Assembly (NCBI GenBank): GCA_937625935.1
Contig: OW569373.1
Coordinates: forward strand, 372,001-436,000
DNA length: 64,000 nucleotides
Source: Tetramitus jugosus
Taxonomy: Eukaryota; Protista; Heterolobosea
Reading direction: 5' to 3'
Of the stretch, positions 1 to 64,000 are shown piece after piece. The position numbers and the translations under genes are program-made. A model generated the notes under the pieces. The model was not told the origin of the DNA. It did not search any database and saw only the letters and a list, made by a program, of their open reading frames with translations. Position 1 is the stretch's first letter, and the number at the start of each line of letters is the position of its first letter.

Positions 1-3000
1 TCTTGAGAGCAGTTTCCTCTGCCTGAACAGTAGGAAGTGGAAGGAGCATTTTCTATTTGGCAGTGATCATATTGGCAATTATTTCCATAAGTTCCGTTGA
101 GACAGATACACTCATCAATACCAATACAGTATCCACTTCCTCCACAAACACGTTCATCATCTGGATGCAAGCCATTGCAAGTAACCTCCTCGCAATTGCT
201 TCCGGCATAACCATAATCGCATGAACAAGTATCATGGGCGACACACTGACCATTTCCAGAACACACTGATGAGTCGTTTGATGGAGTTGAGTGGCATGTT
301 GTAATTGAACAGTCCTTTCCTGAATAGAATGGATCGCACTCACACTTATCCACACCAACACATGAACCATGGTCACTGCAAGCTCTGATAGAGTCTGATC
401 TCTTGCCGAAGCAGAGAGGATAAGAACAATCAGCTCCTTGATATCCTGGTGCACAACTGCAAGTGTTAGGACCGTAACATGTTCCACTTCCTGAACAAGC
501 AGCACTATCAGTCGAATTCACTCCAAAACATTGAACAACACTGCAATCTGCTCCAGCAAATCCTGGACGACAGACACAAGTGTCCAGATTGGCACATGAA
601 CCATGTCCGGAGCATACCAGAGGACTTCGTTCATTAATTCCATAACAAGTCTTTGATTCACAGTTGACTCCTGCGAATCCTTCCTCACATTTACATGTAT
701 TGGGTCCAATACAGCTTCCCTTTCCACTACATGCTCCTGCAGTGTTGCTCGCAACTTGGAAGCAAGCCATTTGTTCGCAATTGGAGCCAATAAAACCAGG
801 AGAGCAGACACAAGAATCTTTGCTGGCACACACACCGTTTCCATTACACACGCTAGGATCCGTATTGTTCTTTCCGAAACAGGTTGTGAATTGACATCGA
901 TCACCACTATAACCTGAAGGACACTCACACTTATTGGGAGCAGTACATGAGCCATGGCCTGAACACACAGCACTAGAGGTGCTTGCAAGTCCGTAACAAA
1001 CTGGAAGTGAGCAACTTGCTCCAGTATATTCTGCAGAACATTCACATTTGTTAGGTCCTACACAAGCTCCCTGTCCACTACACACACGTGAATCTGTTGA
1101 ATTCACTCCATAACAAGTTAGTGTTTCGCATTCAGTACCCACATAACCAACGTTACATGAGCATCTATCATGTTGAAGACACGATCCGTGGGAGCTACAC
1201 ACAGACTGATTAAGGTTGTTAATTCCGAAACATGTTGTCTGCTCACATCGATCTCCAAAGTATCCATCTGCACAAGAACATTCATTTGGTGACAGACATG
1301 AACCAACACCACTACAGACAGCAGAACTAGTAGCCACAATACCATAGCATACTGGTTGACTACAATCCTGCGATCCATACCCAGGATTACAACTGCAAGT
1401 ATTTGCACCAACACATGTACCTCGACCATAGCATGCTTCTGGATCAGAAGCATTTAAGCCAAAGCAGTATGGAACACTACAATCAAAGCCATTATAATCT
1501 TGATTACACAGGCAAGAATCTGGTGCGTCACAAACACCATGACCACTGCAAGCTACACTTCCGAACTTACCATAACAAATTGCTGACTGACAATCATTTC
1601 CTGTGTAGCCAAAAGCTGGATCACAAGAGCACTTGTTTGGTGCTGTGCAGTTTCCACGGGTATTACATACCTCATTATTGTCATGAGCAATACCGTTACA
1701 AAGGATCAACTCACACTCATCACCATCGTATCCAGATCTGCAAGCACAAGTATCTGGCGCATTGCAAGTTCCTCTTGAGGAACATACCGTTGGATCTGTG
1801 TTGTTCTTTCCATAACACTCAGTTAGTTCACAATTCTTTCCAGAGTATTGAGGAAGACACTGACAGACATCTGGAGCAACACATGTTCCTCGTCCGGAGC
1901 AAACATTGGTATCTCCACTCGTCTTACCAAAACATATTGGAAGTTCACAAGTCAATCCTTTGTATCCATCGGTACAAGAACAAATATCTGTTGCAACACA
2001 CTGTCCTTTTCCACTACAGACTTCTGGATCAGTGAAATTGTAACCTCCACAAGTTCTAGCTTGTCCACAGAATCTTCCCTCGTGACCAACTTCGCACTGG
2101 CAGATATCTTCCTTGATGCAAACTCCATGTCCAGCACAGACACTTGGATCAGTAAATACTAGTCCACCACATGATCGAGCAGCACCACAGCAGGAACCGC
2201 CAAAACCTGGTTGACATGTGCAAGTATTTGGTCCTACACAAGATCCATGACCAGAACACAGTTGTGGATCATTGCTTGTCAGATTGAAGCATACATTAAG
2301 TTCACAATTCAAACCTGAGTACCCAGGCATGCAGGAACAGTTGTCTTCCTGTATACAGCTTCCATGAGAAGCACATACAGAATGATTATTAAAAGCTATT
2401 TCACCACATGTTCTGATGATTTCACAGTTGGAACCAGAGAAACCTTCTGCACACGAACAGGTATCAACGGATAAACAAGAACCCTTGCCACTGCACACTT
2501 GAGGATCTGATTCTTCCAGACCGTGGCAGGTAGAAATTTCACAACGTGACCCAACGTGTCCCGTTGTACAATTGCAGACGTCAGGAGAAGTACATACACC
2601 ATTCCCGGAGCAAACCAAAGGATCGGATGTGTGTTGATTTTGACATATCAATTCTTCACATTGTTCCTTTCCATAACCGTGATGGCATTGACAAATTCCA
2701 TCAACACAAAGACCGTTACCTGAACATACAGAAGGACTGCTTGCTGAAACATTGTAGCATTCACCATTAGAACAGTCTGAACCAATGTAACCAAAAGAGC
2801 ATACACAAGTATCTTGGGAGACACATGATCCTTTTCCAGAACAAACATTGGAACTATTTGCTAGTGTGCCAAAACATGACAGCTGTTGCTCACAATTGAC
2901 ACCTGTGAAAGGAGATGAGCAAGAACAATGATCCAAGCCTACACAAGCACCCTTGCCAGAACATACTGAATGATCATTGAATGCGACTCCATTACATGTT

Positions 3001-6000
3001 CTTGCAATATTACAGGAAGATCCTGAATACCCATCGAAACATGTGCAAGAATCGGTAGAGTTACAAAAACCGTTACCGTTACATGAAGCAGTGGAATTCA
3101 AGCAGTTGTATGTGTATACACCTGACACTGATCTCGGTCTGACCTTCATTATCACAGAAGGAATTGAATAGAGGTTCGTTCCAAATCCTGACCAGATGAC
3201 ACCATTAGTGACACCAGTGTATGTTCCATTCTTGTAAGCTCCATTGAGATTGGAGTAAACATTTCCACTGCTGCTCCACCACCAACCAGCACCATAATAG
3301 TTGGCCATATGTTGATAAGAATATCCATCGTTGTCGGCATCCGTGGTACTGAATAATGCTCCGTTGTGGGCAGTTAAACCGTCTTTTGGATTGAATGACC
3401 CTTCATACGTGTATCCACTGATAGTCAATTTGTATTTCGTGGTTTGAGCACCGACGGCGAAAGTACGATAGTCAGCACTATACCAATTACCTTTGTATAA
3501 CATATTCACTCTTAATTGAGACGGAACATTTTGTGTGATGTCGAACAACTTTTCGTTTCCGAGCCAGTGAGAGCTGGACAAGTCACCAAATCCATCTCTG
3601 TAGTTGTTCCATACTTGATTGAAACCGAAGCAACTACTCACTGGTTCTCTCCTTTGAATGACAGTCCAACCGGAATTGCCGTTTGTATCTCTATCGTCCA
3701 TGTCGCAGTATACTTGATATGGAACAGCATTTCGGGAAGGATTGATCCAGTATACTCCTGAGGGCAATGACATATTTGCTCGCTGTATATCGAAACAAGT
3801 GAGACCAGGGTAAGTTCGATCTGTTCCGAGTGAAATAGATCTCTCACACCAAGCACCCGCGTTTCCAGGTACGCACGAGCAGGAATCCTGTCCCGAACAT
3901 TGTCCCTTTCCGGAGCAAACACTTGTTGATTGAGCGGATTTTCCATTACAAGTTCTACTTTCATGATCTGAACAATCAGTGCCATTGAATCCTGGATAAC
4001 AAACGCATTTATCCTTGTATCCAGAGATAAATTGAGCAGACACATTGTCCAGATATTGATCACAATCACCATTACCACTACAGCTGACTGTAGAGTTCTT
4101 GCAATTAATAGAACGAGGTCTAATCTTCATCACTGTGTATGGCATCGAGTATGAAGCTGTGTTCTTCAATGCTGGCCAAATGATACCATTGGTGATGCCA
4201 GTGTATGTTCCATTCTTGTAAGCTCCATTGAGATTGGAATAAACATTTCCACTGCTGCTCCACCACCAACCAGCACCATAATAGTTGGCCATATGTTGAT
4301 AAGAGAAACCATCATAGTCTCTATCGATAGTACTGAAGTACGCACCATTCTGATTTCCGAGACTATCTTTTGGATTCATTCCGTCTTGATTGTTTCCACA
4401 TACATCTAACTGAGGGTGCACAGAGTCCAAACCGAGAGGATTGACGGTCGAAATCAAACCGCTACCAATCCAATAATTCGAATCATAAGAGAAACCATTG
4501 ACCGTTAGTGCGTAGAGACTAGCTTCACTGGCTACTGCAAATCCTGCGTAATTTGCTTTGTACAGTTGTGAATCGTAAAGCATGTCGATACGCAAGCTCA
4601 TTGAAGATGTAGTTGTCATTTGATACACCTTATCATTACCCAACCAGTGAGAGATACTCACATCACCAAATCCGTCTCTGTAATTGACCCAATTTTGATT
4701 GAAGTTGTAGCAAGAAGAAGATGGCTCTCTCCTTTGAATGACAGTCCATCCAGCATTGCCGAACAAATCCTTATCATCCATGTCGCAATAAACTTGGAAT
4801 GCACCACCAGTCACATTCTTTGGATTGATCCAGTAGATGCCAGATGGCAGTGTGCGGTTAGATCTATGAATTTGGAAGCAGTGGGAAGCGGCGAACAATT
4901 TATCTGTTCCCAGCTGTAGTTTTGTCTGACAGACGTTTCCACCGTATCCCAAATTGCAAGCGCAGATATTTTGGCCGACACATTGCCCATTGCCCGAACA
5001 CACATTTGGGTCGCTGGATTGAAGACCTCCACACATTCTATTAACATTATCAGCACAGTTGGCTCCTATGAAACCAGGATCACAAACACAAACATCTCTC
5101 CACGATGAAATGTAATCACCAGTCAAAGATTGTAAGTAATAGTCGCAGTCTCCATTTCCTGAACAAGACACAGTTCTGTTCTTGCAAGTGTATGATGTTG
5201 GTCGAACCTTCATGGATACATATGTAGGAGAATAGTTCAATGTTCCTTCCAAAGCTTGCCATGAGATACCGTTCGAGACACCAGCATATGTTCCATTCTT
5301 GTAAGCGCCGTTCATATTTAAGTAAACATTTCCACTGCTGCTCCACCACCAACCAGCACCATAATAGTTGGCCATATGTTGATAAGAATATCCATCGTTG
5401 TCGGCATCCGTGGTACTGAATAATGACCCAGAAGATGATGAGAAGGAGTCCTTAGGATTCCAACCATCTACAAGAGCACCACAAGCATTCAACTCAGGAT
5501 GAACTGAGTCTAAAGATAATGGATTGGTTGAGATATGATATCCATTTCCAGTCCAATATTGTTGATCGTAGCTGTAACCACCAATTGTCAACTTGAATTT
5601 GCTTGCCTCATTACCCAAAGAGAAGGTGTCGTAATTGGCATTGTACAATCTTCCTTTGTAATTCATATCGACGCGCAATTGCATTTTTGCGCGGTCTGCT
5701 GTTGTTAAACTATAAATGTATGCATTACCTAACCAGAAGGATGAATTGAGTGCCCCAAAGCCATCTCTATAGTTCACCCAATTTTGATTGAAGTTGTAGC
5801 AAGAAGAAGATGGCTCTCTCCTTTGAATGACAGTCCATCCAGCATTGCCGAACAAATCCTTGTCATCCATGTCGCAATAAACTTGGAATGCACCACCAGT
5901 CACATTCTTTGGATTGATCCAGTACACTCCTGATGAGAGTGTGCGATTTGATCTGTGGATTTGGAAACAATCGAAACCAGGGAATGTACGATCTCCTCCC

Positions 6001-9000
6001 AAGACAAGGCGCACTTCGCAGTAAAGTCCACCATATCCTTTTTCGCATCTGCATGTATCTTGAGCAATACAAGTGCCATGTCCATTACAAACACAAGTAC
6101 TGTTGGCAGCAACACCATCACATGTTCGATACTTTCGATCGGCACAGTTTGGACCAAAGTATCCAGCTTCTTCGTCACAAATGCACATGTCTCTCCACTT
6201 AGTCAAGTAGTTAGGACTTATCCAGTCGGCTAAGGTATCACAATCACCATGACCACTGCAACTGAATGTTGAGTTCTTGCAATTGAATGAACGAGGTCTA
6301 ATCTTCATCACTGTGTATGGCATCGAGTATGAAGCTGTGTTCTTCAATGCTGGCCAAATGATACCGTTGGTGACACCAGTGTATGTTCCATTTTTAAAAG
6401 CTCCATTGAGATTGGCGTAAACATTTCCACTGCTGCTCCACCACCAACCCGAGCCGTAATATTCTGCCATCTGTTGATAAGAATAGCCATCATTATCTGC
6501 ATCTCTTGTACTAAACAATGATCCAGTGTTAGCACCAAATCCATCGTTGGGACTTAATCCATCAATAACACCTCCACATGAGTCAAGCTGTTGATGAATC
6601 TGTTTGTCCTTATTGATTGGATTTGTGGCAGCGTAATATCCACTTCCGACCCAATACTGTCTGTCATAACTGAAGCCTCCAAGGGTGAGACCATATTTGG
6701 CCGCTTCACTATTCACCACAAAAGTATAGTAATTTGCCTTGTATGAATCTGATCCGTAAGTCATATCGACTCTCAACTCCATTCCAGCAGTAGTAGTGGT
6801 CAATAGATTAATTTGTCTGTTTCCTAACCAGTGAGAAGTTTTCAACGAACCAAAGCCATTTCTAAAACTAACCCAAGGTTGATTGAAGTTGTAGCAAGAA
6901 GAAGATGGCTCTCTTCTTTGAATGACAGTCCATCCAGCATTACCAGAAGAATCTACATCGTCCATGTCACAGTACACCTGGAATGCAGTAGAATTATTTG
7001 GATTGACCCAATACACTCCAGATGGAAGTGTTCTGTCTGAACGATGAATATGGAAACAGTGCTCTCCGGGGAAAATGGGATCTGTTCCGAGCTTTAGTTT
7101 CTTTTCACAGGCCTTACCTCCATATCCAACATTACACAAACATCTTTCATGGGCAACACACTTTCCTTTGGAGGAACAAACATTTGGATGACTTGCCGCT
7201 AGTCCATTGCATGACCTCTGATAGTTGTCAGAACAATCAGCCCCAAAGAAACCGAGATCACAAACACAGATATCACGGAAAGAAGAAATTTCCCCTGGTG
7301 TAACAAGAGTAGAATATCTGTCGCAATCTCCATATCCACTGCAAGACATTGTTCTGTTCTTACAAGAGTAAGTATTACGCCTAATCTTCATGACAGAGAA
7401 TGTTGATGAAGTCGAGAAACTTGGCCACATGATGCTATCTGTTTTGTAAGTACCGTTCCTGTAGATCCCATTCAAGTTGGAAGACAGAACACCACTGCTC
7501 ATCCACCACCAACCAGCGCCATAGTAATTTGCCATATTCTGATAAGAGTATCCATCATTGTCCTGGTCGGTTGTACTGAACAATGCTCCATTGTGAACAC
7601 CAAAGCCATCTGTTGGATCCATACCATTCAAATTAACACCACATTGGTCCATTTTTGGATAGATAGAATCCAGCTTCATAGGATTACTTGCAATGGTGTA
7701 GCCAGCAGATGTCCAATACAATGTATCGTAACTGTAACCGCTGACCTTCAAACGATATTTAGTAGCGGCAGGATCGACTGAAAATTGAGCATAGTTGGCC
7801 TTGTACAGCTTCTTGCCGAACTCCAAGTCCATTCTGAGCTCATGGGGAGCCATGTTAGTCAAACTGGAAACCTGTTCATTACCTAACCAGAAGGATGTTT
7901 CTAATGAACCGAAGCCATCTCTGTAGTTCACCCAATTCTGATTAAAATTGAAACAAGAAGTTTCTGGTTCTCTTCTTTGGATAACTGTCCAACCAGCATA
8001 ACCATTTTGATCCTTGTCATCCATGTCACAGAACACCCTAATAACGCCAGTGATGTTGGAAGGACGAACATAGTAGACACCTGAAGCTAATGCAGGATTT
8101 GCTCGATGGATCTGGAAACAATCAGTACCTGGGAAAGTTGGATCAGTTCCCAGTTCGATCATTTTCTCACATCTCTTTCCTGCTGCTCCCAGTTTACATT
8201 TACAAGTGTCTTGAGCTACACAGGTGCCTCTTGCGGAGCAAACATACTTGTTGTTGGCCGCGTATCCATAGCAAGAACGATCTACTCTATCAGAACAATC
8301 AGCGCCAAAATAACCTGCCTCACATGTACAAGTATCAGTCCAGGTAGTTGTGGTTTGTGGAGTAACAGATGTGTCATAGGAATCACAAGATCCGTGACCA
8401 CTGCAACTGACTGTAGAATTCTTGCATTTGTATGAACGTGGTCGAATCTTCATCACGACATCATTCATAGAATAACTATTGTCGGAATTCCAGACAATAC
8501 CGTTAGTAACGCCAGTGTATGTTCCATTCTTGAAAACACCATTGAGATTGGCATAAACATTTCCACTGCTGCTCCACCACCAACCAGCTCCATAGTAACT
8601 TGCCATGTTTTGATAAGAATAACCGTCATTGTCCCTGTCGTACGTGCTGAACATCGCACTATTATGGGCAGAGAAGCCATCTTTTGGATCAGTACCATCA
8701 CGAACAGCTCCACACTTGTCCAACTGCTGGTGAATCTGATTATCTAGATTCAATGGGTTCGTAGAGATGTAGTATCCATTACCTGCCCAGTAGACAGTAT
8801 CATATGAATAGCCAGATGTCGTCAGTTTGTACAAAGTTGCTTGACTTCCGACAGAAAATACATTGTAATTTGCCTTGTAGGCAACACCACGACGAATCAT
8901 GTCGACTCTCAGTTCAAACGAATCTGAACTGGTAATTGAATAAATATTTTCATTACCAAGCCAATGGGATGTGTTCAAGCTACCAAAACCGACCCTGTAG

Positions 9001-10508
9001 GAATTCCAATGTTGGTTAAAATCGAAACAAGCTGTTGAAGGCTCTCTTCTTTGAATGACAGTCCATCCAGCATTGCCGAACAAATCCTTGTCATCCATGT
9101 CGCAATAAACTTGGAATGCACCACCAGTCACATTCTTTGGATTGATCCAGTAGATGCCAGATGGCAGTGTGCGGTTAGATCTATGAATTTGGAAACAATG
9201 TCTTCCAGGAAAATCGGAAGTAGCACCCAATGTCAATCTGGTTGCACAAAATTGTCCTCCATATCCATAATCACATTTACACTTATCGTAACCAATGCAC
9301 TGCCCATGATTAGCACAAACAGATGAATTTGTGGACAATACTCCATTGCAGGTTCTACCAACATGATCTGAGCAATCAGATCCGAGGAATCCAGCATCAC
9401 AAACACACTGATCCAAGTCATTACAGATACCATGACCAGAACAGGACACAGTTCTATTCTTACAATTGTATGAAGCCAAACGAACTTTCATGGTAACCTC
9501 AGGAATGGAATAAGCAAGAGTGTTCTCTCTACCTACCCATACTATACCATTAGTGACACCAGTGTAAGTTCCATTCTTGTAAGCTCCATTGAGATTGGAG
9601 TAAACATTTCCACTGCTGCTCCACCACCAACCAGCGCCATAGTAACTTGCCATATTTTGGTAAGAGTAACCATCATTATCCTTGTTATAGGTACTGAACA
9701 GAGCATTGTTCTGAACTGAGAAACTGTCTTTTGGATCGAGACCGTCCATCTTTTTACCACAAGAATCCAAAACTGGAATGGTAGAGTCACCTTCAATGTA
9801 ACCTGTCGATGTCCAACACTGATCATCATAGCTATACCCAGAAGTAGTCAACTTGTAGTTGGCAACACTGTCACCCACAAAAAATTGGCGATAATTGGCC
9901 TTGTAACCCACACCCTTGTAAATCATGTGGATTCTCAGCATGTGAGACGCTGATTTTGTCAAGATTGAAATCCTGTCATTACCCAGCCAGTGAGACTTTC
10001 CAATAGCGCCAAATCCAGCGGCATAAGTCGCCCAATCTTGATTAAAATTTTGACTAAAAGTCGATGGTTCTCTCCTCTGAATCAACGTGTAACCAGCATT
10101 GCCAAACTCATCCTTATCATTCATATCACAGTACACTCTGAATGAAGTAGTGGCATTGTTTGGATTGATCCAATAGATACCAGAGGGCAACGAGTAGTTG
10201 GCTCTATGAATATGGAAACATGATTTACCAGCATTGGTAGAGGAAGCACCAAGTGCATTATCGAGATACAATTCACACTGAGATCCACCATAGAATGAAT
10301 TACAGTAACAAACATCAGTGAAGGCGCAGGATCCTCGCCCAGAGCACACCACAGAAGCAGTAGAGTCAATGCCAAAGCATTGAACTTGTTGTGAGAACAC
10401 GACATGAGTGTTCAAATTGATCAACAACAGCAACAACGACAACAACAATAGCAAGAAGCTAGTTCTTGTTGTTGTTGTTTGAGCAAAATTTGTTGTTGTG
10501 AAAGACAT
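1..10508 (-). CDS. Giant secreted/cell-surface protein (at least 3,500 aa, 3' end outside window): signal peptide, EGF, 7 fibrinogen C-terminal (FReD) domains interleaved with EGF modules, then roughly 26 tandem EGF-like repeats
   Basis: ATG at 10508 reads [61 protein letters not shown]...KSCFHIHRANYSLPSGIYWINP...RVYCDM...GYTLIQRRE...NFNQDWATYAAGFG...HWLGND. The same frame at the window edge reads ...YCSGRGNCSQ. The ORF track has no stop-terminated minus ORF in this frame, consistent with one open frame. The GWW..SG..YSNLNG-type motif recurs near 9625, 8575, 7505, 6440, 5345, 4262 and 3278. Confidence 0.9.
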   Translation of the reverse strand, partial: MSFTTTNFAQTTTTRTSFLLLLLSLLLLLINLNTHVVFSQQVQCFGIDSTASVVCSGRGSCAFTDVCYCNSFYGGSQCELYLDNALGASSTNAGKSCFHIHRANYSLPSGIYWINPNNATTSFRVYCDMNDKDEFGNAGYTLIQRREPSTFSQNFNQDWATYAAGFGAIGKSHWLGNDRISILTKSASHMLRIHMIYKGVGYKANYRQFFVGDSVANYKLTTSGYSYDDQCWTSTGYIEGDSTIPVLDSCGKKMDGLDPKDSFSVQNNALFSTYNKDNDGYSYQNMASYYGAGWWWSSSGNVYSNLNGAYKNGTYTGVTNGIVWVGRENTLAYSIPEVTMKVRLASYNCKNRTVSCSGHGICNDLDQCVCDAGFLGSDCSDHVGRTCNGVLSTNSSVCANHGQCIGYDKCKCDYGYGGQFCATRLTLGATSDFPGRHCFQIHRSNRTLPSGIYWINPKNVTGGAFQVYCDMDDKDLFGNAGWTVIQRREPSTACFDFNQHWNSYRVGFGSLNTSHWLGNENIYSITSSDSFELRVDMIRRGVAYKANYNVFSVGSQATLYKLTTSGYSYDTVYWAGNGYYISTNPLNLDNQIHQQLDKCGAVRDGTDPKDGFSAHNSAMFSTYDRDNDGYSYQNMASYYGAGWWWSSSGNVYANLNGVFKNGTYTGVTNGIVWNSDNSYSMNDVVMKIRPRSYKCKNSTVSCSGHGSCDSYDTSVTPQTTTTWTDTCTCEAGYFGADCSDRVDRSCYGYAANNKYVCSARGTCVAQDTCKCKLGAAGKRCEKMIELGTDPTFPGTDCFQIHRANPALASGVYYVRPSNITGVIRVFCDMDDKDQNGYAGWTVIQRREPETSCFNFNQNWVNYRDGFGSLETSFWLGNEQVSSLTNMAPHELRMDLEFGKKLYKANYAQFSVDPAATKYRLKVSGYSYDTLYWTSAGYTIASNPMKLDSIYPKMDQCGVNLNGMDPTDGFGVHNGALFSTTDQDNDGYSYQNMANYYGAGWWWMSSGVLSSNLNGIYRNGTYKTDSIMWPSFSTSSTFSVMKIRRNTYSCKNRTMSCSGYGDCDRYSTLVTPGEISSFRDICVCDLGFFGADCSDNYQRSCNGLAASHPNVCSSKGKCVAHERCLCNVGYGGKACEKKLKLGTDPIFPGEHCFHIHRSDRTLPSGVYWVNPNNSTAFQVYCDMDDVDSSGNAGWTVIQRREPSSSCYNFNQPWVSFRNGFGSLKTSHWLGNRQINLLTTTTAGMELRVDMTYGSDSYKANYYTFVVNSEAAKYGLTLGGFSYDRQYWVGSGYYAATNPINKDKQIHQQLDSCGGVIDGLSPNDGFGANTGSLFSTRDADNDGYSYQQMAEYYGSGWWWSSSGNVYANLNGAFKNGTYTGVTNGIIWPALKNTASYSMPYTVMKIRPRSFNCKNSTFSCSGHGDCDTLADWISPNYLTKWRDMCICDEEAGYFGPNCADRKYRTCDGVAANSTCVCNGHGTCIAQDTCRCEKGYGGLYCEVRLVLGGDRTFPGFDCFQIHRSNRTLSSGVYWINPKNVTGGAFQVYCDMDDKDLFGNAGWTVIQRREPSSSCYNFNQNWVNYRDGFGALNSSFWLGNAYIYSLTTADRAKMQLRVDMNYKGRLYNANYDTFSLGNEASKFKLTIGGYSYDQQYWTGNGYHISTNPLSLDSVHPELNACGALVDGWNPKDSFSSSSGSLFSTTDADNDGYSYQHMANYYGAGWWWSSSGNVYLNMNGAYKNGTYAGVSNGISWQALEGTLNYSPTYVSMKVRPTSYTCKNRTVSCSGNGDCDYYLQSLTGDYISSWRDVCVCDPGFIGANCADNVNRMCGGLQSSDPNVCSGNGQCVGQNICACNLGYGGNVCQTKLQLGTDKLFAASHCFQIHRSNRTLPSGIYWINPKNVTGGAFQVYCDMDDKDLFGNAGWTVIQRREPSSSCYNFNQNWVNYRDGFGDVSISHWLGNDKVYQMTTTSSMSLRIDMLYDSQLYKANYAGFAVASEASLYALTVNGFSYDSNYWIGSGLISTVNPLGLDSVHPQLDVCGNNQDGMNPKDSLGNQNGAYFSTIDRDYDGFSYQHMANYYGAGWWWSSSGNVYSNLNGAYKNGTYTGITNGIIWPALKNTASYSMPYTVMKIRPRSINCKNSTVSCSGNGDCDQYLDNVSAQFISGYKDKCVCYPGFNGTDCSDHESRTCNGKSAQSTSVCSGKGQCSGQDSCSCVPGNAGAWCERSISLGTDRTYPGLTCFDIQRANMSLPSGVYWINPSRNAVPYQVYCDMDDRDTNGNSGWTVIQRREPVSSCFGFNQVWNNYRDGFGDLSSSHWLGNEKLFDITQNVPSQLRVNMLYKGNWYSADYRTFAVGAQTTKYKLTISGYTYEGSFNPKDGLTAHNGALFSTTDADNDGYSYQHMANYYGAGWWWSSSGNVYSNLNGAYKNGTYTGVTNGVIWSGFGTNLYSIPSVIMKVRPRSVSGVYTYNCLNSTASCNGNGFCNSTDSCTCFDGYSGSSCNIARTCNGVAFNDHSVCSGKGACVGLDHCSCSSPFTGVNCEQQLSCFGTLANSSNVCSGKGSCVSQDTCVCSFGYIGSDCSNGECYNVSASSPSVCSGNGLCVDGICQCHHGYGKEQCEELICQNQHTSDPLVCSGNGVCTSPDVCNCTTGHVGSRCEISTCHGLEESDPQVCSGKGSCLSVDTCSCAEGFSGSNCEIIRTCGEIAFNNHSVCASHGSCIQEDNCSCMPGYSGLNCELNVCFNLTSNDPQLCSGHGSCVGPNTCTCQPGFGGSCCGAARSCGGLVFTDPSVCAGHGVCIKEDICQCEVGHEGRFCGQARTCGGYNFTDPEVCSGKGQCVATDICSCTDGYKGLTCELPICFGKTSGDTNVCSGRGTCVAPDVCQCLPQYSGKNCELTECYGKNNTDPTVCSSRGTCNAPDTCACRSGYDGDECELILCNGIAHDNNEVCNTRGNCTAPNKCSCDPAFGYTGNDCQSAICYGKFGSVACSGHGVCDAPDSCLCNQDYNGFDCSVPYCFGLNASDPEACYGRGTCVGANTCSCNPGYGSQDCSQPVCYGIVATSSAVCSGVGSCLSPNECSCADGYFGDRCEQTTCFGINNLNQSVCSSHGSCLQHDRCSCNVGYVGTECETLTCYGVNSTDSRVCSGQGACVGPNKCECSAEYTGASCSLPVCYGLASTSSAVCSGHGSCTAPNKCECPSGYSGDRCQFTTCFGKNNTDPSVCNGNGVCASKDSCVCSPGFIGSNCEQMACFQVASNTAGACSGKGSCIGPNTCKCEEGFAGVNCESKTCYGINERSPLVCSGHGSCANLDTCVCRPGFAGADCSVVQCFGVNSTDSAACSGSGTCYGPNTCSCAPGYQGADCSYPLCFGKRSDSIRACSDHGSCVGVDKCECDPFYSGKDCSITTCHSTPSNDSSVCSGNGQCVAHDTCSCDYGYAGSNCEEVTCNGLHPDDERVCGGSGYCIGIDECICLNGTYGNNCQYDHCQIENAPSTSYCSGRGNCSQ

Positions 10509-11475
10509 AGCTCAATGTATGTAGTAAGTATATCAAAAATGTTATGAGCTATGCAAAAAAATAATTTGAGTATGTATGACGTGAAATCACTAGCTAGCTT
10601 CTCTGTTGGAACCTTTGTTGTTTTTTCAAAAATGTTGGTTGGTAGCACTGTGAGAAGGTAGTGGATGTTGGTTGAGTGTGCTGCACTTTTGTTGAGGGTC
10701 CGTGACTCAACCAGCGGGTAGGTGTCTATCTGTTGGTGCGAAACGGTATACAGCGATGGAGTTTTGGCCTGTTCCGGGACAATGGCAAGCGTCAAATGTC
10801 GTTGGAGTATTGATTGGAATATTTGCAGAAGGATAAGCTCAACCCCCCTATGAGCTCGCTCACCACTTACTTAAGGCGAAGTAACGATGCATGCGTCAAT
10901 TTCAAGCGACATCGCGTTATCCCAACGGGATGCATGATATATATCTGATAGATTCGATATTAATGTGGTCAAATGGTCGGTGTTTTACTTGAAGAAAAAT
11001 CGCGCCTTTTGTGGGTTTGCACTTCAACGAGCGGGAAGAAGTGCGAGATCTCGCTCAACGGCCGGACGGAATACATCAGTGATCCAGCAACAACTCAGAA
11101 TTTGAGCAGAAACTTTCAAGAAAGGCTAGGGAATTCGATCGTTATTTGATGCTGAGGATTTCAAGTGTCGTGTACCAACATTATTGGGGATTTGACATGC
11201 CACACACAAAATGGTTTATTCTGCTGCTCCATGATACTCTTCGCCTGAAATCCTGTTCAATTCTCTTTCCCCTTGTACTAATTAGTATGTGGTGATGACT
11301 TCATTGGTGGTTTATAGTGGCGACGCAGTCAACTTCCCTTCTTGAAAATCTGACCATAACTACGGTGAGAGGGACGCGAGTAACAATGGCTTATAAAAGA
11401 AGTCGAGAAGTCATTCATTGTTTTAGAACACTCTTTTACTCTTTCTAGAATTGAAGTATGATACATTTGTTCATC

Positions 11476-14400
11476 TTATGCAGATAATTCTGCGTCACTT
11501 CGTTTGACTTGGCTTGCTTTTCTCTGAACCACTTTGTAACCGACGATTGAACCAAGTATCAGACAAAGAACCAAGAGCACAAGAACAGATAAGCATGCCA
11601 GAACAATGAGAACGATTGCCCAAACAGGAAGACCAGTTTGTTTCTTGGTTTGAGTATCACCACAACCACAAGGATTTGTGCAAGCAACTGCACCATCATC
11701 AGAAACAGCATCTCCAGAGTCTGATTGAACATAGTCGAGAGAAACTGCATGAGCAACTGGTTTGGTGCAAGAACATGTCACAACTCTCTTTCCATTCGGA
11801 AGAGTCACGCCAGAATTGGTTGAACTGGTTCCTGTGGAACAAACAGATGTATCATTTTGCCATGTTCTCGTATTGTTGTCAAAGAATTTGCACACATAGA
11901 TGAATGATGTGTTTCCTTGATTCAAATTCTCATTCACTCCCATTGAACTTGTCACAACTGGTGTTGGGTACTGGTCGAACACTTCTCCAGAGTTCTCACT
12001 GAACACTCGAACTGCAACGACAGGGGACACGAGCTTTGTATTGCACAGACTAGAGTATTGTTGTGGAGGAGATTGATAGATTTCTCCCTGGGCATAAAAT
12101 GAGGCATCATCTTGCAAGTTGTCCAATATTGGCGATGTACTTAGATTCACCACTACTTGCTCTGATTGGCCTGTGTTTGGAACAGTAACATCCAGATCAA
12201 CTACAAGGTCCTCAGTTCTGTTAATTCTTATAGCCACAATCTCCACAGTTTCTATCGATAACTGAAGCGATTCACCTTCCAACAAATTTTCCCTCAATCT
12301 CCGAGTCACAGAGTCAATCAAAAGAGATGCTGATTCAATTTGATTAGTCGAGCTATTGGAGTTGGTCATAATTGGAACAATATTTTTCACTGCAGTGACA
12401 GCTTGGTCAAGAATTGACTGGTCACCAACGTGCTCATCCAACAATCCAGACAAAATACCACTTGTAGTTATGGAAGTTTGTTGTGAGAAGTATTGTGAGA
12501 GACCAGAAAGAGTTGAGATCAGTTCAATCTGTTGCTCTTTGGGAATAGCATCACTTCTAACCTTAATAACATCAATGATGGAGCTCACGATGTTTGTTGT
12601 TTGGGTCTGGTTCATTGTCGATGCAGATTCAACTACATACGCGGTGACGACTCCGCTTTGAGATGACAGAACAGTTGAATTCACTGTGATAAGTGTCTCA
12701 ACTTGGGTGAGGATCAATTCATTCAACTCAGCAGGAACTTGTTTGGTCACGTTAACACTTACAAAATTGGAGGTTGCTGTATCTCCTGATTCAGCCTTTG
12801 CGTGTGCAAACAGTTGGAGAGTTCCAGTCACAGGCATTACGACACTCAAGCTTGGAACAGATGAGAATGAGTTCAACATTGTATCAATCCCGTTCCTTCG
12901 ATATCCAAATCTATACAGTATGTACTTGGAGTTATCGTTAGCTGTCCACCCGTAGGTATTAAAAGAAAATTTATCTGTCAACACGACCCCACTACTGTTA
13001 CTCATAGCCAAAATACCTCCAACTGGTGGAGCACTAACTGTGAATCGAATCGTTTTTGATATGGAGTTATAAATGGTCCTTCCCATAACACTAGAATTGT
13101 CAAAGTAAACAGACAGCTCATATTGCTCACCAGGTGAAAAAGAATTTGGTCTGAAAGATATTGTTCGCATGGTGGAGGTCACTCTATCATTGAGGATCTC
13201 GTCGATATTGAGAACATGACCACTTTGATCCTTGATACTCCAGGACAAACGATAGCTCGAAGCTAGCTCTATTGGTTGGAAATAGGCTGTTGCTTGGAGG
13301 GAATTTGAACGCACAAAGAATCCTGCATCATTCAAATTGATCTTAATATCAATTGTGAGTCTAATTTCGCATTTCTTGCCGTCATATCCAGAGTTACATC
13401 GACAGAAGTCGGGTGATAAACACTTTCCTTGAGAGCTGCAAACAGAAGAATCATTGGCGAGCAAAGAAAAACACTCTGTCACAGTACAATTGTATCCATG
13501 ATATCCACTTCGGCACTTACACTGATCATTGACACAGCTGCCGTGTCCATCACAAACTGATGGAAGTGGAATTGATGGATGGCTACAAGTGACAACTCCA
13601 CAAGTTCCTCCCGCGTAACCTGTATTACAGCTGCACTGATCGTAGGCAACACATCGTCCATGAGAGCTACAGACAGAATAACTAGAAGCTATTACTCCAC
13701 TGCATGTTGGTGTGCATTGAGGTTGCGCATAACCTGATGGACAGTTACAAGTGTCTTCTTTGACACACTGCCCAAAACCACCACAAACACCTTGCTCCTC
13801 TCTATCAATGGAGTAACATGAGAAACTGTTCCTAATGGTTCCGAAGAACAGCTTTTTCCCTCTTTGTTGATCTCCTCTCTGATCTTCAAATTCGGCTCCA
13901 TGATCTCCAAGGGTACCGAATACCTTCACAATACTTGATACTGGATTGATTGACAAACCAAAAGTGACTCCAAAATCAAATTCTCCACTAATCAACCTCA
14001 CAACAGGTGGTTGACCAAGTATGTGCTTTGCCACATATATCATTGGTTTTCCGCTATTCACATCTTTGATAGGAACACCCATGTAGTCTCCATTACTCTT
14101 GACTTGTCCTGTGATATAAAATGAATGACCATCCATATCAGCAACCATACTCTGAGGACTTATCGAACCATCCGCCTGGGCAATTGTTTCATGTCCAAAA
14201 CTACTAAGATCCGCTGAAGCTTCCAATAAGAAGGTGGTCATTGTATCAGGTTTTCCAAACGAAATTGGATCAAAGAAAGCCTCGTCTGTCACATAACCGG
14301 TCAAAAATAGCTTTCCTTCAAGGAGAACCACTCCTCTGACATCGTCATCACTTGCACTACCACCAGTGATGAACTTGTTCCAGCTAAGTTTATCATTAAT

Positions 14401-15312
14401 AAATTGGAACGAAGCTAAGAATATATCTTTGCTTCCATAAGAATGCTGTGTGACACCTGTCAATGATAATTCATCGATGAATGATCCTACGAGATAAAAT
14501 GCATTAGAAGTGTCATCTATTACCAATGAAGCTGCAGAAACAAGATAATCTGAATGATAGATAAGGTAGTCCAATATTTCTCCATCTCTATCTATCCTCA
14601 ATATGAACATGGCAAATGTATCTTCCTTTTGAGTAACGTCAGATAGTTGCTCGTCATTTCGGTGCCACATTACATAACCCCTTACATCTCCAATCAGTAT
14701 CATGGATGAATCTCTCTTGGTGTCCAGAACCAATTGACGCACTTGAAGATAACCAGGGGATAAACTTGAATACAAAGAGTCAAACCACATGACAGAGCCA
14801 TCCTCAACTTTCATTTTCATCACAAAACCATTGTGAGTATGACTTTGGCCAAACACCGTGTCATCCAACGTAAAATTGTAGTGGAAACTACCTGATACGA
14901 GCAAGGACAATGCATCATCCATTGTCATTCCCGTGACCTGGAATTGATTATTGAACATCTGGGAGTCAACCATACTGATTAACTTGGTCCATATCACCTT
15001 TTTCTCATCTTCAGAGAGGCAAACAATGAAGGAATATTCTTGGGTTGTAAGTGATAAACTTGACGCGTCAATTATCATATCTACTCCATCCAAATCACGC
15101 CCTAAATCGATCCTGTCCCCTGTAGCCTTTCCTGCCAAAAAAGTGAACTTGGAGTCACTTGAAGCAACCGAGAAATAGGAATGTGAGTAATAAGAGTCCT
15201 CACTTGGATAACCAATCTTTGCATGTGTAACAAAGAGTTCTTCACAGAGGGCAAAGGTCACTGTAAACAGCAAGAACAACAGCAATGTTGCAATCAATCG
15301 AGTATGGATCAT
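11476..15312 (-). CDS. Type I membrane protein: signal peptide, beta-propeller-like region, EGF repeats, REJ domain, GAIN/GPS-like region, single TM (polycystin-1-like ectodomain)
   Basis: N-terminal hydrophobic signal; EGF repeats (CSSHGRC, CSSQGKC); REJ-like PPVGG...SGVVLTDKFSF...GW...LYRFGY; GPS-like CKFFDNNTRTW...C...VTCSC; TM WAIVLIVLACLSVLVLLVLCLILGSIVGY followed by a short basic tail. Confidence 0.8.
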   Translation of the reverse strand: MIHTRLIATLLLFLLFTVTFALCEELFVTHAKIGYPSEDSYYSHSYFSVASSDSKFTFLAGKATGDRIDLGRDLDGVDMIIDASSLSLTTQEYSFIVCLSEDEKKVIWTKLISMVDSQMFNNQFQVTGMTMDDALSLLVSGSFHYNFTLDDTVFGQSHTHNGFVMKMKVEDGSVMWFDSLYSSLSPGYLQVRQLVLDTKRDSSMILIGDVRGYVMWHRNDEQLSDVTQKEDTFAMFILRIDRDGEILDYLIYHSDYLVSAASLVIDDTSNAFYLVGSFIDELSLTGVTQHSYGSKDIFLASFQFINDKLSWNKFITGGSASDDDVRGVVLLEGKLFLTGYVTDEAFFDPISFGKPDTMTTFLLEASADLSSFGHETIAQADGSISPQSMVADMDGHSFYITGQVKSNGDYMGVPIKDVNSGKPMIYVAKHILGQPPVVRLISGEFDFGVTFGLSINPVSSIVKVFGTLGDHGAEFEDQRGDQQRGKKLFFGTIRNSFSCYSIDREEQGVCGGFGQCVKEDTCNCPSGYAQPQCTPTCSGVIASSYSVCSSHGRCVAYDQCSCNTGYAGGTCGVVTCSHPSIPLPSVCDGHGSCVNDQCKCRSGYHGYNCTVTECFSLLANDSSVCSSQGKCLSPDFCRCNSGYDGKKCEIRLTIDIKINLNDAGFFVRSNSLQATAYFQPIELASSYRLSWSIKDQSGHVLNIDEILNDRVTSTMRTISFRPNSFSPGEQYELSVYFDNSSVMGRTIYNSISKTIRFTVSAPPVGGILAMSNSSGVVLTDKFSFNTYGWTANDNSKYILYRFGYRRNGIDTMLNSFSSVPSLSVVMPVTGTLQLFAHAKAESGDTATSNFVSVNVTKQVPAELNELILTQVETLITVNSTVLSSQSGVVTAYVVESASTMNQTQTTNIVSSIIDVIKVRSDAIPKEQQIELISTLSGLSQYFSQQTSITTSGILSGLLDEHVGDQSILDQAVTAVKNIVPIMTNSNSSTNQIESASLLIDSVTRRLRENLLEGESLQLSIETVEIVAIRINRTEDLVVDLDVTVPNTGQSEQVVVNLSTSPILDNLQDDASFYAQGEIYQSPPQQYSSLCNTKLVSPVVAVRVFSENSGEVFDQYPTPVVTSSMGVNENLNQGNTSFIYVCKFFDNNTRTWQNDTSVCSTGTSSTNSGVTLPNGKRVVTCSCTKPVAHAVSLDYVQSDSGDAVSDDGAVACTNPCGCGDTQTKKQTGLPVWAIVLIVLACLSVLVLLVLCLILGSIVGYKVVQRKASQVKRSDAELSA

Positions 15313-15359
15313 CTATTGCACAGTAGATCGTTAGTTGTCGTGATATCGTTTGATAATAA

Positions 15360-16320
15360 ACAGAGTAAACCAGAGATCATAATGACTATCCTGCCATTAT
15401 GCAAAAAGGGTCTGTTTTCCGACGCCTCTAGGGATACCCATTCATCCATCAACCCTGGAATAAAAGTGCGAAGCCCTGATTACCCTCTGGGAGAAACCTT
15501 TGGGTATCAGGTGAACATTTCATGACGGAAATTTTGTTCTGCGATGTATGCGGGAGGAACTTCACAAGACCTTATGAAGAAATGGAAAATTGCGCGAAAT
15601 CTGAATGTTTATCAAGCCCCAGTTGTCAGCCAGTTCGAATTGCAGCTTTGATCGAGACGTCAGCATCACGAATCGATCATGAGAGTACTGACCTCTCAAA
15701 TACACTCCTTCACCTTTAAAATCCCATTGCACAGAAAGTATTTTGGACTGAATGTCCCAATAGGAAGTCCGTAAATTGTACTTGTTGTGGTTAAAACCCA
15801 GACTAACGACAGCACCACACGACTTGTCATCTGGCGATTCCACAACCAAAACTTCTGCCATCCTTGGACATATCAAAGAGAATCGTCACATCTGATTGTT
15901 CCGTCAAAGTTGTAAATGGTAATCATATTGTTCGAAGTGGCTGTGGCCACTAATACTTCATTATCATCCACGCCCACTGAAGCTTCTGCCACTGCGAGCA
16001 TGCTTCAATGACTTTGAATGACTCACAAACTGTTGAACAATTTGACCATCAGACACATTCCAAAGAATGGCAGTCTTGTCCTCAGATCCAGAAACAACAA
16101 AGGATCTTGAAGAATCTCGAATGCCCTGATGGCATCGGTGTCCGTGTCAGAAAACTCATGAATGATTATAGAAGGGATGTCTTCGTCAAGTCCGATTGCA
16201 CAAAAATGGCCCTCAAAGCATGAAGCCAAGAACTTGGCTCTGTGATTGGATCTTTGAATAATTTGTCTTCAAACTTCACAAACTTCTTTTCCCAGGTTGG
16301 TTCCGCCTTGATCCAATTAA
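15360..16320 (-). pseudogene. Probable degraded protein-coding relic (beta-rich, family unidentified)
   Basis: Protein-like text switches frames and is broken by stops (NWIKAEPTWEKKFVKFEDKLF; CFEGHFCAIGLDEDIPSIIIHEF; VLVATATSNNMITIYNFDG; YNLRTSYWDIQSKILS). No intact ORF. Confidence 0.3.
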
Positions 16321-16685
16321 TAAAACCCCTGCTATTTTTTATCGGTTTTGCTTAAAAATTCTCAATACTCCGACATGTCATCCTGACACATGACAGGTTT
16401 TCACGAACAGTCCTCTTCTGCACACCCCTCCGAGTACATTGAGAAGAATTGTGAATCACACAACGAGCAACATTGAGAATCAAAGCACAACAAACAACGT
16501 AATCGAAACAGCGACATCTCCCACCACCAAAAAAGATAGTGTGGTACCCTTTCTTTTGCGCTCCCACCCAACAACATCCGAAACATCTTTGCACTCCCAT
16601 CCAACAACAACGAACCAACAACCAAACCATCCTTTTCAGCAAAAAAAAATTAACAACAAACAGCGACAAGCAATAGCAACAACAA

Positions 16686-19600
16686 ATGGGAAAACTGAAA
16701 CACAAATTCTTTAGCAAAGTGAAAAACTTTCTCAACACGCAGAACAATTCAACAGATTCGTCCTCCTCTACCAACAACAACAATCAAACTGACAATACCA
16801 ACGAAAGCAACGACTCTGATTCGTTACCAAATTCTCCGCCAACTGACTCCGCTACCATCGAAAATGGCAAGCAAAACAAAAAAAAGAGGAATTCAATTTC
16901 AGTGTTTCTCTCGTCCATTACATCCAACAACAGCAGCAACAATAACAACAAATCCAACAACAGCTCAAACAGTGCACCAACGAGTCCTACTACAAGTGAG
17001 GATCAAGAAGCTTTGGCCATTGAACAGCTACGAGTTGCCATTTCACAAAATGATCAAAGCTTTGGTGGCACAGAGAACTCACAACAACAACAGAACAACA
17101 ATTCACAATCATTGACACCTGTTTCACCTACAGTTGGCACCTCATCAGCCAACTATAGCTATAATGGTACTCCTACGACAACAATGAATAATAACAACAG
17201 TGTCAGTAGCAGTGGTAGTGATACAGAGTCAGCTGATTTGAGCAGTAGTGGAAAAGAGGTGAAAAAAGCGCGAAGAAAGAGTATTACCAAAGTGTTGGCC
17301 ACTGCGCTCAAGAAACACGTGACAAAGCTTGGTCGTAAAAATTCAACGACAGAAGACGACAAGAATAAAAATGGCGCCAAGAGAAAAAATCCCAATCGAA
17401 AGAAAAATGGCGCCAAAAACGACGACTACGATGATGAAGACGAGTATGATGAGGATGATGAAGACGATGATGAAGATGATGAAGAGTTCTATAGGGACAA
17501 CATGAATGGACTCGCATCGTCTCCCAATGGCAACAAGGGCAACTCACCACATCAAACACCCATCAACTATGCTGAGCTAACAGTGGAGCAAGTGTTGGAC
17601 TTGAACAATATTGTAGAAATGTGCAGAGATACAAATGATTGGAAGCTTGTACAGTACTTGAGTCGCTTCGATGTCATTGAAAGGCTCGTTTCCTATGTTG
17701 TTGTAGATTACACGAGTGCGTCATCATTCATGACGCAAGGAGGTGCTTCTCTCGCTCAAGACAGTGAGGTGAAGCGATTCATTGCAATGCAAGATGCCAA
17801 AGATTCGCAACAAGTGCTCACAGCAAGCAACGGAAAAGTGTTGACCATTGGTAACTCACCTAGGCCGTTGGGAGAGTATGATGAGTATGCAGACAATGAG
17901 AATGGATCAGATATGATACGGAACAATTATTACCTCATGAATATGCTCAGCGATCAAACAGATTCGACTCACATGTTGAAACTGAGACTCAAGTATCCAA
18001 CTACAGCATCAGATATTTTGTGCTCAGTGTTGGGTCAGAGATGTATATTGCCACAATTGTTTAATGATTATCAGCTGGCTGGTCAGTCAACAGATGTTCA
18101 AGATTCTCAAACTTCATCAGCGACTCCGACTTCGGATCAACAAGAGCACCATACTTCATCAGATCATGAAGGTGATGTGGATCCGAGTCGTATGCTTTCT
18201 TCTTCGTCTGCTCCCTCTCCTACTTCTCCTCTGGCGTGTTCGTTGAGCGCAGAACAAGATGGAAAGAAAAAGCGACGAAAAAAGAAGAAGGTGTCAGATT
18301 TTGAAATTCAACAACAGCAACGGACGAACCAGTTGCAAGAGTTGTTGTTTGGATTTGTGAATCAGAAGGATTTGCCCTTGCATCTCATTCGTCCATTCAA
18401 TCAACTATTAATTCATATAATTAAGATGAATTCTGAAGTGACGCGACACTTCATGTGGTATGTGATTTCATTGGCTATGATTGTTTCATTATTGATTTTC
18501 ATTGCAGCTGACACAATATTGTTTTTGTTGACTGTGTATAGTTTCCTGTATGATTACAAGGATGGACACGTACTCAAACAGTTCGTCAAACACGTTCACA
18601 CGACTGATGATATTTGCGAGTTGCTGATCTTGTGTCTGCTCTATCAAACAAAAGCAAGTTCCTTTATTTTGAATGATGGTGTGTCTGACATACCTTTCAA
18701 ACCATCAGACATTGCACTTGAAGAAGCCAGAATAGCTGTCAAGTACAATGTTGTGGGACAGCTCTACTCGTACATTACAAACATTAGATACTCTGAGAAC
18801 ATTAGTGCAATCTTGTCAACGATTGTCACATTGCCCACCAGTTCTCTTCTCTATAGATACCTGGTAGGAAGAGGGGAGTTAATAGTATCCATGATTGACC
18901 AAATGTTTGGTCTGTATAAAAGCGATGGTGGAGAAGCGGATATTGACACTCAGACTGTGTGTGGTGAAGTGATTGACTTTTTCTGTACACTAATTCTTCA
19001 TGCTCACATCACCGACCCGAGTGTGCAAGCTATTCTATCTAGTCTCCCAGCATTATCAGCTCTTCTGATAGCATCCGATCAGAACATGAACGATCCTATT
19101 GATGACATGGTGCGCCCAAGAGCATTGGGTGTCTTCCGGTTAAAATTAGTCGAGTTATTCGTCATTCTATTCAAGCACTATCCAGTGTTGACGGGACCCG
19201 TGGAGTTTGTAAAGTCCCGAGGCATGGAAATGACAGAGGAACAGCGACTGTTACACCAACAGAAGCAACAACAATTCCAACAGAGAGAACTCTCATATGA
19301 CAACGATCTAGCAGACATGCTCATTCAATCATGTGTATTGCAACATTGCTCATGGTTGTTCTTCAGGTACCAAAATCATAACATTCTTCACAATCTGGTG
19401 ACTCACTTGATTACATGTCTACTGGACAATGGTCTAAAGCCATTTACAGATATTTTGTTGGGTGAGTGTGAACTGGTTTATCGGATCCTTGAAGCCTTTG
19501 ACCGCAATCGACACTACATCAAGTGTACTCGAGTCTCACTGGGATTCATGGGTCACTTGAGTATTATTGCGGCATGTGTTGACGAGAATGTGGACATGTC

Positions 19601-19736
19601 GCTGGAACCAGTTGACGTACAGGGTAGATGGGGTAGATTTAGAATTTACCTGGAACAAAAACACTTCTTGGAATGTGAGTACCGTCATGGAGGCACGATA
19701 CCTCTGCCCGACAACTTTCACAACCCATTATTATAA
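16686..19736 (+). CDS. SIT4-associated (SAPS)/PP6 regulatory subunit family protein; probable in-frame intron 18458-18541
   Basis: SAPS-type motifs LKYPTTASDIL, LGVFRLKLVELF, FFRYQNHNILHNLV, LGFMGHLSIIA; low-complexity N-terminus; 84-nt GTATGT...GCTGAC...TAG segment. Confidence 0.8.
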   Translation: MGKLKHKFFSKVKNFLNTQNNSTDSSSSTNNNNQTDNTNESNDSDSLPNSPPTDSATIENGKQNKKKRNSISVFLSSITSNNSSNNNNKSNNSSNSAPTSPTTSEDQEALAIEQLRVAISQNDQSFGGTENSQQQQNNNSQSLTPVSPTVGTSSANYSYNGTPTTTMNNNNSVSSSGSDTESADLSSSGKEVKKARRKSITKVLATALKKHVTKLGRKNSTTEDDKNKNGAKRKNPNRKKNGAKNDDYDDEDEYDEDDEDDDEDDEEFYRDNMNGLASSPNGNKGNSPHQTPINYAELTVEQVLDLNNIVEMCRDTNDWKLVQYLSRFDVIERLVSYVVVDYTSASSFMTQGGASLAQDSEVKRFIAMQDAKDSQQVLTASNGKVLTIGNSPRPLGEYDEYADNENGSDMIRNNYYLMNMLSDQTDSTHMLKLRLKYPTTASDILCSVLGQRCILPQLFNDYQLAGQSTDVQDSQTSSATPTSDQQEHHTSSDHEGDVDPSRMLSSSSAPSPTSPLACSLSAEQDGKKKRRKKKKVSDFEIQQQQRTNQLQELLFGFVNQKDLPLHLIRPFNQLLIHIIKMNSEVTRHFMWYVISLAMIVSLLIFIAADTILFLLTVYSFLYDYKDGHVLKQFVKHVHTTDDICELLILCLLYQTKASSFILNDGVSDIPFKPSDIALEEARIAVKYNVVGQLYSYITNIRYSENISAILSTIVTLPTSSLLYRYLVGRGELIVSMIDQMFGLYKSDGGEADIDTQTVCGEVIDFFCTLILHAHITDPSVQAILSSLPALSALLIASDQNMNDPIDDMVRPRALGVFRLKLVELFVILFKHYPVLTGPVEFVKSRGMEMTEEQRLLHQQKQQQFQQRELSYDNDLADMLIQSCVLQHCSWLFFRYQNHNILHNLVTHLITCLLDNGLKPFTDILLGECELVYRILEAFDRNRHYIKCTRVSLGFMGHLSIIAACVDENVDMSLEPVDVQGRWGRFRIYLEQKHFLECEYRHGGTIPLPDNFHNPLL

Positions 19737-20139
19737 CTAATACATGGACAGTCATTTATTCCACATTCTAGCTTGAACCATTGAACACAACAAGTAAATA
19801 AATATTGATTCACTTGACAACTCTCTAGGTTGATCACCTTCACATCTGGAAACAAAATTGTTTGTACCTAATCTGGCTGGGAACTCGTTGTATACTCGAT
19901 GCTCCACAGCAAAGGATGGCACACTTCTATGGAAGAGTGTGCAACCGAAATGTTGGGACCAGGTGAAGACTTCCTAATCCACTTCCTGCACGGACTTCGT
20001 GATTCATTGTATGAGAGCTCACTAGTCATGTCCACTGAAAAAGTCTTCCGCAAGCAACATCACTCAAATTCCTTGTGGTATTACCCCTTTTTTTCTGTTT
20101 CGCCGCCAAATTTTTTCGTGCGATCGCACCAAAACAAGA

Positions 20140-21879
20140 ATGCAAGCAGAAACAAACAACAGAAGAGTTGATCATGTCCCAACCATGGTAAATCAAAGAA
20201 ACACTGTTCTTGTTTCAGTCAACGACTACCTCCCATTGGACATTGATGACGAATTGCCGGAGGAACTCTTGACGAATTTTACGCCGCAACTTTACAAACT
20301 CAATATTTCCGCCTGTCACGTCAACTACAATCTTTGCGCGTCAACTAAAAAAATTTTAATCTACGGAAATGAGCTGAATGGCGGTGGAGCGAGCAGAAAA
20401 TTTGAAACTACTGAAAATACCACGAATGCTCCGATCGAAACGACACCCGTGCGCAAAGTGATTTTTCCTGATGAAATTAATCATGTTCGGAGTTGCTCCG
20501 CACCAGGTTTACAACAAGAGAGTGTCGCTATCGTCGGCGATTCTGGTGTCGTCGCGCTCATTCTCGTAGATGACCAAACGGGCAATGCTCGCTGTTTTCA
20601 TTTTACCATGCCTCAAGTGGAATCAGCTTGGAGCGTTTGCTACAATGAACATTTCCTCGTGTGCGGCAGCAACAGTCATCGCTTGACGGTTTGGCCCATA
20701 CAAAAAACTGATTTTTCCTCTAGTCTCGCGCCAGCAGCTTCGACGGATGAAAGCTTTACATCAGTGAACGTCGCCTATGGACACATGACAGAGACAAACA
20801 AACTTGCGTTCGAGCTACCAGGACATGATCACAACGTTCCTTGCATCGATATGCATCCAACCAAAAATCTTGTTGCTTCCGTGTCCATTGACGGTTCCGT
20901 AAAGATTTGGCGCCTTTCTCCTGATCAATCCCATTGTGCCTGTCTCAATCAATGGAGAGTACCTCATCCATCTGATCCCTCTTCCTCTACCTATACAAGG
21001 AGAACAAGAAACACAGGACGTAATAGAGCTACGAGTAATCAAGATAGTCCTACAAGACAAGAAACGCGCCAAAATGCCCAACTACAGCAAGCTGATGAAG
21101 AAACTGCCAATGGGCAACAAGATCTTGGCGATGATGATGATGATGACAACTTGGATGAAAGAGAATGGGCTTGGTCTGTTCGGTGGTACCCCAATTCTCT
21201 CTCCAATAGCAAGTTTATTGCCAATGATGAACAATTCAAGAATCATTCATTGTTTGTTCATCGAGATTCACATGAGAGATTGAAGTTGATGGCTAACATG
21301 CAGTTGGAAGAGGGTTCTCTTATGGAATCTACCACCACAGAAGAAAGTCCTAATCTTGGTGATAATAACAGTAATGTTGATGAGAGACCTGATTCTGATG
21401 ATTTGCTTGTCATTGGAACAAAGCATCATGTGTATCTGTTGAATGCAAGCACTTTTGAGCTCCTGAGCTGGTTCTTTTTCTGCCCAAAGCGGCTTTCCAT
21501 GTACTTGCCTCATTCTCTCTTGTCCAGTTTTAGTCGATTGAGTCTATTGGAGGTCATTCCTGAATTTTCATGCATTTTGGTCGCTTCTCAGACTGACAAG
21601 AAAATCTTGTTGGTTCGAGTGTTGCGTCACATGTGCCCTCGAGAGCAAAAGATGAAGTACTGCATGAAACCGGAGGCTGTATTGCCAAATGGAGAGTCAA
21701 AGACAGGAGGAGATTCCAACTATCCGATTGGTTCATTCAGTACGCAGATTCTTCCGAATCGTGATGGATTCCTAGTACGGATACTGTTCTTGGATAAGTC
21801 GTGTCGCATAGTCGTTGTGAAGAGTGGTTTTACTAATCTGATGGATCCTTGCTTCCAAGTTTCCGAAGTTATGATATGA
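20140..21879 (+). CDS. WD40/beta-propeller protein, Crt10-like
   Basis: ESAWSV...GSNSH.LTVW, GHDHNVPCIDMHP...ASVSIDGSVKIW, WAWSV and SRL...IPEFSCILVASQ resemble the Crt10 family pattern. Confidence 0.65.
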   Translation: MQAETNNRRVDHVPTMVNQRNTVLVSVNDYLPLDIDDELPEELLTNFTPQLYKLNISACHVNYNLCASTKKILIYGNELNGGGASRKFETTENTTNAPIETTPVRKVIFPDEINHVRSCSAPGLQQESVAIVGDSGVVALILVDDQTGNARCFHFTMPQVESAWSVCYNEHFLVCGSNSHRLTVWPIQKTDFSSSLAPAASTDESFTSVNVAYGHMTETNKLAFELPGHDHNVPCIDMHPTKNLVASVSIDGSVKIWRLSPDQSHCACLNQWRVPHPSDPSSSTYTRRTRNTGRNRATSNQDSPTRQETRQNAQLQQADEETANGQQDLGDDDDDDNLDEREWAWSVRWYPNSLSNSKFIANDEQFKNHSLFVHRDSHERLKLMANMQLEEGSLMESTTTEESPNLGDNNSNVDERPDSDDLLVIGTKHHVYLLNASTFELLSWFFFCPKRLSMYLPHSLLSSFSRLSLLEVIPEFSCILVASQTDKKILLVRVLRHMCPREQKMKYCMKPEAVLPNGESKTGGDSNYPIGSFSTQILPNRDGFLVRILFLDKSCRIVVVKSGFTNLMDPCFQVSEVMI

Positions 21880-21916
21880 TCTGGCGCCAGTAAATGTTTT
21901 AAGTTTTTTTATTGCT

Positions 21917-24900
21917 TCAATGGTCTTTGATGATGGCACTTTCAGGCTGAGGGCTTGCAACATTGGTTGGACTAGGTGATTTGATAAACTCCTCGAATAC
22001 CTTCTTGAGGGCATCGACGTTGATTGGCTTTGAAATATAGCCATCCATTCCATTTTCGAGACACTTTTCTCTGTAGCCTTGAATGGCGTGAGCTGTCAAT
22101 GCAATGATTGGCGTGTGTCTGTTCATTGGTTTCTCCAACTCTCTAATCTGGGATGTGGCTTCGAAACCACCCATTTCAGGCATTTGAACGTCCATGAGAA
22201 TGAGATCATATTGTTGTTGTCTTGCTGCGGCAACAGCCTCGACACCATTCTGAGCCAATGTCACTCGATAACCAAACTTTGTTTCCAACAGTTTGATGGC
22301 AACCTTTTGATTAATGACGTTGTCTTCAGCAAGCAAAACTTGAACATTGTGTCTTCTTTCAATGAACATATTCGAGTCATGCTCAGACTTCTTTTGTTCC
22401 TGAGGACGGTTATGATTGAATACCTTGAACAGTGCATCCATCAATTCAGATCTACTAATTGGCTTATTCATGAAGTGAGAGATGGATAAATGAGAGTATA
22501 CCTCTACGATGGCTCTGTGAGTTGTCGTGGACAGCATCATGATGATACTTGGCTTCTTGACCGTGTGAGGCAACTTTTTAATTCTCTGAGCCACAGTAAA
22601 ACCGTCAATGTTTGGCATTTGAGCATCCAAGAGCACACAGTCATATGGCTTCTTGTTCTCAATTTGTCTCTCAATCATTGTGACAGCTGCATCACCATCG
22701 TTGACAACATCGGACTGAATCTTCCAATATGTCAATAGTTGTTTCAAGACGTGGCAGCAAGTTGGATTGTCATCCACAATGAGTACTCTTCTGTTGGACA
22801 TGCTGCTCACATCTGGACTATTTTGATTCTTGTCCAGTCCAAACACGGCTGTGAAATAGAAGACGCTTCCCTTGCCTTGTGTGCTTCTTGCCTGCAACTT
22901 ACCCTTCATCAATTCAACGAGTCGAGTAGAGATTGTCAGACCCAAACCTATTATTATTGTAATGAACAGAGATGTTAGAATCATGATGAAGGAACAATAC
23001 ATAAAAAACAGTTATAAGCTTACCTGTACCACCAAACTTTCTCGTAATACTGCCATCGGCTTGTGAGAAGGCTTCGAAAATGACCAAAAGTTTGTCCTCT
23101 GGAATACCAATACCAGTATCGGATACTTCAAAGTACAATTGAACGGATTCAGAGGTAATGGATTCTGTTCTGACCTTGAGAACCACTTCTCCCTGGAATG
23201 TAAACTTGACAGCGTTGCCAATCAAATTGGTAATGACCTGACGCAGACGGATTGGATCACCAATCAGCTTGTCTGGAATGGTTGGATCAATATCGGCAAT
23301 CAGTTCAATATCCTTCTCATCGGCACGTAAGGCAAGTGCCTTGAGTGTATCACCCAGTGTGTCTCTCAATGGGAGTTCAATGTGTTCGATTTCGAGTTTT
23401 CCGGCTTCAATCTTGGAGAAATCGAGAATGTCATTGATAATGGTCATCAGAGCTTGAGAAGAGGAGTGAACAGCCTTTAGATAGTCTCTTGTTTCGCTAC
23501 GCATCTCAGTGTCGAGAGCCAATTCTGTCATACCAATAATACCGTTCATAGGAGTTCTAATTTCGTGAGACATGTTGGCCATAAACTCACTCTTTGCTCT
23601 GTTGGCTTCCGTAGCCAGCGTCTTCTTGATCAACATATCTTTCAATGTGTAAATCATTTCGTTAATGATTGTCTTCAGCGTGTCCATCTCACCATAAGCC
23701 TCAACAGCAATGTATCGAGTAAAATCACCCTTGGTGACAGCAGTGGCCACCTCGGCGATAGCTCTCACCTGACCTGTCAAATTTCGAGCCATCGTGTTCA
23801 CATTATCAGTCAAATCTTTCCAAATTCCATCAACACCCTTGACAACAGCTTGACCACCAAGCTTACCCTCAGTTCCTACTTCGCGAGCCACTCTTGTTAC
23901 TTCTGATGCGAATGAGTTCAATTGAATCACCATCGTGTTAATCGTATTCTTCAATTCCAAGATTTCTCCTTGTACGTTGGCAGTAATCTTCTTGGATAAA
24001 TCACCCTTGGCAACAGCAGTCGTCACCTGTGCAATTTCTCTCACTTGACCGGTCAAATTGGCAGCCATCGTGTTGACATTATCAGTAAGATCTTTCCAGG
24101 TTCCATCAACGCCGGGCACTAAGGCTTGGCCACCCAATTTTCCTTGGGTACCGACTTCGAGAGCCACTCTTGTTACTTCTGAAGCAAAGGAGTTCAATTG
24201 GTCAACCATAGTATTGATGGTGTTCTTCAACTCCAAGATTTCACCCTTAACATCTGCTGTCATAGTCTTGGATAAATCACCTCGAGCTACAGCGGTCGTC
24301 ACTTCAGCAATTTCTCTGACCTGACCCGTCAAATTGGCAGCCATAATATTCACATTGTCCGTCAGATCCTTCCATGTACCGTCAACTCCAGGCACTTGCG
24401 CCTGACCACCCAGTTTTCCTTGAGTACCGACTTCGAGAGCCACTCTCGTTACTTCATTGGCGAATGAATTCAACTGATCCACCATCGTGTTAATCGTGTT
24501 CTTCAATTCCAAAATCTCACCCTTCACGTCCGCAGTCATCTTCTTTGATAAATCACCACGAGCAACAGCAGTTGTAACCTCAGCAATGGCACGCACTTGG
24601 CCCGTCAAATTGGCAGCCATAGTGTTCACATTATCCGTCAAATCCTTCCAAGTTCCACCAACACCAGCAACCTGGGCTTGACCACCCAGTTTACCCTCAG
24701 TACCGACTTCTCTGGCCACTCTTGTCACTTCACTCGCAAAGGAGTTCAATTGATCAACCATGATATTGATAGTGTTCTTAAGTTCGAGAATTTCACCCTT
24801 GACATCAGCCGTAATCTTCTTTGACAAGTCACCCTTGGCGACAGCGGTAGTGACTTGAGCAATTTCTCTGACTTGGCCTGTCAAGTTAGCAGCCATAATG

Positions 24901-27900
24901 TTCACATTATCGGTCAAATCCTTCCAGGTACCGTCAACACCAGGCACCAAGGCTTGACCTCCAAGTTTACCTTGAGTACCGACTTCAAGAGCCACTCTCG
25001 TTACTTCTGAGGCAAAGGAATTCAATTGGTCAACCATAGTATTGATGGTGTTCTTCAACTCCAAGATTTCACCCTTAACATCTGCTGTCATAGTCTTGGA
25101 TAAATCACCTCGAGCTACAGCAGTCGTCACTTCAGCAATTTCTCTGACCTGTCCTGTAAGATTGGCAGCCATAATATTCACATTGTCCGTCAGATCTTTC
25201 CAGGTTCCGTCGACTCCAGGCACTTGCGCCTGACCTCCCAGTTTTCCTTGGGTACCCACTTCAAGAGCAACACGAGTTACTTCATTAGCGAAGGAATTAA
25301 GTTGATCAACCATCGTATTAATGGTATTCTTCAGTTCTAGAATTTCACCCTTGACATCTGCAGTCATTTTCTTCGATAAGTCACCACTGGCAACAGCTGT
25401 GGTCACTTCGGCAATGGCTCTGACTTGGCCTGTCAAATTGGCAGCCATCGTGTTTACGTTATCAGTCAAGTCTTTCCAAATTCCATCAACGCCCTTCACA
25501 TGGGCCTGTCCACCTAAGACACCTTCAGTTCCGACTTCCCTGGCAACTCTTGTTACTTCAGAAGCGAAAGAGTTCAACTGATCCACCATCGTATTTATGG
25601 TATTCTTCAACTCCAAGATTTCTCCTTGTACGTTGGCAGTAATCTTCTTGGATAAATCACCCTTGGCAACAGCAGTCGTCACCTGTGCAATTTCTCTCAC
25701 TTGTCCCGTTAAATTAGCAGCCATGATATTGACATTATCAGTCAGATCTTTCCATGTGCCGTCAACGCCAGGCACCAAAGCTTGGCCACCCAGTTTTCCT
25801 TGGGTACCGACTTCGAGAGCCACTCTTGTTACTTCTGAGGCAAAGGAATTCAATTGGTCAACCATCGTATTGATAGTATTCTTCAATTCAAGAATCTCAC
25901 CCTTAACATCTGCTGTCATAGTCTTGGACAAATCACCTCTGGCGACTGCAGTGGTTACCTCAGCAATTTCTCTCACCTGGCCAGTCAAGTTAGCAGCCAT
26001 GATATTGACATTATCAGTCAGATCTTTCCAGGTACCGTCAACACCAGGCACCAAGGCTTGACCTCCAAGCTTACCTTGAGTACCGACTTCAAGTGCAACT
26101 CTGGTTACTTCAGATGCAAAGGAATTCAATTGGTCAACCATAGTGTTGATGGTGTTCTTCAACTCCAAGATTTCACCCTTAACATCTGCTGTCATAGTCT
26201 TGGACAAATCACCTCTGGCGACTGCAGTGGTTACCTCAGCAATTTCTCTCACCTGGCCAGTCAAGTTAGCAGCCATGATATTGACATTATCAGTCAGATC
26301 TTTCCAAGTTCCATCGACTCCAGGCACTTGAGCTTGGCCTCCAAGCTTACCTTGAGTACCGACTTCGAGAGCCACTCTCGTTACTTCGGATGCAAAGGAA
26401 TTCAATTGATCCACCATCGTATTGATAGTGTTCTTTAGTTCTAGGATTTCGCCCTTGGCATCCGCCTTCATCTTCTTGGATAAATCGCCTCGAGCAACAG
26501 CCGTGGTAACTTCGGCAATGGCTCTCACCTGGCCCGTCAGATTGGCAGCCATAGTATTTACATTGTCCGTTAAATCTTTCCAGGTACCGGCCACACCCCG
26601 CACCTCTGCTTGGCCACCGAGTTTACCCTCCGTACCTACTTCTCCGGCCACTCTCGTTACTTCTGAAGCAAATATATTCAATTGATCCACCATGTTATTG
26701 ATCGTGTTCTTGAGTTCTCGAATTTCACCTTTGACATCCACTGAAATCTTCTTGGATAAGTCACCACCAGCCACAGCTGTGGTGACTTCCGCAATGGCAC
26801 GCACTTGACTTGTCAAATTAGCAGCCATAATATTTACATTGTCTGTGAGATCCTTCCAAGTACCAGCTACATCCCGGACTTGTGCTTGACCACCAAGTTT
26901 ACCCTCAGTACCGACTTCACGAGCCACTCTTGTTACTTCAGATGCAAATCTGTTCAATTGATCAACCATAGTATTGATGGTACTCTTTAACTCTAAAATT
27001 TCTCCTTTGGCATCAGCTGTCATCTTCTTTGACAAGTCACCCTTGGCAACAGCTGTAGTAACTTCTGCGATAGCTCGGACCTGGCCAGTCAAATTAGCAG
27101 CCATAGTATTTACGTTGTCAGTAAGATCTTTCCAAGTACCGGCAACACCTGGCACTTGAGCTTGACCACCAAGCTTACCTTCTGTTCCTACTTCACCAGC
27201 AACACGAGTGACTTCAGAAGCGAATGAATTCAATTGATCAACCATAGTGTTGATGGTGTTCTTCAATTCCAAGATTTCACCCTTAACATCCACGGCAATC
27301 TTCTTGGACAAATCACCACGAGCAACAGCAGTCGTCACTTCAGCAATGGCTCTCACCTGACTTGTAAGATTAGCAGCCATAGTGTTGACATTGTCAGTGA
27401 GATCAGCCCAAATACCACCAACACCGTCTACCAGAGCTTGACCTCCGAGCTTACCTTCAGTACCGACTTCTCTGGCCACTCTTGTCACTTCACTCGCAAA
27501 GGAGTTCAATTGATCAACCATGATATTAATGGTGTTCTTCAATTCAAGAATTTCTCCTTTGGCATCTGCTTGCATGGTTCTGGATAAATCTCCTCTGGCA
27601 ACAGCTGTGGTCACTTCAGCGATAGCTCTGACTTGGCCTGTCAAATTGGCAGCCATAATGTTTACATTGTCAGTCAAGTCTTTCCAGGTACCGTCTACAC
27701 CCTTCACATGGGCTTGACCGCCAAGTTTTCCTTCAGTTCCGACTTCCCTGGCAACTCTTGTTACTTCAGAAGCGAAAGAGTTCAACTGATCCACCATCGT
27801 ATTTATGGTATTCTTCAACTCCAAGATTTCTCCTTGGACGTTAGCTGTAATTTTCTTTGACAAGTCACCCTTGGCAACAGCAGTCGTCACTTGAGCAATT

Positions 27901-30900
27901 TCTCTGACTTGACCTGTCAAATTGGCAGCCATAATGTTCACATTGTCTGTCAAATCTTTCCAAGTTCCATCAACACCAGGAACTAAGGCTTGACCTCCAA
28001 GTTTACCTTGGGTACCGACTTCGAGAGCCACTCTTGTTACTTCAGAAGCGAATGAATTCAACTGATCCACCATCGTGTTGATGGTATTCTTAAGTTCGAG
28101 AATCTCGCCCTTGACATCTGCAGTCATTTTCTTCGATAAGTCACCACGAGCAACAGCAGTTGTAACCTCAGCAATGGCACGCACTTGGCCCGTCAAATTG
28201 GCAGCCATAGTGTTCACATTGTCCGTCAGATCTTTCCAGGTACCAGCAACTCCAGGCACTTGAGCTTGACCTCCGAGCTTACCTTCAGTTCCTACTTCTC
28301 TGGCCACTCTCGTGACTTCACTGGCAAAGGAATTCAGCTGATCCACCATCGTATTGATCGTGTTCTTCAATTCAAGAATTTCTCCTTGAACATTTGCAGT
28401 AATCTTCTTGGATAAATCACCCTTGGCGACTGCAGTGGTCACTTGTGCAATTTCTCTCACTTGACCGGTCAAATTGGCAGCCATGATATTGACATTATCA
28501 GTCAGATCTTTCCATGTGCCGTCAACGCCAGGCACCAAAGCTTGGCCACCCAGTTTTCCTTGGGTACCGACTTCGAGAGCCACTCTTGTTACTTCTGAAG
28601 CAAAGGAGTTCAATTGGTCAACCATAGTATTGATGGTGTTCTTCAACTCCAAGATTTCACCCTTCACGTCGGCTGTCATGGTCTTGGACAAGTCACCTCT
28701 GGCAACCGCAGTGGTCACTTCAGCGATTTCTCTGACCTGACCCGTCAAATTGGCAGCCATGACGTTGACGTTGTCCGTGAGATCCTTCCAAGTGCCATCA
28801 ACTCCAGGCACCAAAGCTTGTCCACCCAATTTACCTTGGGTACCGACTTCAAGCGCAACTCTGGTTACTTCAGATGCAAAGGAATTCAACTGATCCACCA
28901 TCGTGTTAATAGTGCTCTTCAGCTCTAGAATCTCACCCTTCACGTCCGCAGTCATCTTCTTTGACAAATCACCACGAGCAACAGCAGTAGTCACCTCTGC
29001 AATGGCTCTGACTTGACCTGTCAAATTAGCAGCCATGGTATTGACGTTATCTGTGAGATCTTTCCAGGTGCCAGCGACTCCAGGAACCCTGGCCTGTCCT
29101 CCCAACTCGCCTTCAGTTCCTACTTCACGAGCCACTCTCGTTACTTCGGATGCGAAGGAATTCAATTGATCCACCATCGTATTAATGGTATTTTTCAATT
29201 CCAAGATTTCTCCCTGTACATCAGCGGTAATCTTTTTGGACAAATCACCCTTAGCGACAGCTGTCGTGACTTGAGCAATTTCTCTCACTTGACCTGTTAA
29301 ATTGTCGGCCATAGTATTGACATTGTCAGTCAAATCTTTCCAGGTACCAGCGACTCCTCTGACTTGAGCTTGACCACCCAACTTTCCTTGGGTACCGACT
29401 TCTAGAGCCACTCTCGTAACTTCAGCTGCAAAAGTACCCAACTGAGCAACCATCGTGTTAATGGTATTCTTTAACTCAAGAATTTCACCCTTAGCGTCGA
29501 CAGCAATCATCATAGATAAGTCACCTCGAGCCACAGCAGTGGTCACAGCAGCAATAGCTCTCACCTGTCCAGTCAGGTTGGCAGCCATGGTGTTCACATT
29601 GTCCGTCAAGTCTTTCCAAGTACCTGCAACATCTCTGACTTGGGCTTGACCACCCAACTTTCCTTCAGTACCGACTTCACGAGCCACTCTTGTTACTTCA
29701 GATGCAAATCTGTTCAATTGATCAACCATAGTATTGATGGTACTCTTCAATTCGAGAATTTCTCCCTTGGCATCAGCTGTCATCTTCTTGGATAAATCAC
29801 CCTTGGCGACAGCAGTAGTAACCTGGGCAATAGCTCTGACCTGACCTGTTAGGTTTGCAGCCATGGTGTTCACATTATCAGTGAGCTCCTTCCAAGTGCC
29901 GGCAACACCTGGCACTTGAGCTTGACCACCCAGTTTTCCTTCTGTTCCTACTTCACCAGCAACACGAGTGACTTCACTGGCAAAGGAATTCAACTGATCA
30001 ACCATAGTGTTGATGGTGTTCTTCAATTCCAAGATTTCACCCTTAACATCCACGGCAATCTTCTTGGACAAATCACCACGAGCAACAGCAGTCGTCACTT
30101 CAGCAATGGCTCTCACCTGACCTGTCAAGTTAGCAGCCATGGTGTTGACATTATCGGTCAGATCCTTCCATGTACCACCAACACCATCAACCAGAGCTTG
30201 ACCTCCGAGCTTACCTTCAGTACCGACTTCTCTGGCCACTCTTGTCACTTCACTCGCAAAGGAGTTCAATTGATCAACCATGATATTAATGGTGTTCTTC
30301 AGTTCAAGAATTTCTCCCTTGACATCTGCTGTAATCTTCTTGGACAGATCGCCCTTAGCAACAGCAGTCGTAACTTGAGCGATTTCTCTGACTTGGCCGG
30401 TCAAATTAGCAGCCATAATGTTTACGTTGTCTGTAAGATCTTTCCAAGTACCGTCGACACCAGGCACTTGGGCTTGACCGCCCAACTTACCCTCGGTACC
30501 GACTTCCAGAGCGACACGACTTACCTCAGAAGCAAAAGAGTTCAATTGGTCAACCATAGTGTTAATAGTGTTCTTGAGTTCTAGAATCTCTCCTTTGACA
30601 TCTGCAGTCATCTTCTTCGATAAGTCACCACTGGCAACAGCTGTGGTCACTTCGGCAATGGCTCTGACTTGGCCTGTCAAATTGGCAGCCATCGTGTTTA
30701 CGTTATCAGTCAAGTCTTTCCAAGTACCGTCGACTCCTGGAACTTGAGCTTGTCCACCAAGCTTTCCTTGGGTGCCTACTTCTCTGGCAACTCTTGTGAC
30801 TTCCGAAGAGAAGGAATTTAGTTGATCAACCATCGTATTAATGGTATTCTTGAGCTCAAGAATTTCTCCTTGGACGTTGGCTGTAATCTTTTTTGACAAG

Positions 30901-32702
30901 TCACCCTTAGCGACAGCCGTAGTGACTTGAGCAATTTCTCTGACCTGACCCGTCAGATTGGCAGCCATGATATTGACATTGTCCGTCAAATCTTTCCATG
31001 TGCCATCCACACCAGGCACTAAAGCCTGACCTCCCAGTTTTCCTTGAGTACCCACTTCAAGAGCCACTCTTGTTACTTCGGAGGCGAAGGAATTCAATTG
31101 GTCAACCATTGTATTAATGGTATTCTTGAGCTCCAAGATCTCACCTTTCACGTCCGCAGTCATTGTCTTTGACAAGTCACCTCGAGCAACAGCAGTCGTC
31201 ACTTCAGCAATAGCACGCACTTGGCCTGTCAAATTGGCAGCCATCGTGTTGACATTGTCCGTCAAATCTTTCCAGGTACCGTCAACATCCTTGACATGAG
31301 CTTGACCACCCAGTTTTCCTTCTGTGCCGACTTCTCTGGCCACTCTCGTGACCTCACTTGCAAAGGAATTCAGTTGATCCACCATCGTATTGATCGTGTT
31401 CTTTAGTTCTAGGATTTCACCCTGCACATTTGCAGTAATCTTCTTTGACAAATCACCCTTGGCAACAGCAGTCGTCACCTGTGCAATTTCTCTCACTTGT
31501 CCCGTTAAATTAGCAGCCATGATATTGACATTGTCTGTTAGGTCCTTCCATGTACCAGCTACTCCCGGAACTTGAGCTTGACCTCCTAGTTTACCATATG
31601 TGCCCACTTCGAGAGCGACACGAGTGACTTCATTTGCAAAGGAATTGAGTTGATCCACCATGATATTAATAGTGTTCTTAAACTCTAATATTTCTCCATT
31701 GGCCTCCGCAGTCATCTTCTTTGAAAGATCACCTTCAGCAACAGCGGTCGTCACTTCTGCGACAGCACGCACTTGTTGCGTCACTGTAGAAACCATTGTG
31801 TTCACATTGATTGTCAAATCCTTCCATGCACCGTCCATTTGTTCGGGACATGCCTGTATTCCGAGTCGTCCCTCCTTGACCACTGCACAAACGACATCAG
31901 TAATCTCAACAATGAACCGATTGAGCTTATCCATCAGTGAACTTACACTATTATTGATTCTCTTGTATTCACCCTTGAGTTCCATATCATCATCATCACT
32001 ACTACACAGTGATGATGATGATGATTCTCCATCACTTTCATCATCTGATTCTCGTTGTTGTTGTTGATTCTTTTGTTGTCTCTGCTTCTTCTTGTTCAAA
32101 TTGAGATTGTGAGACAAATTACCGAGACCTACTTGATCAATCACAGACACAATCTCAGTAATGGGATTCGTAATGGAATCAAGTGCGCTATTGAATGAAT
32201 CGATACAGTGATACCAACAATTATGATGGGTAGTGTTGTCTTCTTCTTCTTCTTCTGATGACGGTGATGATGACGATGGTGATGATGGTGATGATGGTGA
32301 TGATAATGGTGATGTTGACCTCTGCTTTGCTCTCTCATAAAATAATCCTTCGTTGCCAATGCAGTCTCTCACACGATCAAACTCTTGAATCATCTCTGTT
32401 CGGTTCAATACCATGGCATTCATCTCGTAAGCCAACTCTAGGTCAATTCCAGTCAATTGAGTGGTTGAGAAGAGGCATGATGGATCATTACCTGTATTGT
32501 ATCTATGAAGAGCGTCGAGTATGACTTCCTTGTTCATGTCGTCAATGTGTATCGTTTCCGTAGCTATAGTTGATGATGATGATGTTGTTGTTGTATTGCT
32601 GTTCGTGGTGGTTGTTGTTGTTTGGTCAATCGTCGTTGATGTTGTAGTTGTTGTTGTATCATCGCTTGTGGATGTTGTGGTAATGGTCGTTTTTTTGGCC
32701 AT
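21917..32702 (-). CDS. Group III (Nik1/Os-1-type) hybrid histidine kinase, about 3,569 aa: 30 x 92-aa poly-HAMP units, HisKA, HATPase, two receiver domains; intron 22948-23023
   Basis: H-box [20 protein letters not shown]-box [16 protein letters not shown]1 DTGIGI. The G2 box GGTG|GLGL is split by a 76-nt GTAAG...AG intron. Receivers VLIVDDN...LLDAQMP and VLLAEDN...[12 protein letters not shown]. Splicing joins ORF-track entries 22914..32702 and 21917..23002. Confidence 0.95.
23640..31950 (-). repeat. Coding tandem array of 276-bp (92-aa) poly-HAMP units, 30 copies
   Basis: The Trp codons of the first (31826) and last (23822) WKDLT motifs are 8004 bp apart, exactly 29 x 276. Confidence 0.95.
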
Positions 32703-33776
32703 TTTTTTGTAGACTAATTTTTTGGTTGTTTGTTGTTGTAATGGATTAAATGCAGGTTGAGTGAGTCAATTTGTTGTTGGTTGATTTTTCGTGGTTGAGT
32801 GTAATTGTTGATTCAACGTTGTTGGGTTGTAACTCGTAGTAGTTGGTTGCTATTGGTTTTCAAACTCTGAAAGATTCTATTTCAAAGGTTGTATACAGCA
32901 GAGATAAAAAAATGAGTAGCAGGGTATAGCGCTTATTTGAGGCGAAATAGCGAATTTGTCCGGGAGACTCTGAGAATAAACAATTCACGGAAACGTCGAG
33001 GTTGAAAACGTTTTTGGTTAAAGGAGATTTTTGTGCTGTGTTTTTCGAATTTGTTGAGGATTCGACTATTGACTCTAGAGGTTTATAGTTTCAATAGTAA
33101 GGAAGCAACGAAAGAGTGTGATGTGTAATGTACTCGACGGACAGTGACTACTAGCTACTTGTGGGAGACTCTAGTTTTTGGATTTGTTTTTTTCGAAATA
33201 GTCTTCAAACTGCACTCAACCGTCCTACAAGAACAGGGGGAACAAGCAACGAGCACCATAGCAGGTGGTTGAGTGGCCAAATTCTGGGGACATCCAGAGC
33301 TGGTACTCCCTTAGTGACAGCAGGAGAGAATTGACATTGTCCTTATTTTACCAATAGAAACTCTTGTAGACTATTGTTGGGCAACGGGTAAGCGAACGAT
33401 CATTGACCATGAAATATTTTTCACCCAAAATGCCAGGTGAGCCGACAAGAATCCTATCGGAGAAATACGAATATATAATATACCCATATTTGAAGTGGTT
33501 TATTCGCGGTTCACAGCGGAACCTGGTGTCGAGTTGATGATTGGTGCTGTAGATTGGAAGTCTTTGTCACAAAAGATGAGACATGAGAAAGGCACACACA
33601 AATGTGGATAGACTTTTTTCCGTTTTACATGCACGCATTTGAAGGAGGACATAGAGCGGAAGTTTCATTTTCGGTAATGGTTTGAAGGATGTCAAGCGGG
33701 GAATGCCAAAAGTGTTTGGTTAAAATGAAAGCCAGTGCGACTCAGAAACGAAAGAATAACGAACCAACCATATGCA

Positions 33777-34286
33777 ATGTACAGAATACAACAATGCACG
33801 ACTTTTAAAGATCTTCCTGACTCCTTGTTCGAGGAAGTAGACTCTCTGAACAGGAAGAGATTGGAGGAATCTTTGCCCATCAAGCTATCTGCCCTACTTT
33901 CTTGTGAAGCTGAAGTGACAAACGAAGTATTGAAATTGTTTGAAGAACAAACTAGGTTTGATTACTTGTATGCATACGAATACAGCTATGCAGGGCATTA
34001 TGGAGACATGGTCCTCACAGATAAGAAAGGGAACTTCTTGGTCATTGAGTGCAAGTTTTTGAATTTCAGCAGCAAAGGGGAGAGAAACAGAAGGAAGAAG
34101 AGAAAGCTCGAACAGCAAGTTCACGGCTACACTCGATTGTTCCACAACTTTGCAACCAAGCGTTTACCTGATTGGAAGAGTATCACAGGTTTAGGATTCG
34201 TTAATAGTCAGTGCTATACGAATATTGACCTTCATATGGACCTCCCAACAATCAATAGTGATGAGAGTGAACCACCCATCTTTTAG
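33777..34286 (+). CDS. Small PD-(D/E)xK restriction-endonuclease-fold protein (putative)
   Basis: YEY....HYGDMVLTDKKGNFLVIECK followed by EQQVHGY fits the E..D..ExK..QxxxY pattern. First ATG is at 33777 (the ORF track starts at a GTG at 33735). No introns. Confidence 0.55.
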   Translation: MYRIQQCTTFKDLPDSLFEEVDSLNRKRLEESLPIKLSALLSCEAEVTNEVLKLFEEQTRFDYLYAYEYSYAGHYGDMVLTDKKGNFLVIECKFLNFSSKGERNRRKKRKLEQQVHGYTRLFHNFATKRLPDWKSITGLGFVNSQCYTNIDLHMDLPTINSDESEPPIF

Positions 34287-34738
34287 GCTATCACATCGTA
34301 TTCTTGTAAATATCAATGACTCTCTAGGGAAGAACACAATTAATTAATACTTGGGAATGAATAAGAACCAAAACCCAAACCTGGATGAGGAATCAACTCA
34401 ACAATCTCACTTCCACTAACTCCAGCCGTAGTTCTTCTTGCACTATAGCTAAATGTGTACTAGTTGTAGTTGGTCAAAATTGGGAAGTTTTTCAAAGATT
34501 CCAAGTGTAAAGGTAAAGGTGACATACCTCATGAAAAAGTATCAAGCCGTATGGTCAAGTTGGGGACGAGTGGACCGAACTGGATATGACATACACTCCT
34601 GACAATCACACATGCCCTCGGAGCTATCCCGGCCTGTTTTCAAGATTATGTACATTTACATCAGTAAATTACAATTCTTTTGACCTTGTAAATCAATCCT
34701 CACTCAAAAGGAGAAACCAAAACAAAACAATTTATTAT

Positions 34739-35809
34739 TTACAAATCCCTGTAACCACCCTCTGTCTGATAATTCCCAGCAGCAACATCACGTGGATCCA
34801 CATTTTCATTCAATGACGATACACCACCACCAGTCAAATAATTGGACTGATCCGTTCCAAAATCCCAAATCTTTGCTCCCACGTCATCCTTGAATCGATA
34901 CCTCAGTGTGTGACCAGCAAACACGATCCCAACACCAAACCTTTCAGGATCGCGTGACCATCTTCTCGCATACACCTTCAACACATCCAACACATTATTG
35001 TCCGCTGCATTCATATTGTCAACCAAAAGGATCAATGGTCGATTTTCATTGGTTTTCTTGAGTACTCTCATACGTGAGGTATTCTCAATCGAGTTCATCA
35101 ATTTGAACAGTTCAGATACGTGACTGTGATATCGTTGTTGATAGCTCTGTGCATTGACATGCATGATATCAATGTCTCTGTTGCGATCACTCTGATTCAA
35201 CATTGCCATTCTTTCCATGGTACTCTCTTCACTGTCATCATCACCACCAACATCACTACCACCACTACCACCACCACCTCTATTCATTTGTTGTTGTTGT
35301 TGTTGTTTGATTCTTGTTTTATTGTCTTGATTAATAACTGCAATTACGTCTCTGTTGTCTCTCAAAACGTGCCATATAAATTGTTTCATTTGATTCAATT
35401 GTTCATTTTCAACACTATTGTAAAGTGAAGATGAACTATCACTTGAGAAATCTGGGTGGTCGTCCACCAGTGATGTAGAAGAGCTACGAGTTTTCCGCGT
35501 GAGAGAATCATTAAAATGTTGATCCTTGTACATGTTCAAATACAAAATGTAGGAGAAAAAAGAAAGTCCGGTCAAGGCGGACAAACCGGTGAAAAAACGA
35601 TAAGCACCGGAACGACGAGGTGGATCATTATCATCGTTTCTTCTGTCATGTTGTTCGCGATTGCGTAAATCTGAAGAAGAGTTGTTGTTGTCTCTGTTGT
35701 AGTAATTGGAGTAATGATTATGTTGTTGTTGTTGGTGGAGAGTGGTGAGTCTCTTTGGTAGAAGAATTTTGGTTGATCTTGATCTTGTTGTTGCTATAAA
35801 TCTGTGCAT
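34739..35809 (-). CDS. Hypothetical protein, probably mitochondrial (Arg/Ser/Thr-rich presequence, one TM, degenerate ATPase-like strand ILLVDN)
   Basis: ATG at 35809 gives MHRFIATTRSRSTKILLPKRL; hydrophobic FFTGLSALTGLSFFSYILYL; long open frame. Confidence 0.55.
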   Translation of the reverse strand: MHRFIATTRSRSTKILLPKRLTTLHQQQQHNHYSNYYNRDNNNSSSDLRNREQHDRRNDDNDPPRRSGAYRFFTGLSALTGLSFFSYILYLNMYKDQHFNDSLTRKTRSSSTSLVDDHPDFSSDSSSSLYNSVENEQLNQMKQFIWHVLRDNRDVIAVINQDNKTRIKQQQQQQMNRGGGGSGGSDVGGDDDSEESTMERMAMLNQSDRNRDIDIMHVNAQSYQQRYHSHVSELFKLMNSIENTSRMRVLKKTNENRPLILLVDNMNAADNNVLDVLKVYARRWSRDPERFGVGIVFAGHTLRYRFKDDVGAKIWDFGTDQSNYLTGGGVSSLNENVDPRDVAAGNYQTEGGYRDL

Positions 35810-36068
35810 GTTCTGTTGCTTTGTTTTTTTGTGGATCAAAAGAGCAAGTTTTTTTGTGCTCAACCTTTGCTTGGTTGTTTTGAAGTTCTCATTTCACTCA
35901 AGATTTGGTTGAAGAAACAACTTGGGCAACAACCCCAACTAACCTACCAGCAGTGCCAAACAACTGTAGACTGTCATCGTCAGTCAAATTAGAAGGCGGA
36001 GAAACCAAATATCCCTCCATGAAAACAAGCAGAAAACAAAAAGCTCAACAAACAATACGACTATCATC

Positions 36069-37103
36069 ATGAAAGCTCCACCATCCACCTCTTCACTCCT
36101 CCTACTCTTCTTCCTCTTATTTATCACACTTGTTCTGCTATCCACCACTACTACTGCTTCTCCATCGTCATCATTTTCAAATGAAAAAGCTTTGATGGAT
36201 GATCAAAATTTGGATGATTGGATTGACTTGTCCCTCGATACTCACATTGTCAACAACAACAACAACAACAATAACAATAGCAATAATCATGAACTATGGG
36301 ATCAGATTCTATCCAGTATCGTTCTCGAAAATAAATTCCTGTTCGGAGTTTCATTGTCAGTCATTGATTATGTTGCATTGCGCAGAGACGCACGTTTCAT
36401 TCAATATTTGAATGAATTGGCTCAGTGGAAAATGAATAGCACGTCAACCATAATAGCTTGTCAAGAAGAAGAAGAAGAAACAAAAAATGAAGTAAATGAA
36501 AAATTGGCACTGTACTTGAATGCTTATAATGCATGGGCCATGTACATTGTTGCGATCCAACCATGTAAATTTCAATTGGGAAGATTTTGTTATCCAGTGA
36601 AGAGCATTTGGGATTTGGGAACGAGTTGGAAACGGGAGATTTTTGATGAAAAGGTGGCTGTCGTCGCAGGTGAAAAATTGAGCTTGAACGACATTGAAGA
36701 AATTTTGAGAAAATTGGGTTTTGCACAGTTTCATGCCTGTATCGTGTGCGCAAGTGTGAGTTGTCCAAATGTGAGAAAAGGTGCCTATGTGGCAAGCAAG
36801 GTCCAAGAACAGATGAAGGAATCTACCGTTCAATTCCTGGCCAATGAGTCCAAGGGAATGAAGCTCGATCAAAAGAACAATCAATTGCACTTGTCCAGTA
36901 TTTTTGATTGGAACAGCGGAGATTTTACAAACGTTACAACGGGAAAGCACCTCATTGATTTTGTGATTGAGCATGCCCCAACGGAGAGTGACAAGGACTA
37001 CTTATTGGCTCATAGAAGTGACTTTTTGTCGTTACCTCCTGCATCTAGCAACATTGCATTTTTGAAGTATGATTGGAGGTTGAACAAGGCAGAATCTCTC
37101 TAA
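36069..37103 (+). CDS. Secreted DUF547-domain protein
   Basis: Signal peptide; KLALYLNAYNA, LSLNDIE, FHACIVCASVSCP, LSSIFDW..GDF, YDWRLN. Confidence 0.85.
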   Translation: MKAPPSTSSLLLLFFLLFITLVLLSTTTTASPSSSFSNEKALMDDQNLDDWIDLSLDTHIVNNNNNNNNNSNNHELWDQILSSIVLENKFLFGVSLSVIDYVALRRDARFIQYLNELAQWKMNSTSTIIACQEEEEETKNEVNEKLALYLNAYNAWAMYIVAIQPCKFQLGRFCYPVKSIWDLGTSWKREIFDEKVAVVAGEKLSLNDIEEILRKLGFAQFHACIVCASVSCPNVRKGAYVASKVQEQMKESTVQFLANESKGMKLDQKNNQLHLSSIFDWNSGDFTNVTTGKHLIDFVIEHAPTESDKDYLLAHRSDFLSLPPASSNIAFLKYDWRLNKAESL

Positions 37104-37297
37104 AACACCACACGTGGTCCATAAAGACTAAAGTGGAACCAAAAAGACGCGCCAAATTTTTTTCGTCCGTGCATCTACAGGTCTATGTTGCGAGTTCGTT
37201 TTGCCCTCGAGTGCTCCATCTCAAACTAGGACACAGAACTATTATACCTTGAACCAACAACAACACAGTTTGACAAAAAACAAGTATCCCTTGAGCC

Positions 37298-38158
37298 ATG
37301 ATATCCTTCTTTAAACAGTTGTTTGGTAAGCGTCACAATGAAAAAGCCTCTACCAAAAAGAACCAGAGAAAAGGTGATCATTCTGCAGATATCACAGTCA
37401 TGCTCATTGGTATAGATAATGCTGGTAAAACGAGCATACTATCAGCTCTACAGGGAGAGTGTGACACGAATACGACGCCTACGGTCGGATTCAACAGAGA
37501 AACAATCAAGTTTGGCAAGTACAATATTACGTATTTTGATCTGGGTGGAGGCAAGAGCATACGGAAGATTTGGAGAAAGTACTATGCAGCGATTCATGCA
37601 GCCATCTTTGTCGTGGACTCTTCAGATGAACAGAGGTTGGAAGAAGCGAGAGAAGTGTTGTTTGAGGCCGTACAGAATCCATTCTTTTGTGGCAAGAGTG
37701 TTCTAATACTGGCGAACAAGCAAGATGTGAAAACAGCTCTATCACCGGGTGAGATTGCAGATCACTTACGATTGACTGAATTGACTCAATATGTGTCTAG
37801 GTACAATATTCTGCCATGCTCGGCAGTTAACTTTGATAAGAAGGGTGTTGATCCCCAAATCAAAAAGGGTCTTTCGTGGCTTTCTGACTCGATTGACGAA
37901 GATTTTGAAGCGTTGAGCAGTCGAATTGACAAGGAGGCAAAGGAGGAGGAAGAACGAGAGAGAAAAGAAAAGGAGGAGAAGATGCAGAGAATACGGGAGA
38001 GAAAGGAACGAGAGGCCAGAGAAGAAGAAGAGAGAATCCAAAGAGAAAGGAAAGAAGAAGAGGCTGTCATGGAGAGCCAAGCCAAGGAAGCACATAACAA
38101 TGCTGTAGCGTCGACAACAGCTACCAGCAGCAGTGTGCAGGACGAATCAAATAAATAA
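37298..38158 (+). CDS. ARL13: ARF-like ciliary GTPase ARL13
   Basis: GIDNAGKT, PTVGF, DLGGG (Gly in place of the catalytic Gln, typical of ARL13), NKQD, and a charged C-terminal coiled coil. Confidence 0.85.
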   Translation: MISFFKQLFGKRHNEKASTKKNQRKGDHSADITVMLIGIDNAGKTSILSALQGECDTNTTPTVGFNRETIKFGKYNITYFDLGGGKSIRKIWRKYYAAIHAAIFVVDSSDEQRLEEAREVLFEAVQNPFFCGKSVLILANKQDVKTALSPGEIADHLRLTELTQYVSRYNILPCSAVNFDKKGVDPQIKKGLSWLSDSIDEDFEALSSRIDKEAKEEEERERKEKEEKMQRIRERKEREAREEEERIQRERKEEEAVMESQAKEAHNNAVASTTATSSSVQDESNK

Positions 38159-38344
38159 CAGGCTGTCATAAGATTCGCATCTCGTTATTACTATTATTCT
38201 CATTTATATGATTGATGATGAGACAATCGTTCATGCAAAGTTTGATAGATAAATCAAAAATATCTCTTTACATGTTTCATTTCGAAAACAACCCACAATA
38301 TAAGGTGAAATATACAACAACCGAACAATTTCATTCAAAGATTT

Positions 38345-39740
38345 TTAGAGCTTGCCTCCCTTTTGAATTCTCAAAAGCTCAGCCTCGGCTTGACCTCTGA
38401 TTTCAGCGTCAGCCTTGGCCCATTCGTTAACTTGATCTCTGGTCATGTGCTATAAAATGGAAAAGTGTCAATTACACCTGGTACAACAAAAATTATGAAA
38501 AAAAAGAAACTAAAAATCATCAACATACCTTGAAATCTCTCAAGTCAGTCTCAACAGTTTGGAATGATCCAAGCAAGCCTTCCCAATCGGAATCCTTGAA
38601 TCCACCTTCTTGAGCATCTTCCTTCTTCTCACCTTCCTTAGCCTTTTGTTCATCAGCTTCGAATTCTCTTTGGAGTCTCAAGGAGGAGACTTCAGCTTCA
38701 AGAACCTTGGCCTTTCTGTGCATTTCCATAACCTCCTTGAAGACGAGTTCTTCTTCTCTCTTTTGTGGGGTCAAACCAGCACCACCTTCAATCTTGATGG
38801 CATCGGATTCTTCTTGCTTGGCAGACTCTGCTGTGATCCATTCTCTGTTGTATTCAGTGAGATCATCAGGACCCATTCTCAACTTCTTTCTTTCAGCAGT
38901 GTAGTTGGTATCCCAGACGTCATCTTCAATTTCTTGAATAATTTCATCTCTTTGTTGTGGATAGTATTCATCGAGGAAGTATGGTGAATCAAAGTTGATG
39001 ATTGGCATACCAAACTCGTCAACTCTCAATAGTTGAGATTCCTTGACAAGTGATTGAGTGTGAGCCTTGACTAATGGAAGTTTGTCAACCAATTCATCCT
39101 TGACAGCATCAAGAATAGGTTGCAAATTCTTGTCAAAACATGTCTCAATGGCATTCAATTCCAATGTAGGTTGGCTGACCTCAAAAGTCTGATCAAAGTG
39201 AGCCTTGATCTCTGAAGCAGTCTTGACACCAATTCTCTTTTCCCAGTCCTTCCAGTCAATGTCCTCAGTGGATTGAGCAGACTCTTCCAGAGCAGTCTCA
39301 ACACTGGATGCAGTTCTAAAGAACTTTTCCAATTCGTCCATTCTGGTGGTTTCTCTGTCAGTTCTGGAGAAAGTCTCAAGGACAATTTTCCAGTCAATGT
39401 CAATGGAACCGTCAGCTCCGGTGTGAGTGAAAGCTGGCATCTTGCCACTGAAGCCTTGTCTCACTTCAGTTTCTGAGAAATCCAAAGCAGAGCGCACAAG
39501 CTTAACCATCTCTTCGTCATAGTAAACAGGTTTTGAAAGCTCAGCATTCAAGCTTTCTTCGTATTGTTCAAAGGTGATGCCAGGATGGCGGCTGACGTAT
39601 GTTGCTGGACCAAGAGTGGCATTCAACTCCTTGACAACAAGATCAGTTGTCATTCTTGGAGCATCAGTCAACACTTGCAATGTGGATTGATATCGCTTTT
39701 GAGTCGCTTTGACGATTGGTTGATGAACTCTGCGCAACAT
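38345..39740 (-). CDS. Probable mitochondrial ATP synthase subunit d, extended; intron 38450-38528
   Basis: Mitochondrial-type presequence MLRRVHQPIVKATQKRYQS; IDWKDWEKRIG and DEYYPQQRDEIIQEIEDDVW resemble subunit d motifs. A GTATGT...TAG intron adds the exon HMTRDQVNEWAKADAEIR...GGKL*. Confidence 0.6.
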
Positions 39741-40035
39741 TTTTTTTTATTGTTTTGTAGGAGTAGTGAAAGGGTGAATTGCTGGGTAATGAGCGTTGTG
39801 TTGATTTTTTCGATGCATCACGACCGCGAAATTGTGGTCAACTAATTTTTCATTGTAAGCGGAATAATAATTTATGCCGATGCGGAAGATGTCAAACGAA
39901 AAAATGTTTGTTAGTTTTCCAACAATGTATCGAACCACTGCATTATTTGGAGGCAAACAACGATGAATACAGACAGCAAGGCCAAAAAAGAGGCAAAGAA
40001 AAAAATGAACATTTTAAGTGTTAGATTAACATCCA

Positions 40036-40118
40036 GCACTCTTGTCCGAGCGGTCAAGGAGCCTGACTAGAAATCAGGTACGGGAAACCGTGCGTAGGTT
40101 CAAATCCTACAGAGTGCG
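40036..40118 (+). tRNA. tRNA-Ser(AGA)
   Basis: Acceptor GCACTCT/AGAGTGC, anticodon arm CCTGA-CTAGAAA-TCAGG, long variable arm, T arm GTAGG-TTCAAAT-CCTAC, discriminator G. Confidence 0.95.
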
Positions 40119-40177
40119 ATCAATGTTTTAATTTTCTGAGAAACTTCAATTAATCTAGTTGCCTGACTCTTCCGTGT

Positions 40178-41664
40178 TCAAGGCAGCAATTTTATTACAA
40201 GCTCATACACAGCGAAACCGATGCCAGAGGCAGGGAAACTGCGCAAGACAGTTGGTCCAATACCTCCAGCAAAGCCCTTCAATCCGTGGCTCTTGTAAAT
40301 AGCATTGGCACATTGGAAAATGTTCTTGAATTGTTTAGGTCGACCCTTGTCATCAGTTTCCTGAATCTGAATAATTGATTTGCACACGTCGATTGGATGA
40401 ACAGACGCATGGTACACCATACCCGCCAATCCACCTGACAGAATGACAGTGGCAATATTGGCACCACCATGTGAACTTCCATTCTCGGATCCTTCATTGT
40501 CATGCTCCGATATTCCAAACTGTCTCTTTAACGATTCATACACGAAAAAGTAGACACCATAACCAGGAACATCGCGCAATAAAGTGGGCACCATACCGAG
40601 ATAAATACCTCTCAGACCTCCTGCTCTCATTGTGCTCTTGAACACATCAAAGGTTGTTAGTTGTTTTACACTGGTGGATGCAGCAGAGGAACCGTGCCCC
40701 AGACCCATGACTTGCATCTTGTTCTTGACAACATCGACTGGACAGGTCACAATGGTCGATGCCAATCCTCCAATGGCACCCGCATAGAAATAGTAGGGCA
40801 GAGGGAGAGCAGTCATCGGATGACCGTGTTCGCTCTTGAAGAAGGTCTTTTGGAAGTGAGCCAACGATCTCTCATATCCTCCGAATCTATATTATTTCAC
40901 ATTCACCAATAATAACAATAAAAACAATTACAAAAGTTAAATCTCTGGATATCATCGCCTTTTCATCAACAGAAAATCAAACTTACAGAACAGCATTTAG
41001 TAAGGCACTACCGGCCAATGGCGACGCCAAACCACTAAATAATCCCTTATACTATGGGAGCACAGTGTCAGTGTACGTTCGTTCAACGTTGTATCAAACA
41101 AATTAGTCCTCTTGAAAATGCAACAACAAACAAAATGCACACACGTATCGATCTAACATTCCACACATACACCTTCATGTTTGACAATATTTTTCATAAC
41201 AGAAAAAGTGCCTTGCTTGGCAGCTTCACGATGAATCTTCATTCTCGTTGACACAATATCCAACGGATAACCAGCAACCTCTTCACTCATACCTGCTAAC
41301 GTTCCAGAAATACCAGATTTTCCAATCGAGGCAACCACTCTTGTCAACGCACGTCTTTAATCATTGACACAACAAACGCAACAAAAGTTAGTAAAGCGTA
41401 AATGCAAAATTTTCAGCGACAAGGAAAAAAATCAATGGTACTCACGTTAAACCAGCGGCCATGCCACCAATTGGGGACTCCTTAGCTCTCGCCTCTTGAA
41501 ATGTGAAAAATGGAGGACACTGTAAGCAATAAACTCAAAGTACACAAAAAACAAAAAGACACAATGCGAATCATACCTTGCTCTTCAATTGTGTGAACTC
41601 CAGGAATTGAAGTGATCGGCACATGTTCATGGTCCTTACGACGATGATCTGATGATGATGTCAT
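40178..41664 (-). CDS. Mitochondrial carrier (SLC25; carnitine/acylcarnitine or basic amino-acid carrier-like), several introns
   Basis: Three carrier signature repeats across exons: YPLDIVSTRM, CPVDVVKNKMQ, HPIDVCKSIIQ; RDVPGYGVYF; RSFPA. Exon boundaries are approximate. Confidence 0.85.
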
Positions 41665-42007
41665 TATTTACTTGTTGTTTTTTGTTTGTGGTGAAGCTTG
41701 AGCTTGCAATTCAATTTTTTATTTTTGGGGAATTTTGTTCCAAAAGCTTGACAGATGAGGCTGAACATCCCTCTTCCTTCGAGGGAGAATACCCGAACTC
41801 CTAACAAGTGGACATTGACATACAACTAGTGAATTGGGGTCATATGGTGGTGTGACCTGTGTGTGGGTTAACATGAATGAAGAGATCTCTCAATTGTAAA
41901 TTTTGGTGATGTTATCCCGCAAACTTGGACTCTCAAAAGCCCGACTTTTGTCCCATCTGAACGTGTTCAATCTGAACAATAAAAAAAAACGAAACCACTC
42001 TCAAGAT

Positions 42008-44321
42008 ATGGCGTCACCATCATCAGATAGAGAAGTAGCTTTAAAAAAGGTCCGGGAAGATTTACTGAAGCTTGCTGATGACAGAAAAAATAACTATGAA
42101 AAGTTTCTGCAGACTCTGTACGGTTCAGAGTATGGAAACTCAGAGGAAGACTTGCGCAGGATTATCGAAGGGGTAGGTATAAGTTAGTGCTTTATTATTA
42201 TTATTTTTGCTGTTGGTTTTTTGAGCTGTACAGGTTACTGACTGAACAATTTTAGGATGCAAGCACGGTAGGTATTTTTTTGTAATCCATTACATTTTTT
42301 TTTCAGTTGTTGTTTCAATAGGAGGCTTAGTTGTGTGTGTTATGCTATTATTGGTTCAGCTTCAAAATCTTTTCTCTGCGGTTGTGGAGCACGAAAACTT
42401 GGATGTCCTGCATCTCATATGTGGTCAGTGTAAAAATCAAGTATGTCACTTTGTTTATTGTGTCTTGGTGAACAACGAACCAACAATATTCACTCACTCA
42501 CTCATCCTATCTGAACAGAATTCTGCTTCCGTGCTTCTCTCTGTTGCAGCCGATTTTGGAGATACGGATATGATCACTGAAGTGTTGAAAGAATATCCTG
42601 CCATTTTCCCCCCAGCCGAAACCCATGATAGCGAAGAAAATACTGAAGAGGATAAGAGTGAAAATGAAGAGACATCGGACGTGACGACTTGTTCTACACA
42701 ACAGGACATGTCAATGCCTGCATGTGTCTCTCCTGGATCTCCAGCAACCGCTACAACATTTGAGAGTGTAGTTGATGATGACAATAAGATGAATATCATA
42801 GATACTACAGATGCGAGAGCGACACTGACATTGTCTGAAATGTACGAACAAAATAATTATTTGGATTTTGATCAGAACTTGTCAAAGAATGAATTTTGGA
42901 GTTTCACCAGAGGGGATGGCAGTTGGAAGGACACGATATCGGAATATGCTTCGGAGCCACGACCGAACCCTGATCGCAAATATGAAGTTATCTATGTAAA
43001 TTATAAGAAGGATTGGAAGCTTCAAAAGATAGTGACCGGCGCAAAGAAAATATTTAAAAAGAGCACTGATTTTGTTACGCTTCTCATGAACTTAACAGAC
43101 TATGTACATGACAAAATGGGCGGCGACAACTCTAGTAACATCATTCAGTTCGCTACTGAGAGGAGCAAACAATACAGACACTATATTGACAATTTAATGA
43201 AGGTCAACTCGTCGTGCGTAGTCCATCTTGGGGATATCCAGTTTGGTGTATGTAAACACCGAGCAATGTTGTTTAAAGTTATTTGTGACAAGTGGTACAA
43301 CAGTGAATATGGCTGCAAGTTTCGGGTAATGTCTCGTCTTGTGAGAGGACATTATAGTGATCAGAAACTCTCTCAGCCTCACGCGTGGAATACTGTTTAT
43401 AATCCAGAGGATGGGAGATATTATGTCGTTGATTGCATGATGCCACATAGCTCTAGAGTTTTTGCTGCGGACGATGCACTTTCATCCAGGTACTCCTTCG
43501 ATCGCACAAAGGGAAGTGTTGGGGGATCATCAATTCGGAATATGTCTTCCCTTGATCTCAACACTCTCAAAACCATACCCAATCATCCTAAAATAAGTAC
43601 CCGTTTAGACAATAATGTGGAAATTGAGTTTGTGTCGAGTAGTTCTGGACAACAAGAATATGCGAAAAAGATTCTTTCGATGGATAACAAACTTCGCCAA
43701 CACTCGTTACGTGAGTTGGAGATTATGACATTTCTGAATCATGAATACTTGCTCAGCCCTCAATATATTCAAGTGACAAAGGACAGTGCAATTGTCATCA
43801 CAAAGCGAATGACAATGAGCTGTGACAAATTCTTGAATGAAGAACGTTCGTTTGATCCTAGCAAGCAGCAAGTGATTCATATACTGCGGAAGGTTGCTAT
43901 AGCAGTTGAATATATGCACAACGTTGGTATCATACATTATGACATCAAGCCAGCCAACATTTTACTGAATGTTCAAGATGGAGACATTGAGTCTGTGAAG
44001 TTGATCGACTTTGGTGCAGCGAGGTTGAAAAGTGAAACCATGATGAATGTTCGTCATGAGCTCACGCATCGATATGCTCCACCAGAAGCCAAGCAACCAG
44101 GAAATCAAGCTACTTTTAGCAAGGAGTTTGATTGCTTCAGTTTTGGAGTGACTTTGGGAGAATTGTGCACAAAAAAGAAATCCAAGGGTGCATTAACGCG
44201 TGAAGACTTTCCAGAAGAATTCAAAGACCTGGTTGCTCTCTACAAGGAATGTACTTGCTCCAACCGAATATGTCGTCCTCCTTTCACTTCTATTGTCGCC
44301 AAACTGGAAGAGCGAGAATAA
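42008..44321 (+). CDS. Protein kinase with an EDR1/CTR1-type transglutaminase-like domain; predicted introns 42173-42255, 42268-42359, 42441-42518
   Basis: LGDIQFGVCKHRAMLFKVICD...RLVRG...HAWN...YVVDCM (EDR1-like); kinase motifs YAKK, IIHYDIKPANILL, LIDFG, YAPPE, DCFSFG. Confidence 0.8.
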
Positions 44322-44483
44322 TTGAGGATGTATTTCTCTGAATTGTAAAACGATAACATTACAAAAATAGCTCAACCATTTGATGATTCCCCGAGGCTCG
44401 CTTCCACATAAAACTGGACGAATTATTTACTTGCAAGCAACTCAACTCTCGACTGGCCAAAAGAAATAGTTCAACTCGACATC

Positions 44484-45803
44484 ATGGCATCTCTGGGCTC
44501 AAGAAAGAAGCAAGTGCTCCTCATTCCCACAACCTCTGATTTTCACTTTTACACGACTATACGAAGCTTTGGTTTCTATGCTTTGGCACCCAACGTGTTT
44601 GATAAGGTGAATGAAATCTTTTCTCGTCCAATGCACATTGGTCAAAAAGTTGTTCATATCCAAGTGAAGCATGTCACTCCTCCCAACGGTAGTGATACCA
44701 AGGAGAATACAATTGGTGAGAGTGCAAACAAAGGAGAAGAAACCCCGCTGTCACCATCACAGTCACAGTCAGATGCAAACTCTCAGGAAACATCGTCAGT
44801 AGATTCTTTGAGTGGTCAACCCTTGTTACATCACTTGAGAGTCGATTGTAGCTTATTGAGTGGAGATGCAGCCGAAAGTGTTGCTGTTGAGCAATCGTCC
44901 TCGGTCATTAGTGATTCAACAGAATTGCTCGACAAGCAAGGAATTGACATGTTAAAGGGTCAGTTGAATCGCATGTTTCGTCTGGACTTTGACATAACCG
45001 AGTTCCACTCAGTGTTTCCTACTGCTAAGACTGTTGGTTTTGGTCGTTCTTTTCGATCCCCCAATCTCTTTGAAGATTGCATCAAAACCTTTACAAATTG
45101 CAATACAACATTCCAAAACACCAAAATGATGAATAAGTTGTTGTGCGAACAAGTGGGAACTCATGGAGCGTTTCCAACTGTTGCACAATTGGCCAATATT
45201 GATGAAAAGGAATTGATGGAAAAGTGTAAAGTGGGTTACCGTGCCAAGAGAATGATTCAATTTGCAAAGGGAGTAGAAGATGGATCCATTGACTTGAATT
45301 GGTTGGAGAGAGCCGATACAACATCAGATGAAGTCAAGAAAAAGTTGTTATCATTGAATGGATTTGGTGAATTCTCGGCCAACAATGTGTTACAACTGCT
45401 GGGCCATTATGAGCAAATTCCAGCTGATTCAGAAACGGCTAGGTATTTGAGAGAAAGACACAACCACTCCCTAACATCCAAGGAGTCAAAGATGGTGGCT
45501 CAGAAGGCACAAGAAGTGTTTCAAGTCTACTCACCATATCAGTTTCTGGTCTACTGGTTCGAGTTGTACAAGTTCCATAACAGGGCACAGAACGATCAAG
45601 TACTAACCCAAGCAGAAGAAAAGGGCTTTGGTCGAGGTTCTAAAACACCACCCAAAAAGAAGAGAACAAAGAATAATAACGAAGACGACAGCAACAAAAA
45701 GCCCAGGAAGTCACCCAGAAAAACTCCACCTCCATCACCAGCAACACCGACTCGAATTACACGAAGCATGTCTAAGCTGAGTACGAACACAATTACACCG
45801 TAA
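44484..45803 (+). CDS. HhH-GPD superfamily DNA glycosylase
   Basis: RSPNLFED.IKT...CN, FPT, VGYRAK, HhH LLSLNGFGEFSANNVL, and catalytic-type Asp in IPADS. Confidence 0.8.
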   Translation: MASLGSRKKQVLLIPTTSDFHFYTTIRSFGFYALAPNVFDKVNEIFSRPMHIGQKVVHIQVKHVTPPNGSDTKENTIGESANKGEETPLSPSQSQSDANSQETSSVDSLSGQPLLHHLRVDCSLLSGDAAESVAVEQSSSVISDSTELLDKQGIDMLKGQLNRMFRLDFDITEFHSVFPTAKTVGFGRSFRSPNLFEDCIKTFTNCNTTFQNTKMMNKLLCEQVGTHGAFPTVAQLANIDEKELMEKCKVGYRAKRMIQFAKGVEDGSIDLNWLERADTTSDEVKKKLLSLNGFGEFSANNVLQLLGHYEQIPADSETARYLRERHNHSLTSKESKMVAQKAQEVFQVYSPYQFLVYWFELYKFHNRAQNDQVLTQAEEKGFGRGSKTPPKKKRTKNNNEDDSNKKPRKSPRKTPPPSPATPTRITRSMSKLSTNTITP

Positions 45804-45813
45804 ATATGTTTCC

Positions 45814-47166
45814 TTACACCTCGTCTTCGGCTTTATTTCGAATATTATGCTGTTCTCTGTATTCATCCACCTCCTTCTTCAAATCATTCAACTTCTTTTG
45901 AATTCGATTAGCAATGAGAATGTATGTATCATCCTGGTTTGTCTTTCCATTCTTGAAATCCTCAATCAGATCATCAAATCGAATTTCTCTACCGAGCTTG
46001 ACAACGACATGCGCTCCAAAGCTTGGAAGCCACTTTCGTTCACTCTTCACACCTTCCATACCTCTATGATAGATTGGATAGACTCTTGGAGTGGGATCAC
46101 TGTCTAGAATGAGCTTACCGACACCACGACGAATCGTATGAATCTCACCATCCTGCTTTATATATCCCTCTGGAAATACACTGATCCAGTGACCAGAACT
46201 CAGCTTGTTAATCGCAATATCCATTGCAGATTGATTAATGGAACCTCCACGTTGCATTGGCAGAATACGCAACGTTTTTGCCACTTCAGCAAACACAAAA
46301 TTGGCAAAACATTGATCGGCAGCACAGATGGGAGAACGCAAAATTTCAGGATTGAAATACCACGTGCTAGGAATCAAATTGGCAAACAAGAATGGTTCAT
46401 CCATCATACTGGCATGATTCAACACTGTCAACAAGCCTGGAACTTTGACGTGCGACTCTGTTAGCTCTTGTTGTTCTTGACCACCTCCATTGTCCTTGTT
46501 TTCTTGTTGTTCACCATGCTCTGTCAATGAAGAAGAAGAAGCAGCAGCTGCTTCTCTTTTGATTCTCTGCAGGTTCAACCAATGAACCCAAACCAAATCT
46601 TCAAAAGACTCTCTATTGATAAATGTAATGGTATGGAAGAGCTTCATCCATGCTTTGCACATGTAACCAAAGAAGACTGTGGCAGCTATTGAAAAGATTT
46701 TTCTTGTTGTGGTCACATTGTCAAACTCAAAGTGATGTGGCTGCTTGTAGTCCCAATAGTTGTGAATCTCTGAGCTTTTTGCTTTTGCGTCATTGTCATC
46801 GTTGCCGTTGCCGCCGCCACTACTGCTGTTGCTTGATTCATGATTATTGGCGCCAATCGTTGCGGAGTCGGAGGAATTGCGGAAAAATAGAGAGTTCAAG
46901 TTTTGGATGGTGTGATGTGGATGATGAGATGAAAACATTGGTGACATCAATGACTGAGAGGAGTTGTTGCTGGTGGTAGTGAAACGAGAGAAGAATGAAG
47001 TCTTGTCAGAGGATGACGCCAAAAAAGATTGAAAAGCTTGACGCATCGAGTCCCATGGGATCACTTCATCATTGTTGTTATTCGCTGTTGTTGGAAAAAT
47101 ATGATGTTTGCTTGTTTTAAAGGTAAACAGTGATGATGGTGTTGGAGGATCGTTGTTGCTGGACAT
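45814..47166 (-). CDS. TAZ: Tafazzin (cardiolipin transacylase)
   Basis: LLTVLNHASMMDEP (HxxxxD), CAADQCF, LPMQRGGSINQ, WISVFPEG, RGVGKLI, PIYHRGM. Confidence 0.88.
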   Translation of the reverse strand: MSSNNDPPTPSSLFTFKTSKHHIFPTTANNNNDEVIPWDSMRQAFQSFLASSSDKTSFFSRFTTTSNNSSQSLMSPMFSSHHPHHTIQNLNSLFFRNSSDSATIGANNHESSNSSSGGGNGNDDNDAKAKSSEIHNYWDYKQPHHFEFDNVTTTRKIFSIAATVFFGYMCKAWMKLFHTITFINRESFEDLVWVHWLNLQRIKREAAAASSSSLTEHGEQQENKDNGGGQEQQELTESHVKVPGLLTVLNHASMMDEPFLFANLIPSTWYFNPEILRSPICAADQCFANFVFAEVAKTLRILPMQRGGSINQSAMDIAINKLSSGHWISVFPEGYIKQDGEIHTIRRGVGKLILDSDPTPRVYPIYHRGMEGVKSERKWLPSFGAHVVVKLGREIRFDDLIEDFKNGKTNQDDTYILIANRIQKKLNDLKKEVDEYREQHNIRNKAEDEV

Positions 47167-47243
47167 TTGCTTTTTTTTTTATTCTTGTGTGGAAAATTGT
47201 TTTTTCCGATTGATCACTTTTTGTTTCCTTCCTTGTTGAGTGT

Positions 47244-49141
47244 TTAGTAGGCAACGCCTTCAATGAGAGATTTGGATGTTGGATCGTAGAAGCGAAGCAA
47301 GATTTGATCGTACATGTTCTCTGCAATTTGCTCACGTGCATCCACATCATTGATCGTGTTCAAGTATTGTTCCTTGGCATCAGTGACTGTCTCCTTTGTT
47401 AATTCGTGCATGCCTATACCAGATGGATAGAATGGCTCACCATCAATGCCAATGATAACAGGTATCCAGTTGATCTTGTTTGCCCTAATGAGCGCCATCT
47501 TCTTAAACTTGGCACTTAATTCCTCAGCAATCACTTCAAAGTCTTCAACTGAGCTTGTTCTAATGAATCGTTCAGCGTAGGCACGAAGTTCTTCTTGGTT
47601 TGCAGGATTACTGACATATTCCTTTTGAATAGGTGACAAATAATCAGTCATTTCATCTTCCATCAGAGAAGGGTTCAACACTTGTTCATTAAATAGTTCT
47701 GCACCAGCATTCATAAAGGTTTGAATTCCTTGCTGTATCATGGAATCCATTCTTGGGTTTTGCAAATGGATAGTACTCTTCAATGCAAACTTTGGATTCA
47801 ATACTCGGCGAAGCTCACTTGGTAGAGCAAGGGCGTTCTCTGCACCAGAGAGATTCTCACCATATGCAGCGTGCACTCTTTGAGAGAAGGATTGTCCGTT
47901 ATTGGACAGGGAGTCTAGTGCGGAAATATAGTGTGTATCCTCATAGAATCCAAGGGCGCGGCTCTCACTTTGACGAAGTGCCTCATCAAAATCGTTCAAC
48001 ACAATGTGTTCATAGACATCTTCAGTCTTCTTTTCCTCCAACGTACTTCTGAAATGAACCTTAATCTTCTCGTTGATGGCAATCCAAAATTCGTTCTGTT
48101 CTGCTTCGGATAGTTTCGGCAATGCATTTTTGATTAGGGAGATAGGAACATGCTTCTTCGAATATTTTTCTTGGTCATATGGTGGTAGAGTAAAGAACTT
48201 TCTATCCAACATCACCTGATAAACTTCGAGAACTCTCACTGGATTATAAAGCTTGTGACATAATTGGATCAATTGATAGAAAACGGATAAATAAGCAGGG
48301 TTTGGTTTCGAGTTTCTTGTCACCCGCAACATCTCCTTCAAGAAGAAGAATCCTCTGCCCAAGTGTTCATTCAAGATGCAACAATCCATCAATCTGTTGA
48401 AAGTGACACTACTTGGTGTTATTCTTTGCTTTTGCATGTCGTTATAAATCTGAACCACTTCGCCCATATAACCAATGTTCTTTGAGAATGTTTTGATGAG
48501 AGCAGTGTAAACTCTAACATCAGGTGATGCGGTAAATCGATGATATGCCTCAACAGCTGATTTGGTATCACCCGTCTTTGAAGCATCAAAAATTTGTTTT
48601 GCTAATTCCTTATTTCTATTGTTCATCTGGTGATCCTTTTGAACACCACTTGGGTTCAATTCCTTGTTCTTCTCAGCCAAAATCTTCTTGTTAGCTTTTG
48701 CGTTTGGAGTGAATCCATACACTGTTCTTGGTTGATTTGCCTTGTATTCGAACGAGTTCTTTCTTGGTCCTTCGACTCTATCCATTTCAACCTTGCCAAA
48801 ATCCACTTTCGGGAAAAGTGTTCTGTGTGGCTTGCCCTTTGCTGGTTTACGTGGTCCCTTTGATCGACCCTTCTTTGTTCTCAACTGCGTTTGGAATGCG
48901 GCTAAACATTTGAGAAAAGGTGGTGGTTATTTAGCAATCGCTCAATCATTATCCAATCGTCTCACACACAAGAATGAAAAAATGCAACTTGCATTTTCAC
49001 ACAAAAAAGCAAAAAGTGCGATGAGAGACATTGCAAAAGAATGCACATACCTGGAAACAAAACTGATGAGGAGTGAGTAGTATGGCTCAATGGTTTGCCA
49101 CAAATGAGTGCATTCTTAAATAACAGCTGTCTGGTCAACAT
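47244..49141 (-). CDS. Mitochondrial PPR-repeat protein; one 5' intron (about 48903-49050)
   Basis: Exon 1 MLTRQLLFKNALICGKPLSH...FP then GTATGT; PPR motifs PDVRVYTALIKTF...YNDMQKQRITPSSVTFNRLMDCC. Confidence 0.7.
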
Positions 49142-49344
49142 TTTTCACAGGGTGATGTCGTCTTGTTCGATTTCTGCGCTGCAAAAATTTTTGTTGTAAC
49201 AGGTTGACTTTGCTTTTTTTTACTTTGGTTGAAGTTTCAATGCGAAAAATTTGCTCGCGACAGTCGGATTCTTTGCTGGCGAACGTTTTGTATTATTTTG
49301 ATCTCTCTGCCCACACAAAGAAACTACAATAACTAGTTCAAATT

Positions 49345-50513
49345 ATGGTATGTGCATCAATATAATTGAGGTGTGAACTGTGTTTAGTTCTCGATTGCCT
49401 TAATGCTGCATTTTATGTTTGAATCTATATAACTGTATCATCAACTGATTTCCTAACAACAACAACAATGCTTTCATTTCTACTCTGACTTTCAACCCTA
49501 TTTGCACACAACTCACCAATAATAATAGTCCAATTATTCTCCAAAGTCTCCAGTAGACCCACGAAATTTCCCAAATTCTCCACAACAGCAGCAATACTCC
49601 TCTCCTATGGGTGGTAGTGCAGACAACAAGGACAACAACAACGTTGGTGGTAACAACAATGAGCCAGTTCCTATTGACAAGACCAATTCCACGACTTTGT
49701 TTGTTGGTAACTTGCCATTCAACATGCGTGAGAATGAAATGGGAGACTTGTTTAGCAAGTTTGGAAAGATTAGACACGTCAAGGTTGGTATTGACAAGTA
49801 CAGTGGAAAGAGCAGAGGTTATGGCTTTGTTGAATTTGAAGACAGAGTGGATGCTGAAGCTGCATTCAAAAAGTACAATGGTTATGATTTGATGGGCAGA
49901 GTGTTGCGTCTTGATTGGGACTTGGGTTTCGAAAAGAAGAGAGAAATGGGATACTCTGGTGAGCGTGGTGGTGATCGCGGTGGTGGTGACCGTGGCGGCA
50001 GAGGTGGCGGTGGCAGCAGAAGAGGCTTCGGAAGACCAATGTTCTCACGTGGAAGAAGATACTCTCCATATGGTGGTGCTGGTGGTGGTGGTGCCGGTGC
50101 TGGTGGTGGCAGAGGAAGAAGTCCTAGAAGATATTCCAGATCTCCTCCTCCAAGAAGACGCTACTCCAGATCTCCACCAAGAAGATATGAGAGAAATGAG
50201 AGAGGTTATGACAGATATGATAGATATGAAAGAAGACCACAATACAGTCCAAGAAGACGTAGTCCAAGTCCACGTATGGGTGGTTCTCCTCCTCGCAGAG
50301 GTATGTTTCTTTAATGGATGATGAGTTGCGACAGTGAGCGCAAACAACACTTGATTCGAATGCTAACAATTTTTTTGTTTGTTTTTAGAGGCTTATCCAG
50401 GTGATCGCAGAAGCCCAGCCTACGATAGAAGATATTCCGGTTCTCCAGGATCACCTCCAAGAGGCGATGGACGCCGTGGTGGTTCTCCTCCAATGCAAGA
50501 TATGAGACAATAG
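49345..50513 (+). CDS. SR-family RNA-binding protein (RRM + RGG + RS/SP repeats; Tra2/SRSF10-like), two introns
   Basis: RNP2 LFVGNL, RNP1 RGYGFVEF, RRYSRSPP repeats. First exon appears to be ATG only, followed by GTATGT. A second intron (about 50301-50388) leads to the last exon ending ...QDMRQ* at 50513. Confidence 0.85.
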
Positions 50514-51415
50514 TTTCATCATATGATCACGAAAAATTGTCGATTGAGTCATTGATTTGTTGCGCAAAATGAAGTCTAGAGTCTGATCGCGTCACACATG
50601 ATTGCTCGATGTGTGACCTCCTCGTTTGTATGCACAAGACTATTTCTGGCCGTTGAACAAGACATCCGACAACAACAGGACAACAACATTGTTTATCAAC
50701 AGCAATATTATACAACACACTGTACAATACAATTTAGAAGACCAGCAACAAAGGTAATCAAGAGAATCAAGAAGTTGTGTGGGCATATGCAATGATATTT
50801 CATTTGACGAAGGCGATTCGTCATCTTGTGGTCCATTCGTTCGTGTTTAAGGGAGCTATTGAAGGCAAGAAGTTGTTTGCATGTCAGTCATTATTTCTGG
50901 TTGGCAAGTTGGCAAGAGGAAAAGGTTTTCGTGTGTTTCAAGGAGAGGTTTCTAATTAGATTTTGAGTGTTAAGACTATTCGCCTGAAGAGAAGATTTAG
51001 TGTTTGTGGAATAAATATGATGAGATTGACAAAATGGGATGATGAGTGAAAAACAAGGAGTGGGTTGAAAATGGATTGTATGTAGCTTGTAGTGTCCGTA
51101 TCTGTTGTGCTTGTGTTCGACATGTCATAACAAACACAGCTTGTTGGTATTGCACTTGTCTTTCGTGTGTTGCTGAATTGGTATGTATACATATGCTCAT
51201 CCTTCAAACAACTTATTTCTTTTGTGCTGTAATAAAACCACTGGTAAATAAGGCTCCACTGTCGTCATAACATTTGGTGTTTTCTTTCTTGGATTTTCCC
51301 GGCACGATGCAAAAAAACAGTCCAGTCCACACTTGAAGTTCAAAATTGCGAACGCACCAACATTAATTGTGGGCAAATTTCTTTCAGTCAACATACCCAG
51401 AAACCCACAAACAAC

Positions 51416-53377
51416 ATGAGCAACCTTTTACTGAAAGAAATTGAAGATTACTTCAACGGTAAATATGGAGCTGGAGACAAGCCGCGTCTAGGACAAACCC
51501 AGGTAACTTTTGATGACCACGACAAAGCTTGCGACTTTTTGCAGAGGTTACGCCAAATAGAACCTGTAACCAATGATGTAGCCGTCTTTATTGACTGCCT
51601 TACCTCTATTCAGACAATGACTCATCTTCATCTACCAAAACGTGCATCTCGAAACTTATTCGAAAAACACAAGGAAGCCTACAACTGTGTTTTATGTCAC
51701 AGTGCAACACCTATTAGTGATAGCCATGTTATCTCCAAATGTCTCTTCAAACAACATTGTTGGGGGTACAACAACGTACCATTTGCAGTTTCAGGATTGA
51801 AGGCTTCGTCTGGCGAGGATTCACTCTTTTGTGCTCCTCTGCTATGCAACAAGTGTGAGCAGCTGTTCAGTAGGTTTGAAGGACATGAAGATATAATTGC
51901 CAGAGACTTGAAGGAAAAGAAAGAGTGCACCTACGATTGGAAGTTTGTGAGTTTTGTTCTCTCTCTCAGTTTTAGAGCATTTTTTAGAAAGTCGTTGTTC
52001 GGGGGTGAAGAGTTGAAGTACTATCTGGAGGCATGGCGTTCTTTTCATCCTATGGTATCACAACTTAGATCCGTGTTCAAATGGATGAGTACAAATATTA
52101 AGAGCTTCTCAGAAGCTCAACCAGATTTTACGCTGGAAGAGTGTGAAGGTATTGATGAGTTTCTACCACTCTTTGTCATTGGTGCTCAACCATATGCGAG
52201 CCAACCAATATTTTCTGACGTACAAATTCTCAAAAAAGACATCAACTCAGCCGAAGGGGGGATTTGTACGTTTACACACACGAGATTCTTATCGTTTGCG
52301 GTTGCCTGGCCAAGGTTTACACATGGTTATATTATCCAAGAAGATGGTCTCCTGTATCCTGATTGGTTCGGATATCAGAGAATTTTACCAAACGGTTGGA
52401 GGCACCAAAAATTGGGGTTGAAGTACGGATCACCGAATGTACTGAACAAGTTAGTTGTAGCTGATTCTGAGGCAAGTGAGAGTTCTAACCATTCAGATAA
52501 GATGTTAAGGTATGTTGAGAACTACAGTAGGACTCAAGCTCTCAAGATTGCCACAACAATCACGCTTCCTACCAGGATTGGTTGCTTTTTCTTTTATGAC
52601 CCGTGCAAATTGGAATTGCACATCAATAAGTACCAAACAGATATCGAGTGGAAGACCGAGAAACAGCGCGCCTATGCAAATTTTACTGATATGAGCTACT
52701 GGCGTGTAGTTCAAATAGGAGTTAAGAACTTTATCCTCTTCCATATTTTTAATCCTCGACCAACGGCCATTCAAATTGAGTTATTCGAAATGAAAGGAGG
52801 CAGGCTCTACCATCACAACTACGGTCTTGTTGAATGGAGTCAAATAGATAAAATCTACGGCTTAAGGGACTATCTCCTACGAGAAAGCAGATCTGAGAAC
52901 TTACCAAAAGAGTTACCTGCAAGCTGGATGGAAAACATTCAAGCGCCAATAGAGGCAAATGAAATCGGTGACTACTTTAGCTATTTCAAATATCAATCAC
53001 AAATGGGTGATACAAGCTTCAAAATGGGTGAATACTGCCTTGCACTTGTGTGTTTCAAGAGGGCGTTGTTAGCACTAGAAGCAATCGAATGTTCAAACCT
53101 TCAAATGGTTCGCTACTTTAAGCTACTGACGTATACCCAGTTACACGGGGCCGTAGACAAACACCACATGTTGTTTGGTGACAAATTTATGTCATACCTG
53201 CCTGATGAGAGTAGCACTGCGGTCGATTTATCATGCAGACATTGTCAAAAACAACATACCAGTAATTTTCCACTCAAGAGATGCATGGCATGCAAGAACG
53301 TGCTTTATTGCACTAGCAATTGCCAGAGAGATGATTGGCCGAGACACAAGACTGAGTGCGCTCAGCTGAAGAGGTAA
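51416..53377 (+). CDS. HNH-like zinc-binding domain, uncharacterised middle region, TPR-like helices and C-terminal MYND zinc finger
   Basis: CVLC...SDSHVISK...LLCNKCEQLFSRFE; C-terminal CRHC...LKRCMACKNVLYCTSNCQRDDWPRHKTEC (canonical MYND); intronless 653-aa ORF. Confidence 0.75.
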   Translation: MSNLLLKEIEDYFNGKYGAGDKPRLGQTQVTFDDHDKACDFLQRLRQIEPVTNDVAVFIDCLTSIQTMTHLHLPKRASRNLFEKHKEAYNCVLCHSATPISDSHVISKCLFKQHCWGYNNVPFAVSGLKASSGEDSLFCAPLLCNKCEQLFSRFEGHEDIIARDLKEKKECTYDWKFVSFVLSLSFRAFFRKSLFGGEELKYYLEAWRSFHPMVSQLRSVFKWMSTNIKSFSEAQPDFTLEECEGIDEFLPLFVIGAQPYASQPIFSDVQILKKDINSAEGGICTFTHTRFLSFAVAWPRFTHGYIIQEDGLLYPDWFGYQRILPNGWRHQKLGLKYGSPNVLNKLVVADSEASESSNHSDKMLRYVENYSRTQALKIATTITLPTRIGCFFFYDPCKLELHINKYQTDIEWKTEKQRAYANFTDMSYWRVVQIGVKNFILFHIFNPRPTAIQIELFEMKGGRLYHHNYGLVEWSQIDKIYGLRDYLLRESRSENLPKELPASWMENIQAPIEANEIGDYFSYFKYQSQMGDTSFKMGEYCLALVCFKRALLALEAIECSNLQMVRYFKLLTYTQLHGAVDKHHMLFGDKFMSYLPDESSTAVDLSCRHCQKQHTSNFPLKRCMACKNVLYCTSNCQRDDWPRHKTECAQLKR

Positions 53378-53440
53378 TTTGGTCAACTTTGTTTGACTTG
53401 ATGTTCTTCATGATTGCTCTCACATATTCAGATACTGTTT

Positions 53441-55059
53441 TCATTCACCAGGAGTTTGCCCAATACAAATTGAAATGTCGCAAAAATTGCCCATTGACAA
53501 AACTTTCAGTAAATTCCTCGAGAACTCTTGAGACTTCATTTTGCTTCTGACGAAGTAAAGCACAGAATGTTGTTGACCACATGCAACTCTCATCTCCAAA
53601 TCACGAGACATATTCATCTTGTTTTCAACAAACGATAATTTAAAAATACAAGCCCTTTGAAGTGTCACTGCTTGAGGAAGACTGAAAAATAATTGATCTG
53701 ATTTTAAAAGGTCAGTGAACAACTCGTTGGTTATTGTGTCCCAATGAAATCATAAAATATGTACATACTCACAGAATTGTATCCGCATGCAATAATTCTG
53801 TTGTCATCTGTCGTGCAGATTGAATGCCACGATCCGGCAGCAATTGTTTGAATACGACTCGGTGGGTCCTTCATGACTGAATCAACAGAATCTGGAAATA
53901 TTATACTCTTTCTATCCAGTGCATCCCGACTCGAAGTCATACCTACCAACTTTTGAATAAGTGGTGATTCTCTAACCGACTGACATCGACGTTCTGCCTT
54001 CGGCTCCTGACCACACTCACCGTGGAAATTATTACCACAGAATAGAACTCTCTTCTGATAATCGAGAAACATGGTGTGATTATTACCACATTTCACATCT
54101 TCAATAAACGAATCATGCTGTATCTTGATCATATGTGGTACATGTTTGGTTCGATTTCTCTCGAGTGTCTGCTCCAATCCCAACTGACACGAGTCATTCA
54201 TTCCAATTCCATAACACTGACCTGTCACAGTCAAAAATATTGTGTGACTATAACCGAGAGCAATACTCTTGATTGCATGAGGTATTGAACTGAGATACTC
54301 AAATCGCGTAAACTCCATTAGATACTGCGGTTGACGAGAGAGAGACGTATCGGATTCATCACTAATCTCACCCAGATTGCCACCTCGACTACATCCAGCG
54401 AACCACACGGACCCATCAGCACACAGAACAGCAGATGCCTGTGGTCCACAAAACACATTGACAACCACTGGAAAATCATCGTGATTCAACTGTGGATGAA
54501 CAATGGGTCGATCCACTGATGCTGGCGATCCCAAACCAGAACTATGCTGTCCCTGAACGCCCATTGTCAAAATAACAGGTTTACTTTGACGATCTCCCAT
54601 GGAAACAGATGAACCATAGTACTCATTCTTTGCTTGACAAACGAAAAAGACATGATTCTCTCCACATGCGACATCATGAACAAAGTACGTTTCATTCAAT
54701 TCTTCGAGACCGAGTTGTGAGATGGCATTTGGTGGAATTGCACTATTGGACACGGTGACTATCCTTACCACATGTTCACCACTACCATATACTTGACCAT
54801 TCTCACACAAGTACCAGGTCCTCGAGTTACCACAGACAATTTTTTTGATGGGTGCGGGCAATTGTGTGGAGGTTGTTGTGCTATCGTTGTTCACCTTGCT
54901 ACTCTCGTAGGCAGTGTTCAAGATGTTATCATCATAGTACAGCTTTGTCATTGGTTGATCTCCTTGTTTTTTTCTCGTGTTCGCTCTCTGGCCAGATTTT
55001 TTTTTGTGCACGAGCGGAGAAAACTGTTCGCAAGGATCTGGAACTTGAGAAAAATACAA
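53441..55059 (-). CDS. RCC1-repeat protein; probable intron about 53699-53767; start codon uncertain
   Basis: IVCGNSRT, VACGENHV, IALGYSHTIFLT..GQCYGIGMNDSCQLG, VKCGNNHT, IAAGSWHS, and last-exon VACGQQHS. Confidence 0.8.
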
Positions 55060-55255
55060 AGCAAGAAAATCAGATCTCTGGAAGCAATCCCACTAATTCC
55101 TACCATGTTCACAAGTTTCGACAGAACCTTAGAAAATTACTAAAACTCTTTCAAGGTTGTGTTGTCAAAGAGGAATGAACAGAAATGATGCCAAAGTTAT
55201 CCATGTTTCACCAGTATTGTTACCTCACCCAAGCCATTACACATAATTTCAGTCG

Positions 55256-55342
55256 AATACTTAATCGATCGTAACTTCGATCCTGATTGTTAGTCTGTAA
55301 TAAACATTCCTCCATACTGTATCGTGCGATCGATTAAGTATT
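55256..55342. repeat. Perfect 16-bp inverted repeat with 55-bp spacer
   Basis: AATACTTAATCGATCG (55256-55271) and CGATCGATTAAGTATT (55327-55342). Confidence 0.85.
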
Positions 55343-55699
55343 GGCTTCATTCTATATAGAACATTGAAAAGGTCCAGATATTACGAAGTATTTTCCCACT
55401 ACTCCCTCAAATGAATAGATTTTCAAGTAGAAAAGCCTATTCAACGATAATAAGTAGACCTACAATGAATTAGATTCTTTGACTCTCCACACATGGAGGT
55501 AGTTCTAAAATGCTATAAAAGAACATACTTTGATTCACACACTATCAATATCAGGTGAGTTCATTAATGGTTATTGGGCATCAAAACTCTCATAGAAAGA
55601 AACATTGAAGATGACATTCTCCCTCTTTTCTCTCGAGAATTTGTATGAACAGGCTTCTTTTCCGTCGAAAGAGAATCTTTCACATAGCATACAAGAGAA

Positions 55700-56220
55700 T
55701 GATTGCTCAACTGAAGAGAAACTGGCTTCAATTTACCTGTCCAAAACTTCGTTTGCATCGAATCACCATATCCTTTATCTTATTCTCTCCACTCATAGGT
55801 TTCATCACCATGACCAAAAGTTTTGTCACGCTTCTTGAGCACACTGGAAACATTCTCAGGTCCCAATAGCTTCTTAATGTCGTCCACTGACATGTTTTCA
55901 TGCCATGGACGACCACCTTTCTTGTGTAATCAATACTGCGCTTGGGATCTTGTCAGTCCTCCTCTCTTTGTCACAGAATTCAACAAACTTATAGATACGG
56001 TCACCTTGGCCATCACACATGCAACAAAATATTGGTATTATTGTTTACCAGTTTTCCTTTACTAGTTAGTTGTGCACCTACCATTGCACCACTGTTGATT
56101 ATCAACTTGTACAGTCACATTGAGCTCTATTTCGCAGATAAATCGTTTGAAATTCAGACAGGATCTGTGTTTAGATGTAAGAGATAGCCGGGCTTTTCTG
56201 CGTACGCAGTTTTTTTTTAA
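55700..56220 (-). mobile_element. Older, heavily degraded ORF1 relic related to the adjacent non-LTR element
   Basis: Frame-switching text RIYKFVEFC...KVVVHG...SVDDIKKLLGPENVSSVLKKRDKTF parallels EIYEFVAHF...KKLVMYG...EEEVSALVGADKVQQVVLTNSTAF in the ORF at 57906-58346. Confidence 0.45.
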
Positions 56221-56229
56221 TTCAACAAA

Positions 56230-58400
56230 TGGTGCTCACGCACCACGTTGCGGAACTTTTATTTTTCTTTTGCGTGAGACCTGGCTTGCCTGCTCTCAAT
56301 TGCCTAACATGATGTGGAGCTTGCCCAGTGGAGTGGCAGGATTCATTCGCTTCTTGGAATGTTGTTTTAATCCCTTCATGACTTTCTCACACCTTCCCTT
56401 CCAAAGATCTCTGTAGCCTTTGTGCTTAGGACCTTAGTAATAGTAACACATTGTTCATTCGTGTCGTCCATCCGTTCCACTCGGTGCCTTGACAAATCAT
56501 CAAGCACTTGTGTTGCATAGGTTATCCACCGTTTGTCGTTCTTGTTCTTCGGGAATAGGAGGTTAGGTCGTTCTACCTCCACTTCTTCCTGATGTACAAT
56601 TTCCACTGATACCCGAGTTGAGATATGGTCACTTATTGCGCCATTACAAACTATAGGCTCCACGTTGCCGATCAAAGTCAGCGCAGCTCTGTTCGCCCAT
56701 GTGGAATCAATGCGGGAGACATTGTTCTATTATAGTAGGTGTGAAACCTATGTACGCCCAGTGCTTGGTTGATGTCATGCATATTGCAGCTGCTGACCAT
56801 AGTATTCAATGAATTAGTGTTTGGGTCCTTTCTCTTCGACGTCCTATCTTCCTCTGATACCACCGCATTATGGTCACCACCAAATAAAACTTTGCCAGCG
56901 ACGGATACTCTGCACAGGATCAGGCTGATGCTCTCATAATGCTCTTTGTTTGCTTTATGTGGACCGTAGTGGTTCCCTATCGTGAGTGTTTCGTTGCCAC
57001 ATATCACTGTGACTACTTGTAAACGGTCATCACTGTAAACAATCACATGACTTGATACCTACCTTGTGTTGATAATTGTTGCAACATACTTGCTAGGGAA
57101 TTCGCAGAGGAGTATGCAGTCTATAGCTGCAAGTTGTTTCGTCAGCTTTGTCAGCTGATCCTGGTGTAAAATTCTTGTTTCTTGCAACAAGAGAATGTCC
57201 ACATTCCCTTGCTTCAACATATTAATAATGTCAACGACCTTACCAGGTAGACCGTTGACATTGTACCAGACAACTCCTAACATAATGTAGAGTCGCCTCT
57301 TGGGGCTCTCGTTAAAGAGGCGTCCCTCTGTCGAATCGTTGGTAAGCGAGCAGGGGTATTGATCAATTGCCTTTAACCTCTCATTCATCTCATCCAGTTG
57401 AGAGCTTGCGCACCTTTTACCCCTCTTAACTGGTGTGTCTTGATTGTTCAGACATATTTCTGCCAATTCATGGAATGCAGATGTGCTTGTTATAGCGCTA
57501 GTGCTCTTGCTGCGGCTACACTGCGGATATAGTGCCTGCTCGTCCTGCATCACTTCATTACTCTGTGGTTGCAATGTGGATTCCCAGTTGCTTGCTTCGT
57601 CTTCCTGTCGAGGCTGAGTGTCGTCACTGCGTCTTGATTCTTCATTAGTTCGTCTAAGAGGTGTTCTCTTCGTCTTTCTCTTGGTCTTCGCTTGCAGGTT
57701 CTTAATGTCTTAGAGTTTTCATCATTTGCTCCATTTGAGCAACCTTTCTACTGAGTGCTTCGACCATCAGGATTAACTCCTTTCTAGTACTCTCTATCCT
57801 TTTGTAAACAGTGTAAAGTTACACATGAGGTTCCACTTTGTGTTCCATGTATTTGCTTACCTTCATTGACAACGAGGAATCTCCAACTACCGCTTGAGCA
57901 TATGTTTATGACTTCATTGTCACAAACGCTGTGCTGTTTGTTAATACCACTTGCTGCACTTTGTCAGCACCGACCAGTGCTGAAACCTCTTCCTCTTTTT
58001 TGCCTTCTACCCCATACATGACAAGCTTTTTGTCGTTGTCAAGTCCTCTCTTGATAAATGCCTTGGCATTTTTCACACACTTTCTTGCATTGAAATGAGC
58101 CACAAACTCATATATTTCATCCTTCTTGATGTTGAGCCATGCAATGAACTCATTCTTCTCCCATTTGATTACCTGTACCCTTGTCACCCACGGGGCACAC
58201 TTGCTTGCAATGTGTCTCGCTACCTCCCATGCAGACCCCTGTTGGTCGTTGCCCTTGATTACTACTTCACGGCGGTTGACTGAACCACCTTTTGGAAGTG
58301 TTGTCCACACTGCATGCCTGTTTTTGACATACTCACGTACCTCCATTGGAGAGGATGGAATTTCCGTTTGTTTGCATTCGTTTTTTTTGAAATATTTCAA
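56230..58400 (-). mobile_element. Degraded non-LTR retrotransposon: ORF1 (RRM-like) and ORF2 APE endonuclease; no RT visible
   Basis: ORF2 from ATG 57283: WYNVNGL, DILLLQETR, GNHYGP, GGDHNA, HTY, then SRID after a frameshift and SDH, i.e. the APE motif series. In-frame TAG at 57059-57061. ORF1 starts near 58346 and has stops. Confidence 0.8.
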
Positions 58401-58458
58401 AAAAATTAAGCCTTTCTGCATATTCCAAATAAGGAAATTGGTGAACATAACAATATGA

Positions 58459-58532
58459 GCGGTTGTAGATCAGTTGGTTAGATCGTGAGCTTAACACGCT
58501 CAAGGTCGCCGGTTCGATCCCGGTCAATCGTA
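58459..58532 (+). tRNA. tRNA-Val(AAC)
   Basis: Acceptor GCGGTTG/CAATCGT, D arm GATC/GATC, anticodon arm TGAGC-TTAACAC-GCTCA, T arm GCCGG-TTCGATC-CCGGT; TTTTT Pol III terminator just downstream. Confidence 0.93.
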
Positions 58533-59339
58533 GCTTTTTCCTTGATGGGAACACTCCTCCAAAAAAGTTTTCAGTTTTTGTAATAATGCAAGGAATCTTT
58601 GTTCCAACTTCACAATTTTCTTGTTCTGTTCATCGATGAATCGCCTCCAAAATGGCATCCAATTTCATTTCAAGATCAGAATTCGACGGACCAAATCCCG
58701 TTAATCCAAATGAGTAGTTCTGAATATCAGACAACACACTGTCGTGTAAAACTGATCTCAGACTTGTTCCTTTTCGCAGCGTATTCTTCTTTCGGTTCTT
58801 CTGCTTCCTTTCTTTCTTTTCTTTTCTGTAATGCACTATCGGGAATGCTTGATGACTTACTGTTTTTTTGGGGTGTGTCATCTTCCTCGAGCTCATTTTC
58901 CTTTTCCTGCAATATGGGCTGCACTTTGGTGAGAAAGAGCTTCTCAAACTCAGCTTTTGAAACCTTGTCTCTTGATCCGAGTAATTTTCAGATCGAAATT
59001 TCCCTCTCAGGTTGAGCTCGCTTCGATTCCTTGAGGTTGGTGAATTTCGCTTTCTTCGCTGGACATTTTTCCCAAAGACAAGTTGCATCACAATTGATTG
59101 GCTTTTTTGGACAAACCAGCTTATGTCCAACTGAAAAATGTTTATGGCATCACCAACATCACTTTGTTCGCCATCAAAAGTATGATTATTTACTTGTTGT
59201 ATTGATGATGGACTCCGTTGTTGTTGTGTCGATGCTTGTAATACTGGAGTAGTGGATAATATGTGCTAATTATCATCCAAATGGTCACGGTGGGCACTGG
59301 TATCGAAAACTGACAGATATCAAAGGTTAGCAGTCCTGA

Positions 59340-59770
59340 TTAGTTTCTCTCCATTGAAGGACTCATCAAATTTACCGGTAGATATTATATGCACTTCTAT
59401 GTGTACTTCGTACAGAACAATCCTAACACAGAATTTTTACGACTACTGGTGAACATCAACAAAGAAGTCCACGAAAATAAGTTAACACCTCAGAAAGTTG
59501 TGAAACACTTTGGTAACCAGTTCGATGTGGCATGTCTTTGTCATAGATAACTACTATGGTAGTCTTGGTCTTGCACAAGAGATGTATGAAGAGGGCAGAT
59601 ACTTTTTGATGTCATGCAAGTCTGATCGTCCATCAGATACCTTCAAGAACTTTGGGATGCAGGGAGTGGACAAGTTTGATTATGCTGTAATTTCAAGTTA
59701 TTCAGCTGTAATCGACATCCCACCCGACGGATTATCGGCATCCTACAACTCATCAATTCGAAACAAATAG
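59340..59770 (+). mobile_element. piggyBac-like transposase relic
   Basis: FLSIEGLIKFTGRYYMHFYV (compare the piggyBac-type sIDEsmi.fkGR block, first Asp lost) and HVFVIDNYYGSLGLAQEMYEEGRYF....KSDRP (DN block); frameshifted. Confidence 0.6.
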
Positions 59771-59939
59771 ATACAAACGAAAGAAATCATTCCATCCTCT
59801 CGGGGTGCGCGAGTATGTCAAGAACAGGCATGTGATATGGACTTAACTTCCCACAGAAGTGAATTATGCAATTCTATACGAATATTCTAGACGATATCTA
59901 GTTACGATTATCACCGTTTTCGACTAAAACTAAGTCAAA

Positions 59940-60110
59940 GACACAATGAGCAATATTGTATCATCTGATAATATTCTGTAAGGGGGTGATCATAATGCAG
60001 TGGTTGTTAAAGATTATAGAACATTGGGTGGTAAATATCCGAATACGAATGTAAGTTGCAATATGAAGATTATCAACCAGGATTGTGTAAGTTCCACACC
60101 TACTTCCTGT
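59940..60110 (+). mobile_element. APE endonuclease fragment of the same non-LTR family, opposite orientation
   Basis: GGDHNAVVVKDYRTLGGKYPNTNVSCNMKIINQ../FHTYF aligns by eye with GGDHNAVVSEEDRTSKRKDPNTN...SCNMHDINQ...FHTYY at about 56740-56885. Confidence 0.7.
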
Positions 60111-60529
60111 TCCTGGAGAGTTGTAAAATATTTAGCCTTTCTAAGATGGAAATGAACAATTCATAAAAACTATTTCAGTTAGCAAAAGGTAAATCGAGGA
60201 TTGCACAGAGGGTTTATTGAAAAGGTTTTGGATCGGTGGGTCACTCATCTTTGTTTTTGTGGTTAAGAAACCTTCCGACGATGCATATGATTGCAAAATG
60301 CACCAAGGATAAGGTAAAGGGGCGGTGTGTTTCGTTGCTCCACATGCAAGGCTGGAGTATTTTTGTCGAACATACAAACTCTGGTGCGCCTTGAATGTGC
60401 CTATCGTTTTCATCATAAATTATTGGATGTGAGACACAATAGTCAGCAAATTACCTTTGAGAAAATGTGTGTTTATGAAAAAATGTGACGGACCATTTAC
60501 AATCTCCTGAATAAATTTTACTATGATAA

Positions 60530-60646
60530 TGCATCGTGATCTGGAGAAGTCATGAGAGTTGCATGTGGTGGCAACATTCAGTTCTTTATTTCGTCAGAAG
60601 CAAAATGAATCTCTAGAATTCCCGAGGAATCTACTGTGTTGTCAAT
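60530..60646 (+). pseudogene. Degraded inverted copy of the last exon of the RCC1 gene, continuing at about 63243-63285 after the transposon
   Basis: tcgtgatctggag..atgagagttgcatgtggt..caacattc..ttcgtcagaagcaaaatgaa..cgaggaat.tactg..ttgtcaat closely matches the minus strand of about 53495-53610. Confidence 0.8.
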
Positions 60647-61047
60647 AGGTCCTTTATTCGCGAGAATGCTTGTTCTTCTTTGGTCTTCCTTTTGTTGGAA
60701 TCCCCACAAAGAAATGAAAAAAAAGTATCTTATTCGCTCAACAATTTATTTTTGAAGGTTCAAAAACCACATTGCATTTTTTTTTTTTTTTTTACTATGA
60801 TGAGGATCAGAATGGTGAGGTGGAATATCAGCCACAGTGGTGAGTACTCTCTCATGACCAATATGATTGTATGACGCAAATGTACCGACTGTGCTGTGCT
60901 GGAACTAGTGAGTGACCGTAGGAGCGGGCTCTGGCACGGCTTAAATATCGACCCTTGCACTTACTCGTAGATCCAGCACAGCCGATTCACAAATGCACAT
61001 TCAATCATCCAGTGTCATCTGTACAGTGCACCACAAAAACCTCAAGG

Positions 61048-62112
61048 TCAGCAGTAATGACCCAAACCTTTTTTCCACATAAACATCCCACATGCCACAA
61101 ACACACAACCAGTCAGTAGGGCATGATTGTGTCTAAACTCTGTGCTCAGTGACCTGCATGTTTTAATAAAGCAATTCACATGTTCAACTACTATCTGCTC
61201 AGACCTTGTCACCCTCAAAAATTCACGACAACCGTCGCCGTGAATCATGTTGCTTTTCAACCCTGCAACGACATAGTCCACATTCTGGAAGCCGGGATCA
61301 CCCAAAGCAAAGTTTTGTCCTTCTTCATTGCAAATACGTTGGAACAAGCCACATCGCCTCGCACATGCCGAATCCGACAATCTTCCTGGATAATTAGTGC
61401 TAAAAGCAATGATGTTGCCATCGAAATCCACAAGCAACAACGTTTGAATCCAGTGACCATTCTTATCGTTGCGATACCATCTGTGTTGTGCAGCAGACGG
61501 TTTCTGAATCATATGTGCAGTCCCATCAATAACAAATATGATGCGCTGACTGACAGACGAAGATAAGTCACTTAGCTTTTTGTTAGGAATATATTGTATA
61601 AAGTGTTCAACCATATAAGGGATCGTTGCGTTGATACATTTGGAAACAACATATTCCGAGACGCCAAACTCGGATGATAGAATAGAATATCTCGGGTACT
61701 GGATGATCCAGTACATTGTCAATAGGATCTGGTTTTCAAAAGTGAGGCATTTGGATTCATCACTCATAATGAGTTCAAATCTTCGCATTGCTCCAACAAT
61801 CTCGTCAAACTCATTCTGAGTAATGTGGAGTAGCTGCTTGAACTGGCGATCGGAGCCAGAAGACCATCTATTGTAAACATCGTTTCCCTTGTACGACTGC
61901 CTCCTCTTGTTCTTGACCACACCGCGTCCAAGGCCATGATTTGTTTGGGATCTTCTCATGGCTGATCGCCCATAATCAATCGACTCTTCACTCAAGCATG
62001 AAAGGAGAAGTAAGATTGTTGCCGCCTTCACCTTTTTGTTGCTGTTCATTGTTTTGTTGAAGACGAGGTTGACTTCAACAAAAGCTTTGAAAACCAAACC
62101 AAGAAAAAACAT
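61048..62112 (-). CDS. Harbinger/IS5-like DDE transposase (DDE_Tnp_4-type); start may be ATG 62049
   Basis: HTH-like YSILSSEFGVSEYVVS; IDGT, YPGRLSD, LGDPGF, VVEH. No internal stops. Confidence 0.88.
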   Translation of the reverse strand: MFFLGLVFKAFVEVNLVFNKTMNSNKKVKAATILLLLSCLSEESIDYGRSAMRRSQTNHGLGRGVVKNKRRQSYKGNDVYNRWSSGSDRQFKQLLHITQNEFDEIVGAMRRFELIMSDESKCLTFENQILLTMYWIIQYPRYSILSSEFGVSEYVVSKCINATIPYMVEHFIQYIPNKKLSDLSSSVSQRIIFVIDGTAHMIQKPSAAQHRWYRNDKNGHWIQTLLLVDFDGNIIAFSTNYPGRLSDSACARRCGLFQRICNEEGQNFALGDPGFQNVDYVVAGLKSNMIHGDGCREFLRVTRSEQIVVEHVNCFIKTCRSLSTEFRHNHALLTGCVFVACGMFMWKKGLGHYC

Positions 62113-62118
62113 CTCGAC

Positions 62119-63120
62119 ATGTTCACAACCGATATCAGCGCTGCACTACTTAGTGTACGATCGACAACATCATCACAACAATCATTACCTGGTATCTCAT
62201 CATCACCACCATCAGCACCATCAAACGGTGCCAGTCAATTAGACCAGTCATCATCAAATCAGTCACAGGATTCTCGAGTATCTGATGCTCTTGGATTCCC
62301 TTCAGATGATGAGGATTTACTTGATAAGGCTATTTCTCCCGTTACACTCAGAAGTTCTAAATCTCCTCGTCAACCGGTCGTTCGGATCAATAAAAAATGG
62401 TCGCGCATTCTTTGTTCCGCATATGTCATGTGCGATCTGAAAATGGATTCGCTGTTCCGAGAAAATCGCGTTCGAACCGTCATGGCCCAAATAAAGAAGG
62501 CTATGGAGGAGAAGACAAAACAGCCTGTCGACGAAGAGACCGTGAAATTGAAGATTCAAAATCACATCTATTCAAAGAACACAGCCAGAAATGAGAAACA
62601 GGGGAACAGGTTGGGAACGAAGAAACGAAGCGCTGTCATTGCCGGATTGAATGAAGATACCTCCGAGGACGAGGTTGATATTGTGCCCGATGTGGTTCGA
62701 CCCCTGAGTGATCTTGAGCAACTGCTCGAAGATGGAGAGGATGATCATGCGTCGTCATCCGTTGACAGTGAAACAATCCGAACAGCAGATAATTTCTTGG
62801 AGTTCTCTCGACAGGAGAAATCGAACACCCAAATTAGGAATGAAGCGATCTCCGAGAAACGAGGCGAGAAAATTTCTCTGTCAAACAAGATCAGGCGCCA
62901 AGAGGAATCTCGCGACAGAATGGAAGAGATGAAGACCATGGTCATGGCTTCATGTATGAGAATTCTTGAAGGTGGTCAAGCGACCACCACAGAAGATGAA
63001 TTTTCGTCCAGGCTTTCAAGGATTGAGCAAGCCCACAAGGACACTCAAAGAGATGTTGTTGCTATCAGGCAGTTGATGGACCGCTTGTTGCAACACTTGG
63101 ATGGCGAAGAACAACAATAA
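62119..63120 (+). CDS. Second ORF of the Harbinger-group element (putative DNA-binding accessory protein with coiled coil)
   Basis: Intact 333-aa ORF inside the TIRs, divergent from the transposase; helical basic core and C-terminal coiled coil. A Myb/SANT fold is not clearly recognisable by eye. Confidence 0.65.
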   Translation: MFTTDISAALLSVRSTTSSQQSLPGISSSPPSAPSNGASQLDQSSSNQSQDSRVSDALGFPSDDEDLLDKAISPVTLRSSKSPRQPVVRINKKWSRILCSAYVMCDLKMDSLFRENRVRTVMAQIKKAMEEKTKQPVDEETVKLKIQNHIYSKNTARNEKQGNRLGTKKRSAVIAGLNEDTSEDEVDIVPDVVRPLSDLEQLLEDGEDDHASSSVDSETIRTADNFLEFSRQEKSNTQIRNEAISEKRGEKISLSNKIRRQEESRDRMEEMKTMVMASCMRILEGGQATTTEDEFSSRLSRIEQAHKDTQRDVVAIRQLMDRLLQHLDGEEQQ

Positions 63121-63187
63121 ATTGAATGGAACCTTCCACTTTATTTTACAACGAATAAGATCTGCAGAACCATCCCCAACAGCTTGG

Positions 63188-63211
63188 AAGATTTTGGGTG
63201 CCCAAAATCTT
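63188..63211. repeat. Subterminal palindrome in the transposon right end
   Basis: AAGATTTTGGG-TG-CCCAAAATCTT: 11-bp perfect arms, 2-nt loop. Confidence 0.8.
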
Positions 63212-63313
63212 GTCAAACAAAATTCAGAATAAAAGCCCTAATGGCGACATTACCATCTGTGTTGGTCCCTGGAAAATGAAGGTACTGTTCCCTGAATACT
63301 GCTGATGTATCGT

Positions 63314-63979
63314 TTACGTTTGAGATTGTTGCTCTTGTTGTTGCATTCTGTCTCGTTGTTGTTGTCTTTGTTCAGTGACTTGCTGACGTCTGATTCTGAT
63401 TCGCCGCCGTATCGTTATCTCATTCATGATAAAGTATGCTACAATGAAGCCAACCAATAAGTATAGCTGCCAGTTCTCAGAGAAACTGTATCCCCATTCA
63501 TCCAATTCTTCTTCAGTTTCATTACTGAGTTTGCTCTTGGGTTGTGTGGTTACTTGACGAATAGAATAGATGGACACCGAGGAATCTTCATACAGAACCA
63601 GCAACTTTGATGATTCACCAATGAACTGTGCATCAATCACTCTCAGCAATGTCTTTGGTGTCGTTGAAGTTGTCTGGGAAGATAGAAGACGAGACAAGAA
63701 ACCATCGGCATCTGATTTCGTTTTCACATCGAGAGAAGTTGCGTTCGGTGTAATAAATCGATGAATGATCTGATGTACGGTCCATAAGTCTCCGGCTTGA
63801 GAAATCACATATATCGAATCCAAATTCTGCATTACTAGGGCAATTAAGTTACCCTGATGATTAATGACAATTTTTGATGGCATCGAATATCTGTTCAGCT
63901 GAAGAAGTTGTTGCTTCTGTTTCTGCAATAATTCGCTCACTAACCTTTCAATGGAAGAGCTATGATCATGCGTGTACAT
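63314..63979 (-). CDS. 3' part of a membrane protein (propeller-like strands, one C-terminal TM); probably starts outside the window
   Basis: Open 221-aa frame; TM WQLYLLVGFIVAYFIM followed by an Arg/Gln-rich tail. Confidence 0.55.
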   Translation of the reverse strand: MYTHDHSSSIERLVSELLQKQKQQLLQLNRYSMPSKIVINHQGNLIALVMQNLDSIYVISQAGDLWTVHQIIHRFITPNATSLDVKTKSDADGFLSRLLSSQTTSTTPKTLLRVIDAQFIGESSKLLVLYEDSSVSIYSIRQVTTQPKSKLSNETEEELDEWGYSFSENWQLYLLVGFIVAYFIMNEITIRRRIRIRRQQVTEQRQQQRDRMQQQEQQSQT

Positions 63980-64000
63980 TCGACTATAGTAACTGCTTCT

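Follow-up and report, generated by a model that had tools for sequence, protein, structure and literature searches.

An open frame of 4,460 codons

The DNA that we analysed (64,000 nucleotides, referred to below as the window) begins inside a giant gene that lies on the minus strand and whose product carries seven fibrinogen domains (FReDs). On translation, the frame that opens with an ATG at window position 10508 contains 3,502 codons and no stop within the window, compared to 106 and 261 stops in the two other minus-strand frames over window 1-10508. It runs on past the start of the window into C30, the window's contig: the last 958 codons of the coding sequence belong to the same open frame ahead of the window (C30:369129-372000), and the stop codon is found at C30:369126-369128. 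The complete gene consists of one exon, an intron-free ORF of 13.4 kb that encodes 4,460 amino acids; the assignment of codons 1-3502 (window 1-10508) as coding relies both on the absence of stops and on a dN/dS of 0.06-0.18 relative to a paralogue on contig C10 of the same genome (the C10 paralogue). The first-pass annotation had proposed a hidden, uninterrupted minus-strand frame of at least 3,500 aa. Such a frame does exist (the ORF list skipped it solely because the ORF runs off the window) and the protein is indeed large, its true length of 4,460 aa correcting the earlier bound; in-frame stops, which had been named as an argument against the proposal, are absent from the entire 4,460-codon frame.

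Window 4900-10680 is covered at 99-100% identity by contigs of two RNA libraries from soil; these are assembled metatranscriptome data, and such libraries can contain DNA. No intron-like joint was seen in these contigs over window 4900-10680, and, the frame being free of stops, we rejected the presence of introns or split transcripts. The joints that do occur in short-read contigs link equivalent positions of different FReD copies, and result from repeat collapse between these copies. Upstream of the gene, the soil RNA-library contigs end 125-172 nt before the ATG, and runs labelled 'organism A' (library type not on record) extend beyond that end.

The host is a protist, as had been surmised, and the contig is not of animal origin: an HSP90 tree groups it with Naegleria, Willaertia and Acrasis (Heterolobosea). 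Its assembly is intron-poor and comprises 26 Mb in 56 contigs; the locus lies on a 473-kb contig among neighbours of protist type, e.g. a 31-HAMP histidine kinase. Directly downstream of the giant gene are an OSCA-family (OSCA/TMEM63-type) channel gene, in tail-to-tail orientation, and a GPS-7TM-RGS receptor gene.

Seven FReDs and an EGF stalk

From the N- to the C-terminus, the giant protein comprises a signal peptide, an EGF module, seven FReDs separated by pairs of EGF modules, a stalk of 35 EGF modules, a REJ domain, a domain with a GAIN fold, a transmembrane helix and a 22-residue tail (all window coordinates below refer to the minus strand). Kyte-Doolittle analysis reveals only two hydrophobic segments in the 4,460-aa protein, the transmembrane helix and the signal peptide; the latter, together with the start codon, occupies aa 1-40 (window 10389-10508), with a hydrophobic core at approximately aa 18-31 that peaks at 2.26 with a 19-residue window. 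The N-terminal EGF module (aa 44-78, window 10275-10379) was recognized by its six-cysteine pattern and by Pfam EGF families. The linkers between FReDs contain 12 cysteines each (13 in one case), which fits two EGF modules per linker. Stalk modules 1-26 (aa 2469-3502, window 1-3104) were counted with a six-cysteine regular expression and are matched by the Pfam families EGF_Teneurin, EGF_2 and EGF_TEN; the stalk, whose modules are of the tenascin/teneurin type, reaches aa 3835, ahead of the window. The predicted arrangement (a signal peptide, an EGF module, seven FReDs with EGF spacers and about 26 stalk EGFs) is therefore the one that we find, with exactly 26 stalk modules in the window and 35 gene-wide. 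The placement of binding-type domains at the N-terminal end of a long stalk holds as well, the seven FReDs being membrane-distal. A Pfam search of the giant protein found no FN3 domain, heptad assembly domain, or collagen-like or coiled-coil region.

The Fibrinogen_C profile (Pfam PF00147) matches seven full-length stretches with 142-165 bits each (cut-off 22 bits; the matches cover positions 3-221 of a profile of length 221); a separate search gave the seven stretches 966 bits in total, over profile positions 14-221. FReD 1 (aa 94-343, window 9480-10229, 142 bits) contains, according to the alignment, the short form of an insert that is about 35 aa long in FReD 2 (aa 435-689, window 8442-9206, 152 bits). 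There follow FReD 3 (aa 794-1043, window 7380-8129, 149 bits), FReD 4 (aa 1148-1404, window 6297-7067, 143 bits), FReD 5 (aa 1511-1769, window 5202-5978, 146 bits), which is the copy that we modelled with AlphaFold2, and FReD 6 (aa 1874-2130, window 4119-4889, 150 bits). FReD 7 (aa 2235-2457, window 3138-3806, 165 bits) alone lacks the insert and comes closest to the canonical form: it aligns end to end with angiopoietin-1 (phmmer, 2.6e-32). The positions initially given for these domains were off by at most about 7 bases, and the suggested profile check returned both the Fibrinogen_C and the EGF families. In phmmer searches, angiopoietins, ficolins, FIBCD1, fibrinogen gamma, tachylectin 5A (TL5A) and tenascins were matched with values of 1e-32 to 1e-22.

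The predicted fold likewise identifies these domains as genuine FReDs. The FReD 5 model (pLDDT 83, pTM 0.83) displays the three subdomains A, B and P, and Foldseek superposes it on ANGPTL2, FIBCD1 and TL5A with TM-scores of 0.90-0.92 and rmsd values of 1.5-2.1 Å; the insert of about 35 aa, present in copies 1-6 (short in FReD 1), is modelled at a pLDDT below 50. The A-subdomain disulfide is present, C35 being invariant among 61 aligned FReDs, and the aspartates of the Ca2+ loop (D191, D193 and D195, i.e. D-x-D-x-D before the P loop) are found in at least 90% of these 61 FReDs and in all copies here. The P-subdomain disulfide is absent from 21 of 21 copies in three proteins, its cysteines being replaced by Met and Ser, and the His that follows the second P-domain Cys in acetyl-binding FReDs is a Gly here, with two extra residues. 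The FReDs without the P-domain disulfide are a derived variant in which the other defining features are retained. As a consequence of the loss of this disulfide and of the pocket His, the canonical acetyl pocket is altered and the ligand class cannot be read from homology.

The seven FReDs are only 55-69% identical in pairwise comparisons, and conservation is unevenly distributed: the P loop, which is the putative binding loop, displays 84% identity among the seven copies, and the remainder of the domain 60%. In a related species, represented by the metagenomic protein P0001 described below, the P loops are 89% identical among copies; between the two species, P-loop identity is only 59-60%. 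Exact nucleotide patches of 65-105 nt common to FReD copies show gene conversion between them.

The membrane anchor and the origin of the gene

The first-pass annotation had suggested looking past the window for REJ, GPS and transmembrane domains, and such a continuation exists. The REJ domain (Pfam PF02010), located ahead of the window, scores 49.4 bits (cut-off 25) over profile positions 238-420 of 452. In a structural model of the anchor, helices (202-350, model numbering) form a bundle that is followed by the strands of a beta-sandwich (357-535) and by the transmembrane helix (570-608); the top Foldseek matches in the PDB are the GAIN domains of BAI3, BAI2, CELSR1 and latrophilin (E 1e-9 to 4e-8). 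The model thus predicts the helical subdomain A and the beta-sandwich subdomain B of a GAIN domain directly before the membrane, albeit from an alignment of only 12 sequences, with a pLDDT of 78 and TM-scores no higher than 0.3-0.5 against solved GAIN domains. The Pfam GPS profile does not match the giant protein. A GPS-like motif is present (C-x-C-x2-P-V-x-H-A/T-V-S-L-D-Y), but its +1 residue is Val in 12 of 12 paralogues instead of forming an H-L-T/S/C cleavage site; canonical autoproteolysis is therefore not expected. The region after this motif contains a single transmembrane helix and the 22-residue tail, and no 7TM or 11TM region was found there.

The C10 paralogue is a protein of 5,448 aa, of the secreted type, whose first ~3,720 aa are common to the giant protein (78-91% identity). 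Both genes are under strong purifying selection: over 3,700 codons with a dS of 0.54-1.0, dN/dS is 0.06-0.10 in the FReD array and 0.10-0.18 in the stalk. The anchor has its counterpart in the adjacent gene N (window 11476-15312, minus strand), which encodes 1,278 aa with an unassigned N-terminal domain, four EGF modules and REJ, GAIN-like and transmembrane regions. The C-terminal 620 aa of gene N and the anchor of the giant protein are one and the same module (77% identity, dS 0.64, dN/dS 0.26), and a tract of 316 nt (approximately window 11656-11973), which covers the GPS-like motif, is 100% identical at the DNA level to the segment encoding aa 4296-4400 of the giant protein; it marks a recent gene conversion. 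These alignments show that the giant gene is a chimera of two older genes, a FReD/EGF rod and a membrane anchor, aa 1 to ~3720 deriving from the stock of the C10 paralogue and the part from ~aa 3790 onwards from that of the adjacent REJ-GAIN-TM gene.

Among 5.8 billion clusters searched, only one other protein with this architecture was found, P0001 (JGI metagenome 3300062347, 4,955 aa, 55% identity); scanning metagenome contigs with FReD6-EGF-FReD7 gave one weak match (44% identity). P0001 and the C10 paralogue both have the 7-FReD/EGF layout of the giant protein, including the insert-less seventh FReD. By contrast, their C-terminal domain is rich in cysteines and no transmembrane helix is present, as expected for secreted proteins (P0001 has, in addition, a Ser/Pro-rich, mucin-like stretch), and the REJ-GAIN-TM anchor is found in the window gene only.

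FReDs are regarded as animal domains, and tenascins as restricted to chordates (PMC11401434). The host genome contains 31 FReD matches on about 20 contigs and uses FReDs as ectodomain modules; in particular, it joins them to GPS-7TM-RGS receptors, in about 15 FReD-GAIN-7TM-RGS proteins. With a FReD-GPS-7TM-RGS receptor as the query, a region search of limited sensitivity returned no PF00147-bearing protein from Naegleria, Willaertia or Acrasis, the Acrasis match covering EGF only, and nothing was found when bacterial and archaeal genomes were scanned with a bacterial-type FReD. The backbone of a single-domain FReD tree was without resolution, and a single clade uniting every FReD of the host lineage was not rejected by an AU test (p = 0.875). 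A literature search for FReDs in protists, Heterolobosea and non-metazoans turned up no paper describing them there.

Putative function and comparison with known systems

The reading that we favour, with rather better than even confidence, is that an intact single-exon amoeba gene encodes a chimeric type I membrane glycoprotein of 4,460 aa, which we infer to be a multivalent binding device that probably depends on Ca2+ and is held well away from the cell surface. The protein would act as a lectin or adhesin: with seven near-identical putative binding loops, each chain would gain avidity for a repetitive ligand, likely candidates being surface glycans or acetylated polymers, be it of bacterial prey, of the substratum or of conspecific cells. 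The secreted C10 paralogue would be its soluble counterpart, serving as an agglutinin, an opsonin or a matrix form. No signalling domain is recognisable in the 22-residue tail, so that a signal would need partner proteins; adhesion or capture is therefore more likely to be the primary role.

A less probable, though serious, alternative is that the protein is a structural, tenascin-like adhesion or matrix protein whose FReDs bind proteins rather than glycans, with partners on other cells, in the cyst wall or in the secreted paralogue, and that it contributes to a pericellular coat or to cell-cell or cell-substrate adhesion. Tenascin and angiopoietin FReDs bind proteins, not sugars, and solved structures of both, some of them in complex with protein ligands, are among the closest to the modelled domain. 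The tenascin/teneurin type of the EGF modules, the rank of tenascins as the best named full-length relatives after the orthologue P0001, and the loss of the Cys-Cys pair and the His of the acetyl pocket point in the same direction; a secreted paralogue could be a matrix component, and a species-specific putative binding loop suits self-recognition. However, Pfam detects none of the FN3, heptad assembly, collagen or coiled-coil regions, the FReDs are N-terminal instead of C-terminal, and the protein keeps the Ca2+ loop that typifies lectin-type FReDs.

It is considerably more doubtful that the protein acts as the sensory subunit in a signalling complex of the polycystin/suREJ type, in which ligand binding or tension on the stalk would be relayed through the REJ-GAIN region to a partner channel or receptor, e.g. 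the OSCA/TMEM63-type channel encoded downstream. The REJ and GAIN-fold domains do adjoin the membrane, OSCA-family channel and GPS-7TM-RGS receptor genes lie directly downstream, and the same genome joins FReDs to GPS-7TM-RGS receptors; but gene adjacency is weak evidence in a eukaryote, the protein has a single transmembrane helix and a 22-residue tail without a recognisable domain, and its GPS-like motif lacks the nucleophile for cleavage and exposure of a tethered agonist. Finally, an artefact (animal contamination, repeats collapsed in the assembly or a pseudogene in decay) is so improbable that we rejected it: FReDs are counted as animal domains (PMC11401434) and short-read contigs do collapse between repeats, but the gene is a 13.4-kb ORF without intron on a 473-kb contig of a 26-Mb assembly with protist-type neighbours, there are FReDs at 31 sites spread over about 20 contigs, the seven-domain order is retained in a paralogue and in a second species down to the insert-less last copy, dN/dS relative to the paralogue is 0.06-0.18, and the seven FReDs are too divergent (55-69% identity) to reflect a collapse.

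If the giant protein is a multivalent binding device, as we favour, a recognition domain regarded as 'animal' has a further use, as a multivalent module on the surface of a distant protist, a free-living relative of Naegleria. A putative binding loop that is uniform across seven heads and divergent between sister species would be expected of a protein that recognises self, kin or mates in a species-specific manner or that tracks the surface of a particular prey; the locus would be a natural case of avidity through tandem repeats, with gene conversion keeping the putative binding loops alike, and a clear case of a receptor in which a secreted, lectin-like rod was fused to the REJ-GAIN-TM anchor of a neighbouring gene. 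The host turns up frequently in data sets from soil and groundwater; the protein may thus be important for how this amoeba grazes bacteria. More tentatively, this amoeba lineage might run a complete FReD-based recognition system, evolved or acquired outside animals, with three arms: the heptavalent membrane receptor, the secreted C10 counterpart and the FReD-GAIN-7TM-RGS receptors, about 15 in number. Note that the 7TM-RGS arm could link G-protein signalling to the binding of a ligand. If such a system exists, FReD lectin immunity or adhesion is not an animal invention, and tandem repetition is an alternative to oligomerisation for achieving multivalency. The finding also provides a non-animal system for exploring FReD ligands that precede animal immunity or lie outside it.

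With seven FReDs per chain, the giant protein and the C10 paralogue have the largest FReD arrays found in our searches. The first-pass statement that animal proteins have one FReD per chain is correct as a rule but not as an absolute, since an amphioxus FGL1-like model (Sushi-OLF-4 FReD) contains four and Anopheles FREPs have two to three FBG domains per chain (PMC1242226); a bacterial-type metagenome protein (LamG-3 FReD-DUF6701) contains three. Like the giant protein, these chains have more than one complete FReD per polypeptide; unlike it, they have only two to four and are devoid of EGF spacers, a long EGF stalk and a REJ-GAIN anchor. Some known multi-FReD chains may be merged gene models.

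Tenascins resemble the giant protein in having tenascin/teneurin-type EGF arrays and a FReD on the same long extracellular chain, but they have a heptad assembly domain, FN3 domains and one C-terminal FReD in place of seven N-terminal FReDs and a REJ-GAIN-TM anchor. We rejected membership in this family, as the EGF type alone matches, FN3 and assembly domains are lacking and the position of the FReDs is reversed. Membership among adhesion GPCRs was also rejected (no Pfam GPS match, Val at +1, a single transmembrane helix). A further parallel is provided by suREJ1 (the sea-urchin sperm receptor for egg jelly) and polycystin-1, whose ectodomains carry one or more lectin-type domains and EGF on top of REJ, with GPS/GAIN near the membrane, as in the giant protein; suREJ1 is, in addition, single-pass with a short tail. 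Their lectin modules, however, are C-type lectins and not FReDs, and polycystin-1 has 11 transmembrane helices and a cleavable GPS.

The FReD lectins of innate immunity in animals (ficolins, FIBCD1, tachylectin 5A and the FREPs of invertebrates) share with the giant protein the domain family and fold (TM-scores 0.88-0.92; E 1e-30 to 1e-27), the Ca2+ loop, the aromatic core (GGWW/AGWWW) and avidity obtained from many heads, and the membrane form of FIBCD1 and the soluble ficolins parallel the giant protein and its C10 paralogue. Compared to the ficolin-type lectins, the giant protein lacks the P-domain disulfide and the pocket His and has the insert of about 35 aa in copies 1-6; we rejected its membership among ficolin/FREP-type lectins, given that Pfam detects no oligomerisation region and that its FReDs are N-terminal and in tandem instead of a single C-terminal one. 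Whereas animal FReD lectins achieve valency by oligomerising one-FReD chains through collagen or coiled-coil regions, the giant protein carries seven heads on one chain.

Reading frame, domain layout and fold of A

From its ATG at window position 10508, the giant minus-strand gene A runs for 3,502 codons to the window edge without a single stop; the two remaining minus-strand frames contain 106 and 261 stops over positions 1-10508. The frame was missing from the ORF track, as the first-pass annotation remarked, solely because ORFs running off the window go unlisted. Once 20 kb of contig ahead of the window was added (the assembly comprises 26.35 Mb in 56 contigs), the protein, announced as at least 3,500 aa, proved to be 4,460 aa long, encoded by a single unbroken ORF with its stop at C30:369126-369128 (C30 is contig OW569373.1; the window is C30:372001-436000).

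Pfam recognized Fibrinogen_C over seven stretches of A (966 bits, profile 14-221 of 221), along with EGF_Teneurin, EGF_2 and EGF_TEN, and COLFI matched weakly over the first ~45 residues of every fibrinogen-related domain (FReD). With limits set by motif anchoring, FReDs 1 to 7 lie on the minus strand at window positions 10229-9480, 9206-8442, 8129-7380, 7067-6297, 5978-5202, 4889-4119 and 3806-3138, i.e. within ~7 bases of the positions first proposed. A single EGF directly follows the signal peptide, and each inter-FReD linker contains 12 cysteines (13 in one), as would suit two EGFs, the first with a long loop. The stalk, previously credited with about 26 EGFs, has 26 within the window and 35 in full (48 EGFs in the whole protein).

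FReD 7 can be aligned over its whole length with human angiopoietin-1 (2.6e-32), and also with ficolins, FIBCD1, fibrinogen gamma/beta, tachylectin 5A (TL5A), MFAP4 and tenascins. The model of FReD 5 (pLDDT 83, pTM 0.83) superimposes on ANGPTL2, FIBCD1, TL5A and tenascin/ficolin heads with TM scores of 0.88-0.92. Among the conserved features are the cysteine of the A subdomain, the aspartates of the Ca2+ loop and the WW core. The P-subdomain disulfide has lost both its cysteines to substitutions, and the site of the second is followed by Gly, plus two additional residues; in acetyl-binding FReDs (TL5A, M-ficolin), the residue after this cysteine is His. In copies 1-6, an insert of ~35 aa, disordered in the model, separates the B from the P subdomain; copy 7 is without it, in A as well as in the secreted paralogue B and in the second species. 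The FReDs of A are genuine yet derived: A belongs to the FReD domain family, one defining feature of which, the P disulfide, is lost.

Before the window lie the codons for another 957 residues, which comprise more EGFs and a REJ match (49 bits, Pfam cut-off 25). A has only two hydrophobic segments: the signal peptide and a transmembrane (TM) helix at ~aa 4408-4438, with a tail of 22 residues behind it. AlphaFold2 modelling of the last 620 residues, for which 12 paralogous anchors were aligned (pLDDT 78), gave two beta-sandwich domains, a helical bundle (202-350), a beta-sandwich (357-535) and the TM helix, with the GAIN domains of BAI3, BAI2, CELSR1 and latrophilins as closest PDB matches (E 1e-9 to 4e-8). 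The motif C-x-C-x2-P-V-x-H-A/T-V-S-L-D-Y, kept in 12 of the 12 anchors, sits in the model on the last strand of the 357-535 beta-sandwich. Because this motif has Val at the site of the Thr, Ser or Cys of a cleavable GPS, and because Pfam GPS gave no match in A, we read the anchor as a GAIN-fold domain without autoproteolysis. The suggested REJ/GPS/TM extension does exist past the window edge, with a GPS-like motif that is not expected to be cleaved.

Paralogues, RNA-library contigs and the evolution of the array

B (C10:79565-95908) encodes 5,448 aa with seven FReDs, ~77-85 EGFs, no TM helix and a cysteine-rich C-terminal end. It is colinear with A through the first ~3,720 aa of the latter, at 78-91% amino-acid identity, with a dS of 0.54-1.0; dN/dS is 0.06-0.10 for the FReDs of the array and 0.10-0.18 for the stalk: both genes are under strong purifying selection. 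Contigs from two soil RNA libraries (X1, X9) cover window positions 4900-10680 at 99-100% identity, without any intron-like joint. The joints observed tie equivalent sites of different FReD copies and are therefore due to assembly collapse. The RNA-library contigs end 125-172 nt upstream of the ATG, and runs labelled 'organism A' (library type not recorded) extend further upstream. This pattern points to a transcript whose 5' UTR is short, although the RNA-library contigs fall short of proof.

An architecture search of 5.8 billion clusters (lengths 1,926-6,128 aa) returned one further protein only, P0001, a secreted protein of the B type (4,955 aa) from a 45.6-kb contig of JGI sample 3300062347, 55% identical over the entire FReD array. 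It shares with B a ~250-aa cysteine-rich C-terminal domain (C-V-G-K-Y-D-N-D-P-I, P-P-G-N-P-R-N-A), for which no Pfam assignment was seen, and has a Ser/Pro/Val-rich, mucin-like region of ~900 aa. On contig Ga0606064_0237 of the same sample (7274-18707), two short 'ficolin' models of 218 and 206 aa immediately precede, in the same orientation, a model of 3,228 aa; the three may be one mis-split FReD receptor gene of the related organism.

Each copy of A pairs with the copy of B at the same position (86-92% identity), while FReD copies inside one gene share 55-69%. The stretch from the Ca2+ loop to NLNG is 84% identical within the seven copies of A and 89% within those of P0001, versus 59-60% between the two species; the remainder of the FReD is ~60% identical in all three comparisons. 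Codon identity is likewise raised in this stretch (0.70 versus 0.55), and exact matches of 65-105 nt connect otherwise divergent copies. Both show that gene conversion operates inside the array. As a result, the seven heads stay alike in a given species and change in concert from one species to the next.

The gene adjacent to A, N (window 11476-15312, minus strand), is 77% identical at its C-terminus to the last 620 aa of A (anchor dS 0.64, dN/dS 0.26). A 316-nt tract over the GPS-like motif is perfectly identical in the two genes and marks a recent conversion. N consists of a ~490-aa N-terminal domain without Pfam match, four EGFs and the REJ-GAIN-TM anchor. The likeness of A to B stops at ~aa 3720-3745 and that to N starts at ~aa 3788. 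Since the B type is known from two species and the genome contains at least 18 anchor modules (16 outside A and N), A is best read as a B-type FReD/EGF rod fused to an N-type anchor. The modules occur on contigs C9, C16, C24, C37, C44, C45 and C51, several as tandem pairs.

Host, gene neighbourhood and FReD repertoire

The genome is that of a protist, as first surmised, and an animal origin of the contig is excluded by the neighbouring genes and by HSP90. The neighbours are long, intronless and of protist type (among them a hybrid histidine kinase, a SAPS-domain protein and an Arf-type GTPase). Of the named sequences, those of Willaertia magna (77%), Naegleria fowleri (75%), Acrasis kona and N. 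lovaniensis (74% each) match the cytosolic HSP90 best; in a small tree, a branch with full support sets this HSP90 and the heteroloboseans apart from green plants, metagenome sequences being its nearest neighbours. Near-identical DNA is present in soil, groundwater, sediment and hot-spring data sets.

Directly downstream of A, tail-to-tail, lies an OSCA/TMEM63-family channel gene (C30:365554-369051, i.e. 3554-7051 of L007, the stretch preceding the window; plus strand; RSN1_7TM, PHM7_cyt), and past it a receptor gene with GPS and RGS by Pfam (C30:362173-365331, L007:173-3331, plus strand). With N, these genes form a small surface-receptor cluster around a mechanosensitive-type channel. The group III hybrid histidine kinase (window 21917-32702, minus strand) has ~31 HAMP units in a 3,262-aa ORF, followed by an overlapping 361-aa ORF in a different frame, which supplies the HATPase_c end together with two receiver domains. 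Each ORF holds part of the HATPase_c match (profile 1-76 and 74-106), and the two are probably one gene in which a frameshift, short intron or assembly error lies near 22914-23002. A Harbinger/PIF-like ORF that combines DDE_Tnp_4 transposase and HTH domains occupies window 61048-62112 (minus strand).

PF00147 has 31 matches in the genome: seven in A, seven in B, ~15 in receptors of 2,000-2,500 aa (the one scanned contains FReD, EGF, GPS and RGS) and one in a 920-aa C51 protein joining a FReD to an anchor of the A/N type, whose match reaches query residue 601 of 620, the model ending at the TM. A tree of 116 rows joins the 21 copies of the arrays and the FReD of C51 in one clade (97-99 SH-aLRT) and 12 receptor-type FReDs in a second, on a backbone without resolution. 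One clade for all FReDs of this lineage was not rejected (AU p = 0.875), and the data fit a single origin, through inheritance or through transfer, followed by expansion. The 206-aa 'ficolin' model groups with the C51 FReD; the 218-aa model is unplaced.

Exhaustive phmmer of 1.84 billion representatives gave 9,842 matches, P0245 and P0302 (below) among them, the best being from invertebrates at 37-47% identity (amphioxus, echinoderms, hemichordates, molluscs, a priapulid); a search of limited reach found no FReD protein in named heteroloboseans. P0245, a bacterial-type JGI metagenome protein (1,812 aa) that combines Laminin_G_3 and DUF6701 with three FReDs, all complete (560 bits), shows that tandem FReDs exist outside eukaryotes; a pattern scan of species-representative bacterial genomes found no close relative. 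P0302, a transcript model of the amoebozoan Phalansterium solitarium (EukProt, 3,103 aa), has, beside Sushi and EGF, at least eight partial repeats that match no more than the first ~55 residues of the FReD/COLFI profile, which suggests that the N-terminal subdomain circulates alone in other protists.

Likely role and comparison with known systems

A, a type I membrane protein, holds seven similar heads at the tip of its rod, an anatomy that bears out the proposed distal position of the putative binding domains, seven per chain, on a long stalk. An EGF module measures ~2-3 nm, which puts the length of the stalk alone at some 70-100 nm. The analogy with FReD lectins makes A most likely a multivalent, and probably Ca2+-dependent, binding device for repetitive surface ligands, candidates being the surfaces of prey, substratum or conspecific cells, and B would be its soluble counterpart. 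The main rival to this lectin-like role is a tenascin-like adhesion role, in which the heads would bind protein, as favored by their altered ligand pocket. A polycystin/suREJ-like sensory role, for which the adjoining OSCA-family channel is a possible partner, is the weaker one.

A recent review places FReDs in all metazoan phyla and leaves other eukaryotes unmentioned (PMC11401434); our literature search on FReDs in protists, Heterolobosea or non-metazoans found nothing relevant. The initial statement that a chain usually has one FReD needs qualification, chains with two to four being known (database matches; PMC1242226). Membership of A in the ficolins, tenascins or adhesion GPCRs was in each case rejected on the features tested. 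A non-animal protein in which seven FReDs alternate with pairs of EGFs, above an EGF stalk anchored through REJ-GAIN-TM, appears to be undescribed.
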